Shown here: positions 1 to 64,000 of the stretch, in pieces | Layout: the number at the start of each line of letters is the position of its first letter | Position numbering within the stretch: position 1 is the first letter of the stretch | Assembly: GCA_963848305.1 (NCBI GenBank) | Contig: CAWKDC010000001.1 | Coordinates: forward strand, 672,001 to 736,000 | DNA: 64,000 nt | Source: an uncultured Gammaproteobacteria bacterium | GTDB taxonomy: Bacteria > Pseudomonadota > Gammaproteobacteria > JABCZS01 | Direction: 5' to 3' | Program-made: the position numbers and the translations under genes | The notes under the pieces: generated by a model | Seen by the model: only the letters and a program-made list of their open reading frames with translations | Told to the model about the DNA's origin: nothing | The model's database searches: none

Positions 1-1088
1 GGAAATGCTGCAACAGCATTAGTCAATGCACCATCAAGCATCGAAGGCTCGCTTTCAATCTGATTTTTCTCTACCATGTTGTCATAATACTTTAGTGCAT
101 CCACCAAATTTTCATCTCGCGCTTTAGCCAGCGCTGCCGTTCTCCCAAAGTTACTGCTCACATCTGAATTGCATGTGTCTCGATAATAATTTTTGAGCAA
201 TTCAAACGTAATAGCAGAACCCACCTTCGGATAACCCATCTGTTTATAAATCTCTTCTTTGATGTCCAATATTGTTTTCAGCGGTAAAAACCGGACTTCA
301 TTTTCATTTTTAGAACGCGCCGCCATATGTTGACAATAAGCTGCTGTCAACTGCGTTACCTCTTTTGTCAAAAACGCATTCAAGCCGATCAAGCGTGCTT
401 TTTTGACGGCAGGAGTTTCATCAGGGGGTGCTGATTGCTCTAGATCCCACAGCTTGTTATAAAGTGCTTCATCTTTTTGATCTGGAAATAAGGCACACAT
501 GGTGCGTAAAAATGATGAATCTTGTTGAGTACTCTCCATTTGCCACAGTGCATTGTAAACACTGTGTTTGATTAAGACGAATGTTTTATGCGTTTTAATG
601 TTAGAAAATTGAGCCGCATCATCTAATACAGCATTGAAATCGAGTAAGCGTTGACGGTAATCAAGAGGAGTTTCATTGGGTCGTTGAGCATTTACTTCTT
701 TCCAAAGTTTAAGATATAAACGACATTTAGTGTCATAAAGTTCTTGGTTACTTGAATCTTCATTTAATAGGCTGGTCAATTCATCATTGATATCCAGCAA
801 AAATGCGATGAATAAATCTTGATCCGCTTCATTACGCTCTGTCGATTCTGAGCTCCAAAACCATGCTTGGTCAGTCTTTTTTGCATTGACCACATACTCA
901 TGTTTTAAAAAAGCATCTGAAATATGGCCCTTCCAGGTTGTATCATCCTCGTCGAGCTCCTCAAAGCCTGGAAAAATATTTTGAAGCGCTTGCCGTCTGG
1001 CTGCTATTTCCGCCTTTCTCTCTTTCAAACCCTTCGCCATACCAACCCCCTGGGCAAGCTTTGTAACTTCCAAAGCTCTTGTTAACAT
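1..1088 (-). CDS. Hypothetical helical protein, runs off the window edge; effector-like
   Basis: Manual translation from ATG at 1088 (MLTRALEVTKLAQGVGMAKGLKERKAEIAARRQ...) stays open to position 1. Missing from the ORF track because the stop lies outside the window. No family recognised. Confidence 0.8.
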   Translation of the reverse strand, partial: MLTRALEVTKLAQGVGMAKGLKERKAEIAARRQALQNIFPGFEELDEDDTTWKGHISDAFLKHEYVVNAKKTDQAWFWSSESTERNEADQDLFIAFLLDINDELTSLLNEDSSNQELYDTKCRLYLKLWKEVNAQRPNETPLDYRQRLLDFNAVLDDAAQFSNIKTHKTFVLIKHSVYNALWQMESTQQDSSFLRTMCALFPDQKDEALYNKLWDLEQSAPPDETPAVKKARLIGLNAFLTKEVTQLTAAYCQHMAARSKNENEVRFLPLKTILDIKEEIYKQMGYPKVGSAITFELLKNYYRDTCNSDVSSNFGRTAALAKARDENLVDALKYYDNMVEKNQIESEPSMLDGALTNAVAAF

Positions 1089-1160
1089 CATAGCTCATTA
1101 TCGAAGAAGTGTACAAGCACCCCTTTTCAGCATCCTTTAAAATCATTATGATACTGAACT

Positions 1161-1943
1161 ATGAACAAGTATGAATCTGACAAACTCGCCAAACGTCTCC
1201 GCCGCCTGACCGGGCAGGCCATCGACGACTTTAACATGATTAATGCCGGTGATAAAGTCATGGTATGCCTGTCTGGAGGAAAGGATTCTTATACCTTATT
1301 GAACATCCTCCGATCGCTTAAGCCCCACGCCCCCATTGATTTTGATATCCATGTGGCCCATCTTGACCAAAAGCAGCCCGGCTATCCGGCCCATATCTTG
1401 CCCGACTACTTAGACAGTATTGGCTTGCCCTATACCATCATGGAAAGAGATACCTATAGCGTTGTTAAGCGACTGATTCCTGAAGGAAAAACCACCTGCA
1501 GCCTCTGTTCCCGCTTACGGCGTGGCAATCTGTATACCCTGGCTGAAGAAATTGGTGCGACCAAAATAGCATTGGGACATCATCGGGACGACATCATGGA
1601 GACTTTTTTCCTCAATTTATTTTTCGGCGGCACCCTGAAAGCCATGCCGCCAAAGCTCTTGAGCGACGATGGGAAGCATATCGTCATTCGTCCTCTGGCG
1701 TACTGTAAGGAAAAGGATATTGCCCGTTATGCAGAGATTCAGGCCTTTCCCATTATTCCATGCGATTTATGCGGCTCTCAGCCCAATCTTCAGCGCACTC
1801 AAATGAAGGAGATGATGAAGGGGTGGGAAAAGACACATCCCGGTCGTGTGGAAACCGTGTTTAATGCCTTGCAGCAAATTGCCCCTTCACAGCTCATGGA
1901 CAGAAACTTATTTGATTTCAATGCACTAAAAGATCTTAAATAG
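1161..1943 (+). CDS. ttcA: tRNA 2-thiocytidine(32) synthetase TtcA
   Basis: PP-loop [26 protein letters not shown]. Confidence 0.96.
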
Positions 1944-2021
1944 GACTGATTTCGTACTTTATATTTCTGTATCATCTATGATATGATGTTGCTTCTCTCC
2001 TGTTTCACAAAGAGGTTCATT

Positions 2022-2624
2022 ATGTCAGTACTTGTCGGCCGCAAAGCCCCCGATTTCACCGTCCCAGCCGTTCGTAACGGTCAACTGGTAGACAACTTTC
2101 ATTTTTACGATGCCATCAAAGGCAAATACGCCTTGGTTTTCTTTTATCCCCTTGACTTCACCTTCGTGTGCCCTTCAGAATTGATCGCGCTCGACAAACG
2201 CATGGATGCTTTCCGTGAACGTAACGTTGAAGTCGTTGCCGTGTCGATCGATTCACATTACACACATCATGCGTGAACCAACACAGCCATCAATGAAGGT
2301 GGGATCGGCAAAGTGTCTTACACCATTGCTGCTGACATGGCTCACAAAATCATGCAAGCATATGGCGTTGAACATCCTGATGCGAATGTGGCTTTCCGTG
2401 CTGCATTCATCATCGACAAAAACGGCAATGTCCGCTCACAAATCGTGAATGATTTGCCGATCGGCCGTAACATCGAAGAAATTTTACGTCTGTTTGATGC
2501 CGTACAATTTCATGCTGAACACGGTGAAGTCTGCCCCGCTGGTTGGAAGCAAGGTGACGAAGGCATGAAAGCCTCTCCTGAAGGCGTGAAAAAATATCTT
2601 GCCACAAACGAAGCAAATCTGTAA
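2022..2624 (+). CDS. ahpC: 2-Cys peroxiredoxin (AhpC/Tsa) with in-frame TGA at 2274-2276 where a conserved Trp is expected; probable sequence error
   Basis: FYPLDFTFVCPSE and GEVCPAGW motifs; both ORF halves are in the same frame (HHA*TNTAINEGGIG). Confidence 0.92.
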
Positions 2625-2678
2625 TATTGATTGCAGCGAACTGAAGGATCAGTGTGGTGCAAAATAGTATTCAACTAG

Positions 2679-2708
2679 AAAGCCCCGTTACTTAACGGGG
2701 TTTTTTTT
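2679..2708 (+). terminator. Rho-independent terminator
   Basis: gccccgtta-ct-taacggggt stem followed by a T tract, downstream of the peroxiredoxin. Confidence 0.85.
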
Positions 2709-2761
2709 GCTACTTGTTTAATGGTTCGAATGGATGTCGCTGTATTTGATATTAAGGAGTT

Positions 2762-4089
2762 ATGATGAAAAAATCTTTGGTTCTACTTTCTCTCGCCTCT
2801 CTTGCTTTCTCTCCCGCTGTCCTCGCCGCTACAACAAAAAGCACAGCATCAGAAATCGCGGCGCTTCAAAAGCGTGTCGCAGAACTTGAAAAAGAAGATT
2901 TGGGATCCACACGTGCATTGGGCATTGGCAATAAAGAAGTATTTGGTATTGGTTCTGATCAATACAATGAAGTGCTCTATATTAACGACTTTGGCGTGAA
3001 CACAGATCTGAATTTATTACATCAACGCCGCTTTGTGCATCAATATTTTGGTGGGTTTGAACATGCACCCCGTATCATGTTAAGCGGTAATGTCTCCGGC
3101 ACAATTGGCGCACACAGTGAACCACTGCATATCGATCTCGGTGAAGGCGAACAATACATGAAGGCGGAGGCTGAGGTGGATGTTGTCGGTTACGCAAACG
3201 AAGATTGGCTGGCGTATTTTGAACTCAATGCGAATGCATTCGGTGATGACACAGATCTTGGTATTCAGCAAGGGTTTGTCACTTACGGTAACTTGGAAAA
3301 AGTGCCAGTTTATCTCACGATGGGTTACCAATACTTGCCTTTCGGTTCGTTCACCACCGCATTCATCACCAACACTTTAGTGCGTGACATGGGGCGCATT
3401 CAGGCGCCAGGCGCTGTCTTCGGGTATGTGTTTACACAAGATCAATTTAACTTTAACACATCACTGTTCTGGTATGATGGTCGTACACAAATCACTGATG
3501 ATCATCAGCTGAATCAATACGGTGTGAACGCACAAATGCGTCAAGAAAAATATGGCCAAAGAAAGACATGTCCGTGACGCTGGGCGTCAGCGCCGTGAAT
3601 AACATGGCAAGCTCAAATGGTATCGCAGCATTTGCAACAGATGAAGAACTTGAGTTTTACGTTCCTGCGGTAGACATTCGATTTCAATTTGACAAAGGCG
3701 ATTTCACATTCCTGAGTGAATATTTGCAAGCCGCACGCTCCTTCAGCAAGGAAGATTTCACGCAGTATACAACTGGCCATCAACCTGGCGATGTAACACC
3801 TGAGTCTGCACACTTCGAGGCAGGATACAGCTTCCCTGTGTTATCGATGAATACACAATTATCCGTTGCGTATGACCAAACACACGATGGGCTGGCATTT
3901 GAATTGCCCCGTGAACAATATGGCGCTTCATACCAGTTGGCACCGTACACGAATACCTATATTACTTTTGAATACTTGCACAAAGTGGATTATGGAACAC
4001 GTTACATGGCGACCAACGACACTGGCACTGTTCATGGAACAGGGAACCAGGATAATGAGGTGATATTGCAGGTTAATGTGTATTTCTAA
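2762..4089 (+). CDS. Outer-membrane beta-barrel protein, LbtU-like porin; frameshift near 3555
   Basis: Signal peptide, short coiled coil, YLPFGSF..F.T..L...G motif, C-terminal Phe (QVNVYF). One added C at ggcc 3554-3557 joins the two ORFs. Confidence 0.65.
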
Positions 4090-4092
4090 ACA

Positions 4093-4305
4093 GGTTGGAT
4101 CCCGGATAAACGCTTCGCGTTTTCCGGGATGACGAGATCAGAAGGACAACTCGTCATTCCGGGCGCGCTTCTTTCTTCATTTCGTCATCCCGGGCGCGCG
4201 CAGCGCGAACCCGGGATCCAGTTGGATCCCGGATAAACGCTTCGCGTTTTCCGGGATGACGAGATCAAAGAAGCAGCACATTCCCGGGATGACGAGATCA
4301 AAGAA
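4093..4305. repeat. Cluster of CGTC-type REP palindromes between convergent genes
   Basis: gttggatcccggataaacgcttcgcgttttccgggatgacgagatca at 4093 and 4221; inverted partner cgtcatcccgggcgcgcgcagcgcgaacccgggatcca at 4183; partial copies at 4152 and 4281. Confidence 0.85.
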
Positions 4306-6292
4306 ACAGATAACAACGAACATCAACACCACCCACTTCAATCACAGGGGGATATGAAACGCGGCATTTATCCATCGCAAAAGGACAGCGGGGATGATAA
4401 TGACAGCCCACCGGGGGATGGCTGGGGGAAGGTAATTCACCAGTGGGCACAATCGACGTATCCAATGTCTTACCCAACGCTGGGACGGCAGCCAATAAAG
4501 CTTGTGTGTAAGGATGTTTTGGATCTGTCATGATCGTTTCGACTGATCCCCGCTCAACAATTTTGCCTAAATACATCACCGCCATTTGATCGGCCATATA
4601 TCCGACCAATGCAATATTGTGTGTGATGAAAATGTAAGCCAGATCGCGCGTCTCTTGTAAATCTTTCAACAATCTCACAATCTGCGCTTGAACAGATACA
4701 TCCAACGCGCTGGTCGGTTCATCACAAATCACCAGCTTAGGTTCAACAGACAACGCGCGTGCAATTGCAATTCGTTGACGCTGGCCACCAGAAAATTCAT
4801 GAGGATATCGATCTAGCGTATCCTCGGGCAAACCAACTTGCAATAATAATTCTTGGAGTTTACGCGCACGCATACGCGGATCACGATACATGCCTTGCGC
4901 ATCCCACCCTTCTGACAAAATCGAACGGATCGCCATGCGGGGATTCAATGAGCCATAAGGATCTTGGAAGACAACTTGAATATAACGGCGTGCGGCTTGT
5001 AAAGCCTGTTGAGACATGTCATGCATATTTTCGCCATTGAATACCACATCACCTGAGGCATAGGGGCTTAAACGCAATAATGCATTCGCCAATGATGATT
5101 TACCACAACCAGATTCACCCACAATCGCCAAAGTTTGACCAGTAGAGAGTTGAAAGCTGATATCATCGACTGCTTTGATATATCCGACGGTGCGTTTTAA
5201 AAATCCTGATTGAATGGGATAATGCATCTTCAAGTGTTTCACATCTAACAGCAATTGTTTCTTTTTTAATTTCTGCTTGACAGATTCCAACGAGATCTTG
5301 ACTTCATGCGCGATGGGCGGATTGGGTGCACTATAAAGATGGCAACGAACATCCGAACCCTCAGCATCAAGCAATGCCGGCTCCACCGTGTCGCACAAAG
5401 ACCACTTGAATGGACAACGTGGCGCGAATCGACATCCTTGAATAGGCAATGTTAAATCAGGCGCTTGCCCGGCGATGGCGACGAGTGATTCATGTCGATT
5501 GGATAAGCTCGGCAACGAGGCCAATAGTTTTTGGCTATAGGGATGTTTTGGTTGTTTAAAAAAAGCGTCTCGTGAAGCCATTTCTACAATTTGCCCCGCA
5601 TACATGACCGCAACAGTATCAGCAATTTCAGAGACAACAGCAAAATCATGTGTGATCATCAAAATCGCCATAGAGCGGTTTTGTTTGAGTGATGCAATCA
5701 AACGCAATACTTGGGCTTGAATCGTGACATCAAGTGCGGTCGTGGGTTCATCAGCTATTAATACTTGTGGGTGCGTAGATAACGCCATAGCAATCATCAC
5801 CCGTTGTTTCATCCCACCAGATAATTGATGAGGATAATCATGCATTCGAATATTGGCCTCACCAATGCCCACAGCATCCAACAATTCTACAGTTTTTTTC
5901 AGACGTTCTTTTTGGGATAATGATGTATGCAACGCCAAACATTCCATGATTTGATCGCCCACTGTCATGACAGGATTCAATGATGTCATGGGTTCCTGAA
6001 AAATCATGGCAATTTTTTTGCCGCGGATTTTTTGTAACGCGATATCAGGTAAATCCAGCAAAGACTCGTCGCACAATGAAACACAACTGTCTTGACCATA
6101 TTCGGCATCTGTGATCAATTGCATGATGGCTTGTGCCGTGAGCGATTTGCCAGAACCAGATTCGCCTACCAAACAAAATATTTCACCCTCTTGAATGGAG
6201 AAATTTAAATCCTGCAGGGCGTGCAATGTTTTCTCTTGCCTGGGAATATTCACTGTCAATTGTGAAATGGTTAACACAGGGTTACTCATCAT
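4298..6292 (-). CDS. Peptide/nickel ABC transporter ATP-binding protein with two fused ATPase domains
   Basis: GESGSGKS and GESGCGKS Walker A motifs, LSGG/FSGG signatures, C-terminal Cys clusters. Confidence 0.93.
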   Translation of the reverse strand: MMSNPVLTISQLTVNIPRQEKTLHALQDLNFSIQEGEIFCLVGESGSGKSLTAQAIMQLITDAEYGQDSCVSLCDESLLDLPDIALQKIRGKKIAMIFQEPMTSLNPVMTVGDQIMECLALHTSLSQKERLKKTVELLDAVGIGEANIRMHDYPHQLSGGMKQRVMIAMALSTHPQVLIADEPTTALDVTIQAQVLRLIASLKQNRSMAILMITHDFAVVSEIADTVAVMYAGQIVEMASRDAFFKQPKHPYSQKLLASLPSLSNRHESLVAIAGQAPDLTLPIQGCRFAPRCPFKWSLCDTVEPALLDAEGSDVRCHLYSAPNPPIAHEVKISLESVKQKLKKKQLLLDVKHLKMHYPIQSGFLKRTVGYIKAVDDISFQLSTGQTLAIVGESGCGKSSLANALLRLSPYASGDVVFNGENMHDMSQQALQAARRYIQVVFQDPYGSLNPRMAIRSILSEGWDAQGMYRDPRMRARKLQELLLQVGLPEDTLDRYPHEFSGGQRQRIAIARALSVEPKLVICDEPTSALDVSVQAQIVRLLKDLQETRDLAYIFITHNIALVGYMADQMAVMYLGKIVERGSVETIMTDPKHPYTQALLAAVPALGKTLDTSIVPTGELPSPSHPPVGCHYHPRCPFAMDKCRVSYPPVIEVGGVDVRCYLFL

Positions 6293-7646
6293 TCACCTGC
6301 CTGCCTCGGGGATCAAATGCTTTTTGTACCACATCCGCAAACAAATTGGCCGGTAAGACCAACACCAACATGAACACAAATGCACCCAACAAAGACCACC
6401 ACACAACAGGCTCTCTCGCCAACTCTTGGCGCGCAGCATTGATCATGTTGCCCCAGCTGTAAGTGGAAGGATCTACACCCACGCCGACATACGATAACAC
6501 AGCCTCTGCCAACACCAATCCAGAAAAATCAAGTGTGATGGTGATGAAAATGATATGCATCAGGTTTGGTAAAATATGTCGTTTTAGAATATTGAGTGGT
6601 TTTGTACCCAGTGCGATGGCCGCTTTCACATAATCTTGCTCACGTAATTTTAATGTTTCACCGCGAACCAATCGACACAAGGATGTCCAGCTGGTCACAC
6701 CTAAAATTGCACACAATGCCAGCAAACGTAAATCCGCGCGCATCTCACTCGTTGAAAAATAATGCGCATTATTTTCGATCAAAATTTCCAGCATCAACAC
6801 AGAAGCTGCGATCAGTAACACATTAGGGATAGCATTGAGCACTGTATAAACATATTGAATCACGTCATCAGCCCAGCCTCTGAAATATCCCGCCAACATC
6901 CCGAACAATAAAGCCAGCGGTAATAGCACCAGCGTCGTTAAGGTACCAATAAGCACGCCCGTGCGTATGCCTTTAACGCTTTGGTAAAATACATCCTCAC
7001 CGACTTTGTCTGTGCCTAAAATATGATAGCCTTTTGAAAGACTCCAAATCATTCCAATGACGACGCAGACAAGACCCAGGGTGATAATCAACGTTGGCCA
7101 TTGGAAAGTATATTTGGTGGAGTGTATGAACTTCTGTTTAGGAACAAATATCAGCAAAACGCAACATGCCATCAGCCACACAAGGCTCCCAGCAAAAGCG
7201 CCGATAGCCAAACGTTTGGCAATGTCCCAACGCATCTCGCGCTCGCCTGATACAATGCCGGATGATACGTAATTCAGTGGTGCTTTCACCATATTGACAA
7301 GGCCTTCTGGTGTATGTACGGGTGAAGGCAAATAAGCATGTGTGGCAAAAGGATAGGAATAACTGGTTTCCATTTGATGATTCAGGGGCGACATCGCCAT
7401 ATCCAACACCGATTCAATGCGATTTTCTGCATTGGCATTTTTGAAGTGAATGGAATCAAGCCCAGTGATAGTGATAAAAAACAATAACACCACACCGGTG
7501 CTAACAGCAATTTTGGATGTGCCTACATAGTACCATGCTGCCATGACATACTTTTGTTTTGGCAATACAAATGACAGGAGCAGCGTAGCCACCAAACCCC
7601 AAAAAATTAAATCTGACCAAAACCATGTCCAATGTTCCATCATCAA
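6282..7646 (-). CDS. Peptide ABC transporter permease (OppC/DppC-like)
   Basis: HILGTDKVG, EAA-like loop DYVKAAIALG, HILPN, multiple TM segments. Confidence 0.9.
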   Translation of the reverse strand: MMMEHWTWFWSDLIFWGLVATLLLSFVLPKQKYVMAAWYYVGTSKIAVSTGVVLLFFITITGLDSIHFKNANAENRIESVLDMAMSPLNHQMETSYSYPFATHAYLPSPVHTPEGLVNMVKAPLNYVSSGIVSGEREMRWDIAKRLAIGAFAGSLVWLMACCVLLIFVPKQKFIHSTKYTFQWPTLIITLGLVCVVIGMIWSLSKGYHILGTDKVGEDVFYQSVKGIRTGVLIGTLTTLVLLPLALLFGMLAGYFRGWADDVIQYVYTVLNAIPNVLLIAASVLMLEILIENNAHYFSTSEMRADLRLLALCAILGVTSWTSLCRLVRGETLKLREQDYVKAAIALGTKPLNILKRHILPNLMHIIFITITLDFSGLVLAEAVLSYVGVGVDPSTYSWGNMINAARQELAREPVVWWSLLGAFVFMLVLVLPANLFADVVQKAFDPRGRQVNDE

Positions 7647-8620
7647 CTTAACCTTACCCTGGGATCAACCCACATATATGAAATGTCTGTCAGGACTAAA
7701 CCCACGATGTATAAAAAAGACCCCAAATAAACCATGCTTCTAACGATAGCGAAATCTTGGCTACGGATGGCATCAATCATATAGCTGCCCAATCCTGGTA
7801 TGCCAAAAAAGGATTCGAGCAATAAGCTGCCTAAAAATAAACCTGGGATCAACACGACCACACCCGTGAGGATCGGGATCATCGCATTCTTGAGAACATG
7901 TTTGAATAAAATCGCCATGTCAGACAAACCCTTTGCTTTTGCAGTTCTCACATAATCTTTATGTACTTCTTCTAATAATAAACTCCGATACCATCGTGCA
8001 CCGGATCCAATGCCTGCAATCACGCTGATCAAGACGGGCAATAAAATAAATTTAATGGCAATGGGCCCTTCCTGAAAACCTGAAATCGGCACCCATTTTA
8101 ATATTTTTCCGATAAAATATTGGCCAGCAATAATAAAAAACAAACTAGAAATAGACAACATGAACACAGACAGCGTCACGCCCCATCGCTCTAAATAAGA
8201 ATGCCTGAAAAACACCAAAATCAATGCAATGGCAATATTCACGGACAACCCGAATATCAAACATGGAACGGCAACATAGAAGCTTGGCCACATACGCTCT
8301 TTGATATCTTGTGTGATATCACGTCCGGCATCAGACGGACCAAAATCAAACATGAATAATTTGATGGATTTTTCAAAAAATAAAGTTTGCGTCAACTTGT
8401 TAATACCCTTTTCTTGAGAATTCAGGAAAATCGGTTTGTCGTATCCATGCGTTTCGATCCACTGCTGAACAGCTTCAGGGGTTGTGTATTTATCACCCAG
8501 TTGAATCATGGCCATGTCTCTAGGAGAATTGACGACAAAAAACAGCACGAACGTCACGAAGTTCACCCCGATCAAAATGGGGATTGCATATAATATTCTT
8601 CGGAGGATATAAGCAATCAT
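7643..8620 (-). CDS. Peptide ABC transporter permease (OppB/DppB-like)
   Basis: YILRR N-terminus, DYVRTAKAKGL, DPRVR C-terminus. Confidence 0.92.
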   Translation of the reverse strand: MIAYILRRILYAIPILIGVNFVTFVLFFVVNSPRDMAMIQLGDKYTTPEAVQQWIETHGYDKPIFLNSQEKGINKLTQTLFFEKSIKLFMFDFGPSDAGRDITQDIKERMWPSFYVAVPCLIFGLSVNIAIALILVFFRHSYLERWGVTLSVFMLSISSLFFIIAGQYFIGKILKWVPISGFQEGPIAIKFILLPVLISVIAGIGSGARWYRSLLLEEVHKDYVRTAKAKGLSDMAILFKHVLKNAMIPILTGVVVLIPGLFLGSLLLESFFGIPGLGSYMIDAIRSQDFAIVRSMVYLGSFLYIVGLVLTDISYMWVDPRVRLS

Positions 8621-10700
8621 GTTTTTTTAATTCTCCTCGCATGTTGTGTTCGTTCACGTTTGATGTATTCTCGAAGCACGGGTACAATCGCTCCGATCAA
8701 TATCAATAGTACTAGTAAAGCTGGCCAAAACGTAGGCCTGTTTTCGGCATTCTGCATTTTGATACGTTCTTTCGCATCAATGGTTTGATATTTCAGTGTG
8801 TTGCCCGCCATCCCACTCACCACCACGTTACCATACCAAGGTTGTTTCAATAAAATGGATTGTGGGAAATATCCCCAGACCATGGGAGCATCTTTTTGAA
8901 TAATGGCATTCATTTCTTTGATCATGTTCAGACGTTCTGGTGAGTTTTCTGTTTTACGCATGTCTTGGAACAATGCATTAAACCTTTCATTGTTATAATT
9001 GGTGCTATTCACACCACTAAAATCTTTTTTTCCATTTTGTCCATACAGTATCATGAGAAAATTTTCAGGATCAGGGTAATCTCCTATCCAGCCCAATCCA
9101 AAAAATTGTGCATAGCCCTTTTCCAATTTTTGGCGAAAACGATTGTAATCGGTCAGACGCACATTTAAATTGATACCGATTTTTGCAAATTGTTTTCGCA
9201 TCCATGAAAAGCGGGATTTCTCCCCTGGATCACCTTGGCTTGATGCATCATAATGAATGACCAAAGGTTGTCCTGTGCTGGGATCGATACCGTTGGGATA
9301 GCCTGCATCGTGCATAAGCTGCTTGGCATATGCAATCGAACGTCGCTTAAGTTGCCCATTTTTCCATTCATACACATAGGGATTGATGCCGGCTGGCGGT
9401 GCTTCATAACCGTACATGCCTGGGGGAATGAGGCTTTGTGCTGGCGTGGCACGTTCATTGAGAAAAATGCTGATATATTCTTCTGTGTCGATCGCAATCG
9501 AAATCGCTTGTCGTAACTTTTGAGCCCGTTCACTGTCCCCGCCAACCACATCATCTAACATATTAAATCCCCAATAAAAATCGGCGATTCGAATTTCAGA
9601 GAGGAGTGAAATCCCCATTTGGTCGAGTTTGGGCGTGATCGTCGCCTGCCCTCCACCGGATTGGATAGCCTGGTCATAGTTATCTGATGTCAGTCCTGAA
9701 GCATCATAATATCCCTGCAAAAATTTATTCCAGCGGGGAATGGTTTCTTTTTCCAAAGTTAGAATCGCTGTGTCTATGAATGGCATGCGCTTACCTTGAA
9801 ATAATTCGCCATGAAAATTGGGGTTTTTCTGTAAAACCATACGCCGATTCGGGTTGTTTTCGGTCAGGTAAAATGGCCGATCCCTACGGGGAACCAATCT
9901 AACACAATATTTTTTTCAACAAGAAGTGGATTACTGTAAAATGCGTCTGCCTCCCAAGGCATGGGCGCAAAGAAAGGCATCGCTAGCCAATAAGGGAATT
10001 GTAAATATTTACCGTTGATTAAAATGTGATAATGTGTATCATCGATGGCCTCTGCCCCCTCAAAAGGTAGAGCAGGATCCCAGTGTTCGTGCAATGCTTG
10101 AAGACCCACAATGTATTCTTTCATGAACCCATAAATGGGAGAATTAATCTGAGGACTGGCCAATCGCTTTATTTCATACACAAAATCATCCGCAGTCACA
10201 ACACGCGTCCCTGAGAATTCAAAATCATATAATGTTTTGATATTTTTGGTATCGGCCGTTGTTAAATGATGATAACGGTATTCGCCTTGTTCATTTTTGG
10301 CAAAAGCGGGATGAGGTTGATATTGCATACCCGGCAATATTTCAATCTCATACCGTGTGAACGCGACTTCATCATGGGCTGCATTTTTGGGTAATGGCTG
10401 TTTGTTCTTATCTAAAAAAGTAACCTTTGGCATCTGTGCAGCAGCCAAAGGGATCAACTCATAAGGGCGTTTCAGATAATCGTATTGGAGTGGAGGCTCG
10501 TAAATTTGTTCAATGATGGATGATTCGTCGCTGGAATAAACCCGAGCAGGATCTAAAAAGCGTGGCCGCTCACTGAACGATGAAAAATAAATATTACTTT
10601 CACGTTCCGTTTTGGAATAAGGGCTGTTGGGCGTACCATCACATCCTGTTAGGAGGTTTATCAGCAGTGTCATTAAGATTAAAATGTTGATGCCACGCAA
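8617..10700 (-). CDS. Peptide ABC transporter substrate-binding lipoprotein (family 5); frameshift near 9876
   Basis: Lipobox LTGC, LDPA, DYPDPENFL. The PVGxGPFY motif is split at ggcc 9875-9878. Confidence 0.88.
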
Positions 10701-10715
10701 TGTTCAGACTTCCTA

Positions 10716-12674
10716 TCAGTTTGGAGGTGTCACACCCCCTGCGCAATGAGGACAAATGACCTTTTTAGCATATCCCGCCACCATATCAAAATCGCGCCGT
10801 GCAATAAACTCAGAGAGCTGCGATTTTAAATTGTCATTGAAGGCTTGTTCTTCATCAGTATTGCTGAAAGTTGGCAATTTGCCAGGATGAATGGCTGAAA
10901 CACCCAGCACAGCCACACCACTCATGGTAGGAACTATCTTGAAAACAGTTTTGTCTCCAACAGGCGTCTCAAAAGCGGCCTTCAGGATTTCGTAGGGAAT
11001 GCCTTGTTGCTGACGGTTTATTTTCTCGAGTTTCTTCCAGGTATAACCATGCTCATTGGCTATAAATTCAGGAGGAGAGCCCGCTACAAAGCCTCTCATG
11101 ATGAGCTTTGCCCTGTCATCTGCCAGTATACTTGCTTTGCGAGCAATGGCTGCTTGTTGAACGGCCTCTTTAACGCTGTCGAACGGCTTCAAATGGCTTT
11201 CTGTCAATTCAGTGGTGCGTAAGACCACCGCTTCATCAGGATTGATTTGCAGCAACTCACTGTTCAACTTTTCATGAAATGCTGATTTGTCAAATGCAGC
11301 TTCAATGATTTCTGGCATCTTGCCGATACCCGTGTTCTTTGCATTGTCCTCAGTGATTGTCATCGTCGCAGGGGTCAAGCCAAACTGTTTGACCATCGCA
11401 CTGAAATCGTTGCCTGATTGGAACGCCATGTCGGACAATTGTTTGACAGCCTCGTCATAACGTTTTGTGGTTTCATTCTGATACCATTCGTCAGTCAAAG
11501 CAGTACGCACTTGATCCAGGGGTTGTGCATGCGCAGGCTGAATATCTGTGACCAAAATCAAGTGATAACCGAACGGTGTTTCGACCGGCCCAACCACTTC
11601 GCCTTTAGGGGCTGCAAAGGCAGCGTCATCAAAAGAAGGTTCGAAGGTGCCTTTCGTCGTCAACCCCAAGTCCCCGCCTTGATCAGCACTGCCCGGATCT
11701 TCAGAATTCTCTTTGGCGAGTGCAGCAAAATCCCCGCCCGCGCGAAGGCGTGCTAACAGTTCTTCTGCCTTTTTATGTTGTGTTTGACGTTCCGCATCCG
11801 TCGCATTTTCAGGAACCGCAATGAGAATATGGGCAATATGACGCGTTTCAGGGGTTGTATAGCTTTCAATACGCTCCTGATACAGGGCTTTCAACGCTTC
11901 TTCAGGAACGGGCTCTTGCTTAACAGCTGCTGCAATGCCTGCACGATCCAGCACGATATATTCAATGGTCGCTTGTGCAGGTTCAGTGAATTCAGAATGA
12001 TGCCCATTGTAGTAGGCTTCCAACTCTGTTTGATTAACCGTCACATCTTTTTCAGTGGCCTTGGCGTCTATTTCTAAATAGCCGATGTCACGGGTTTGGT
12101 AGATTAAAGCGACCGCCGTCTTCATTTCTTCAGGCAATACAATGGCACTGCCACCAATGGCTGTACTGATTTGCATCAGCGCCAGGCGTTGCTGTATCTC
12201 TCTTAAAAATTCAGGCGGGGTTTGGTTGCGACTGGACAAAAATGCACGATAACGATCCAGAGAGAACTGCCCATCTTCTTGAAATTGAGGAACGCGCGCA
12301 ATGAAGGCATCAGCCTGTTCTTTATTGACCACAAACCCTTCGCGGGCGGCAAATTGATTTAATACAGACTCCATGATGATTTGTTGTTCTGCCATGCTTT
12401 TCACACGGGCTTCATCTTCGGGTTGCATGGCCATCCCTTTGGCCGCCATAGATTGTTGGTATTCCGCCATGACAGATTGCAAATTTTTGTCTAATTGAGG
12501 TTGCGTGAATTTATCGTGCCCGACTTTGAGCACAACTTTAACGGCAGGATCGTCACTACCAAAGAATGTGTCAATGTTGGCAGTAACGCCCCATATCACA
12601 AAAACACCGGCTACCAGGATGATAACGACCCAGGCGACCCAACCGTGTGCCCACTGACGAATTTGCTGTAGCAT
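10716..12674 (-). CDS. ppiD: Periplasmic chaperone/parvulin PPIase PpiD
   Basis: N-terminal TM, SurA-like region, HILI...SEDPGSADQGGDLG...TPFGYHLI; follows hupB and tRNAs. Confidence 0.9.
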   Translation of the reverse strand: MLQQIRQWAHGWVAWVVIILVAGVFVIWGVTANIDTFFGSDDPAVKVVLKVGHDKFTQPQLDKNLQSVMAEYQQSMAAKGMAMQPEDEARVKSMAEQQIIMESVLNQFAAREGFVVNKEQADAFIARVPQFQEDGQFSLDRYRAFLSSRNQTPPEFLREIQQRLALMQISTAIGGSAIVLPEEMKTAVALIYQTRDIGYLEIDAKATEKDVTVNQTELEAYYNGHHSEFTEPAQATIEYIVLDRAGIAAAVKQEPVPEEALKALYQERIESYTTPETRHIAHILIAVPENATDAERQTQHKKAEELLARLRAGGDFAALAKENSEDPGSADQGGDLGLTTKGTFEPSFDDAAFAAPKGEVVGPVETPFGYHLILVTDIQPAHAQPLDQVRTALTDEWYQNETTKRYDEAVKQLSDMAFQSGNDFSAMVKQFGLTPATMTITEDNAKNTGIGKMPEIIEAAFDKSAFHEKLNSELLQINPDEAVVLRTTELTESHLKPFDSVKEAVQQAAIARKASILADDRAKLIMRGFVAGSPPEFIANEHGYTWKKLEKINRQQQGIPYEILKAAFETPVGDKTVFKIVPTMSGVAVLGVSAIHPGKLPTFSNTDEEQAFNDNLKSQLSEFIARRDFDMVAGYAKKVICPHCAGGVTPPN

Positions 12675-12742
12675 ACGTATCCTTACAATATGTGAAGACT
12701 AGATGGTAAGAAGGGCGAATAAATCGCCCTTACCTACACATA

Positions 12743-12819
12743 TGGCGGAGTGGACGGGACTCGAACCCGCGACCCCCGGCGTGACAGGCCGGTATTCTAA
12801 CCGACTGAACTACCACTCC
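12743..12819 (-). tRNA. tRNA-Asp(GTC)
   Basis: Cloverleaf GGAGTGGTAGTTCAG...CTGTCAC...GGTTCGAGTCC...CCA. Confidence 0.96.
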
Positions 12820-12827
12820 TAAACTGT

Positions 12828-12903
12828 TGGTGGGTGGTGAGGGGTTCGAACCCCCGACATTCGCCTTGTAAGGGCGACGCTCTACCAGCTGAGCTAACCA
12901 CCC
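12828..12903 (-). tRNA. tRNA-Val(TAC)
   Basis: GGGTGGTTAGCTCAG...CTTACAA...GGTTCGAACCCC...CCA. Confidence 0.96.
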
Positions 12904-12963
12904 CAAACTGTGCGGCTATTCTATCGCACTTTTTCGCCTCTGCCTAGCGTTTTTTAAAAAAAA

Positions 12964-13254
12964 CTAAGCGATTTCGGCAGAATGTTGAACCAAATCTTTA
13001 AGCGCTTTCCCAACTTTAAACTTCACAACCTTGGCTTCAGGGATTGTAATGGATACACCTGTTTGTGGATTACGTCCTTCGCGTTCAGCGCGTGTGTCTA
13101 CCACAAATTTTCCAAAATCTGGCATCACAAATTCTTCCCCATTCGAGAGTGATTCGCGAATAGCGTCGAACACAGTATCGACAACGCGCAATGCTGCTGC
13201 TTTGGTGATTGTGTTCTTTTCTGAAACGATGTTGACTAAATCTGACTTGTTCAT
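12964..13254 (-). CDS. hupB: DNA-binding protein HU
   Basis: MNKSDL, FGKF, REGRNPQTG, KFKVGKALKD. Confidence 0.93.
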   Translation of the reverse strand: MNKSDLVNIVSEKNTITKAAALRVVDTVFDAIRESLSNGEEFVMPDFGKFVVDTRAEREGRNPQTGVSITIPEAKVVKFKVGKALKDLVQHSAEIA

Positions 13255-13322
13255 GAATGCCCCGTGTTGTTAAAAATGAGCCGTATTTATACCCATAGGA
13301 TATTCACAAGTCAAGGGTTTTA

Positions 13323-13493
13323 TCACACTTCGATCATTTCGAAATCATCTTTCACTGCGGCGCAATCAGGGCAGCGCCAGGTGAGTGGCACATCCGCCCA
13401 TGCAGTACCGGGCGCAATCCCATCTTCAGGCCAGCCCAGAGCCTCATCGTAGATGAACCCACATAATAAGCACATATAACGTTTATTGTTCAT
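13323..13493 (-). CDS. Rubredoxin (56 aa, below the ORF-track cut-off)
   Basis: [56 protein letters not shown], with two CxxC motifs. Confidence 0.95.
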
Positions 13494-13555
13494 CACTTAT
13501 GTTTCCTCTTACTCAAAATATTGACGACAAGATTTGCTCATCATTGGTTTGGGAC

Positions 13556-14347
13556 TTAGCTATTATTTGGAATCACGCTTTCATGTTTTTCCGTCTCGCT
13601 TTTAAGTCTTTCATTCTCGCTTTTAAGTTGTTCCGTCTCGCTTTTACGTCTTTCATACTCGCTTTCAAGTTTTTCCTTCTCGCTTACAAGTTTTTCATTC
13701 TTGCTTAAGAGGCATAAGCTTTTTATGGCGCTAGGGAGACTCCTTGTGCAAATGCCAAGCAAGCTAGCAGCCAGTATCAGCACCACTTTATAGCTTGCAA
13801 AGTAGATACATTTGTCTCTACGTGAGTCACCTGAGTCGATCATATCATTGGATAACACTGGCATCGCATCTTCCACCGACAAGTTCCCTGCCACGAGGGC
13901 ATACACACACAGAGAAGTAAAGGCTAAAGCCCCTATCACTTCGGCAATTACTGAAAGTGCATGTGACCTAAGATTCCCTTTTACCTCGAACCTATAAGCT
14001 TTGTATGCAGACATGGCAAAAGCAGCACCCCCCAATAACAGCAAAGCGCCTATCACAGGGTCATTGAAACCTGCTTCAGCGGTTTTGTGGGTTAATGAAT
14101 GAAGCGCTGAAGATGACTCAGTGTGATCATAATATTGATTCACCCCAACCATCGTTGCGCCCAAGAACCCGATGACAGCAACTGCTGACTGCACATAGAA
14201 CTGTTTTGATATTGTCGTTGGCTTAACGCTGCTTGAGCTTGGCATTTGTGCCACAGCAGCTGTCTCGCCACTGGACGCCTGAGTGATATCTTCATTTATT
14301 CGAAGAAGTGTGCCATTTTCCATCATATCCTCCCGTTCAACGAACAT
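13556..14347 (-). CDS. Hypothetical membrane protein with C-terminal heptad-repeat coiled coil
   Basis: About four hydrophobic segments, then SEKEKLE/SEYERRK/SETEQLK/SENERLK/SETEKHE. Confidence 0.7.
   Translation of the reverse strand: MFVEREDMMENGTLLRINEDITQASSGETAAVAQMPSSSSVKPTTISKQFYVQSAVAVIGFLGATMVGVNQYYDHTESSSALHSLTHKTAEAGFNDPVIGALLLLGGAAFAMSAYKAYRFEVKGNLRSHALSVIAEVIGALAFTSLCVYALVAGNLSVEDAMPVLSNDMIDSGDSRRDKCIYFASYKVVLILAASLLGICTRSLPSAIKSLCLLSKNEKLVSEKEKLESEYERRKSETEQLKSENERLKSETEKHESVIPNNS
13580..13690. repeat. Degenerate 21-bp tandem repeat, about 5 units
   Basis: Recurring tctcgctttt(a)ag core at 21-nt period. Confidence 0.75.
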
Positions 14348-14617
14348 CGAAGCATGTTACGCGACTAGTTTTGCCTTGTTTATAGCTTGTTGCCATCAAG
14401 GCGTATCATACATGATGTCCATCATACCATGCTAGAATCCCTGGGTATATTGCGACCCAAGGAGTTTGCATGTCCACTCTTTCTCTCCCCTGATATTTCA
14501 TCACTGCATACTAAATTAACGCATTCTAAATTTTAATCCTGTCCCTGTCAATCCATTTGCTTTTTTTGATACTTTTTGATACAATGACCCCGGTTTTACC
14601 CTTGTTTGGAGTCTACC

Positions 14618-15893
14618 TTGCCTACCCTGTCTGAAAAACTCTTTGAGCGCGCCTTCCACGTCATTCCAGGTGGCGTCAACTCCCCTGTGAGGGCATTCAA
14701 GTCGGTCGGAGGTACCCCCCTGTTTATCAAAAGCGCACAAGGCGCCACTATCACAGATGCAGATAACAATACTTATATCGATTATGTCGGCTCCTGGGGG
14801 CCCATGATTGCTGGACACAACCACCCCAAAGTCCTCGCTGCTGTAAAAGAGGCCATTGAACAGGGTTTGAGTTTTGGTGCGCCGACTGAGAAAGAAGTTT
14901 TACTGGCTGAAAAAATTTGTCAACTCATGCCCACAATCGAACAAGTTCGCCTGGTGAACTCAGGCACAGAAGCAACCATGAGTGCCATCCGCCTTGCCCG
15001 GGGCTTTACCAAACGTGACAAATTCATCAAATTCATCGGTGGCTACCATGGCCATGCGGACTCCTTGCTGGTGGAAGCGGGTTCAGGCGGATTGACCTTT
15101 GGCGTCCCCAGTTCTGCCGGCGTCCCTGCTGGTCATGTGAAAGATACTTTATGCGCCCCTTACAACGACCTGGATGCTGTCAAAAAACTTATCAAAGCCA
15201 ATCCCGATCAAATCGCGGCCATCATCATTGAGCCCGTGGCGGGTAATATGAATTGCATTCCCCCTGTCCCTGGATTCTTACAGGGCTTGAGGGATGTATG
15301 CGATCAACACGGCATTGTATTGATATTCGATGAAGTGATGACAGGCTTCCGTGTGGCCCTTGGCGGTGCACAAGCTTTATATGGCATCCGTCCTGATTTA
15401 ACGACCCTGGGCAAGGTGATTGGCGGAGGCATGCCTGTGGGTGCCTTTGGTGGGCGTCGTGACATCATGGCCTGCATGGCGCCGCTTGGCCGTGTATCAA
15501 GCGGGGACATTGTCAGGCAATCCAATTGGCACAGCCGCCGGCCTCGCAAACTTGAGTTTGGTAGAAGTCCCTGGCTTTTTTGATACCCTTACGGCACGTA
15601 CGCAAGCACTCTGCGATGGATTGAAAGCCGCTGCCGCTTCCAAAGGCATTGCGATGCAAACACATTCAGTGGGTGGCATGTTTGGCCTTTTCTTCACAGA
15701 TCGTCCGGCTCCTGTCTCGCTCGATGAAGTGAAACACTGTAATGTCACTCGCTTCAATCAATTTTTTCATGCGATGTTGGATAATGGCATTTATTTGGCG
15801 CCTTCAGCGTTTGAAGCCGGGTTCGTATCCTCAGCACACACGGATCATGACATTGAACGAACGATTAAAGCTGCTTTAGTTGCTTTTTCCTGA
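14618..15893 (+). CDS. hemL: Glutamate-1-semialdehyde 2,1-aminomutase; frameshift near 15490
   Basis: [45 protein letters not shown]. Confidence 0.95.
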
Positions 15894-15939
15894 TTATGTG
15901 TTATAAAAAATTGTATCACCTTTTATTAAGAGGCCTACA

Positions 15940-16668
15940 ATGGCAACTAAAGCTAAATCTCCCGCAAAGAAACCTGCGACCAAAGCGGCTCCCAAGGCCA
16001 AACCTGCTGCCAAGAAAGCTGTGAAGAAACCAGCGGCAACAAAAGCCAAAACAGCCGCAAAGCCAAAGACCCCGGCCAAAAAGCCCGTTGCTGTGACAGC
16101 CAAACGCCCGGCATCTAAAACAACTGCGACCAGCACAACGACAAAATCAACCACAACTGCAAAAAAGACTGGCAAAAAATCTCCAACTGTTGCAAAATCA
16201 CCCCGCGCTGCAAAGACAACTGTTGAGGCTAATGTGATGAATAATGTGTTAGATGTCCGTGAACTTGATTTTCAACCTTACTCGCTGAAAGAAAGCGAAG
16301 AGTACATGAACGCTGCCCAACTCGAGCATTTTCGAAAAATTTTGCTGGGATGGAAGCAAGCTTTGATGGAACAAGTCGATCAAACCGTTTCTCACATGCA
16401 AAATGAACCCGGCAACTTGGCTGATCCGAATGATTGCGCCACGCGGGAAGAAGAATTTAATTTAGAACTGCGTACTCGTGATCGTGAACGTCAGCTCATC
16501 AAAAAAATTGAATCGACTTTGCAGCAAATCAAGCAAAACGAATATGGTTTTTGCACACAATGCGGCGAAGAAATCGGCGTACGCCGATTAGAAGCGCGCC
16601 CTACCGCAAGCTTATGCATTGATTGCAAAACATTGGCGGAAATTCGTGAAAAACACTACTCCAGTTAA
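15940..16668 (+). CDS. dksA: RNA polymerase-binding protein DksA with a Lys/Ala/Pro/Thr-rich N-terminal extension
   Basis: EEYMN..QLEHF, ADPND, CTQC...RRLEARPTASLCIDCK. Confidence 0.93.
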   Translation: MATKAKSPAKKPATKAAPKAKPAAKKAVKKPAATKAKTAAKPKTPAKKPVAVTAKRPASKTTATSTTTKSTTTAKKTGKKSPTVAKSPRAAKTTVEANVMNNVLDVRELDFQPYSLKESEEYMNAAQLEHFRKILLGWKQALMEQVDQTVSHMQNEPGNLADPNDCATREEEFNLELRTRDRERQLIKKIESTLQQIKQNEYGFCTQCGEEIGVRRLEARPTASLCIDCKTLAEIREKHYSS

Positions 16669-17335
16669 GCTGGATGTGCTCATGGCGATTGCTGAAAGGC
16701 ACTCTGTCCGTGCTTTTCTTGATATGCCTGTCGACAAGCACCTGATCGAAACCCTCCTGGAACATGCAGGCCGTGCGCCTTCCGGCAAAAACACGCAACC
16801 GTGGCATGTGGACATCGTGATGGGGCAATCTCTGCACACCCTCTCAGACGCCCTTCTCCAGGCACGCACGACAAATATGCCGGCAAACCCGGACTATCAA
16901 TATTACACCCAAGCACAGCAAGAGCCTTATGTTAGTCGCGCATTTGCATGCGGCATGGCTTTATACGGCGCATTAGACATAGACAGGCGTGACAAGGCAA
17001 AACGCCTGGCACAGTGGAACCTGAATTACCGTTTTTTTGGCGCTCCCGTGGGGTTGATCATTCATCTCGATAAAAATTTGGCCACAGGATCCTGGATGGA
17101 TTTGGGCATGTTCATTGAAAACATCCTGATAGGCGCTGTGGGTCTAGGCTTAGGCACGTGCCCACAAGCCTCGATCGCAGAATATCCCGACATTGTGCGT
17201 CAAAGCCTGGGTATTTCTGACGCGCACAGTATTGCCTGCGGTATTGCATTGGGGTACCCTGACGAGTCTCATCCGGTGAATCAGTACCGCACAGAACGTT
17301 TACCATTGAATGGATTTACAGTGTGGCATGACTGA
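16646..17335 (+). CDS. Nitroreductase family protein (start uncertain)
   Basis: RHSVRAF, APSGKNTQPW, GLGTCPQ, ALGYPD. Confidence 0.9.
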   Translation: MKNTTPVKLDVLMAIAERHSVRAFLDMPVDKHLIETLLEHAGRAPSGKNTQPWHVDIVMGQSLHTLSDALLQARTTNMPANPDYQYYTQAQQEPYVSRAFACGMALYGALDIDRRDKAKRLAQWNLNYRFFGAPVGLIIHLDKNLATGSWMDLGMFIENILIGAVGLGLGTCPQASIAEYPDIVRQSLGISDAHSIACGIALGYPDESHPVNQYRTERLPLNGFTVWHD

Positions 17336-17350
17336 TGGTATGATGCGCCC

Positions 17351-18634
17351 ATGAGTATCAAACATTTTTTCAAGCGGCTTGTAACAGGCGACGCACCCAC
17401 CGGTACGGTTAAAAAGCTCTCACGCCAACAAATTCCCGATCATGTCTTATTGGTGGTCGAAAAATTATCACGGGCAGGTTATCAAGCCTACCTTGTTGGC
17501 GGCTGCGTACGAGACTTACTCACAGGCAGCCATCCCAAAGACTTCGATGTCACCACCGATGCGACACCGCAAGAAGTGCGCCGTCTTTTCCGCAACTCAC
17601 GCTTGATAGGCAGACGTTTTTTATTGGTGCATGTGTTTTTCAAAGATGACTTGATGGTGGAAGTGGCCACTTTCCGCGGCAACCCAACGGATCACAGCCA
17701 TCAACGCTCTCTGTCGCAAGAAGGCCGAATTTTACAAGACAATGTCTTTGGCAGCATTGAAGAAGATGCCATGCGACGCGACTTCACCATCAACGCATTA
17801 TTTTACAATCCCCTGCGCGATCAGATAATGGATTACACGGTAGGCCTAGCAGACATTGAACACCGCTTGATCCGCTTGATTGGTGATCCAGAAACCCGAT
17901 ACAGAGAAGATCCCGTCCGCATGTTGCGCGCTTTGCGTTTCGCCGCAAAATTAAATTTCAAGATTGAATCCAAAACGGAAGCCCCGCTGTATCACATGGG
18001 CAAATTATTATTATCTGTGCCCCCTGCCCGCCTATTTGAAGAAACCTTGAAACTCTTCACACATGGATATGCTTTATCGGTTTTGGCACTCTTGCGTCAG
18101 TATGGCTTTGATAACATTTTATTTCCCAGCATGGCCGGCTACACAGACAAAGATTGGACTTTGATCACAGGAGGCTTGAAGGCCACTGATGAACGCTATC
18201 ATGCCCACAAAACATGCTCCTCTTCTTTTTTAATCGCTTTATTTTTATATCCCGCTTACCGAGAGCGCGTGCTGTCGCTGAGCGCAGGGAAACGCGTGGG
18301 CTATCTCTTGAAGGAAGAAGCAATTGCGCAAGTACTCCGTACAGCTTGCGCGGTGCTGTGCATTCCGAAACGGATCACGTATACGGTTCGCTCGATTTGG
18401 CATTTACAATACGCATTGATCACCGTTAAACCCAATCAAGTCGAACGCTTGGTCGCGCATCCTGAGTTCCGTCCCGCCTTTGATCTCTTGTGGTTACGCG
18501 CAAACACGAATGAACCCGAACTGATGGAATGGGCAACTTGGTGGAAAAAACATTATGGTGATAGCGTGCCCGTTCAACATGAAGCCAAAAAATTACAAAA
18601 AAGAGGCGAGTTTCGTCGCAGACAACAGGGTTGA
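17351..18634 (+). CDS. pcnB: Poly(A) polymerase I
   Basis: LVGGCVRD, PAP signature LIGRRFLLVHV, RRDFTIN, EDPVRMLR; directly upstream of folK. Confidence 0.93.
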   Translation: MSIKHFFKRLVTGDAPTGTVKKLSRQQIPDHVLLVVEKLSRAGYQAYLVGGCVRDLLTGSHPKDFDVTTDATPQEVRRLFRNSRLIGRRFLLVHVFFKDDLMVEVATFRGNPTDHSHQRSLSQEGRILQDNVFGSIEEDAMRRDFTINALFYNPLRDQIMDYTVGLADIEHRLIRLIGDPETRYREDPVRMLRALRFAAKLNFKIESKTEAPLYHMGKLLLSVPPARLFEETLKLFTHGYALSVLALLRQYGFDNILFPSMAGYTDKDWTLITGGLKATDERYHAHKTCSSSFLIALFLYPAYRERVLSLSAGKRVGYLLKEEAIAQVLRTACAVLCIPKRITYTVRSIWHLQYALITVKPNQVERLVAHPEFRPAFDLLWLRANTNEPELMEWATWWKKHYGDSVPVQHEAKKLQKRGEFRRRQQG

Positions 18635-18638
18635 AAGC

Positions 18639-19118
18639 ATGACGGCTCAAAAAGCATTTATCGCGCTCGGCAGCAATCTTGATCACCCAACAGCGCAGCT
18701 GGAAAAAGCGATTCACTCCATTGGTGCGATTCCACAGTGTACATTACTTCAGATTTCTCCCTTTTATCAAACCAAACCGATGGGATTTACAGCACAAGAC
18801 GACTTTATCAATGCAGTTGTTTTGGTTGAAACCTCTCTGTCCCCGCTAACATTGCTACAACATTTAATGAACATTGAGCAATCACAGGGCCGTGTGCGCA
18901 CATTTAAAAATGCGCCTCGCACGATTGATTGTGACATTGTCTTGTTTGGCAACGTTGTGATGAATACACCCGAACTGACAATACCCCACCCCGGATTAAC
19001 TGAGCGGGATTTTGTCTTAAAACCCCTGCTCGATATCGCACCTGATGCTTGCCTGCCCGATGGGCGAAAGATTGGCGTGATTTGCACACCAAGTGTCCAG
19101 CATGCTGAACCTCTATAA
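18639..19118 (+). CDS. folK: HPPK (6-hydroxymethyl-7,8-dihydropterin pyrophosphokinase)
   Basis: IALGSNL, FINAV, PRTIDCDI, IPHP. Confidence 0.94.
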   Translation: MTAQKAFIALGSNLDHPTAQLEKAIHSIGAIPQCTLLQISPFYQTKPMGFTAQDDFINAVVLVETSLSPLTLLQHLMNIEQSQGRVRTFKNAPRTIDCDIVLFGNVVMNTPELTIPHPGLTERDFVLKPLLDIAPDACLPDGRKIGVICTPSVQHAEPL

Positions 19119-19138
19119 ATGTCGTAAAAGACTGCGAT

Positions 19139-19237
19139 TTAATAAAGCAGTCCAAAAAGATATAAAGGAATCCTATAGCCCATGCCAACTTCTAAACCAT
19201 CCACTGCCAAGTATGCATTTGGTTCATCTTTCAGATG
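19139..19237 (-). pseudogene. 3' remnant of an AAA/DUF4143-type ATPase gene
   Basis: HLKDEPNAYLAVDGLEVGMGYRIPLYLFGLLY* resembles the ...DDIEIGFGNKIPLWLFGFLY C-terminus I recall for that family. No start codon, and an in-frame stop lies just upstream. Confidence 0.55.
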
Positions 19238-19325
19238 TTATAAAGGACTTCTAATGTCACTGTCATCTACCTATTACAAAAAACCTCAATATTTGTAATA
19301 TACAGATGACACTTTTGCAAGGATC

Positions 19326-21956
19326 CTACAATTGCTTTCGGAGGACATACAGCAATATCCCGCCATGTTCATAGTAACTGCGTTCCAACGGGGTATTTAA
19401 ACGTACATCTGCTTTAAATGTCTTTTGTGAACCATCGGGCCCATTGGCAACCACCGTGACTTCTGTCGCTTCACCGTTATTCAAGCCTTGGATATCAAAC
19501 GTTTCATTCCCCTTCAATTCCAACTCACGTGCACCTTCACCAGACTTAAATTGCAAAGGTAAAATTCCCATGCCAATCAGATTGGAACGGTGAATGCGTT
19601 CATAACTTTGTGCAATCACAGCACGTACACCCAATAATTTCGGCCCTTTCGCTGCCCAATCGCGTGAAGAACCAGAACCATATTCTTGACCAGCAATCAC
19701 GATCAAAGGCACGCCTGCTTTCTCATAACGCACGGCCGCATCAAAAATCGACATTTCAGTACCTTCAGGAAAATGGCGCGTGAAACCGCCCTCTTTCTCT
19801 ACCAATTGATTGCGCAAACGCACATTCGCAAACGTGCCGCGAACCATGACTTCGTGATTACCACGGCGAGAACCGTATGAATTAAAATCTTCAACTTTAA
19901 CGCCATGTTCCAGCAAATACGCTGCCGCAGGACTCGTTTTGGAAATAGAACCAGCTGGTGAAATATGATCAGTGGTGACGCTATCGCCGAGCAATGCCAA
20001 ACAATGCGCACCCTGGATTTCACGGATTTTAGGAACAGCTTTTGTCATGCCATCGAAATAAGGGGGTAGTTTCACATATGTGGATTTCGGCCATGCATAT
20101 AATTCACCTTTTGGCACAGGCAAACTTTTCCATTCATCATCACCATCGAACACACTGGCATACTCTTTCGAAAACATCTCAGATGTCACAAAATCACGGA
20201 TGTGTCGTGCTATATCCGCTTGTGAAGGCCAAATATCCTTCAAGAAAACATCTTGACCATGTTGGTCTTGACCAATGGGTTCATGATAAAAATCAATGTC
20301 CATGCGGCCAGCCAACGCATAAGCGACCACGAGCGGCGGTGACGCCAAATAGTTTAATCGCACTTCAGGGTGAATACGACCTTCGAAATTACGATTGCCC
20401 GACAACACAGCGGCGACATGCAAATCTTTTTGTCTGATCGTCTCACTGATCGATTCAGATAAGGCCCGAGTTACCAATACACGTTGTGCAACCGTACCCA
20501 ACCAAGTAAAAACCCAATGCTTCGAGTGATGACAATAAATGAGATTTTTTCAAATAATCGGTGACGACACGCGAGCCCGGTGCTAACGATGTTTTCACCC
20601 AGGCAGGAACCTTCAATCCTTTTTCAACGGCGCGCTTGGCAACCAAGCCAGATGCCAGCATCACCGCAGGATTGGATGTGTTGGTACAACTGGTGATTGC
20701 TGCAATCACGATCGAGCCATCCCGCAAGGCAGTACGTGACAAATGCGCTGTATCAAGTGTTGGTTTCGCTGTTTGTATCGTATTCAAGAAACTGGTTTTG
20801 GCGTCTTTCAATCCAATGCGATCTTGTGGACGTTTCGGCCGGCGATCGACGGTTCAACATCGTTCAAATGCAAATGCAATGTGTCCGTATATTGAGGTTC
20901 AGGCATACCTGTTTCACGGAATAACCCTTGTTTTTTGTAGTATGCTTCAACCAATGCAATGTGTGATTCAGAGCGACCAGACAAACGCAAGTAATTCAAT
21001 GTTTCTTTATCGACAGGAAAGAAACCGCAGGTTGCACCATACTCAGGTGCCATGTTCGCAATGGTTGCGCGATCAGCGAGTGGCAGATCATCTAGTCCAT
21101 CGCCATAAAATTCGACAAATTTATCCACCACGCCACGCTTGCGCAACATTTCAGTGACGCGCAATACCAAATCGGTGGCGGTTGCGCCTTCTGATAATTT
21201 GCCTGTTAATTTAAAACCGATCACGTCAGGAATCAACATCGCCATCGACTGTCCCAACATGGCTGCTTCTGCCTCGATACCACCCACACCCCAGCCTAAC
21301 ACCCCAAGGCCATTGATCATGGTAGTGTGCGAATCAGTGCCTACTAGCGTATCGGGATAAACCCATGTTTCATTTCCGACTTCTTGTGTGAACGCCACGC
21401 GCGCCAAATATTCGAGATTAACTTGATGACAAATACCGGTATCAGGCGGCACAACGGAAAAATTGGAAAATGATTGTTGACCCCAACGTAAAAATTGATA
21501 ACGCTCTTTATTACGCTGCATTTCATAATGATTATTCACATTGATGGCATTCAGTTCGCCATAGGCATCCACTTGCACGGAATGGTCGATCACCAATTCG
21601 GCAGGTTGCATGGGATTGATTTTTTCAGGATCACCCCCGAGAGCCTTCATCGCATCGCGCATGGCGGCCAAATCCACCACTGCAGGCACACCTGTAAAAT
21701 CTTGCATGAGCACGCGTGCAGGCATGAACGTGACTTCGCGTGTTTTATTGTTCGATGCATGATCGTTAACTGCGAGCAATGCTTGAATATCTTCTTCATG
21801 CACGTCTTCCGAAACACCCAATCGACGTGATGCATTTTCCAATAGAATACGCAATGAAATAGGCAATCGTTGTAATTGTTCGGCAGAGGCCATTTTATTC
21901 AAATTGAAAAATGTATATGTTTTCCCGTTAACCTGTAATGTGTCCCGTGTGTTCAT
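19326..21956 (-). CDS. acnA: Aconitate hydratase A; frameshifts near 20465 and 20838
   Basis: [62 protein letters not shown]. Confidence 0.95.
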
Positions 21957-21967
21957 GCATATCTCCT

Positions 21968-23656
21968 TTAGGCTTTGATGAGGGGCAAATATCGGGGTTG
22001 CCATAAAATGCTATCAACGCGTTCTGCCGCGCTGAGCTTGTCTGTCACGCGTGCCAAACCTTCATCCATGGCGACCTGTGCGACGGCCAATGCAATTTGA
22101 TACGCTGCCTCTTTTGCTTCTGTGATTGGTGCAAGCAAAGCCGCATCTGGATCATGCAACACAGGCGACAATTCTGCCAACGCTTCGCATGCCGCCCACA
22201 ACATCGCATCCGTGAGGATACGCGCACGTGTGGCCAAAATCGCCAAGCCCAAACCAGGGAAGGCCAGGGCATTATTTGCTTGAGCAATGATGCGGGTTTT
22301 GCCATTGATCTCAACTGGCTGGAACGGGCTGCCGGTGGCCACCATCACGCGACCGTCTGTCCAATGCAATAAATCGCGTGGATTGGCTTCTGCACGTTCG
22401 GTCGGATTGGATAAAGGCATGATGATAGGACGCTTCACATGCTGCGCCATTGTTTTCACAATCTTCTCGCTGAAAGCGCCAGCTGCAGCTGATGTACCAA
22501 TTAATACGGTTGGTTTGACATGGCTCACGACTTCCTCTAAAGACACATGCTCAGGGCTGCATCCCCATGCCTTCACTTCTGCGGCTGTGCGCATATAGGG
22601 ACGTTGGAAGGATTTCACTTCTTTCCCTTCCACGATCAAACCCTGGCTATTCAATAGCCAGAACTTAGAACGCGCTTCGCGCTCTGGCATGCCTGAACGG
22701 ATCAAGGCGGCCGCGATTTGATCCGCAATGCCCACACCTGCCGCTCCTGCGCCGTAAATCACAATGCGTTGATCTGCAATGGTTTGTTTTGTTGCTTTGA
22801 GTGCTGCTAAAATTGCTGCCAAACACACCACGCCAGTGCCTTGAATGTCGTCGTTAAAACTAGAGTGTTCTTCTTTGTAACGCTCCAACACAGAATGTGC
22901 GGCATCACGGCCAAAATCCTCCCAATGCAAGAAACTGTGCGGGAATTGTTTGGCCACACTTTTCACAAAACGATCGATAAAGTCATCGTACTCTTGACCA
23001 CGCAAGCGTTCATGGCGCCAGCCTAAATAAAGTGGATCATTCAACAGCGTTTGATTGTCCGTTCCCACATCCAGCATCACGGGCAATGTTTTACCGGGAT
23101 TAATGCCTGCACACAGCGTATACACCATGAGTTTTGCGACAGGGATATCCATCCCGCCGATGCCCTGATCGCCGATGCCCAACACCCCACTGCCATCTGT
23201 GGCGACAATGAGGTCGATATCCGGGTGGGTGCGGTTGGAAATCATCATGTCCATGTCATTGCGGTCGGGATAAGCAATATACAACCCTCGTGGAGCGCGG
23301 AATTCACGCGAATATTGCTTCACAGCGTTCCCAATAATCGGGGTGTAAATGATTGGCATCATTTCTTCGAGATGATCACTGACCAGTTTGTAAAAGAGAA
23401 CTTCATTTCGCTCATGTAAGTTATAAAGATAGATATGCTGACTGAGATCGACCGTGTATCGTTTGTATTGTTCATAAGCACGGGCGACTTGCTCATCAAG
23501 GGTTTCGACCCGCGCCGGCAGCTTCCCCAGCAGTCCAAAGGCACGCCGCTCCTCAGCGGTAAACGCGGTACCTTTGTTCAGCAGAGGGGTATTCATCAAT
23601 AATTTACCGGTCAGGCTGGTGACGATGGTATCGTTTTGAAAATTGAAATCCAACAT
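21968..23656 (-). CDS. maeA: NAD-dependent malic enzyme
   Basis: [30 protein letters not shown]. Confidence 0.93.
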
Positions 23657-23735
23657 CTGTTCGTTTCCCATGACTAAAGTACCGTGTATTGTATGGTAAG
23701 TAACGAATAATGGCAATGTGGACTATAATTCAGAC

Positions 23736-24595
23736 ATGAACAAATTCGTCCATCCCACAAAACACACCGTGACCTTGCCGGATCCCTTGGGCACCCACCA
23801 AATGGTTTACCATGAATGGGGCAACCCAAACAATCCTCGTGTGCTGGTCTGTATGCATGGATTAACGCGCAATGGCCGGGATTTCGACTTCCTAGCCGCT
23901 GCCCTGTGCGATCATTACCGAGTTCTTGCGCCTGACTTGATTGGCCGGGGCAAAAGTGATTGGCTGAAGGATCCTCATCTTTATACGATTGAACAATACA
24001 TAAACGATATCAGTGGTTGGATGAAACAGCTCAATTTACAAAAAGTAGATTGGATGGGGGCTTCCATGGGCGGCCTTTTGGGGATGCTATTGGCCGCAAA
24101 ACCCCACTCGACTATTCAGCGGTTAGTCCTCGATGATGTCGGCCAGTCATCCGCCAAGAGGCCATGGCAAAATTAAGCTCGGACGTACAAGCTAACCCTA
24201 CCTTTAAAAGCCTAGGCGAACTCAAAGATTTCTTGAAGCAAATCTATAGCCACACCGGAGACATGGAACCTTACCATTGGGATCACCTGCTCGCGCATGA
24301 TCATATTGCCGTGGGCGACGGTACTTATGCGCGCGCCTACGATCCACAATTATTCATGTCCTTCGCCTCGTTTAAAAATAAAGATATCACTTTCTGGCCC
24401 GTGTTCAACGCATTACGTATCCCAATTTTTGTATTACATGGGGAAAATTCCAACGTGCTTACACCAGATATTTGTGCCGAAATGAAAAAACATCAGCCGA
24501 ACATGACCGTGGTTGATTTGCCCAATATTGGCCATGCACCATCCCTCATGGATGAACGGTTCATTCAATTGGTGGTCGATTGGCTGGTTAAGTGA
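23736..24595 (+). CDS. Alpha/beta-fold hydrolase; frameshift near 24142
   Basis: HGLTRNGRDF, nucleophile GASMGG, GHAP; the DVGP motif is split at ggcc. Confidence 0.88.
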
Positions 24596-24665
24596 TGTCA
24601 TCGTGCAGCCCCCTCTGAAGGGGGCAGCTGAGAATACACGACCTAGATACCGTTGAGACATATCA

Positions 24666-25142
24666 CTAAGGATTACATCCGACAGTACTGTCTTGACAAG
24701 CAGTTCCGTTTTGGTTTAACACACACTTGGTATTCACATATGATGGATAACTGCTGTTATTTCCATAGTAGTTAGTACAATTTCCAACAGACACAGCGCT
24801 GCAACCATTTTCAGCTTTGTTAGAAGGACACATAACAGGGTTGCATTGCGCGCCCTTATCACGTTTACAGAAGCAGCCAAACGTGTCGGAACCATCAAGG
24901 GCAAGTCGCGCACCGCCGCTTTGACACCGATATGATTTACCATTGTAGGAGTTATACTCATAAACGTTGTAGCAGTTTGCAACAGCGCCGCTGCAAGACG
25001 CGGCATCCGAGCCGGCTTGCACGTTGATACACTGATTAGATGTTGCTATGCTGCCAGAGCAATTTGGGTGACCGGCGTAAATAGGGTTGATGGCGACTAC
25101 TAACAGCAGAGTAGCCAGTATTTTGGTCAGTGATTTTGGCAT
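24666..25142 (-). CDS. Secreted Cys-rich protein, copy 1 (14 Cys)
   Basis: Signal peptide, two Cys-rich modules each ending CNP; paralog of 25297-25773. Confidence 0.85.
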   Translation of the reverse strand: MPKSLTKILATLLLVVAINPIYAGHPNCSGSIATSNQCINVQAGSDAASCSGAVANCYNVYEYNSYNGKSYRCQSGGARLALDGSDTFGCFCKRDKGAQCNPVMCPSNKAENGCSAVSVGNCTNYYGNNSSYPSYVNTKCVLNQNGTACQDSTVGCNP

Positions 25143-25264
25143 GTCATGGTTCCTGTTGCAAAAGAAGGTTGTTTATTAAAAGATAGCTCAAATAAGAAGG
25201 ATGACAACCCCCGACGTGCAAACCGGCGCGCCTACGGCGCAGGGGCGGGAATACCCGCCCCTAC
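25143..25264 (-). promoter_or_regulatory. Duplicated upstream region (second copy 25774-25894) with a GTAG-type REP and a putative sigma70 promoter
   Basis: Copies differ at only 2 positions over about 120 bp; GTAGGGGCGGGTATTCCCGCCCC hairpin; TTGT(C/G)A-N16-TATCTT; AGGA before the start. Confidence 0.6.
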
Positions 25265-25296
25265 AGGGGGCGAAGACCAAAGCCTTCGTAAGCATA

Positions 25297-25773
25297 TTAA
25301 GGAGGATTACACCCGGTAGTACTGTTTTGACAAGCAGTTCCGTTTACCTCACACTTGAGATTCACATATGGTGGATAACCGCTGATATTTTCTGCATAGT
25401 AGCCAGTGCAATCTGCAGCAGACACAGCGCTGCAACCTTGATTAGCTTTCTTAGAAGGACACATAACAGGGTTGCATCGCCCGCCGCCGGAATTACGTAG
25501 ACATGTTAACGATATCTTGTTATTAGTTAAAGCCTTTTCAGCCGCAGTATTACGTCCACACGCATATGACTTACCACCGACAGAATTGTACTCATAGTAC
25601 GTTGTACAATCAGTGCCGTAACCTGCTACGCCGCTGGTAAGAGAATACCAAATCTCTCCACAATCATTAGCAGTTGCTATGCTGCCAGAGCAATTTGGGT
25701 AACCAGCATAAGTAGGGTTGATGGCGACTACTAACAGCAGAGTAGCCAGTATTTTGGTCAGTGATTTTGGCAT
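25297..25773 (-). CDS. Secreted Cys-rich protein, copy 2 (12 Cys)
   Basis: Near-identical signal peptide and Cys scaffold to copy 1; duplication period 631 bp. Confidence 0.85.
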   Translation of the reverse strand: MPKSLTKILATLLLVVAINPTYAGYPNCSGSIATANDCGEIWYSLTSGVAGYGTDCTTYYEYNSVGGKSYACGRNTAAEKALTNNKISLTCLRNSGGGRCNPVMCPSKKANQGCSAVSAADCTGYYAENISGYPPYVNLKCEVNGTACQNSTTGCNPP

Positions 25774-25927
25774 GTCATGGTTCCTGTTGCAAAAGGAGGT
25801 TGTTTATTAAAAGATAGCTCAAATAAGAAGGATCACAACCCCCGACGTGCAAACCGGCGCGCCTACGGCGCAGGGGCGGGAATACCCGCCCCTATCCTAA
25901 TGTTTCCTGATGGTGTCTTCGTCCGAT

Positions 25928-28428
25928 TTATCCTGATGCGCCGTCACGGCGGGTGAGACCGTTGTGTCTGAGATCGCGTGGCACAGGAGGATGCAGCAGG
26001 GCAATATCCAGCACTTGATCAATCCAACGCACAGGCACAATCTTGAGATCTTCCAAAACGTTTTTGGGGATTTCTTTCAAATCACGCTCATTTTCAATCG
26101 GGATGATCACCGTCTTGATGCCTGAGCGGCGCGCGGCCAGCAGTTTTTCTTTCAAGCCGCCAATCGGCAATACTTCGCCACGTAAGGTAATTTCACCAGT
26201 CATGGCAACATCAGCATGGACAGGAATACCCGTTAAGGCAGATACCATTGCCGTGCACATGCCAATACCTGCACTTGGACCATCTTTCGGGGTGGCACCC
26301 TCAGGCACGTGAACGTGCATGTCAAATTTTTCATAAAAATCGACTGGTACGCCCAACGCTTGCGAACGGCTGCGGATCACCGTGAAGGCAGCTTGAATGG
26401 ATTCTTGCATCACCTCGCCCAATTGCCCCGTGCGGGTGACTTTGCCCTTACCCGGTGAAGAAGCGGCTTCAATCGTGAGCATTTCACCGCCAACAGACGT
26501 CCAGGCCAACCCGTTGACTTGCCCAATGCGATCATCTTCATGCATGACGTCGAAACGGAATTTCGCTACACCTAAAAACTTTTCAAGATTATTTGGCGTA
26601 ACCGTCGTCTTCGCTTCTTTCGGTTTGATCACATTTTGCTTAACGACTTTGCGGCAAATTTTTGAAATTTCACGTTCGAGACTGCGAACACCTGCTTCAC
26701 GTGTATAATCACGGATGATTTGCTTAACGGCTGCATCAGTGACTTTGATTTCATCATCTGTCAGACCGTTGTTTTTAATTTGCTTGGGCAGCAAATAATT
26801 CAACGCAATGTTCATTTTTTCATCTTCCGTATAACCCGCCAGACGGATCACTTCCATACGATCCAATAAAGCATCAGGGATACTCAATGAATTTGAAGTG
26901 GCAATGAACATGACATCCGACAAATCGAAATCCACTTCTAAGTAGTGATCGCTGAAGGTATCATTTTGTTCCGGATCCAATACTTCCAATAAAGCAGCAG
27001 CAGGATCACCGCGGAAATCACTCGCCATTTTGTCGATTTCATCGAGCAAAAAGAGGGGATTACGCACGCCGACTTTGGCTAATTTTTGCAAAATTTTACC
27101 AGGCATGGAACCAATGTATGTCCGACGGTGACCCCGAATTTCAGCTTCATCACGCACACCACCGAGTGAAATGCGGACAAATTCACGGCCAGTAGCACGC
27201 GCAATCGATTGCCCTAGTGATGTCTTGCCCACGCCAGGAGGAGCCGTACCAAACACAAAATGGGGCTGTACTGTTTCAATTTAGTGGCATGGTGCTCTGC
27301 TTGCAATTTTTTCGAGACTTTGCCTTTTTTCTTGCTCGCCTTGGCGGACAAACTGTGTAAACGCCCTTCGACGGCCAGATGTTCAATGATCCGTTCTTTC
27401 ACTTTTTCAAGACCATAATGATCTTCATCCAAAATCTTTTCAGCAAGCGCCAAATTGTAGGTGAGCTGAGACGCCTTTTTCCATGGCACTTGCAACATCC
27501 AATCCAGGTAGTTGCGGGTGACCGTGGCTTCAGCAGACATGGGCGACATGAGTTTCAATTTACTGAGTTCTGCGAGGGCTTTGGCCTTGGCTTCCTCAGG
27601 CATACCCGCTTCTTCTATTTTACGCGCCAAAGCTTCAGCTTCATTGGGCACATCATCAAGTTCAGACAATTCTTTTTGAATCGCTTGCATTTGTTCTTTC
27701 AAGAAATATTCGCGTTGCGTTTTTTCCATCTGGCCTTTGACTTGCACACGAATACGTTTTTCAACTTCCAACAAATCCAAGGATTTTTCTAAAAAAACCA
27801 ATAATTTTTCAAGACGCTCATCAACGGCCAGTGTTTCCAAAATAGATTGCTTTTCATCGATCTTGAGAGGCATATGAGCTGAAATAGTGTCCGCTAAACG
27901 GCCCGGATCTTCAATGCTCGCAAGAGAGCTTAAGATTTCAGGAGGGATTTTTTTATTGAGTTTCACATAATTTTCGAATTCATTGAGCACAGAACGCGTG
28001 AGCACTTCTGTTTCAATGCTGTTTCCCATTTGACTCGGCAAAATTTCATATTGCGCTTCTAAATAAGTGCCATTATGAAATTGTTCTAAAACGCGCGCAC
28101 GTTCAGTGCCTTCAACCAATACTTTGAGTGTCCCATCAGGCAGTTTCAATAATTGAAGGATATTCGCGCAAGCGCCAATATCGTAGAGATCCTTCCAACG
28201 GGGCGAATCAATGGAAGGATCGCGCTGTGCGACCAGTAAAATCTGCTTATCGGCGTTCATGGCAGCGGCTAGCGCAGCCACGGATTCTTCGCGACCCACA
28301 AACAGTGGGATCACCATGTTGGGGGATACCACCACATCGCGTAGGGGGAGAACCGGCAAACGGTCAGCGTGTTGCTCTGGCGCTTGGTGAGTATCGAGTA
28401 TCGATCTATCGTCTTGTCCAAAAACCAT
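25928..28428 (-). CDS. lon: ATP-dependent protease La; frameshift near 27245
   Basis: LPLRD N-domain, split Walker A (LVGPPGVGKT), catalytic [15 protein letters not shown]. Confidence 0.96.
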
Positions 28429-28507
28429 GAATATCCTCCCAGTGTGATAGGGTTAACCAATAAAACCCATAGGAAATACATGGGGCAAAACACTGCAGAA
28501 TTCAAGT

Positions 28508-29788
28508 CTATGCTTCGTTGGCTTTAGGAAGTTCCTCTGGGTTTTTATAGACCAGCAAGGGTTCAGATTCACCTAAAATGACACTTTCATCAATCACGAC
28601 CTTAGAAATATGCTGGGATGAAGGAATATCGTACATCGTATCCAACAGCACATTTTCTAGAATAGAGCGTAAACCGCGCGCACCGGTTTTGCGTTGCAAG
28701 GCTTGCTTTGCAACGGCAATCAGCGCACTTTCACGGAACTCAACTTCCACCCCTTCCATGCCAAACAAATGTTGATATTGCTTTATCAAGGCATTTTTAG
28801 GTTCGGTCAAAATTTGGATCAATTGTGTTTCGTCGAGCTCAGTCAACGTGGCCACCACAGGTAAGCGCCCAATAAATTCGGGAATAAGCCCATAGCGGAT
28901 CAGATCTTCGGGTTCCACTTGTGCCAACACTTCACTGACTGTTTTTCGGTCAGACTTGCCTTTCACTTCAGCAGAAAAACCGATGCCGCCCTTCTCAGAA
29001 CGCTCCAGAATCACTTTCTCAAGGCCTGCGAACGCACCCCCACAAATGAATAATATGTTGGAGGTATCCACTTGCAAAAATTCTTGTTGTGGATGCTTGC
29101 GACCACCTTGTGGAGGAATCGCGGCCACCGTGCCTTCGATCAATTTCAATAAGGCTTGTTGAACGCCTTCCCCCGATACGTCACGGGTGATTGAAGGGTT
29201 CTCCGATTTACGGGAAATTTTATCAATTTCGTCGATGTAAACAATGCCGCGCTGTGCGCGTTCGATGTCGTAATCACATTTTTGCAGCAACTTTTGAATG
29301 ATGTTTTCAACATCTTCACCCACATACCCTGCTTCCGTGAGCGTCGTGGCGTCTGCCATGGCGAAAGGCACATTCAATAAGCGCGCCAATGTTTGCGCCA
29401 ATAAAGTTTTACCACTGCCTGTGGGGCCAATGAGCAGGATATTGCTTTTGCTCAGCTCAACTTGATCACCCGAGCCCTTTTTGCCAGACATACTCAAGCG
29501 CTTGTAATGATTGTAAACGGCCACAGCCAATACTTTCTTGGCCTTTTCTTGGCCAATGACATATTCATCCAAAGTGTCGTTGATTTCACGGGGTGTAGGC
29601 AGCTTTTGTTGGGTTTCACCATTTTTATCGGTGGTCTCTTCCACAATGATATCTGTGCACAATGCCACACATTCATCACAGATATAAACAGATGGACCCG
29701 CAATAAGTTTACGCACTTCATGTTGGCTTTTGCCGCAGAAGGAGCAGTAAAGTAATTTACCCTCTCCCTGTGTTCCTGATTTGCTCAT
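28508..29788 (-). CDS. clpX: ClpX ATPase
   Basis: CSFCGK zinc finger, [19 protein letters not shown] and IGF loops. Confidence 0.97.
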
Positions 29789-29800
29789 CCAGATTCCTCG

Positions 29801-30439
29801 TTAAGCAGCAGATTCTTTATTATCACTGGCGGGTGGAACACGGCGTTCCAGCACGGAATCGATCAAACCATATTTCAACGCCTCTTGGGCGGTCATGATA
29901 TTGTCGCGATCCGTGTCCAACTTGACCTTCTCGAGGGGTTGACCGGTATGTTTCGCCAATAACACGTTTAAACTTTCACGCATGCGCAAAATTTCGCGAG
30001 CATGGATTTCAATATCACTTGCCTGCCCTTGAACACCACCCAACGGTTGATGAATCAAGATGCGTGAGTTAGGCAATGCATAACGCTGCCCTGGTGCACC
30101 ACCAGCCAATAAGAAAGCACCCATGCTGCAGGCTTGACCCATGCAATACGTGGCGACTTTAGGACGGATGAATTGCATCGTATCGTAAATGGACATGCCT
30201 GCCGTGACAGACCCACCTGGGGAGTTAATGTACAGGCTGATGTCTTTGTCAGGATTCTCAGATTCCAAGAATAACAACTGTGCGACAATCAGATTGGCCA
30301 TGTGATCTTCCACTTGACCCACCAAAAAAACCACACGTTCTTTCAAGAGACGTGAAAAAATATCGTAAGAACGTTCGCCGCGGGCGGATTGCTCCACCAC
30401 CATGGGAACCAGCGTGTTGTAGAAGTCAGACATTTTCAT
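29801..30439 (-). CDS. clpP: ClpP protease
   Basis: [20 protein letters not shown]. Confidence 0.97.
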
Positions 30440-30445
30440 TTATCC

Positions 30446-31780
30446 TTAAGCGTTGGATTTCGCTTTTTCCAAAGCGCGCAATTTCTGGGGTAGCTCTTTA
30501 TAGCTTAGCGCTTCTTCGGTTTCTTGCACGCGTTCAAGCAAATGATTTACGGCTTGCTCTTCTAGAATGATAGAAGCAAGCAAGTTGCGTAAACGAGGCG
30601 TCTTGTATATGTTATCAAGCTCACCTTTAGGATCGCGGGTACGGAACGCCATTTCCATAGCGGCGCGGTACATTTTGGCTTCATCCAGTTTGATTCCTTC
30701 TTGGCGAATGTATTGCCCCAAAATCAAACTTAATTTCACACGACGCTCAGCTTCTTCGGTGTGACCGCAAGCTGCGCCTTCTTCGTGTGCGTGATCATGC
30801 TGATGTTCATGGTGTAATGCAGCCACTTCTTGATCGATCAAGCCCTTGGGCACAGACAAATCACTGTGTTGCTTCAAAAGATATTGCAACAGTTCTTCTT
30901 TCATGAAGCTGTTCAACATGCGCTTGGCATTCTCATGCAAATTCTTTTCAACATCAGCACGCAATGCATCCACCGTGCCTGCTTCGACACGAGCCACTTC
31001 TTTGATGAATTTTTCATCGATTTCTGGCAGCTCAGGCGCTTCAACAGATAAAACATCCAAATCGAAGTGAGCAGTTTTGCCTGCTAATTCATCGCGGAAA
31101 TAGTCTTCAGGGAATGGCAAATCGAATGATAACTTACCGCCTGCGACAGCACCCACCAATGCATCTTCAAAGCCAGGAATGGCCTCTTTCGAGCCGATTT
31201 GCATGGACATTTGTGCATCTTTCTCAAAAAAATCGTTTTCGCCGCTGATTTTACCCGTCAGCTTGAAATGCACGCGCATCCCTTCTTTGGCAGCGCCTTC
31301 CACCGGTGTCCAGTTGGCAGCACGTGTGCGCAAACGTTCGATGGCTTCATCGATATCACCCGAGGCAACCACTACTTTAGGTTTGCTGAGCCCAATCGGG
31401 TTTAAGCCTTTTAAGGTCACTTCAGGATAAATGTCGAAAGTGACTGAAAATTTTAAAGGTTGACCTGCTTCTGCTTTTTCAATATCCAGCACAGGACGAC
31501 CGGCCAGGATTAATTTTTCATTTTCAACGGTTTGACGAATTGAATCGTCTGTCATTTTATTGATGACTTCATAACGCGCCTGATCCGTCACCCGTTTTTT
31601 GACGTCTCCACGCAGTATAGCCTTGCCTGGACGGAATCCATCAACCTTCAATGTTTTAGACAGTTTTTTGAGCTCTTGAGTGCAAGCTGCCTCAAATACC
31701 TCAGACGGCACTGTGACCAGCAGCTTTCTTTCATGGGGACCGATTTTTTGTAGGGACATTTCCATTGAGACAGAAGACAT
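30446..31780 (-). CDS. tig: Trigger factor
   Basis: GFRPGK signature, FKBP domain (IPGFED, FPEDY). Start moved to ATG 31780 because the longer ORF overlaps tRNA-Leu. Confidence 0.93.
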   Translation of the reverse strand: MSSVSMEMSLQKIGPHERKLLVTVPSEVFEAACTQELKKLSKTLKVDGFRPGKAILRGDVKKRVTDQARYEVINKMTDDSIRQTVENEKLILAGRPVLDIEKAEAGQPLKFSVTFDIYPEVTLKGLNPIGLSKPKVVVASGDIDEAIERLRTRAANWTPVEGAAKEGMRVHFKLTGKISGENDFFEKDAQMSMQIGSKEAIPGFEDALVGAVAGGKLSFDLPFPEDYFRDELAGKTAHFDLDVLSVEAPELPEIDEKFIKEVARVEAGTVDALRADVEKNLHENAKRMLNSFMKEELLQYLLKQHSDLSVPKGLIDQEVAALHHEHQHDHAHEEGAACGHTEEAERRVKLSLILGQYIRQEGIKLDEAKMYRAAMEMAFRTRDPKGELDNIYKTPRLRNLLASIILEEQAVNHLLERVQETEEALSYKELPQKLRALEKAKSNA

Positions 31781-31803
31781 AACACGTACCTCTTTGACAG
31801 TGA

Positions 31804-31888
31804 TGGTGCGAAAGGAGAGACTCGAACTCTCACGGGTTTCCCCACTGGAACCTAAATCCAGCGCGTATACCAATTTCGCCACTTTCGC
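31804..31888 (-). tRNA. tRNA-Leu(TAG)
   Basis: GCGAAAGTGGCGAAATTGG...TTTAGGT..., long variable arm, CCA. Confidence 0.95.
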
Positions 31889-31896
31889 TTAAAATA

Positions 31897-31973
31897 TGGG
31901 GTGAGCGATGGGATTTGAACCCACGACGACCGGAATCACAATCCGGGGCTCTACCAACTGAGCTACGCCCACC
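31897..31973 (-). tRNA. tRNA-His(GTG)
   Basis: GGTGGGCGTAGCTCAG...TTGTGAT...CCCCA including G-1. Confidence 0.95.
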
Positions 31974-31989
31974 AAACTAGTTTCAAATT

Positions 31990-32063
31990 CGCGCCCGGCA
32001 GGACTCGAACCTGCTACCCTCGGCTTAGAAGGCCGATGCTCTATCCAGATGAGCTACGGGCGC
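31990..32063 (-). tRNA. tRNA-Arg(TCT), CCA not encoded
   Basis: GCGCCCGTAGCTCATCTGGATAGAGC...CTTCTAA...GGTTCGAGTCC...GGGCGCG. Confidence 0.94.
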
Positions 32064-32183
32064 AGTAGGTTCTGACCCTAAAGCTACTAACCAGGCCATC
32101 AGCCGCAGGTTTTTGCGCTTCGGTGCTTGCCTCTATAACCAGCGCCATCCACTCGGCTAAGCGCTTTAGGGACAGAACCTATT
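32064..32183. repeat. 120-bp element bounded by about 21-bp inverted repeats (MITE/REP-like)
   Basis: agtaggttctgaccctaaagc ... gctttagggacagaacctatt. Confidence 0.65.
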
Positions 32184-32198
32184 CGTCCTAACGGGTTT

Positions 32199-32272
32199 TC
32201 GGGGCAGAGGGATTCGAACCCCCGACTTCCTGAACCCAAATCAGGCGCGCTACCAAACTGCGCTATACCCCG
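32199..32272 (-). tRNA. tRNA-Pro(TGG), CCA not encoded
   Basis: CGGGGTATAGCGCAG...CCTGATTTGGGTTCAGG...GGTTCGAATCC...CCCCGA. Confidence 0.94.
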
Positions 32273-32386
32273 TTCCATACTACGGAAGCGACGATCATAC
32301 CCAAGGTTTAGCAATAACGCAATGACTATTTTCTGAAAAAACTTTCGTGATGGAGTAGAATGGTTTTTCCTAAGTTTGGAGGGATT

Positions 32387-33232
32387 ATGTCAAAGATAAT
32401 TGATGGCAGAAAACATGCGCAGACCTTACTGGCAGAAGTGGCGAGCAAGATTGAACAACGCATCGCTGAAGGTTTTCCTCGTCCCGGTCTTGCGGTGGTC
32501 CTCGTTGGCGATGATCCAGCCTCACAGGTTTACGTCAAACATAAAATCAAAGGCTGCGAAACTGTGGGCATCAGCTCTTTTGTCCATCGCATGCAGGCGG
32601 ATTGTACACAAGCCCAATTGCTTCAGTTGATCCATGATCTCAATGAGGATGCTGCCGTTCACGGCATTCTCGTCCAATCCCCCCTCCCAGCCCACATGGA
32701 CATGCAAGCTGTGATTGAAGCGATTCCGCCCCATAAAGATGTCGACGGTTTTCATCCTTACAATTTAGGACGACTGGCTCAACGGGCGCCCTTACTACGT
32801 CCCTGCACGCCCTATGGGATTATTCGGATGCTACAGGCCGAATCGTTGCCTATTAAGGGGCAATATGCGGTGATGGTCGGCGCATCCAACATTGTTGGGC
32901 GCCCCATGATGCTGGAGTTCCTCAATGCCGGGGCGACAGTCACTTGTTGCCACCGTTTCACACAGGATTTGGCGAGCCATGTCTCTCAAGCGGATATCTT
33001 GGTGGTTGCCACGGGGGTTGCAGGACTGGTGCAGGGGCGGGATATCAAACTCGGCGCCACGGTGATTGATGTGGGGATCACCCGCCTGCCGAATGGCCGC
33101 CTGGTCGGCGATATTGATTTTGAGAGCGCCCAAGCACGCGCGGGCGCCATTACCCCTGTCCCCGGCGGCGTTGGGCCCATGACCGTGGCACAGTTGATGG
33201 ATAATACATTGAAGGCGGCCATGGCATTATAG
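32387..33232 (+). CDS. folD: Methylenetetrahydrofolate dehydrogenase/cyclohydrolase
   Basis: KDVDGFHP, PCTP, TPVPGGVGPMT. Confidence 0.96.
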   Translation: MSKIIDGRKHAQTLLAEVASKIEQRIAEGFPRPGLAVVLVGDDPASQVYVKHKIKGCETVGISSFVHRMQADCTQAQLLQLIHDLNEDAAVHGILVQSPLPAHMDMQAVIEAIPPHKDVDGFHPYNLGRLAQRAPLLRPCTPYGIIRMLQAESLPIKGQYAVMVGASNIVGRPMMLEFLNAGATVTCCHRFTQDLASHVSQADILVVATGVAGLVQGRDIKLGATVIDVGITRLPNGRLVGDIDFESAQARAGAITPVPGGVGPMTVAQLMDNTLKAAMAL

Positions 33233-33273
33233 AAAAGAGCATTCAAAATGAACGTTCACCAGGAGATTGGTTC

Positions 33274-34378
33274 ATGCCCTATTTATCGAATTTTCATGTC
33301 ATACGGCCTGCATTTGAGTACGCGCAGGCCGATGCATTGGAGTGGATTGCGCGAGCCCATCAAATGTCTCAGGCCTATGACACGTCTGATGAAAATAATG
33401 AAATATTTTATGAGAAAATCGCAAGGCTCTTGATCAAAATCGGTATTGGCATGAAAAAAATTGAAAAGAGAAGCTCTGCAGTTCCAGATTACACGCACAC
33501 TGACTTTAACGCGATGACTATCTACGCTATCACGCTGGATAAAAAAGAAGGTCATGATTTAAAAACACGATCAGATTTTTTTGAACAATCTGCTGATAAT
33601 ACGTTTGAATCGTTTTATGACAGCTCGCCACTCCCCGACCATCTATTGCAAGTGACTTGCACAGGTTACACGTATCCCAGCGCCGCGCAAAAAATAGTCT
33701 CCCTAAAAAAAGCTTTTCAAACCACTATCACCAATGTCTATCACATGGGTTGTTATGCAGCGATTCCCGCTATTCGCCTTGCATCCGGGATGCTCAAAGA
33801 TCAACAAACTGCCGATATTGTGCATACAGAAATCTGTTCGTTGCACATGAATCCTGCTCTGCATGATCCCGAACAATTGGTAGTCCAAACATTGTTTGCA
33901 GATGGATTTATCAAATATACAGTCAGCAATATTCAGCAAAAGGGATTTGAAGTGCTATCAACCCACGAAGTGCTTATCCCTGAATCTATCGACTCCATGA
34001 GCTGGAAACAAGAAAGCTGGGGCATGAAAATGCACATTGCAAAATCGGTGCCATCATTGATACAACATCACGTTGCAGCATGTGTGAAAACACTCTTTGA
34101 AAAAGCGCAGATACCTTTTCAGGAAGCTTATTACGCCATTCACCCAGGCGGACACTAAAATCATCGAAGCCACTGCACAAACATTGGGACTAAAGGAATA
34201 TCAATTCCAACACAGCACGGATATTTTAAAACAATGCGGGAACATGTCTTCCGCGACACTGCCCCATATTTGGAACCATCTGTTGCATGATGATGCTGTT
34301 CAAGATGGTGCGGTGATACTGAGCCTGGCCTTTGGACCAGGGCTCACCGTTGCTGGGGCGGTCATGCGAAAGTGTTAG
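33274..34378 (+). CDS. Type III polyketide synthase (chalcone synthase-like); frameshift near 34152
   Basis: Catalytic triad motifs MGCYAA, HPGG and GNMSS; also VTCTG, LFADG, AFGPG. Confidence 0.9.
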
Positions 34379-35766
34379 CTGTACTTCCAGCGCGTTCCGC
34401 CACCAGGAATATCCTCGAGCAATATGCCTTTTCGGGCTAATTCCAAACGGATATCATCGGATTTATCGAAGTCTTTATGTTGACGCGCGTGTTCGCGCTT
34501 TTGAATGAGCGCCTCAATCTCTGCGATAGATAAGGAAGATTGTGCGGATTGGCCTTTTAAAAAGGTTTCGGGATCAGACTGCATGATCCCCAATATCCCC
34601 CCAAGCTGTATCAATGTGCCTGCCAATTGATCTGCCAGTTCGGTATCAATCGTTTTAGCTACGTTGATCTCACGAGCCAAATCAAATAAAACGGACATGG
34701 CTTCAGGTGTGTTGAAATCATCATCCATGGCATTCATAAACGATACTTTCGGCTCAGGTGCAATCGTGTGCTTGACTGGGTTTGTATCACGCAAGGCATT
34801 ATACAAACGCTCCAGTGAGGCTTTGGCTTTCTCCATGTTTTCGTCGGAATAACTGACATTGCTGCGATAGTGGCTCGATAATAAAAAAAATCGAACAACT
34901 TCGGGGTGATATTGCATTAAGACAGATTCAATGGTTAAAAAGTTTTTCAAGGATTTTGACATTTTTTCGTCATTGATATTCACAAAACCCACATGCATCC
35001 AAACATTGGCTAAAGGATGATGGTACGCTGCCTCTGATTGAGCGATTTCATTTTCATGATGCGGAAATTGCAAATCGTACCCGCCACCGTGGATATCCAG
35101 CGTATGCAGATCTTTCAACGCATGTTTTACCATTGCAGAGCATTCAATATGCCAGCCAGGACGACCTGGACCAAAAGGCGATGGCCAACTGATTTCGTTG
35201 TTTTTCGCGCTTTTCCACAACACAAAATCCATGGGCTCGCGTTTCGCGGTATTTACTTCCACACGTTCTCCCGCGCGCATATCTTCTAAATGACGGTGTG
35301 ATAATTTGCCATAATCTGGAAATGACTTCACTGAATAAAATACATCACCATTTGTGCCAATATACGCGACACCCTGATCAACCAATCGCGTGATCAAAGC
35401 CAGCATGTCTGAAATATGATCAGTGGCACAAGGTTCTGCTGTTGGAGACAATGTATTCAATAAATACAAATCGTCGTGCATTTTATCAGTAAAACGTTTT
35501 GTCAAGGCATCGATGGTCTCATTGTTTTCAGCCGCGCGCGCGATGATTTTATCGTCAATGTCTGTGATGTTTCGAATATAATTGACTTGATAGCCCAAAA
35601 AAGTTAAATAACGATAAACCATGTCAAAGGCGACTGCTGTTCGCGCATGACCAATATGGCAAATATCATACACCGTCATGCCACACACATACATATTCAC
35701 TGTGTTATCGTTCAGCGGTTTGAATAATGCTTTTTCACGTGTGAGTGTATTGTATATTTTAAGCAT
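34375..35766 (-). CDS. cysS: Cysteinyl-tRNA synthetase
   Basis: YVCGMTVY, HIGH, GWHIECSAM, KMSKS. Confidence 0.97.
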   Translation of the reverse strand: MLKIYNTLTREKALFKPLNDNTVNMYVCGMTVYDICHIGHARTAVAFDMVYRYLTFLGYQVNYIRNITDIDDKIIARAAENNETIDALTKRFTDKMHDDLYLLNTLSPTAEPCATDHISDMLALITRLVDQGVAYIGTNGDVFYSVKSFPDYGKLSHRHLEDMRAGERVEVNTAKREPMDFVLWKSAKNNEISWPSPFGPGRPGWHIECSAMVKHALKDLHTLDIHGGGYDLQFPHHENEIAQSEAAYHHPLANVWMHVGFVNINDEKMSKSLKNFLTIESVLMQYHPEVVRFFLLSSHYRSNVSYSDENMEKAKASLERLYNALRDTNPVKHTIAPEPKVSFMNAMDDDFNTPEAMSVLFDLAREINVAKTIDTELADQLAGTLIQLGGILGIMQSDPETFLKGQSAQSSLSIAEIEALIQKREHARQHKDFDKSDDIRLELARKGILLEDIPGGGTRWKYS

Positions 35767-35793
35767 GATGCGCTCCTATATAGCTATTCCCCG

Positions 35794-37230
35794 TTACAAT
35801 ATATCACCCTTTGAACCCTTATATCTTTTAGCATCGTTCAGTCTTTTTTGAATGATATCCACATCACCCAATAACATCACCCATTTATCCATTTCCGGAC
35901 CATGCAATGTAGACATTAAAGCAATGCGCAAAGGCTGAAATAAAGCCTTGCCTTTTACCTGCGCATGTTCCTTCAAATAAGCGAGCCATGCTTGATAATC
36001 GAGCCCATGTTGTTCAAGCGCCGCGATCGCATGATCGAAAAAGGATGCAGGCGTTGCTTTCAAAATGGCTTGACATTCTTCATTCATCAACGTTAATGTG
36101 GATTCGCTGAAAGCACGTTCTGCCCATAATACCGCATCGTGCGGGAAAGTGACGTTCGGCGTGACAGTATCAATGAATAAATCTTGTTGATCATCCGGCA
36201 CGAGTGCATGAACAGCATCGCCCATCCAGGCAAATACCTCAGCAGGCGTTTTGAATTTGAACACTTCTTTTTGCCAAAATAATAATTGATTTTCATCGTA
36301 ACGAGCGGGAGATCGACCCAGCTGATCAATTTCAAAAAATTTGCCTAAATCTTCAATGCTCATCAATTCATTCTGTGGATAATAATGTCCCAGTCTCGCG
36401 AGATAATTCACGACGGCTTCAGGCCAATATCCTTTGAAGCGCATCTCACGAATACTTTGACTGCCATTACGTTTTGACAAGGGAGCCCCATCGGTTCCAT
36501 TGATCAAAGCAAAATGACCGTATTGTGGCGCCTTCATGCCGAGTGCCTGCAAAATCATTAATTGACGAGGCGTGTTGGTGAGGTGATCTTCTCCCCGAAA
36601 GGCATGGGTCACGCCCATCACGGAATCGTCGATCGCATTACAAAACATAAATGACGAACCACCATCCGCTCGACGAATGATGAAATCACCGATGTCGTCT
36701 GTGGCAAAAGTTTTTTCACCTTGCACCAAATCATTGAAGACAACATGGGTTGCACGTGGAATGCGAAAACGCAACACAGCTTTCTGCCCTTGAGCATATT
36801 TTTGTGCGACTTCTTCTTTCGTTAAGCGTGAACAGCGGCCATCATACCGAGGGGGTTGACCTGCGATCCGTTGCATTTTGCGACTGATTTTCAATTGTTC
36901 TTCTGTGCAAAAACAAGGATAGGCTAAATCCATGTCCAATAGTTTTTGATAATACAACTCATAGACTGTCTGACGCTCAGACTGGCGATAGGGTGCATGG
37001 GTGCCGTTGCACCCCTCGCCCTCTTGCCAATCTAACCCAAGCCAGCGCAGATCTTCCATCAAATAATGGATAAATTCTTCTTCAGAACGCATTTCGTCAG
37101 TGTCTTCAATCCGCAACAAAAAGATTCCTCTTTGATGCCGCGCAATCATCGCATTGAACAACGCCGTCCGCATGTTCCCCAAATGAATAAACCCAGTTGG
37201 ACTGGGCGCAAATCGTGTTTTAACTGTCAT
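35794..37230 (-). CDS. gltX: Glutamyl-tRNA synthetase
   Basis: TRFAPSPTG, HLGN, RIEDTD, RGEDH, PLSKR. Confidence 0.93.
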   Translation of the reverse strand: MTVKTRFAPSPTGFIHLGNMRTALFNAMIARHQRGIFLLRIEDTDEMRSEEEFIHYLMEDLRWLGLDWQEGEGCNGTHAPYRQSERQTVYELYYQKLLDMDLAYPCFCTEEQLKISRKMQRIAGQPPRYDGRCSRLTKEEVAQKYAQGQKAVLRFRIPRATHVVFNDLVQGEKTFATDDIGDFIIRRADGGSSFMFCNAIDDSVMGVTHAFRGEDHLTNTPRQLMILQALGMKAPQYGHFALINGTDGAPLSKRNGSQSIREMRFKGYWPEAVVNYLARLGHYYPQNELMSIEDLGKFFEIDQLGRSPARYDENQLLFWQKEVFKFKTPAEVFAWMGDAVHALVPDDQQDLFIDTVTPNVTFPHDAVLWAERAFSESTLTLMNEECQAILKATPASFFDHAIAALEQHGLDYQAWLAYLKEHAQVKGKALFQPLRIALMSTLHGPEMDKWVMLLGDVDIIQKRLNDAKRYKGSKGDIL

Positions 37231-37298
37231 CTGAAAACCCTTTTTTAGCCACCAGGCATTTTAGCACAGCGCAACGCCAATCTGCTAAACTTAACCCC

Positions 37299-38015
37299 AT
37301 GATCACCCAACCTATTTATATCATTTCTGACCTCCATTTGGGGGATACTCATCCCGGCACGCTCGAAGCCTTTGAGCGATTTATCGACATCAAAGCCCGT
37401 AACGCCCACGCACTCTATATTCTGGGCGACTTGTTTGAAGCCTGGGTTGGTGATGATGATCACAGCGAAACAGCCCGGCGCGTCTCTGAGCGCTTGAAGC
37501 ACCTCACTGAACAAGGTGTACCCATTTATTATATGCATGGCAATCGTGATTTCCTGATAGGGAAAAACTTTTTAAATCAATCTGCTATGCAATTTCTACC
37601 TGATCCAAGTTTGGTCAGTTTTGATGGGCACCCCCTTCTCATGACCCACGGCGATTTGCTGTGCACCCAGGATACAGGGTATCAGCGTTATCGCCGTTTT
37701 GTGCATCATCCCTGGGTACAAAAGCTTTTCCTCGCCCTGCCCCGGTTCATGCGCGATTATCTTGGGGATAAGCTACGCGCAACCTCTCAGATGCAAGGAA
37801 GCCGCAAATCCATGGATATGATGGATGTGGATGAACAAACTGTTCAGGTTTGGCTGAAACGATATAAGGCTGATGTCGTCGTTCATGGTCACACCCACAA
37901 GCCTTTTGAGCATGTCAAACCCGGTTACACCCGCTTTGTGCTGGGAGCCTGGGATGAAGCCCCCCCAAAAATCCTCTCATATCATCGCGGAAAGTTCACT
38001 CTGATGGATATTTAA
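37299..38015 (+). CDS. lpxH: UDP-2,3-diacylglucosamine diphosphatase
   Basis: SDLHL, GDLFE, GNRDF, HGD, HGHTH. Confidence 0.92.
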   Translation: MITQPIYIISDLHLGDTHPGTLEAFERFIDIKARNAHALYILGDLFEAWVGDDDHSETARRVSERLKHLTEQGVPIYYMHGNRDFLIGKNFLNQSAMQFLPDPSLVSFDGHPLLMTHGDLLCTQDTGYQRYRRFVHHPWVQKLFLALPRFMRDYLGDKLRATSQMQGSRKSMDMMDVDEQTVQVWLKRYKADVVVHGHTHKPFEHVKPGYTRFVLGAWDEAPPKILSYHRGKFTLMDI

Positions 38016-38117
38016 GCTTGATTTGTCACCGGCCAATACCACGCTTATCTAAACTTTAATCCTTCAGGAGACAAGACCATGACATTCTTCTGCGCCCTGG
38101 GATTTGTTTTATGGATA

Positions 38118-38237
38118 AATCCTACCATCATGGGATTTATGTTTATTTCCAGTGCATTTTATATAATAATCCTATAGATGCAGGATTAATGTTGATATTC
38201 ATTCAAAAATCATCTATAATCCTGTGACTATAGGATT
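38118..38237. promoter_or_regulatory. Three palindromic operators AATCC-N10-GGATT upstream of hipBA
   Basis: Copies start at 38118, 38168 and 38218; similar to E. coli HipB operators (TATCC-N8-GGATA). Confidence 0.75.
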
Positions 38238-38252
38238 ATACGGGCAACCGCC

Positions 38253-38531
38253 ATGGCTAATAAAGTTAAAAAAATTGACACACCTCATACAACAAAACCT
38301 CTCACCGCTGCATTATTGGGTGGGTACGTGCGTGCACGCAGAACACAACTAGGGCTCACCATCGAAGAAGCTGCAGCGTTGTCAGGGGTTGCCAAAGATA
38401 CGCTAATGAAACTAGAGCACGGACGCCACACCATACAGCTGGGTTCCGCGCTGGCAATTTGTCACGCACTGGGGGTAGAAATCAATGTTGTTTCATGGGA
38501 AGGTCACAATGAACAAGATGTCTGGGTTTAA
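38253..38531 (+). CDS. hipB: HipB-like Xre-HTH antitoxin
   Basis: RARRTQLGLTIEEAAALSGV...LEHG HTH, Trp near the C-terminus, overlaps hipA. Confidence 0.85.
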   Translation: MANKVKKIDTPHTTKPLTAALLGGYVRARRTQLGLTIEEAAALSGVAKDTLMKLEHGRHTIQLGSALAICHALGVEINVVSWEGHNEQDVWV

Positions 38532-39819
38532 ACATCAACTCAAAGCCTACTTGGGGCAAACCTTTATTGCCACCCTTACGTTATTGGAAAACAATCAACT
38601 AGAATTTACTTATCAACCTATGTGGGAAGAACAGGGTTATGCCCTATCCCCCCATTTGCCTCTCGACAACAGTGCAGCAAATGATCAATTTCGGATCAAA
38701 GTTTTTTTTCAAAATTTATTTCCGGAAGGCGAAAATTTAGAGATTTTTCTCAAAACATTCCACCTCAGCCAATATAATCTTTTTGCAATCACAATGACAC
38801 TAGGATTAGATTTACCTGGCGCATTGCAGTTGATTTTAACCACGGATACATTGCCTGACACCGGTTCATTTCGTGAAATCCATGAATCTGAAATCGTCGA
38901 ACGACTGAAACATTACAATGCACATAACCTCGTGATATGGGACGGCAAACCCCGGTTATCTTTGGCAGGTGTGCACCAAAAAATCAACGTTCTTCTCAAT
39001 CAGGACGGCGTATTAGGATTTGGCGAAGGCAGCCTATGTTCTACTCATATTTTAAAATTTGATCGCTCCCCTGATAAGAATATTGTACTAAATGAGTTTC
39101 TCATGATGAGACTGGCAAAATATGTTGGGCTTAATGTTGCAGATGTCTCAGTTCGTTATTTTGATGAATTTAACACTTTACTGATCAAACGATTTGACCG
39201 CCAATTGCGTGATAATCGCATCTGGAGACGACATATGATTGATGGTTGTCAGGCGTTAAATTTGATGCCTGAATATAAATATGAACGTCATCTTGGTAGT
39301 GGTCGTGATGTAAAGCATTTGCGTGAAGGCGCAAGCCTCCAGTCGTTATTTGAATTTTGTGAGTTGTGCAGAAATCCTGCCTTGGCTAAAAAGCAATGCA
39401 TCGAATGGACTTTATTTAATCTGATTATTGGGAACACCGATGCACATGGGAAAAACATCAGTTTCTTTGTCTCTGCGGCCGGCATAGAACCTGCACCCAT
39501 TTACGATTTAATATCGATTCGAATGTATCCTGAATTTTCACAAGAATTAGCAATGGCCATTGGGGATCAATTTGATTCAACAGCCATCTACGCTTATCAA
39601 CTGGCCGATTTTGCAGATACATGTGGGATCCCTCGTGATTTTGTTACAAAAACATTATTAGATTTGTGCGGAAAAATATCCACAGCACTTTCTGGGCTTC
39701 AATCATATGTGAGAAATGAGAAAGAAAAGCATTTTCTCAAAGAATTGACTGAACAGATTCGCGCGCAGATTGCACATTTTGAAACCCAGGCAGACTTGAT
39801 ATCATCAATGATTGTTTAG
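38509..39819 (+). CDS. hipA: HipA family Ser/Thr kinase toxin
   Basis: SLAGVHQK, THILK, RFDR, GNTDAHGKNIS, APIYDL. Confidence 0.93.
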   Translation: MNKMSGFKHQLKAYLGQTFIATLTLLENNQLEFTYQPMWEEQGYALSPHLPLDNSAANDQFRIKVFFQNLFPEGENLEIFLKTFHLSQYNLFAITMTLGLDLPGALQLILTTDTLPDTGSFREIHESEIVERLKHYNAHNLVIWDGKPRLSLAGVHQKINVLLNQDGVLGFGEGSLCSTHILKFDRSPDKNIVLNEFLMMRLAKYVGLNVADVSVRYFDEFNTLLIKRFDRQLRDNRIWRRHMIDGCQALNLMPEYKYERHLGSGRDVKHLREGASLQSLFEFCELCRNPALAKKQCIEWTLFNLIIGNTDAHGKNISFFVSAAGIEPAPIYDLISIRMYPEFSQELAMAIGDQFDSTAIYAYQLADFADTCGIPRDFVTKTLLDLCGKISTALSGLQSYVRNEKEKHFLKELTEQIRAQIAHFETQADLISSMIV

Positions 39820-39889
39820 TGGAACAATCCGGTTAGCCCAGCTATAATCGATCGAGTATCATTCCCTTACCTTTCTCGGAGAAAACACG

Positions 39890-40337
39890 ATGAACATCAT
39901 AAAAACATTAACAACAACCGCCGTAATGGTTAGCTTAATGATGAATGTGAGCACTGTGGCAAATGCGACCCCAAGCGTAGCAACAGCACAAGAAATCACC
40001 GCTGCAGGCACGGCCCTTCAGCAAAGCCACTTGGACACAACTGAACGCCCTTTTACCCGTTGTCCAAGCACGGGTAGAGACTATCCTCAAAGGTACCGCT
40101 ACGGGTGCAATATGCCAAGGGAAAACACCCGCTGAGTGTGTGACAGCTTGTAGCACCAACTATCCGCTGTACTCCTCCTCTACTGGAGCCCCCACTGCCG
40201 CAGAAATGCAGGAAGCGCTACTCATCGCCCTTAACGATAATATCTTAAGTGGCATCCCCTTGCAAAACCTTAACACGTGCTGTAAAGCCGCCAACGGCGG
40301 TACAGCTTGCTCGACACCTGCTGTCTCTACTCAATAA
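39890..40337 (+). CDS. Hypothetical secreted protein with 6 Cys, about 148 aa; frameshift near 40014
   Basis: Signal peptide ending ANA. Correcting ggccc at 40012-40016 gives ...AGTAFSKATWTQLNALLPVVQARVETILKG...ICQGKTPAECVTAC...CC...C. Confidence 0.65.
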
Positions 40338-40350
40338 TCCGACGTATGAA

Positions 40351-40389
40351 TGTAGGAACGCCCCTGTTTTGCAGGGGCGCACTCCTTGC
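40351..40389 (+). repeat. GTAG-type REP hairpin
   Basis: TGTAGGAACGCCCCTGTTTTGCAGGGGCGCACTCCTTGC. Confidence 0.6.
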
Positions 40390-41069
40390 TAAAGGTGTGT
40401 ATCGAACACCCTGTCTAACCACTTAAACGTCGAGGCATAATTGCCTTTCAGTTTGCCGTGGTGCGCGGTGTGATGTTCTGAAGAACCCAGATGCTTCAAG
40501 CGATGCGCAATTCTCGACGGCATGCCTGAATGAATATGGATTTCATTGAAAGGACGGAACAAGGCATAGGCAAATAAGGCATAAGCATTCACCGAACCGC
40601 AATATAAATAAATGAAAAATACAGCCAATGCAATACCGATTGTCCCCATCATCCATTCTGCGGGATGCACATACAAATAATCCAGCGGCAAAGGCGAACG
40701 AACACGATGATGGATGGAATGGATGCGTTTAAACAACACAGGATTATGGTGCAACAACCGGTGACAACCGTAAAACCACAGATCATCTATGCCCATGATG
40801 AATAGCAATTGCACCAGCACTACCCACCAAGGGAAATCAGTTGACAAGGAAAATATAAAGCCGAACACCCCAAAAGCAAACACCGCCATGATACAAGTGC
40901 CAATGAAATTGGCATAAATCAGTGGGCGGCGTTTATCAAAATGATCCATATTAGGATGTAGGGAGAGGCGGCGAGCAAACACGGTTTCAGAACCCAATTG
41001 ATGCGCGGTCAATAGCCACGCATATGCGAAGGCGATTGTGTTGATGATGACCAAGATGAGTGCTAGCAC
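40389..41069 (-). CDS. Sterol desaturase / fatty-acid hydroxylase family protein (start uncertain)
   Basis: His boxes HRLLHH, HSIHH, HIHSG, HHTAHH; GNYAS...DRVF. Confidence 0.85.
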   Translation of the reverse strand: MLALILVIINTIAFAYAWLLTAHQLGSETVFARRLSLHPNMDHFDKRRPLIYANFIGTCIMAVFAFGVFGFIFSLSTDFPWWVVLVQLLFIMGIDDLWFYGCHRLLHHNPVLFKRIHSIHHRVRSPLPLDYLYVHPAEWMMGTIGIALAVFFIYLYCGSVNAYALFAYALFRPFNEIHIHSGMPSRIAHRLKHLGSSEHHTAHHGKLKGNYASTFKWLDRVFDTHL

Positions 41070-41119
41070 AGTAAATTCCCTTTCAATTTTGCTGATGAGC
41101 ATACGCGCCTTCGGCGCAT

Positions 41120-41163
41120 GGGCGCAAAGGAGTTTATCCCCGCGAAAGCGGGGACGTCCTACA
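41120..41163 (-). repeat. GTAG-type REP hairpin
   Basis: TGTAGGACGTCCCCGCTTTCGCGGGGATAAACTCCTTTGCGCCC; related to the copies at 40351 and 43269. Confidence 0.65.
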
Positions 41164-41190
41164 AGGCGGCGCAGCATCCTTGCTGTGGAC

Positions 41191-42057
41191 CTACAACACA
41201 CCCATCAAGCGCTTTGCAATCTCTGCCGGTGAACGAACCGTTAACACCCCAGCGCGTTCCAAAGCCGCGTATTTCTCTTCCGCTGTGCCTTTGCCGCCCG
41301 AAATAATCGCGCCAGCATGACCCATGCGTTTCCCCTTTGGTGCTGTCACACCCGCGATGTAGCCCACCACTGGCTTCGTGACATACCCATGGATAAACTC
41401 AGCTGCCTCTTCTTCAGCCGTTCCTCCAATTTCACCTACCATAATAATAGCTTCTGTTTTGGGATCGTCCTGGAATAATCGCAAAATATCGATAAAGCTG
41501 GAACCTGGAATAGGATCTCCACCGATACCCACGCAGGTGCTTTGGCCCAACTTCAACTCAGTCGTTTGCTTGACACATTCATACGTCAGCGTGCCTGAAC
41601 GGGAAACGATACCAATTTTACCTGGCAAGTGGATATGACCCGGCATGATACCGATTTTGCATTCCCCAGGGGTGATCACACCCGGACAATTTGGACCAAT
41701 TAAACGGGCGCCACATGCATCCACATAAGGTTTGACCACCATCATGTCCATGGTAGGAACCCCTTCGGTGATACAGACAATCAATTTGATGCCCGCATCC
41801 GCAGCTTCAATGATCGAATCCTTGCAGAAAGGCGCAGGAACATAAATCACGCTGGCATCAGCCTGCGTGGCTTCAACAGCTTCGCGCACCGTATTAAACA
41901 CGGGCAAGCCCAAATGCTGCTGCCCACCCTTACCTGGCGTCACACCACCAACCATTTTGGTTCCATACGCCAATGCTTGTTCTGTATGGAATGTGCCTTG
42001 TTTCCCAGTGAAGCCTTGGCAAATCACTTTGGTGTCTTTATTAATCAAAATACTCAT
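41191..42057 (-). CDS. sucD: Succinyl-CoA synthetase alpha subunit
   Basis: [20 protein letters not shown]. Confidence 0.97.
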
Positions 42058-43223
42058 TTCACTGCCCTCACTGCATCCACGATTTTTTGCGCCGCATCAC
42101 TCAAACCATGCGCTGGCACAATATTCAACCCGCTGTTCGCCAATAATTGCGCACCTTCATCCGCACGGTTTCCTTCCAAACGAACCACCACAGGCACGGT
42201 CACTGAAACGGCTTTCACCGCCGAAATGATCCCTTCTGCAATCATGTCGCACCGCACGATACCGCCGAAAATATTCACGAGAATACCTTTGACAGAAGCA
42301 TCCGACAAAATGATTTTGAAGGCCTCACGTACACGTTCTTCCGTTGCGCCACCGCCGACATCCAAAAAGTTTGCAGGATCGCCACCGTGCAATTTGATGA
42401 TGTCCATTGTCGCCATCGCTAAACCTGCGCCATTCACCATACAACCAATGTTGCCATCGAGAGGAATGTAATTCAAATCCCACTCGTGTGCTTTGTTCAC
42501 ACGTTCATCTTCTTGCGAAGGATCGCGCATTGCAACCAATTCAGGTTGACGAAAACCTGCATTGTCATCCATCGTGACTTTTGCATCGAGACACAATAAA
42601 TTGCCGTCAGTTTTGATGACCAACGGATTGATCTCCAATACACTCAGATCACGCTCCACCATCATTTTACCCAAACCCATATAGAGCTGAACAAACTGTT
42701 TGGATTGGACATCGTTGAGTTTTAATTTAAAAGCTAAATCGCGAGCTTGATAAGGCAGCACGCCGATGTAGGGGTCGACTGCGACGCGATGAATTTTTTC
42801 AGGCGTATCATGTGCAACGGCCTCGATGTCTACACCCCCTTCTGTGGATGCCATGAAAACCACGCAGCCTAAACTTCTGTCAACCAGTGCGCTCAGATAT
42901 AATTCTTTCTCGATATCACAAGGCGTTTCGATCAATACTTGATTAACAGGCTGACCATTTTTATCCGTTTGATAAGTGACCAGGTGCGTGCCCAGTATAT
43001 CGTGTACAAATTTTTCAGCTTGGTCTGGATCGCTGAACAATTTCACACCACCTGCCTTACCGCGGCCACCCGCATGCACTTGCGCTTTGCAAACCCAGCG
43101 ATCACCGCCCAACATTTGCATCGCTCTTTTAGCATCGCTTCCACTGGTGACCACTTGGCCTTTTGACACAGGCAAACCATATTCAGCGAACAGCTGTTTG
43201 GCCTGGTATTCGTGTAGATTCAT
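42054..43223 (-). CDS. sucC: Succinyl-CoA synthetase beta subunit
   Basis: [27 protein letters not shown]. Confidence 0.97.
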
Positions 43224-43268
43224 CTTTGACTCCCATTTAATATACTATAAACAACCCCCGTCATTTGA

Positions 43269-43313
43269 GGGCGCAAGGGAGTTTACCCCCCGCGAAAGCG
43301 GGGGCACCCCCAC
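43269..43313 (-). repeat. REP-like hairpin in the sucB-sucC spacer
   Basis: GTGGGGGTGCCCCCGCTTTCGCGGGGGGTAAACTCCCTTGCGCCC, a variant of the 41120 copy. Confidence 0.6.
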
Positions 43314-43324
43314 GAATAACACTC

Positions 43325-44512
43325 TTACAAATCCAGCAATAAGCGTGCGGGATCTTCTAAAATATCTTTGATCGTTTTCAAGAATGACACGGATTCCTTG
43401 CCATCGATAATGCGATGATCATACGACATCGCAAGATACATCATGGGGCGTATCACAATTTGGCCATTCTCAACCACAGGACGATCTTCAATTTTGTGCA
43501 TGCCCAAAATAGCGCTTTGTGGAGGATTAATAATGGGCGTTGATAACAACGAACCAAACACGCCACCATTTGACACAGTGAATGTACCCCCCGACATGTC
43601 TTCAACCGATAATTTATTGTCACGCGCTTTCTTGGAATAGCCCATGATAGCACTTTCAATTTGCGCCAAATTCATGTTGTTCACATCACGGATGATCGGC
43701 ACAACCAAACCACGTTCAGTCGAGACAGCGACACCAATATCAAAATAGTTGTGATAAATCACGTCATTGCCATCAATGCTTGCATTGACGGAGGGAAAAC
43801 GTTTCAGTGCTTCCACAGCTGCTTTCACAAAAAATGACATGAAACCCAATTTTACGCCATGTTTTTCGAAGAAATCATCTTTATATTTTGCCCTGATATC
43901 GCTCACCGCTTTCAAGTTCACTTCATTGAACGTGGTTAAAATCGCTGCATTGTGTTGCGCACTCATGAGACGCTCTGCGATGCGTTGACGCAAACGAGTC
44001 ATCGGGACACGTTCCTCCATGCGCTCGCCCACAGCTTGAACAAATGGAGCCGCAGGCGCACGAGGGGCGGAAACTGGTGTCGCAGCTGGCGTGCCAATCT
44101 TTTGCAGTATATCCGCCGTGGTCACACGTCCGCCTTTGCCCGTACCAGACACCGAGCTGGTATCTACGCCGTGCTCTGCAGCCGTGCGTCTCGCAGCAGG
44201 CCCTGCCACAGCCGCAGATGTTTGTGCAGGGGCAGAAGCCACAGGAGCCGAAGCAGCTGGCGCTGCAGCAGCACCTTCTTCAAATAAAGCAATGACTTCT
44301 TCTGCTTTCACAACGCTGCCAGCAGGTTTGAGGATTTGTTTCAACACGCCGTCATGTGGGGCAGGTACTTCTAACATGACTTTGTCTGTCTCAATGTCCA
44401 CGATATTTTCATCGCGTTTGACAAAATCACCTACTTTTTTATGCCACGTGGACACCGTCGCATCAGCCACGGATTCAGGCAAAACGGGTACTTTCACTTC
44501 AATAGTCGTCAT
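43325..44512 (-). CDS. sucB: 2-oxoglutarate dehydrogenase E2
   Basis: Lipoyl motif [13 protein letters not shown]. Confidence 0.97.
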
Positions 44513-47299
44513 ATTGTCTCCAAGGCTTGCGCCACCAGTGCTGTCTGTTGTTCAACATGTAAACTGTGATAACCTGTTGCTGGCGAAGCAGAGGCATCAC
44601 GGCCCGCATAACTCAATGTTTGATGTTTGGCCAATGAGGCGCGAAGATGGTGTTGCGTACAATACCATGCACCTTGATTTTCAGGTTCTTCTTGACACCA
44701 GACCACATCGTTTGCATTGGCATATCCCGCCAAGCATTCTGTCAAAGCTTTTTGAGGGAACGGATACAACTGTTCCACGCGAATGATCGCGACATTGCTC
44801 AATCCTGCATCCCGTTTCTTCTGCAACAGATCGTAATAAACTTTTCCACCACACACCACCACACGCGTCACATTATTGACAGGTGTTTTGTCCATGTCTG
44901 GAATAATTTCCTGGAAATGTCCGTTGAACAGTTCAGCCTTTGTCGACACCGCTGATTTATGACGCAATAAACTTTTCGGCGACATCACCACCAACGGTTT
45001 ACGGAAACGCTGCAACATTTGTCGGCGCAACAAATGGTAAATTTGCGCAGGCGTAGTAGGCGTGCACACCTGCATGTTGTGTTCAGCACACAATTGCAGG
45101 TAACGTTCCAAGCGTGCTGAAGAATGCTCAGGCCATGCCTTCATACCCATGTGGCAATAACATGGTCAAGCCGCAGTAGCGGTTCCATTTGGATTCTGCT
45201 GAACAAATAAATTGATCCATCACCACTTGTGCACCATTGGCGAAATCACCAAATTGGGCTTCCCATATGACCAATGAACGGGGCTCCGTACTGGAATAGC
45301 CATACTCAAAGGCCAATACAGCCTCTTCAGAGAGTAATGAATCGATCACGGTGAAATGATGTGGTTTTGAAATGGTCGATAAAGGGATATATTGCTCATC
45401 ATTTTTTTGCTCGTGCAATACAGCATGACGATGCGCAAACGTTCCTCGACCACAATCCTGCCCGCTCAAGCGTACAGAATACCCTTCTTTCAGTAAGGTG
45501 GCATATGCCATGGTTTCGGCAAATCCCCAATCGAATGGCAACTCACCAGCAGCCATTTTTTCACGGTCGGTATAGACTTTTTTCACTTGTGTTTGCAATT
45601 CAAATGTGGCAGGAATGCTTGTCACTGCTTTTGACAATGCATCAAACGTTTTTTCGTCTACCGTGGTATCTGCTGGCTTATCCCAATTGACTGTTAAAAA
45701 TGGTTTCCAGACATCTTTAAAGGGATTATCTGCATTTTCAACTAAATGAGTCACCGTGATTTTTCCTGCATCAAGTTGATCACGGTAGCGATCCACATAG
45801 GCTTCTGATTCATTTTGAGTGATGATTTTATCGGCAATCAAACGATCGGCATATATCGCGCGAGTGGTCGCATGCGCGCGGATATGCTGATACATCACAG
45901 GTTGGGTGGCAGCAGGTTCATCCGCTTCGTTGTGTCCATATCGACGATAACACACTAAATCAAGGACGATGTCTTTTTTAAACTTTTCGCGGTAATCAAA
46001 TGCAATATTGGCGATAAAAATGGCCGCATCAGGATCATCCATATTGATATGGAAAACAGGCGCTTCAATCATTTTGGCAATATCAGTGCAATAAGGTGTT
46101 GAGCGACTGTCCTCTGGATTAGATGTGGTAAATCCGACTTGGTTGTTAATCACGAGATGTACGGTACCACCCGTTTTATACCCGCGAGTCTGAGACATGT
46201 TCAATGTTTCCATGACACAGCCTTGCCCTGCAAAAGCAGCGTCCCCGTGGATGGCAATGGGTAACACTTGACTACCCGTCCAATCTTCGCGCCGTTCTTG
46301 TCGCGCACGAGCAGAACCTTCGACCACAGGCACCACAATTTCAAGATGCGAAGGATTGGATGCTAAGGATAAATGAACCACTGATTTATCTGTTTTAACA
46401 TCAGATGAAAAACCTTGGTGGTATTTTACATCGCCTGAACCAAAGGGTGCTTTGCGTTTGCCTTCAAATTCTTCGAATAATTCCGAGGGGGGTTTTCCTA
46501 ATAAGTTTACGAGCACATTCAAACGCCCACGGTGAGCCATGCCGATCACAACTTCTTGCATGTCCTGAGAACCCGCGCGCATGATGATTTGATCCAACAT
46601 CGGAATCAAGGTTTCGCCACCTTCGAGTGAAAAACGTTTTTGTCCGACATATTTATTGTGCAAATAACGCTCTAGACCTTCAGCAGCAGCGAGTTGTGTA
46701 TACACACGCTTGCGCAACTCAGGACCAAGTGTTGCCGTTCGATTGTCCACTTCAAAACGGGCTTGCAACCAGTCTTTTTCAACTTGTGATTCAATGTATG
46801 ACCACTGGGCACCCACTGTGCCAGTGTACATTTTTTCAAGCAGTGCGATGATTTCTTTCAATGTGGCTTGTTTTTTAAAGCTGAAAGGCGTTTCAAACGT
46901 GGTGTTCAGATCTTTTTCAGTTAAACCGTGAAATGCCAACGTTAATTCGCGCGGCGTTTCACGCTTCCACATGCCCAGTGGATCAATATCGGCTTTATGG
47001 TGACCCAGCGCACGGTATGACTCGATCAACTGATTCACTTCAATTTGTTTCTCGCTCACCGTAGCAGAAGCAGCAACTTGAACAACTGGTTGTTGCGCCA
47101 ATGCTAAAAACTTCGCCTGAATCGGCCGATGGGCAACGTCTTTCGCGCCTGCCCTCACGCTAGAAAAATAACGTTGCCATTCTGCATCGACTGAAGCCGG
47201 ATCATTTAAATAGGATTCGTAAAGTGATTCAATGTAAGCGCCACCATTTGAAATGGTGGATGAATTGACTAATTGGTTGTATGTATCGTTGTTTGACAT
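44509..47299 (-). CDS. sucA: 2-oxoglutarate dehydrogenase E1; frameshift near 45132
   Basis: [27 protein letters not shown]; GYEGxGPEHSSAR is split. Confidence 0.96.
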
Positions 47300-47309
47300 T
47301 CCAAAAACC

Positions 47310-48042
47310 TCATTGTTTGTCAGCGTGATCTTTCAACATTTCTTGACGAATGTGCGCTATGGCTTTCGTGGGATTTAAATCTTTCGGGCACACATCCACA
47401 CAATTCATGATGCCATGGCAGCGGTATAAACTGTAGGCATCTTCAAATTGTTCCAAGCGCTTTTCGGTGGAGTCGTCTCTTGTGTCGACAATAAAACGGA
47501 AGGCCTGCAACAATGCAGCGGGCCAAAAATTTATCGGGGTTCCACCAAAATGATGGGCAAGACGTGGTGCAGCAAGCGCAAAGAATGCACTCATATAGAC
47601 CATCTAATTTTTCACGATCAGCGGGTGATTGTAAACGTTCTTTTTCAGGAGCAGGTTTGCTGTTTTGCAAATAGGGCTGAATTTTTTCGTAATGGGCATA
47701 AAACTGTGTCATATCAACAATCAAATCACGAATGACGGGTAATGAGGGTAAGGGACGAATTTGAATGGGTTGTTTGAATGCAGAAACAGGGTTGACACAG
47801 GTCAACACGTTTTTACCATTCACACTCATACCATCAGAGCCACAAACACCTTCACCACAAGAATGGCGAAACCCCAAAGTAGGATCCATTTCCTTGATTT
47901 TTTTGAGGGCGGTAAGCAGCATCATGTCGTGGCCGTCCTCGATGTCGAGGGTATAGGACTGCATGCGCGGCTTCTCATCGATTTCTGGATTGTATCGATA
48001 AATCGAAAATTCAACTGTTTTCATCGCGTTGGTTGCGGACAT
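47310..48042 (-). CDS. sdhB: Succinate dehydrogenase Fe-S subunit; frameshift near 47522
   Basis: SCGEGVCGSD, CILCACCTTSCP, CHGIMNCVDVCP. Confidence 0.95.
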
Positions 48043-48053
48043 ATTCAACTCCT

Positions 48054-49826
48054 CTAATAGACCCGGGCTTTTGGTTCAAAAGGATCCATGGATGTCGGTT
48101 TGAAATTCACGGGTCTTTCTTTGATCTCACCATTGGCGAAGTAATCAAGGTGCTTCAACCAATGTGCATCATCGCGCTCGGGGAAATCACTGCGGGCATG
48201 GGCGCCGCGGCTTTCTTGTCGTTTGAATGCAGCGGTTGCGGTGGCAATGGCCACTTCCATGAGATTATCCATTTCCAAGGCTTCAATGCGAGAAGTGTTG
48301 AACACTTCACTTTTATCGGTGAGAACCGCACGCTGCAATCGTTCGCGCAGTTTTTTCAATTTTTCCAAGCCTTCTTGCATGTGCTCAGCTGTTCTAAACA
48401 CACCAAAATCATTTTGCATGACTTGTTTCATATCACGACGCACATCTGTAAAGCGTTCCCCTTCCCCACTGTTATTCCAACGGTTGAGACGAACCAATGC
48501 ATTGTCTACATCAGCGGGCGCAAAAGATTCAAGCGGCGCTTCATTTTTCTCAATGGCATCTGAAAGGAACAACCCAGCTGCACGTCCAAACACGACCAAA
48601 TCGAGTAGTGAATTGCCGCCCAGACGATTGGCACCGTGAACAGACACGCATGCACACTCCCCAATGGCGAATAACCCTTGAACGAGATGATCTTTTCCAT
48701 CCGCGCCCATGGTGATGACCTGACCGTGCACATTGGTCGGTACGCCTCCCATCATATAATGGCAGGTTGGCACCACTGGGATAGGCGCATAGACAGGATC
48801 CACGTGCGCGAATGTTTTCGCCAACTCACGGATACCAGGCAAACGGCTAGCAATCAGTTCTTCACCGAGATGTTCCAATTTTAAGTTAATGAAATCCCCA
48901 TTGGGACCACAGCCGCGGCCTTCACGAATTTCAATCATCATCGAACGGGCAACGACATCGCGTGAAGCCAAATCTTTGGCTTTCGGAGCATAACGCTCCA
49001 TGAAACGTTCGCCATTTTTATTGACAAGGTAACCGCCTTCACCGCGACATCCTTCCGTGACCAAAACACCCGCGCCGGCAATACCGGTAGGATGAAATTG
49101 CCAAAACTCGATGTCTTGCACAGGATAACCTGCGCGCAGCGCCATGCCTAAACCATCGCCCGTGTTGATGTGCGCATTCGTCGTCGACGAGAAAATTTGC
49201 CCAGCACCCCCTGTCGCAAGCACCACTGCGCGCGCGTGAAAGAAACACACTTCGCCTGTCGCCATGCACAGCGCCACAACGCCAACAACCGCATTCTCTT
49301 TATTTTTCACGAGATCAATGGCGTACCATTCGCTGAAAAATGTGGTGCCCTCTTTTAAATTTTGTTGATATAACGTATGCAACAACGCATGGCCTGTTCT
49401 ATCGGCCACTGCGCAGGTACGGGCTGCTTGCTCGCCCCCGAAATTTTTGGATTGTCCCCCAAAACGACGCTGATAAATACGGCCGCTGTCGAGGCGTGAA
49501 AAGGGCATGCCCATGTGTTCAAGTTCATACACGCTCGGTAATGCTTCGCGACACATATATTCAATCGCGTCTTGATCCCCCAAATAATCTGACCCTTTCA
49601 CGGTGTCGAACATGTGCCAACGCCAATCGTCTTCGTCGTCATTTCCAAGGGCTGCGTTGATGCCGCCTTGGGCAGAGACCGTGTGAGAGCGCGTGGGAAA
49701 TACCTTGGAAATAACGGCCACTTTTTTGCCTTTTGTAGCCAATTCGGATGAAGCGCGCAGGCCTGCGCCGCCGCCGCCAATCACCAGTACATCAAATTCA
49801 AGCGTTTTGATCGTCGATTCAGACAT
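48054..49826 (-). CDS. sdhA: Succinate dehydrogenase flavoprotein
   Basis: [27 protein letters not shown]. Confidence 0.97.
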
Positions 49827-49829
49827 GCT

Positions 49830-50177
49830 TTATAGCCCCCACAGAATGACAAAACCCCAACCGAGGCAAACCAGCAACACCGCAGCCGAGGCCCATAAAA
49901 ACAAACAACGCAACGCGCCATGCAGATAATCTGTGGCCACAGACCAGATGCCTACCCATGCGTGCAAACAAAGCGCAGCGACGGCCAATAACGTCGGTGC
50001 CTTCATCCATGAAGGTTGAAACCAGCTGACCCAAACGCTGTATGATAAAGGCTCTGGGTGCAGTGCCAATGCGGCTATTAGTACGAATAAATAAATAGCC
50101 AATATAACAGCCGATACGCGCTGCATGATCCAGTCGAATGTGCCGGTGCTCCCAAGTGCGCCAGTTGGCTTCACCAT
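49830..50177 (-). CDS. sdhD: Succinate dehydrogenase membrane anchor
   Basis: DWIMQRVSA, HAWVG, TDY. Confidence 0.92.
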   Translation of the reverse strand: MVKPTGALGSTGTFDWIMQRVSAVILAIYLFVLIAALALHPEPLSYSVWVSWFQPSWMKAPTLLAVAALCLHAWVGIWSVATDYLHGALRCLFLWASAAVLLVCLGWGFVILWGL

Positions 50178-50547
50178 AATATCACTCCTCCCGCCAATAC
50201 GGCGAATATACCTGACAAAATGATCACGGCAAAGGCGCCCATGCGCCCACCGCTTTTCGTGTCGCCCATGCCCATGTCCATGAAAAGGTGACGGATGCCC
50301 GCGACCAAATGGTAAAACAAGGCCGAGAGAAATGCCCAGAGCAACAACGCCAACGGTAAGCAATCACGCAATGTGATGACTTCCATCAAACCCGCTTCAC
50401 TGGACAAGCTTTTTTGAAAGCCCATAACATGGCAGGGATACATAAAAAGAGGAACACACCCGAAACCCGGTGCAGGATGGAGGCTATGGCAGTGACAGGG
50501 AACCTGAATTGCCATAAATTAAGGTAAACGACTTGTTTTTTGCTCAC
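50171..50547 (-). CDS. sdhC: Succinate dehydrogenase cytochrome b556 subunit; frameshift near 50420
   Basis: SILHRVSG and YHLVAGIRHL occur in two frames that one added base joins. Confidence 0.9.
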
Positions 50548-50662
50548 GAAGAACCACCTTGTATGGTTAATTTGAAGCGATATTATATACCTATTTGCGC
50601 AATTTAGGGTAATATACCTCTCGTCACTGAAGATGCGCGGCACGAACTTGGAGATAAAACGC

Positions 50663-51965
50663 ATGAGCAAGCAAAACGCAACGCTGTTGATTGAAGGCGT
50701 CACACTTGAATTACCTATACGCCATGGCACCATGGGGCCTAGCGTTTTTGACATTGGTTCAATTATTAAAACGCCTATTGGTGAGAACGGCGTTTTCTCA
50801 TTTGATCCGGGTTTCACCGCCACCGCTGCGTGCGAATCTAAGATCACTTTTATTGATGGAGACAAAGGTTCCCTCCTCCATCGCGGTTACCCGATTGAAC
50901 AGTTGGCAGATCATTCTGATTATATGGAAGTCTGTTACCTCTTGTTGCGTGGCCAATTGCCCAATAAAACTGAAAAATTTCAATTTATTCAAAACATCAA
51001 ATCGCACACCATGGTGCATGAACAAATGCACCTCTTTTTTAACGGCTTCCCACGTCATGCACATCCCATGGCTATCATGGTCGGTGTGGTCGGTGCCCTG
51101 TCTGCGTTTTATCATGACTCCTTGGATATCAATAATCCTGAACACCGTGAAATAGCCGCGTACCGCTTGGTCGCTAAAATGCCGACTTTGGCCGCGATGT
51201 GCTACAAATATTCTATCGGTCAGCCTTTCATGTATCCGCAAAATCGCTTGAGTTACACGGCGAATTTCTTACACATGATGTATGACACCCCATGTGATAA
51301 TATCCACGATCCTAACCCCGTGCTTGAGCGTGCGATGGATATCATTTTCATGCTGCACGCAGATCACGAACAAAATGCGTCCACCTCCACTGTGCGCTTA
51401 GCGGGTTCGTCAGGCGCCAACCCCTTTGCTTGTATTGCATCAGGCATTGCTGCATTATGGGCCCGCGCATGGCGGTGCAAACGAAGCAGTCATCAACATG
51501 TTGCAAGAAATTGGCGATGTCAAAAACATTCCCGCTTGCATCAAGCGCGCGAAAGATAAAAATGACAATTTCCGCCTCATGGGCTTTGGTCACCGTGTTT
51601 ACAAAAATTATGATCCACGGGCCAAAGTGATGCGGAAAACCTGTTACGAAGTGTTGAAAGAATTGGGCGTTGAAAACGATCCACTCTTTCAAATTGCACT
51701 CGAATTGGAACGTATAGCACTCGAAGACGATTATTTCATCGAAAAGAAATTATACCCCAATGTAGATTTCTACTCGGGCATTATCTTGCGCGCCATGGGC
51801 GTTCCGACCAACATGTTCACAGTGATTTTCGCATTGGCACGTACGGTTGGCTGGATTGCACATTGGAGTGAAATGATGAGTGACCCAGACAGACGCATTG
51901 CTCGCCCACGTCAGTTATACACTGGAGCAACATTGCGTGATTTTGTGCCGCTGAATCAGCGATAG
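50663..51965 (+). CDS. gltA: Citrate synthase (type II); frameshift near 51462
   Basis: [14 protein letters not shown], split [25 protein letters not shown]. Confidence 0.96.
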
Positions 51966-51966
51966 C

Positions 51967-51993
51967 AAAAAGGGGCAGTTTTTCGCCCCCTTT
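51967..51993. terminator. Probable bidirectional terminator
   Basis: aaaaaggggc...gccccctttc stem between convergent genes. Confidence 0.65.
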
Positions 51994-51996
51994 CTA

Positions 51997-54183
51997 TCAT
52001 TTAACGTCATTTTTCGATGAACTGCTTGCGGCAGGTTCTGCTGCTTGAGAGATCTTGGCTTGCAGCTGGAGTTTGACCAACCATGCATAGTCTTTGTTGT
52101 GCAAAGCTGGCAGTTTCGACAACACCTGAGCCGCATCATTTGGATTGATATGCTCCAGCGCAGCAACCCAAATGCGGTACACTCTTTCAGATCTAGCACG
52201 CCTCTCTCTTGCCCTGCTTCCAGAAAAATCAGGATAAGCGCTTATGTTGACAGGTTGGCACAAATAAGCCATCATTTTCTCAACATATATTGTTCTGTCC
52301 GCCGGGCGCATGTATGCGACAAACGTCAACAGCATTTTAAATTCCCTGTCAAAGTCTTCCTGTTCACCTAAACAGGACATCCGTTTCTCGATCAACGGCT
52401 CTAGTATTGTTGACGGTTTATAACCGCGCATCATCATTTTCTGCAATGCATCACAATATGAGTCAGGCATAGTATTTAAATATTTTAACGCCTTCTCCAA
52501 CAATTCCCATAGCGCATTCATTTGCTCATCAGAAAATGTGGCACTCGATGATGCATACAATACGCACGCGGCATAAAGCGCAGGATTATAGGGTACGTCG
52601 CCTGCTGGGAGGTTTTCAACAGGGTTCTCATCTACATTTTCATTTGCGTTCCCAGGAGGGGGGCCATAAAGATCTTCATAAGCATAGTCATGGATCGTTG
52701 GAATATCATTTTCACCAGGATTTTCATCTAAATTTTCATTATCGTTTCGATGGAATTGTGTAAAATAGGTTTGATAGAGGTATTCATTAAGGTCTCCACC
52801 CGTGTATGCTGGATCGATGCCTTCATCAGCATTCTCATCAATTGAATGGCTGACTTCCAACAATTTATCCATCACATACATTGCTTGTTCGCTTGTATAA
52901 CGAAAGCCTAGTCTCCCCAATCCTTCGATCGCCTTGACTTGCCAGTCCTCATGCGCAAAGGTATCACCGCTGATGTCTTCCAGATGAGCGCTCATCCAAT
53001 CAATAATATGAGTCATTTGTACATCATTAAATTTTGCTGCCTCTGCTATTTCAATGATGTTACTTAAACTTGTCATGAAAGCATTATAGTTATTTCCCTG
53101 TTTGCTTATCCTATAAAATTTTTCGATCACCCAATCAGCATCCTCTTCAGTCAGCTTATCAGCATAAATAGTGATTGCCCGCCCTAATTGGATGAGAAAA
53201 GTGATACTCCTCAATCTCGATACCTCTACTTGCCGCGCGAGATGATGTGCGACTTCTTTTTTCCTGGCATCATCCAAACGAACAAAAAGCATCGTCAGTA
53301 CATCTGCCCCTAATATGGCCTGACCTGGATTCTCATTTTTAATGAGCGCTAAAGACATGTCCGTCATGCTATTCACTGTGTGGACATCACTCTGTACAAT
53401 CAACTGCTTTAAATATCCCACTTTATCAAGCCAACCGGGTTCAAATAGATCCACAATTGAGTTCGTACTCAATAAGATCATTTCATCGAACAGCTTCAAC
53501 GCTTTTGCACTCACTCCACTAGGTCCCATGACGGGAAGTTCAAATACAAGCAATGCATCCTCTAGCAAGGATTTGATGTTAAATTGACGTCTGTTCTCAA
53601 CGGTCGGCAGGTCGCAATAAAGCAGAGATCCGTTATTGTTGAGCTCACGATAGTATTGTTCGACAAACTGTGCCTTCTGCGACTCATCTAATCGCTTACC
53701 TATTGCAATCATGTTTTTGTATGTAGACATCAGCTTGTCAAACCTTATGCCATTTGTGAGCGGGTTGTACTCTCCTTGGCGATATGTAGCTATGGCATTA
53801 AAAAGTTGAGATGTGATGGCGTTGAATTGATCACTGGAAAATTCATACGTAAAAATGTTTAACCGATCAGACAAGTCTACGCCGGGTGAAGACATGATCG
53901 CATCATATAAATCATTGATTTCGACTTGAATGCCCTGAGGATCTCGATATACCCATTTTTGTAAGATCAAAGCACAGAGCCGATGATGTTCGACAGGTGC
54001 TGTGTGATCTTTTAAAGAGGCAGTGAGTATTGCCTTCCATCTAGTCTTTTCTGCTTCAGGCATGATCGCATTGCGTGCCAGAAGTTCCTTCATGCACTTG
54101 AGTTGCATGTCACGGCCTTTGTCGCCGCTTTGGTTAAAAATGGTCGCGCAAGAGGCGTAATCATACTGATAATGGTACATCAT
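51997..54183 (-). CDS. Hypothetical alpha-helical (ARM/HEAT-like) protein, 728 aa
   Basis: Long ORF, paralog of 55069-57054, with an acidic Asn-rich insert. Confidence 0.8.
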   Translation of the reverse strand: MMYHYQYDYASCATIFNQSGDKGRDMQLKCMKELLARNAIMPEAEKTRWKAILTASLKDHTAPVEHHRLCALILQKWVYRDPQGIQVEINDLYDAIMSSPGVDLSDRLNIFTYEFSSDQFNAITSQLFNAIATYRQGEYNPLTNGIRFDKLMSTYKNMIAIGKRLDESQKAQFVEQYYRELNNNGSLLYCDLPTVENRRQFNIKSLLEDALLVFELPVMGPSGVSAKALKLFDEMILLSTNSIVDLFEPGWLDKVGYLKQLIVQSDVHTVNSMTDMSLALIKNENPGQAILGADVLTMLFVRLDDARKKEVAHHLARQVEVSRLRSITFLIQLGRAITIYADKLTEEDADWVIEKFYRISKQGNNYNAFMTSLSNIIEIAEAAKFNDVQMTHIIDWMSAHLEDISGDTFAHEDWQVKAIEGLGRLGFRYTSEQAMYVMDKLLEVSHSIDENADEGIDPAYTGGDLNEYLYQTYFTQFHRNDNENLDENPGENDIPTIHDYAYEDLYGPPPGNANENVDENPVENLPAGDVPYNPALYAACVLYASSSATFSDEQMNALWELLEKALKYLNTMPDSYCDALQKMMMRGYKPSTILEPLIEKRMSCLGEQEDFDREFKMLLTFVAYMRPADRTIYVEKMMAYLCQPVNISAYPDFSGSRARERRARSERVYRIWVAALEHINPNDAAQVLSKLPALHNKDYAWLVKLQLQAKISQAAEPAASSSSKNDVK

Positions 54184-54199
54184 TCATTTCCAATTTATT

Positions 54200-55057
54200 T
54201 TATCTTAAGACAAGCCTAGATTTCTCGACAATGCAATTCTCTAATTCGTCAATCATTCTATGCTTAAGCAAATGATTGCTCGCTTCGAGATCAAACCCCA
54301 CTTGACTCGATAGATCATGCAGTTGATCCATGTCAAGATAGATCAATGTTTGACTCCAAATCGAGTATATATTCTCCATCATATGACTCATCATATCCGG
54401 TGAAGGCATAATTTTTATTCTCTCGCAGAGAACATTCGAGATTTCTGAAACGAAGGTTTCTTTTTCACCGCAAATATTTTCTTCCATGAATGTATTGAGT
54501 GCTTTGATATATTCAACTTTATTCTCATCATAGAGAAATTTCTTGAAATCATCACAGATATGTTTGAACAGCGCTATTCTTTGCTCGTGAGAACTGAATA
54601 CAATGTGATGACGAGACGCATACAAGTTTGCAGCAGCCTTGGTGAACGGGTTTGTAGCGGGATGATCCTCGTAATCGCTTTTGTGCTCATCGATCAATTG
54701 CAACAGATAATTCATTGTCTGAACCGCCTGTGCTTCATCAAGCTTGGGTACAAAGGCTTGAAGTGCCGTCACTCTACTATCTGCCAGATCCCAACTTACA
54801 CCAGGGAAAAGCGCCAAAAGAGCTTCCATCGCATTTGTGATTTGTGCCGGCGTTAATTGTTCCACGGTAGCTGTCAATTGCGCCGAGATCTCAGTTTCTT
54901 CATTCTGAAGATTAGCTAACATGTCAATGAATGCTGATGTGGTTACATCTAAAATTTTTCCAGACGCTTCCAACCAGTTTACCCATTCAGAATGCCCAAT
55001 GCTCGATTGGCTCTCAAGCTCTTCCGATCTTTCGTTTGATTGATATAAATTAAACAT
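54200..55057 (-). CDS. Hypothetical alpha-helical protein, 285 aa, partial paralog of its neighbours
   Basis: Shares QA...M..LL and AA..LY.S....FS motifs with both flanking ORFs. Confidence 0.75.
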   Translation of the reverse strand: MFNLYQSNERSEELESQSSIGHSEWVNWLEASGKILDVTTSAFIDMLANLQNEETEISAQLTATVEQLTPAQITNAMEALLALFPGVSWDLADSRVTALQAFVPKLDEAQAVQTMNYLLQLIDEHKSDYEDHPATNPFTKAAANLYASRHHIVFSSHEQRIALFKHICDDFKKFLYDENKVEYIKALNTFMEENICGEKETFVSEISNVLCERIKIMPSPDMMSHMMENIYSIWSQTLIYLDMDQLHDLSSQVGFDLEASNHLLKHRMIDELENCIVEKSRLVLR

Positions 55058-55068
55058 TGGTCACTGCC

Positions 55069-57054
55069 TTATGTGTGATGATTATTTACTGAACGTCTTG
55101 CGTCGAATTCGACTGATTGAGTGTTCCTGGTTTGCAACTGCACCTTGACCAACATTGTATAGTCTTTGTTGTGCAAGGCTGGCAGTTTCGACAAAATCAG
55201 AGCCGCATCATTTGAATCTATATGCTTCAACGCAGCGACAAAAACGGGATACACTTCTTCGGACTTGTCAGAAATATTTATATAAAAATTTTCCCCATGA
55301 CAATCATAAATCTCTTTATTATTGTGTCGGCACAAATAAGCCATCATTTTCTCTACAAATATTTTTTTATCTGCCGGAACCATGTATTGAATAAACTTTA
55401 TCAAGTTTTTACAAACGTCCGTGTCGCGTTCCAATATACTCAATTTGTTCATCCAAATTTCGATAAGTGGTTTCATTATGGTTGATTGCGTATAACCGTT
55501 TTTTAACATTTTTTCCAATGCTAGATAATATGAAGCTGGAGCAGTGCCCCCCAATAATTCAAACTCTTTAAACAGCAAACGCAATAGAAAATATATATCT
55601 TCACGAGAGAATTCAACATTCGATGAAACATACAATTGAGTCGCAGCCACTACCCCATCATTATAAAATAGGTTTTTTCCATTGTACTGCTCGTCAAAAG
55701 AATCGCTGACATCTAACAATCTATTCATTGCAATTTTTGCTTGATTTTCCGTATAGCAAGAGCTTAGGGTTCCCATGCTTTCGAGCGCTGTATTTTTGCA
55801 CTGTCTGTTACTATGTGAGTAAGCGCTCATCCCGTCTCCTTCTTCTACTTTGTTCCAAATCCATTCACTGATCAAACCGATTTCTGCTTCGCTGAACCTA
55901 TTTTTTTTGGCTATGACGATGAGCGCCTTCAAGACATTCGTCTTCGCTGTATCCAGGCTCATTGCTAGATCGGGATCTGCTGGCATTTCTTCTTTGTCTA
56001 TTCGAATCAGTTCTTTAATGGCATCATTGGCATCAGTTACCGTCAGATTATCTGCATAAGTAACAATTGCTTGCGCCAATTCGTTGACAATATCAACATA
56101 CATCATTCTGCCTGTTTTCACGCGCAATGCAAGCCTACGTGCCACTTCTATTTTTTTGAGATTATCAAGACGACTGAAAAGCTGCCTCAGCAACTGTAAT
56201 CCAGCTATGACTTCACCTTCCCTATCACTATTAATGAGCCCCAATGATGTGTCAGTGATTGTCTGCACTGTAGCGACATCACAGGATTCAAGCATTTCTC
56301 CTAGGCATGTTATATCATATTCACATCTACCATCATCATCTAAGATTCCTATTGAACTGGATATGATTGTGTCGAACAGCTCGGATGCAACTTTGCCCAT
56401 TTCAACGGGACTAGGTTTGATGCTTACCTGGCTTGGCTGCGATAAGACACTCAATGCCGCCTCCGCTAAGGGTCTGACATTATATTTACGTATCATCTCA
56501 AATGCAACAACTGACGATGTGTCATCGCTGATGTCATGACGGCATTGGGTGATAAATTGTGCTTTCTGCGACTCATCCAATCGCTTGCCTATTGCTGTCA
56601 AGTTTTTGTATGTGGCCTTCAGATTGTCCATGCTTGATATGGAATGATCGGGCTCTGGTTGACCATATCGCATCATGCTCTCAAAAAGGATAGATGCAAT
56701 GGCTTTGAATTGATCACTGGAAAATTCATATGCATACACTGCTAAGCGATCTGCCATGTCTTCACCCGGTGAAGACATGATTGAATGATATAAATCATTC
56801 ACCTCAGCTTGAATACCCTGGAGATCTCGGTATACCCATTTTTGCATGATCAACGCATAAATCCGATGGTTTTCCACGGGTGCTGTGTGATCCTGTAAAG
56901 AGGCGGTGAGCAACGCTGCCCATCTCGGTCTTTCTGAATCCGTCATTTGCACATTGCGCGCCAGGAGTTCGTTCATACACTTAAGACGCTTCTCGTGGGT
57001 TGTGTTCTCGAAAATACTTTCACATGAATTGTAGTCATAGCTATATTGACGCAT
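55069..57054 (-). CDS. Hypothetical alpha-helical (ARM/HEAT-like) protein, 661 aa
   Basis: Shares LTASL.DHTAPVE.HR, QKWVYRD, YEFSSDQF and LSKLPALHNKDY with the 728-aa ORF; AGGAGA RBS. Confidence 0.8.
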   Translation of the reverse strand: MRQYSYDYNSCESIFENTTHEKRLKCMNELLARNVQMTDSERPRWAALLTASLQDHTAPVENHRIYALIMQKWVYRDLQGIQAEVNDLYHSIMSSPGEDMADRLAVYAYEFSSDQFKAIASILFESMMRYGQPEPDHSISSMDNLKATYKNLTAIGKRLDESQKAQFITQCRHDISDDTSSVVAFEMIRKYNVRPLAEAALSVLSQPSQVSIKPSPVEMGKVASELFDTIISSSIGILDDDGRCEYDITCLGEMLESCDVATVQTITDTSLGLINSDREGEVIAGLQLLRQLFSRLDNLKKIEVARRLALRVKTGRMMYVDIVNELAQAIVTYADNLTVTDANDAIKELIRIDKEEMPADPDLAMSLDTAKTNVLKALIVIAKKNRFSEAEIGLISEWIWNKVEEGDGMSAYSHSNRQCKNTALESMGTLSSCYTENQAKIAMNRLLDVSDSFDEQYNGKNLFYNDGVVAATQLYVSSNVEFSREDIYFLLRLLFKEFELLGGTAPASYYLALEKMLKNGYTQSTIMKPLIEIWMNKLSILERDTDVCKNLIKFIQYMVPADKKIFVEKMMAYLCRHNNKEIYDCHGENFYINISDKSEEVYPVFVAALKHIDSNDAALILSKLPALHNKDYTMLVKVQLQTRNTQSVEFDARRSVNNHHT

Positions 57055-57135
57055 ACGTTATCTCCTGATGGGTGCAAACGGCACCTTATCACAGCTTGAT
57101 AACTTATGTCAATAGCCTTGTATTAAATTTTTTTA

Positions 57136-57411
57136 TCATTCCTTCTCTTCATGCTCAATCACGCGACCAGGGGAACGCCTAAAATCGCCTGCAACCACCT
57201 TATCAGATTGATAAGGGACGGGCTCTTGGGGGACAGGGGGCTTGGTAAAAAAGAGATAGACCCTTCTAACAAGTAATGCAACAAACCCAAATAAAAGCAG
57301 GTACCAAATGAACACTATTCCGAGCACGAATAAGCCAGCTAAAACCCCAAGGAAGGCCAAGCCTAGCAGGATAGAGATCGTACGTTGGATGAAAGAGAGG
57401 GTTTGTTTCAA
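57136..57411 (-). CDS. Small hypothetical membrane protein
   Basis: Long hydrophobic N-terminal half, charged tail, TTG start. Confidence 0.6.
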   Translation of the reverse strand: MKQTLSFIQRTISILLGLAFLGVLAGLFVLGIVFIWYLLLFGFVALLVRRVYLFFTKPPVPQEPVPYQSDKVVAGDFRRSPGRVIEHEEKE

Positions 57412-57476
57412 GGTAGTAGCCTAATAAGCCTATTCGATAGGTATTAGGCTACTCCATTTTTACCAGAGAATCAATA

Positions 57477-57662
57477 CTAGAAGTCGCGATCCATCACGGT
57501 TTTACGGCCATCACGCTTTGCTTTTTCAATGGCCTCATCGCACATTTTGCAGACAGCCCGGGAAAGTGCCTCTGCCACACTACCAGAAGTATTCATGCCG
57601 CCGGATTTTTCTTTGATGTACGCTTTGACTTTCGACACAACCACTAAAATTTCTTCACTCAT
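57477..57662 (-). CDS. Bacterial histone-fold protein (Bd0055/HBb-like)
   Basis: 61 aa; LVVxSKVK..IKEK..MNTS....ALS...AK.DGRKTVM.RD with the histone-fold RxTxxxxD motif; AAGGAG RBS. Confidence 0.88.
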   Translation of the reverse strand: MSEEILVVVSKVKAYIKEKSGGMNTSGSVAEALSRAVCKMCDEAIEKAKRDGRKTVMDRDF

Positions 57663-57679
57663 TACATGCTCTCCTTAGA

Positions 57680-58846
57680 TTAAAAATTAAAACCAACAAC
57701 AAAAATTGAAAAGTATGTCAGCAGCCAATGAGACACGATGACCCCAATCAATGTGGAGTGGCGCGTATACAACCAACCCCAGAACAAGCTTAACACAAAT
57801 GTCGACATTGCCAATAGTATTGAAATATTCACGTGAGATAAACTGAAAAATAATGATGCCAACAAGATCGCCTGCCACTGACGGTTTCTGTGGCTTAAGA
57901 ATGTCATAAAGGATGTTTGACAAACGCCGCGAACAATGAATTCAATCGCTGGAACATAGACGATGAACCCTGCTAACAGTAAAATGCGTTCTCTCGCTGT
58001 TAATGCGCTTAAAATGCCTTTATAAAAAAACACAGGCGCCTCAGCCATGCCAGGCACCATCGCATGGGCCGCCAGTTTCGCCAAGACTATCATGGGCATC
58101 ATGAAAATCACGCTGATCAAAATGCTGTCTTTCAGGGCATACTCCCACCCATCGATCGTGAGCCCAAATGTTTTAGCATGAAAGCCACTGCGGATCAGCA
58201 GCTGGTAAAAAATAAATGCAAACATTAACACGACAGGAATAGATAAATACACAGTGCCCGCTGACAAAGGCACAACGGCATTGAAAAAACTCATCCCCAA
58301 GACGTAAAAACAGACCAAAGCCATCAAGCGGAAAATATATTGCCCCAGCAATACTTGTTTTTGGGAATATTTGAGTTGATCTTTCAGCTTGAGAACAGCT
58401 TTAGAGTTCAGGTTACGGATATTTTGGCTGAGTGTTTTTGCGAAATTAACTTTTAAAATATTGGATAATGACACTTCGGGCTTGGAATGCTTTTCCAAAT
58501 CAGCCACATTCAAACCAATGAGCTTCATTTCCTCCGCAGCCCGCACCGTGGCGGACCGGGGGCGTTGGTCAATGAGGGAAATCTCCCCAATCACATCGCC
58601 CTTTTTCAACAGGGCAATGTGATGGTACTCGCCATGATCATCTTCTTTGAGAACTTCACCGGTTCCGGAAGAGATGATATATATCGCATCACCAGGCTCG
58701 CCTTCTTGGACGACATTCACACCCACATTGACACGTCGCTCATACATCAAGCCAAGCAGCTCCTCCATTTGATCTGGAGTTAAGCCGCTGAACAGTGGGT
58801 TGGATAGAATTAATTCCCTGGATTGTTTGCTTAATATTTCCTGCAT
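57680..58846 (-). CDS. Cyclic-nucleotide-binding domain fused to a CPBP (CAAX/Abi) intramembrane protease domain
   Basis: GEISLIDQRPRSATVRA phosphate-binding cassette; TM region with (I)EFIVRG, FSLSH and SHW. Confidence 0.85.
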   Translation of the reverse strand: MQEILSKQSRELILSNPLFSGLTPDQMEELLGLMYERRVNVGVNVVQEGEPGDAIYIISSGTGEVLKEDDHGEYHHIALLKKGDVIGEISLIDQRPRSATVRAAEEMKLIGLNVADLEKHSKPEVSLSNILKVNFAKTLSQNIRNLNSKAVLKLKDQLKYSQKQVLLGQYIFRLMALVCFYVLGMSFFNAVVPLSAGTVYLSIPVVLMFAFIFYQLLIRSGFHAKTFGLTIDGWEYALKDSILISVIFMMPMIVLAKLAAHAMVPGMAEAPVFFYKGILSALTARERILLLAGFIVYVPAIEFIVRGVCQTSFMTFLSHRNRQWQAILLASLFFSLSHVNISILLAMSTFVLSLFWGWLYTRHSTLIGVIVSHWLLTYFSIFVVGFNF

Positions 58847-58940
58847 GCCTGTACCCTAAAAACGGTATGAACGTTCCCTCCAAAAGAGTATAGACACAGA
58901 ATAGCCAGACAGCAACATAAGATGATAAGATTTTAAACAA

Positions 58941-59429
58941 TCATGTAAGCTTTTCAATTAACATATTTATTGCATTGAGCACCGCTGCGGCATAAAGCGC
59001 CGCCAACAAGTCATCCACCATGATCCCCACTCCGCCACTTACTTTTTTATCCAACCAACCAATTGGCCAAGGCTTCAAGATATCGAAAAAACGAAATGCG
59101 ATAAAACCGAGTAGTAACGTCAGGGCATTGATGGGGACAAACATCATCATCAGCATCATGCCGGCGATTTCATCAATGACAATACCACTGTGGTCATGCA
59201 CATTTAATGCATGACTGCTCCAACCGGCAACGTAAGTACCCACAATAATGACGATCAAAGTAATGAGTACATATAAGGGCCATGAAAGCAAAGACATCAA
59301 CATGATGAAAGGAATGGCAACAAGAGAACCCATGGTGCCAGGTGCTATGGGGCTTAAACCTGCACCGAAACCAAATGCGAGCACGTGGAAAGGATGAGAG
59401 AAGACGGTGCGTGTGAGTGATGTGTGCAT
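58941..59429 (-). CDS. pgpA: Phosphatidylglycerophosphatase A
   Basis: APGTMGS, VIDEIAG, FRFFDILKPWP, MVDDL. Confidence 0.94.
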   Translation of the reverse strand: MHTSLTRTVFSHPFHVLAFGFGAGLSPIAPGTMGSLVAIPFIMLMSLLSWPLYVLITLIVIIVGTYVAGWSSHALNVHDHSGIVIDEIAGMMLMMMFVPINALTLLLGFIAFRFFDILKPWPIGWLDKKVSGGVGIMVDDLLAALYAAAVLNAINMLIEKLT

Positions 59430-59438
59430 GAATGTTCC

Positions 59439-60347
59439 TTATATAAAGTGATCATATCCCGAATGACCAGTCCAACGCTTTCCACCGATCTGGATCCCCT
59501 CGCCTTCACAAATCTCACCAATCAACACTGCATTGATCGATGCAGCCGCAGATTTAGGGGCAGTGAAGCAGAGCACATAATCATCCCCACTCGTCACCGC
59601 ATGGCGAAAAGCGTCATCACTGGGTAATATAGACCATTCCGATGCAATCGGAATACTTTCTCGCATCAAATGCGCGCCCACATGACTCGCGGTGAGAATA
59701 TGCGATAAATCAGCGAATAAGCCATCTGATATGTCAATGGCTGCATGCGCGAGCCCACATAATTGATGTCCCAAACGAATGGGGGGATCAGGAAAACGAT
59801 ACGCTTGTGTTGCGCGTTCACCAGGATTAAGCTGGTGGTCACGTGCATAAACATAAAATGCTGCCAAACCCAATTCCCCGGTGATATAAATGTTATCACC
59901 CGGCTTGGCATTCGATCGTTTCAACGCTTGATCACGGTTCACGCGACCCAATGCCGTGATAGATACCGACAAGGGGCCATGAGTAGTATCACCCCCAATC
60001 AGGGTGACTTGTGCACGTAATGCTTGAGTGTGTAATGCTTGCGAAAAAGCCGTCAACCAGGTTTCATTGGCTTCGGGTAATGTGAGGGATAATAAAAACG
60101 CAAAAGGGACAGCACCCATCGCAGATAAATCGCTTAAATTCACCATCAATGCCTTGTGCGCAATACTCTCGGGCGGATCATCAGGATAAAAGTGCACGCC
60201 ACTGACAAGTGTATCGACCGTGAGCACAATAGAATCGCGTCCGCATGATACCAGCGCGGCATCGTCACCGACGCCCAGCATCACATCACCTGAAGGCGGT
60301 TGTCCAATATGACTGAAAAATCGATCAATCAGATCGAATTCACCCAC
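59439..60347 (-). CDS. thiL: Thiamine-monophosphate kinase
   Basis: EFDLI, GDDAA, NLSDLSAMG, GGDT, DISDGL. Confidence 0.94.
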   Translation of the reverse strand: MGEFDLIDRFFSHIGQPPSGDVMLGVGDDAALVSCGRDSIVLTVDTLVSGVHFYPDDPPESIAHKALMVNLSDLSAMGAVPFAFLLSLTLPEANETWLTAFSQALHTQALRAQVTLIGGDTTHGPLSVSITALGRVNRDQALKRSNAKPGDNIYITGELGLAAFYVYARDHQLNPGERATQAYRFPDPPIRLGHQLCGLAHAAIDISDGLFADLSHILTASHVGAHLMRESIPIASEWSILPSDDAFRHAVTSGDDYVLCFTAPKSAAASINAVLIGEICEGEGIQIGGKRWTGHSGYDHFI

Positions 60348-60768
60348 CGCGTCTGATTTCTGTTTTGCGTGCGTCATGTGCGATTTTATCCAAAATGCCA
60401 TTCACGAAAGTGTGTGCTTCATTCGCGCCATATTCTTTTGACATATCGACTGCTTCATTGATCACGACTTTATAGGGCAGGTCAAGTCGATGCAATAATT
60501 CATACGAAGCCAATCTTAAAATAGCATATTCGATCGGACTGATTTCTTCCAGTGAACGGGAGGTATGCGCAGCGAGCACCATGTCGATGTCGCCTATTTC
60601 TTCCATCACGCCGGTAAAAATCTCGTTGAAATAAGCCGTATCGATTTGACCTTCTTGGCATAATATATCGGCGCGAATATCAGATGTTGGATTACCCGTC
60701 AATTGCCACTGATAGAGTGCTTGCATGACCGCGCGGCGTGCTTTTTTACGGAGTGTAATAGGGTTCAT
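60340..60768 (-). CDS. nusB: Transcription antitermination factor NusB
   Basis: RKKARR..QALYQ, VINEAV, FVNGILD. Confidence 0.95.
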   Translation of the reverse strand: MNPITLRKKARRAVMQALYQWQLTGNPTSDIRADILCQEGQIDTAYFNEIFTGVMEEIGDIDMVLAAHTSRSLEEISPIEYAILRLASYELLHRLDLPYKVVINEAVDMSKEYGANEAHTFVNGILDKIAHDARKTEIRRGG

Positions 60769-61214
60769 GTGCGCACCTGCTCTAATGTGTTCAGCATTTC
60801 CAATAAAACTTCTGCACATTCATATCCTTTATTGTGAGGCCCCTCACCAGCACGCGCATGCGCTTGTGCTTCATCAAACGTTGTGAGGACACCAAAAGCA
60901 ATGGGTTTGTTGATATTCAACATGACTTGCATCAAGCCACGTGAACATTCACCGGCGACATAATCAAAGTGTTTGGTTTCACCTTGGATCACACAACCCA
61001 ATGCAATGCCGCCCGCGACATCTGCGCGCATCAAGGCTTGTTGCAACAAAATCGGCAACTCTACTGCCCCTGGGCATTTTAAGACAATCATATTTTCTTG
61101 CAATACCCCGTGCTTTTGCAATGCCTCTATTGCGCCTTTCAATAACTGCTGGGTAATCTCTGGATTGAAACGCGCGCAGGCGATCACCATTTTTCCATTA
61201 GGCACTGTTAACAT
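60765..61214 (-). CDS. ribH: Lumazine synthase
   Basis: ARFN, PGAVELP, GETKHFDYV, FGVLT. Confidence 0.94.
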   Translation of the reverse strand: MLTVPNGKMVIACARFNPEITQQLLKGAIEALQKHGVLQENMIVLKCPGAVELPILLQQALMRADVAGGIALGCVIQGETKHFDYVAGECSRGLMQVMLNINKPIAFGVLTTFDEAQAHARAGEGPHNKGYECAEVLLEMLNTLEQVRT

Positions 61215-61215
61215 T

Positions 61216-61854
61216 TTATTCCTCACAAACTTGAGGCGCTTCCGTACGCAACCGATATTCAATTAAATCCGCAATGGTGCCCATTTTTAAACCATGTTTT
61301 TGACAGAAGATGGCCAAATCATCGCGACGCGCCATGGTGCCATCCTCATTCAAAATTTCCACCAGCACCCCCGCCGGTTTGAGCCCTGCCAATCGTGCTA
61401 AATCCACGGTGGCTTCAGTGTGACCACCGCGCACCAACACCCCGCCCTTTTTGGCGATGATGGGGAACATGTGGCCGGGATGTACAAAATCTTCAAAAGA
61501 AGCACTAGGATTCATCGCTGTTTGAATTGTTTTAGCGCGATCAAATGCAGATATGCCTGTTGTGATACCTTCACGCGCTTCCATCGAAATGGTGAATTGC
61601 GTGCGACGAGGGCAAGAATTTTCTGAAACCATGGGATACAAACCTAATGCAGCTGCTTTTTCTTCCGTGAGACATAAGCACACTAAACCGCGGCCTTCTT
61701 TGATCATGAAATTAATGTGTTCAGGCGTGACGTGTTCTGCGGCAATGATCAAATCGCCTTCATTTTCGCGATCTTCATCATCAACCAGCACCACCATTTC
61801 ACCACGGCGAATGGCCTCGATCACTGATTCAGCACTGTCAAAATGCACACCCAT
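61216..61854 (-). CDS. ribB: 3,4-dihydroxy-2-butanone-4-phosphate synthase (stand-alone)
   Basis: [24 protein letters not shown]. Confidence 0.95.
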
Positions 61855-61855
61855 G

Positions 61856-62521
61856 CTAATGCTCCGTCTCAGATGAATGAACCCAACTGGCCAATAATTC
61901 CGGACCCCAAATATTCATGGGATCCCCGCTGTTGCCGCGCAAGAGATGATCCAGATATAACATGATCATGTCGGCTTCGAGATTCACCAAATCGCCCAAT
62001 TGTTTGTGCTGAAAAATGGTTTTTAAATACGTATGTGGGATGACGTTGAGATAAAAAGAAGATGTTCCCACACGGTTGACAGTCATGCTCACGCCGTCGA
62101 TGGCAATACAGCCTTTTGGGGCAATATATTGCATGATATTTTTGGGCGCACTGATTTCAAAAATCCACGATCTGCCTTCTGCTTTGATTTTTTTGATCAC
62201 CCCCGTATTCAACACATGCCCAGACACCATATGCCCGCCCAAAGGATGTTGCAGGGTTAAACAATGTTCCAAATTCAAAGGGGAGGCTTTATTCAATGCG
62301 CCCAATGCCGTGCACCGCAATGTTTCAGCCGAAACATCCACGCTGAATTGGGTGGCCTTCAACCCCGTGACTGTCAAACACACGCCGTTCACACATACAC
62401 TGCTGCCCAGCTTCAACCCTTTCAGGAAGCTTTTAGCAACAGAGACCCACAAAACAGTATCTTGAGTGCCTAATTCAATTTTAGCGACTGTGCCAATGTG
62501 GCTGACTAAACCTGTGAACAT
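61856..62521 (-). CDS. ribE: Riboflavin synthase (alpha chain)
   Basis: MFTG start, [24 protein letters not shown]. Confidence 0.94.
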
Positions 62522-63600
62522 CGATACCTCACACAAAGATCATCACCCAAAAACCGTACCGCTTCACACACCCATTTGACGGGAGAAGGCTGCCCCCACC
62601 AGAGTGGCCAGGCTTCTTGCCCGAGTAGGGTAGGCGCCATGAATACAAGCCATTCATCAACCAAACCTTGGCTGAGAAAGCTTGTCTGTAAGCGAGGCCC
62701 CGATTCTACCATGATTTGCCTCAAACCTTCACCTGATAACCGGGCTAACAAGGCTTTAATACTGACTTCACCCAATTCTTCTGGTAAAACCCAAATATCT
62801 GCCCGTTTTCCCAGCCCAGACTGTTCATTTTTTGAACAGGTGGCTATGATAACCCTTCCCGGCACCTCAAACAAGCGTGCATTCAAAGGGGTGCGCAAAT
62901 GAGTATCCACAATCACTCGAATGGGGGGACGGAATGCAGGCACGCCTGCACAAGGTAACCGTACGTTTAATAAGGGATTATCAGCCAATATCGTCCCGAT
63001 GCCCGTGATAATCACATCAGATTCAGCCCTCATGCGATGAACCTCAGCCCGCACAGCCTCACCTGTGATGGCGGTAGACGCCTGCCCTGTGGGTGAAGCA
63101 CTGGTGCGTCCATCCAAGCTCATGGCTGATTTAACGATCACATGAGGACGATGGTGCGTCAGGTGATGGTGAAAAGCTTTGTTTTGAGCCCGGGCATTCA
63201 TGGCCAATAAACCTGTATCTACCTGAATACCCACTGCGCGCAGCCGGGCAACCCCTTGCCCATTGACGGCGGGAAAAGGATCAGTTGCTGCAACAACCAC
63301 GCGTGAGACACCCGCATTGATCAGTGCGTCTACACAAGGCGGCGTTTTACCGGTATGGTTGCAAGGTTCTAGGGTCACGTAACAAGTCGCGCCACGTGCA
63401 TGCGCACCGGCTTGATGCAACGCATGAACTTCAGCGTGCGGACCGCCAAAAGCTTGATGATACCCTTCACCGATCACGCTCCCATCTTTCACGATCACAC
63501 AACCCACGCAAGGATTGGGCCGCGTGAATGGAACGCCTTGCTGCGCCAAATGTAAAGCGCGCTGCATGTGAATCATGTCGTCAGTGGTTGAATACTGCAA
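62506..63600 (-). CDS. ribD: Riboflavin biosynthesis deaminase/reductase
   Basis: HAE, TLEPC...PPC, SLDG, DNPLL. Confidence 0.94.
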   Translation of the reverse strand: MQYSTTDDMIHMQRALHLAQQGVPFTRPNPCVGCVIVKDGSVIGEGYHQAFGGPHAEVHALHQAGAHARGATCYVTLEPCNHTGKTPPCVDALINAGVSRVVVAATDPFPAVNGQGVARLRAVGIQVDTGLLAMNARAQNKAFHHHLTHHRPHVIVKSAMSLDGRTSASPTGQASTAITGEAVRAEVHRMRAESDVIITGIGTILADNPLLNVRLPCAGVPAFRPPIRVIVDTHLRTPLNARLFEVPGRVIIATCSKNEQSGLGKRADIWVLPEELGEVSIKALLARLSGEGLRQIMVESGPRLQTSFLSQGLVDEWLVFMAPTLLGQEAWPLWWGQPSPVKWVCEAVRFLGDDLCVRYRCSQV

Positions 63601-64000
63601 TTAATTGCCCTCAGGTACAACCGATTCCTTGGCCGTTGATAACTTTTCAATTTCCTCGCGAAACGCGTTCACATCTTCAAAACTGCGATAAACAGACGCA
63701 AAACGAACATAAGCGACTTGATCCAAATCACGCAATGCATCCATCACCCATTCGCCCAATTGGTTCGCAGGAATTTCTCGCTCGCCAACACCTTGTAAAC
63801 GGTACTTGATGCGCGCGATCACTTCATCGACCGCACTGCTGGCGACGGGACGTTTTTCCAATGCGCGCAACATGCCCCGCCGCAATTTCTGTTCATCAAA
63901 GTTAACGCGTGTTCCATCCCGCTTGATGATGCGCGGCAATGTTAATTCTGCCGCTTCATAAGTTGTAAACCGCTCTGCACATTCTAAGCATTGGCGCCGA
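63601..64000 (-). CDS. nrdR: Transcriptional repressor NrdR (5' end outside the window)
   Basis: [18 protein letters not shown] cone, [10 protein letters not shown]. Confidence 0.95.

Follow-up and report, generated by a model that had tools for sequence, protein, structure and literature searches.

The window, by which we mean the whole stretch of 64,000 nucleotides analysed here, belongs to the genome of an uncultured gammaproteobacterium. It carries a short histone gene directly behind a gene for a fusion of a cNMP-binding domain and a CPBP/Rce1-like intramembrane protease (cNMP/CPBP). The features of this locus are collected in Table 1. The 61-aa ORF proposed in an earlier note on this sequence was recovered on the minus strand with an ATG start and an identical translation. 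The open frame comprises 65 aa in total, and since it extends merely four codons further upstream, the ATG start is unambiguous. The strong ribosome-binding site (RBS) of the earlier note is present as well, with its AAGGAG core 8 nt before the ATG. This site is kept in both same-genus genomes compared, and AAGGA- or GGAG-like sites precede the histone gene in 10 out of 10 relatives. As a sign of high histone abundance, the strong RBS is suggestive only.

Table 1. Coordinates of the histone gene, its neighbouring features and the HU gene of the window.
Feature	Position	Strand	Description
Histone gene	57477..57662	-	61 aa, 6.7 kDa, pI 8.66; single alpha3-truncated histone fold, HBb/Bd0055 ('bacterial dimer') type
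Spacer	57663..57679	-	17 nt, contains AAGGAG RBS; from sequence
cNMP-binding domain fused to CPBP/Rce1-like intramembrane protease	57680..58846	-	Pfam cNMP_binding E 2e-16, Rce1-like E 6.9e-11
Two overlapping sigma-70-like promoter matches	58922..58957	-	TTGAAA-16-TAAAAT, 10/12; candidate promoter of the two-gene unit
Stable hairpin	57410..57458	-	about 20 nt past the histone stop; inverted repeat I4; putative terminator or mRNA-end stabiliser, no U-tract
91-aa predicted membrane protein	57136..57411	-	downstream neighbour, family unassigned, no shown histone link
HU gene	12988..13254	-	PF00216 108.7 bits; HU-beta best Pfam/NCBIfam match, below equivalog cut-off

Genes and signals around the histone gene

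The arrangement described in the earlier note agrees with our annotation. The upstream ORF ends 17 bp before the histone gene, and the pair is co-oriented with pgpA, thiL, nusB, ribH, ribB, ribE, ribD and nrdR, all of which are Pfam-confirmed and located on the minus strand. Because the gap measures only 17 nt, the cNMP/CPBP and histone genes are probably co-transcribed; a promoter scan found no promoter-like site between them. The candidate promoter upstream of the pair is to be read as a consensus match, since the scan returned 7 sites versus 5.0 +/- 2.6 in shuffles and is thus not above the shuffled background. Within the order, the cNMP/CPBP gene was found in 5 of 12 genomes, which belong to the two genera g1 and g3, and it always lies directly upstream of the histone gene. 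In these genera, the histone gene would be the last gene of a two-gene unit. PADLOC reported Pycsar effector/TIR matches (24-30 bits) for the cNMP/CPBP protein, but a Pycsar function was rejected, as the matches are limited to the shared cNMP-binding domain and no cyclase gene is adjacent (pgpA lies upstream).

On the downstream side, the hairpin folds with -23.7 kcal/mol (z -4.47), a value equalled by none of 200 shuffles. A scan for classic terminators gave none behind the histone gene. At the same place, genome G002 carries a canonical terminator made of a GC stem plus T7, and G001 a different hairpin. The membrane protein encoded next has no match in Pfam, NCBIfam, PHROG or PADLOC; its homologues in G001, G002 and G006, which are 31-39% identical, are likewise encoded behind the histone gene. 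A search against Rfam gave nothing within 56900-59100 at E <= 1. When the neighbouring genes of about 99 histone loci from many phyla were clustered, recurrence was seen only among related Bdellovibrionota or within the order, and no cross-phylum partner gene was found in these loci.

In one RNA-library run, two 151-nt contigs from a relative (94-98% identity) were found, which may derive from library DNA and whose depth cannot rank genes. One of them covers 57439-57589 and shows five differences inside the gene, all of them synonymous third-position exchanges according to codons read by hand. We take this contig as a weak hint at transcription.

Family membership, fold and DNA contacts

The likeness to Bd0055/HBb of Bdellovibrio bacteriovorus stated in the earlier note is real and is supported by sequence search, family profile and predicted homodimer alike. 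A phmmer search of the PDB sequences aligns HBb (8fvx/8cmp) with residues 4-60 at E 1.3e-13 and 53.5 bits, and 33 of the 57 aligned positions are identical (counted by hand from the alignment). Further matches of this single-sequence search are HLp (E 4.7e-7), which scores 20 bits lower than HBb, and 9f2c (HTkC, E 1.2e-4). With a profile built from 22 family members and run against the PDB sequences, the E-values are 1.6e-24 for HBb, 3.5e-11 for HLp, 3.2e-10 for HTkC, 5.7e-5 for HmvA and 3.6e-3 for archaeal histone A; HMfA/B and NF-YB are reached weakly (E 0.09-0.7). Histone-fold proteins make up 19 of the 20 rows of this search.

There is no domain besides the histone fold in the 61 aa. The sole Pfam match is the histone-fold family PF00808 (CBFD_NFYB_HMF), which covers residues 29-60 only and, with 20.5 bits (E 6.1e-4; 19.2 bits in the whole-genome search), stays below the gathering cut-off of 21.4 bits. 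This score reflects a sensitivity limit of the Pfam model, given that the PDB depositors call HBb itself a CBFD_NFYB_HMF domain protein. The genome contains one more weak match (C1:924578-924691, E 0.047); it is interrupted by an internal TAG and was taken as chance.

The rarity implied by the earlier note did not survive this comparison. 'Bacterial dimer' histones are an already published category defined by sequence clustering (Schwab 2024). The family comprises 1093 clusters at 90% identity, with 59-89% identity among the matches listed, and is present in at least 565 species genomes; for relatives within the same lineage, the JGI annotation already reads 'histone H3/H4'.

In this class, alpha2 is shortened and alpha3 comprises just 3-4 residues (Schwab 2024; Hocher 2023). 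Both traits appear in the AF2 monomer model, which is of moderate confidence (mean pLDDT 71.2) and places helices at residues 2-19 and 28-50 (alpha2, 23 residues) and a one-turn alpha3 at 56-58. The model superposes on 8cmp_A with an rmsd of 1.9 A over 48 residues. Fold searches with this monomer model do not discriminate and speak neither for nor against the histone-fold assignment. Foldseek yields no match at E <= 0.001. In a wide VIA-align search, the best row (Z 5.4) is an unrelated helical hairpin; HTkC reaches Z 4.4 (2.8 A rmsd for 49 aligned residues), and HBb takes 44th place with Z 4.1 (1.9 A rmsd for 48). Judging by entry titles, histone-fold chains fill about 14 of the 50 VIA-align rows, tied with non-histone helical hairpins.

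For the homodimer, the predictions reach ipSAE values of 0.77, 0.74 and 0.76 (best control 0.00) and a pLDDT of 88-89; the runs have at least 95% of their contacts in common, and the partner pLDDT is at least 87. Among proteins solved as same-chain pairs, 20 of 30 reach this mark; among those solved as single chains, 1 of 23 does. The modelled contacts join alpha2 to alpha2' (V37-V37') and L1 (24-26) to L2' (55-56). A handshake homodimer is predicted in this way, although the pass may stem from the model's memory of solved HBb dimers.

Of the main DNA contacts of HBb, i.e., N22, R57, S9, T53, T8, S24, K10, K12, K52 and K16 (Hu 2024), nine out of ten are identical here when mapped via the phmmer alignment, the exception being T8, which is replaced by V9. 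The L2 motif R53-K54-T55 and S10-K11 of alpha1 are present, the RD clamp is kept (R53-D60, with D51), and K11, K13 and K17 correspond to the alpha1 lysines that Schwab 2024 describes as conserved. Across 233 distinct family sequences, R53, K54 and T55 vary little or not at all, and the same holds for the columns of D60, D51, S10-K11, K13 and K17, where position 17 is K or R. The net charge of the protein is only +2. The site of the archaeal tetramerisation histidine (H49) is A48 in HBb and R50 here, and K47 and D51 take the places of the face-to-face (FtF) dimer-dimer residues R48 and N52. By alignment, the tetramerisation residues are absent from the 61-aa protein, and without the histidine (R50) wrapping into (hyper)nucleosomes is not expected.

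From the nine conserved contact residues we infer a sequence-nonspecific binding, bending or coating of DNA. By analogy with HBb, two chains would pair head to tail in a handshake dimer. Its paired L1/L2 loops (N24-T25-S26 with K54-T55), together with the start of alpha1 (S10, K11, K13, K17), would touch phosphates of the DNA backbone across minor grooves, with no sequence specificity. Such a dimer would bend DNA, or coat it at high occupancy. HBb has been described both as bending DNA and as forming an edge-on filament on it, two published modes that disagree (Hu 2024; Hocher 2023), and either may apply to the protein studied here.

HBb (8CMP, 8FVX, 8FW7, 9EZZ, 9F0E) is alike in size, with chains of 64-66 aa. 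Both proteins share the S-K start of alpha1, the lysines K11/K13/K17, the L1 loop MNTS, the L2 loop RKTVM, the RD clamp, the alpha2 cysteine, the short alpha2 and the one-turn alpha3; both lack the tetramerisation residues, and HBb is a dimer, as predicted here. They differ in one extra L1 residue (GG) and the T8 to V9 exchange, and in position 38, which is C here, E36 in HBb and R in most of the family. The host of HBb is a predatory member of the Bdellovibrionota, whereas the present gene sits behind a cNMP/CPBP gene in a gammaproteobacterial order with Dot/Icm genes. HLp of Leptospira perolatii (9QT0-2) and HTkC of Thermococcus kodakarensis (9F2C) have the same alpha3-truncated fold and detectable homology. 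According to the HLp study, such FtF histones assemble into tetramers, around which about 60 bp of DNA is wrapped. They carry the dimer-dimer residues R48 and N52 instead of K47 and D51, and their similarity is much weaker than that of HBb. Archaeal HMfA/HMfB and HPhA as well as eukaryotic core histones and NF-YB share the fold, the DNA-binding loops L1 and L2 and the R-T...D clamp (profile E 0.004-0.7), but alpha2 is shorter and alpha3 only one turn long in our protein. HU/IHF proteins (PF00216) are unrelated in fold; they are likewise small, basic, dimeric, nonspecific minor-groove binders that bend DNA, a behaviour the histone would share. The bending by HBb was likened to HU/IHF by Hu 2024, as cited in Schwab 2024.

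Integrity, distribution and history of the locus

In line with the earlier note, there is no sign of a mobile element: the nearest tRNA ends at 32272, and none of the six flanking proteins matched PHROGs. Flanking repeats were not found, apart from those of two paralogous genes. The histone gene lies between core genes, and the GC content of its CDS (0.468) is close to that of the window (0.461). The contig is not chimeric here, a possibility raised in the earlier note: contigs of other runs bridge the junctions, and relatives share the gene order. A 259-nt contig of run X1, which may be the source sample, is identical to the window and covers 57459-57717. A contig of 816 nt from run X4, which belongs to another study, covers 57500-58315 with 93% identity; a 1329-nt contig of X4 matches 33 nt only and is unrelated. 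Run X3 has no contig over 57072-58009, and this uncovered part shows nothing.

The histone gene is present in 11 of the 12 genomes of the order, all of which are metagenome bins, and the sole miss is a genome of 53% completeness. Four relatives share the gene order at the histone locus. In the six g4 genomes, the gene sits elsewhere, after recJ, and no cNMP/CPBP homologue is present at E <= 1e-10. With its frame kept in eleven genomes, the ORF is not a product of chance. Purifying selection is strong: dS, which is saturated, was computable for seven of nine pairs, and dN/dS is 0.02-0.10 in these. Elsewhere in the class, the gene was found in 9 of 398 sampled genomes.

The genome encodes DotH/IcmK and DotI/IcmL, and the organism is thus probably host-associated. 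We rejected the idea that the histone accompanies Dot/Icm across the class, as no sampled genome of the class outside the order has both: DotH was hit in none of the nine other histone-positive genomes and the histone in none of the 88 other DotH/IcmK-positive ones. This cross-count assumes that both searches drew on the same genome sample, and the genome identifiers agree.

The ancestor of this uncultured, Dot/Icm-bearing order probably acquired the histone gene once, and vertical inheritance would have followed. A single clade for the order survives the AU test (p 0.312). The gene tree itself (62 columns, 8 of 99 branches starred) puts the three genera of the order in three separate places with weak support, so that several acquisitions may also be compatible with it. 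The nearest rows of the order are weakly supported as well, and the tree gives no donor lineage.

Four HU/IHF-family genes (PF00216) lie in the genome, one of them within the window, which confirms the coexistence with HU suggested in the earlier note. The histone-based chromatin suggested in the same place is putative. H-NS and Hc1 were not found in the genome, which is 92% complete. Since the four HU/IHF genes are present as well, the histone adds to HU/IHF rather than replacing it and would act as a nucleoid-associated protein beside them.

Competing explanations and significance

We consider it quite probable that the protein is an HBb-type 'bacterial dimer' histone, acting as a nonspecific DNA-binding handshake dimer beside HU/IHF and inherited vertically after one acquisition. 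This explanation is based on homology, conserved residues, the predicted dimer, persistence and purifying selection, from which we infer DNA binding, abundance, operon structure and single acquisition. A different role is suggested by the neighbouring gene: the histone could be a stage- or signal-specific compaction factor, co-expressed with the cNMP-sensing CPBP protease and condensing DNA in a resting or transmissive form, rather than a constitutive chromatin protein. Bd0055 has been linked to the compacted attack-phase nucleoid (Hocher 2023), and the 17-nt gap without a promoter-like site, the conservation of the pair in all five genomes of g1 and g3, and the probable host association point in the same direction. 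However, the histone occurs after recJ and without a cNMP/CPBP homologue in the six g4 genomes, no neighbour family recurs outside related genomes among the roughly 99 loci, and gene adjacency is not the same as co-regulation. Moreover, we know of no developmental cycle in this lineage, and such a specialised factor appears unlikely to us. It is very unlikely that the fold has lost DNA binding and serves as a protein-protein scaffold like TAF and NF-Y-like folds. Not every prokaryotic histone-fold protein need organise the genome (Schwab 2024), and the low net charge would fit a scaffold, but so many retained DNA contacts, the L2 RKT motif and its (near-)invariance throughout the family argue against it, and a conserved partner gene was not found in the clustered loci.

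The earlier note had further proposed that C38-x-x-C41 in helix 2 forms a disulfide or binds a metal and thereby switches DNA binding. One helical turn separates the two cysteines, which are close to the alpha2-alpha2' crossing that the model places at V37-V37' and are kept in all three genomes of the genus. A disulfide between positions i and i+3 within a helix is, however, sterically unusual. C41 is a core residue of the whole family (225 of 233 distinct sequences, with an equivalent in HBb) and packs in the predicted dimer against V12, Y15, I16 and K19 of the partner chain, as a buried packing residue would. C38 occurs in 14 of the 233 sequences, and R stands at this position in 180; all carriers of C38 but two (P0005, P0079) belong to the same genus or its 90% cluster. 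Going by a term search of their main texts, neither Hu 2024 nor Hocher 2023 mentions a role for a cysteine. With C41 family-wide and buried and C38 nearly restricted to the genus, the proposal fails, and we give a redox- or metal-controlled histone hardly any chance. Even less can be said for an assembly or binning artefact, or for a recent, horizontally transferred passenger without a role. Bacterial histone-fold genes are patchy, contaminants are a concern raised by Hocher 2023, and several core genes are split in this assembly. Against this stand the occurrence throughout the order, the synteny common to five genomes, the contigs of other runs over the junctions, the native GC content and the selection pattern. 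Phage and plasmid collections gave no tblastn match, and the IMG/VR viral contigs contain one partial match only (residues 23-61, 54% identity), so that this reading is effectively refuted.

A bolder version of the preferred reading would have an HBb-type histone fixed through the whole history of an order-level, Dot/Icm-bearing and probably protist-associated lineage, placed in two genera within a single transcription unit beside a cyclic-nucleotide-gated membrane protease, and serving second-messenger-controlled compaction in a biphasic intracellular cycle. No other lineage represented in the 91 DotH-positive genomes sampled from the class has a histone. We hold this scenario to be improbable; if true, nucleoid compaction would have converged with that of the Bdellovibrio attack phase and of chlamydial elementary bodies.

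Bacterial histones have been characterised only recently, in Bdellovibrio and Leptospira (Hocher 2023; Hu 2024; Schwab 2024; Hu 2025). No paper linking bacterial histones to Legionellales, or 'bacterial dimer' histones to Gammaproteobacteria, turned up in a full-text literature search; such genomes may already be listed in the supplementary tables of Hocher 2023 and Schwab 2024. The lineage is uncultured, which makes in vivo questions no easier to test, and the accepted view of how bacterial histones work is unchanged by our finding. The gene encodes a bacterial histone of a type described before from Bdellovibrio; a known family gains a further lineage, and no new kind of protein is involved. 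The finding contributes a gammaproteobacterial order with a persistent histone gene, in which the histone coexists with a full HU/IHF set. Persistence across a lineage is what separates, according to Hocher 2023, real use from contamination or transient transfer.

Sequence identity and gene neighbourhood

The computed translation of the histone ORF is identical, letter for letter, to the 61-aa sequence read in the earlier note. The gene arrangement described there was recovered as well: an AAGGAG core lies 8 nt 5' of the ATG, and a gap of 17 nt separates this start from the end of the upstream gene for a cyclic-nucleotide-binding/CPBP protein (cNMP/CPBP). Only four in-frame codons lie between the preceding stop and the ATG (open frame 65 aa). 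The nrdR-rib-nusB-thiL-pgpA genes follow farther upstream on the same strand, and Pfam confirms pgpA, thiL (AIRS), nusB, ribH, ribB (DHBP synthase), ribE (two lumazine-binding domains), ribD and nrdR (ATP-cone). The remaining window is core chromosome too (lon, HU, ppiD, sdhCDAB, sucAB, gltA).

A search of all PDB chain sequences with the protein found the histone HBb/Bd0055 of Bdellovibrio (8fvx, 8cmp) at E 1.3e-13 over residues 4-60, with 33 of 57 aligned positions identical (counted by eye), then Leptospira HLp (9qt0, 4.7e-7) and 9f2c (1.2e-4), which the fold-search table gives as HTkC of Thermococcus. A profile of 22 family members reaches the same three at 1.6e-24, 3.5e-11 and 3.2e-10, and next HmvA, archaeal histone A, HPhA, HMfA/B and NF-YB; 19 of its 20 PDB rows are histone-fold proteins. 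Thus, the likeness to Bd0055 proposed in the earlier note is correct. Pfam PF00808 scores 20.5 bits against a cut-off of 21.4 and covers residues 29-60 only, and the NCBIfam scan gave no match above its cut-offs. According to Schwab et al. 2024, 'bacterial dimer' histones form a sequence cluster in the alpha3-truncated family, and judged by sequence the window histone belongs to this cluster.

Some neighbouring genes deserve mention. The cNMP/CPBP protein joins a cyclic-nucleotide-binding domain (E 2e-16) to an Rce1-like/CPBP intramembrane protease domain (E 6.9e-11). Of the 12 genomes in the order, only 5, from two genera, encode it. Its PADLOC matches to Pycsar effector models are weak and involve nothing but the cNMP domain, and the gene has no cyclase gene next to it. 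On the downstream side, two large paralogues of 728 and 661 aa (46% identity across 367 aa, with DNA repeats D1-D4) and a 285-aa protein show no significant Pfam, PHROG or PADLOC match, and the GC content falls locally to 0.35-0.41 around their genes. As the genome has Dot/Icm genes, these three proteins are candidate secreted effectors.

Coordinates of the features discussed; positions refer to the window unless a genome or locus is named
Feature	Location	Strand	Remark
Histone ORF	57477-57662	-	ATG start, 61 aa
TM91	57136-57411	-	predicted membrane protein, 91 aa
cNMP/CPBP ORF	57680-58846	-	upstream of histone gene
Promoter-like matches	58957-58922	-	upstream of cNMP/CPBP
Two large paralogues and 285-aa protein	51997-54183, 54200-55057, 55069-57054	-	
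lon	25928-28428		two overlapping ORFs
sucA	44509-47299		two overlapping ORFs
gltA	50633-51965		two overlapping ORFs
dotH	G000:C1:920666-921368		two overlapping ORFs
dotH/icmK and dotI/icmL	G000:C1:920666-922322		adjacent; loci L108-L110
Fourth HU/IHF match (L096)	G000:C1:1486056-1486343		202-aa open frame
Features of L007 (genus g4)	983-1447	+	recJ/histone/bacterioferritin-like context
Features of L007 (genus g4)	1757-3172	-	recJ/histone/bacterioferritin-like context
Histone doublet, L069	3806-4192	+	128-aa ORF
X1 contig	57459-57717		identical to window
X4 contigs	57329-57520, 57500-58315		92-93% identical
X16 contigs	57439-57589, 57683-57833		151 nt each

Predicted dimer and key residues

The AF2 monomer model (alignment of 22 sequences, mean pLDDT 71.2) has helices at residues 2-19 and 28-50, each followed by a loop, and one turn at 56-58. 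As modelled, it shows a short alpha2 and a truncated alpha3, the defining traits of the alpha3-truncated family. For this small helical hairpin, neither of the two fold searches discriminates. Foldseek returned no match at E <= 0.001. In the wide VIA-align search the top hit (Z 5.4) is an unrelated hairpin; judged from their titles, histone-fold chains make up about 14 of the 50 rows listed, and HBb, one of them, aligns with an rmsd of 1.9 A over 48 residues (Z 4.1).

Dimer models had been proposed as a check, and the predicted homodimer reaches ipSAE values of 0.77, 0.74 and 0.76 versus 0.00 for the best of three controls; among proteins of solved structure, 20 of 30 one-chain pairs and one of 23 single chains reach this mark. 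At least 95% of the contacts are shared between runs, and partner pLDDT is at least 87. Predicted contacts between V37 and V37' of the partner chain, between loop L1 (24-26) and L2' (55-56), and of alpha1 against alpha2' are those of a handshake dimer. This pass shows likeness to HBb, but it may stem from the model's memory, since HBb dimers have already been solved.

Hu et al. 2024 name N22, R57, S9, T53, T8, S24, K10, K12, K52 and K16 as main DNA contacts of HBb, and an RD clamp of R51-D58 with D49. Mapped through the alignment, these become N24, R59, S10, T55, V9, S26, K11, K13, K54 and K17, and R53-D60 with D51. The entire clamp is identical, as are nine of the ten contacts; the exception is T8, replaced by V9. 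Across 233 distinct family sequences, K11, K13, A44, R53, T55 and D60 show no variation. At the position of the archaeal tetramerisation histidine, which is A48 in HBb (Hocher 2023), the window histone has R50, and R48 and N52 of face-to-face histones (Schwab 2024) align to K47 and D51.

The earlier note had also suggested that the CxxC pair (C38, C41) might allow redox or metal control; this finds no support here, and we consider it very improbable. The HBb equivalent of C41 is C39. C41 recurs in 225 of the 233 family sequences and touches V12, Y15, I16 and K19 of the partner in the predicted dimer; it is thus a conserved packing residue. Position 38, whose cysteine touches Y15', is cysteine in 14 sequences and arginine in 180, and all but two carriers (P0005, P0079) come from the window genus's three genomes or one 90% cluster. 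In the sequences compared, the pair is a genus-level substitution and not a family trait. A term search for cysteine, disulfide and reducing agents in Hu 2024 and Hocher 2023 (main texts) turned up no discussion of a cysteine role.

Distribution and history of the gene

The window's genome, G000 (1.89 Mb, 4 contigs, 92% complete), carries a single copy. The order, a single family with four genera, is represented by 12 species genomes; 11 of them have the gene, and the one in which it is missing is 53% complete. Outside the order it was found in none of 30 other families among the relatives. In an evenly drawn class sample of 401 genomes it was found in 9 of the 398 outside the window's genus, in six families. 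NCBI names the relatives 'Gammaproteobacteria bacterium' or 'Legionellales bacterium' and the protein hypothetical, while JGI has 'histone H3/H4'. The wider family comprises 1093 clusters at 90% identity (E <= 1e-3; lengths 33-107 aa searched), with relatives in at least 565 species genomes. Bdellovibrionota and Planctomycetota make up most of the best 80 of these, which also include some Chlamydiota, Myxococcota, Nitrospirota and Gemmatimonadota and a few Gammaproteobacteria. Of the 18,343 bacterial genomes surveyed by Hocher 2023, 1.86% had histone folds.

G000 encodes DotH/IcmK and DotI/IcmL, whose type IVB secretion genes are adjacent. DotH/IcmK is present in 91 of 400 scored genomes of the class sample, many of 1.3-2.5 Mb. 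It was found in none of the nine other histone-positive genomes, and the histone in none of the 88 other DotH-positive ones; the order is the sole histone carrier among the sampled type-IVB-bearing lineages.

Tandem HBb-type folds occur in three gammaproteobacterial genomes, one titled Thiotrichaceae: in locus L069 within a single ORF (linker about 7 aa), in L091 and L107 within one stop-to-stop frame. First domains cluster together (SH-aLRT 95), as do second domains (97), so the duplication is older than these species. The doublet is pseudodimeric, of HBb type and distinct from DUF1931 doublets.

The histone tree (103 rows, 62 columns) comprises the window and every histone domain in L003-L092 and L099-L107, leaving out duplicates of included genomes (L001, L097, L098), a chance match (L002) and HU loci (L093-L096). 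It is poorly resolved (8 of 99 inner branches starred) and sets genera g1, g3 and g4 apart; a single clade for the order is not rejected by the AU test (lnL difference 14.3, p 0.312). Pairwise dN/dS within and between genera is 0.02-0.10 in seven pairs with computable, saturated dS, and two further pairs yielded no dS. The five g1 and g3 genomes have cNMP/CPBP and then the histone in common, followed in G001, G002 and G006 by a homologue of the membrane protein TM91. In the six g4 genomes the histone gene comes after recJ, with bfr, yajC and secD facing it (names read from translated ORFs), and no cNMP/CPBP homologue was found there at E <= 1e-10. The recJ-like gene lies upstream in all six g4 loci; in L007 it is on the histone's strand, with an opposite-strand bacterioferritin-like gene on the other side, beside yajC-secD. 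The statement that no mobile element is adjacent holds: no tRNA, phage-like gene or flanking repeat lies near the gene, and its GC content is native (0.468 versus 0.461). Phage and plasmid collections gave no match, viral contigs one partial match. The gene was probably acquired once, long ago, and has since been inherited vertically, with a probable relocation in one branch.

Expression, proposed function and standing

On the minus strand near the histone, promoter-like matches lie only upstream of cNMP/CPBP, in a scan not above shuffles, and none between the two genes. A hairpin (-23.7 kcal/mol, z -4.47) follows the histone stop codon; at the same place G002 has a canonical terminator of GC stem plus T7, and G001 a third, unrelated hairpin. 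This fits a putative two-gene unit of cNMP/CPBP and histone that ends after the latter.

The runs containing the stretch are soil, sediment and wetland metagenomes. Contigs of X1, possibly the source sample, and of X4, from another study, together cover 57329-58315, so that both junctions flanking the gene have been assembled independently, and the chimera considered earlier is not found. The RNA-library run X16 holds two contigs of a relative, with five listed differences inside the gene, all synonymous third-position changes (codons read by eye). They are a weak hint of transcription, since such libraries may contain DNA. The split lon, gltA, sucA and dotH ORFs carry consecutive parts of one Pfam architecture each, which in this four-contig assembly looks like indel errors, possibly long-read, or pseudogenes. 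The X1 contig reproduces the histone ORF exactly.

By homology with HBb, the predicted dimer would use its L1-L2 loops and the opening turn of alpha1 to contact the DNA backbone across minor grooves, irrespective of sequence. For HBb, simulations show DNA bent by about 84 degrees over 36 bp (Hu 2024), and crystals show an edge-on nucleohistone filament with a dimer every 2.5 bp (Hocher 2023); by analogy, either mode may apply to the window histone. It would work beside four HU/IHF-family proteins, whose genes are present in G000; H-NS and Hc1 were not found in this 92% complete genome. The fourth HU/IHF match is weaker (55 bits) and may belong to a fusion protein that contains an HU domain.

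The identification as an HBb-type bacterial histone, made from the sequence alone, was right. The function of the protein in this organism is presumed by analogy with HBb, and the gene adds a newly noted lineage to a family already described, structurally solved and numerous.
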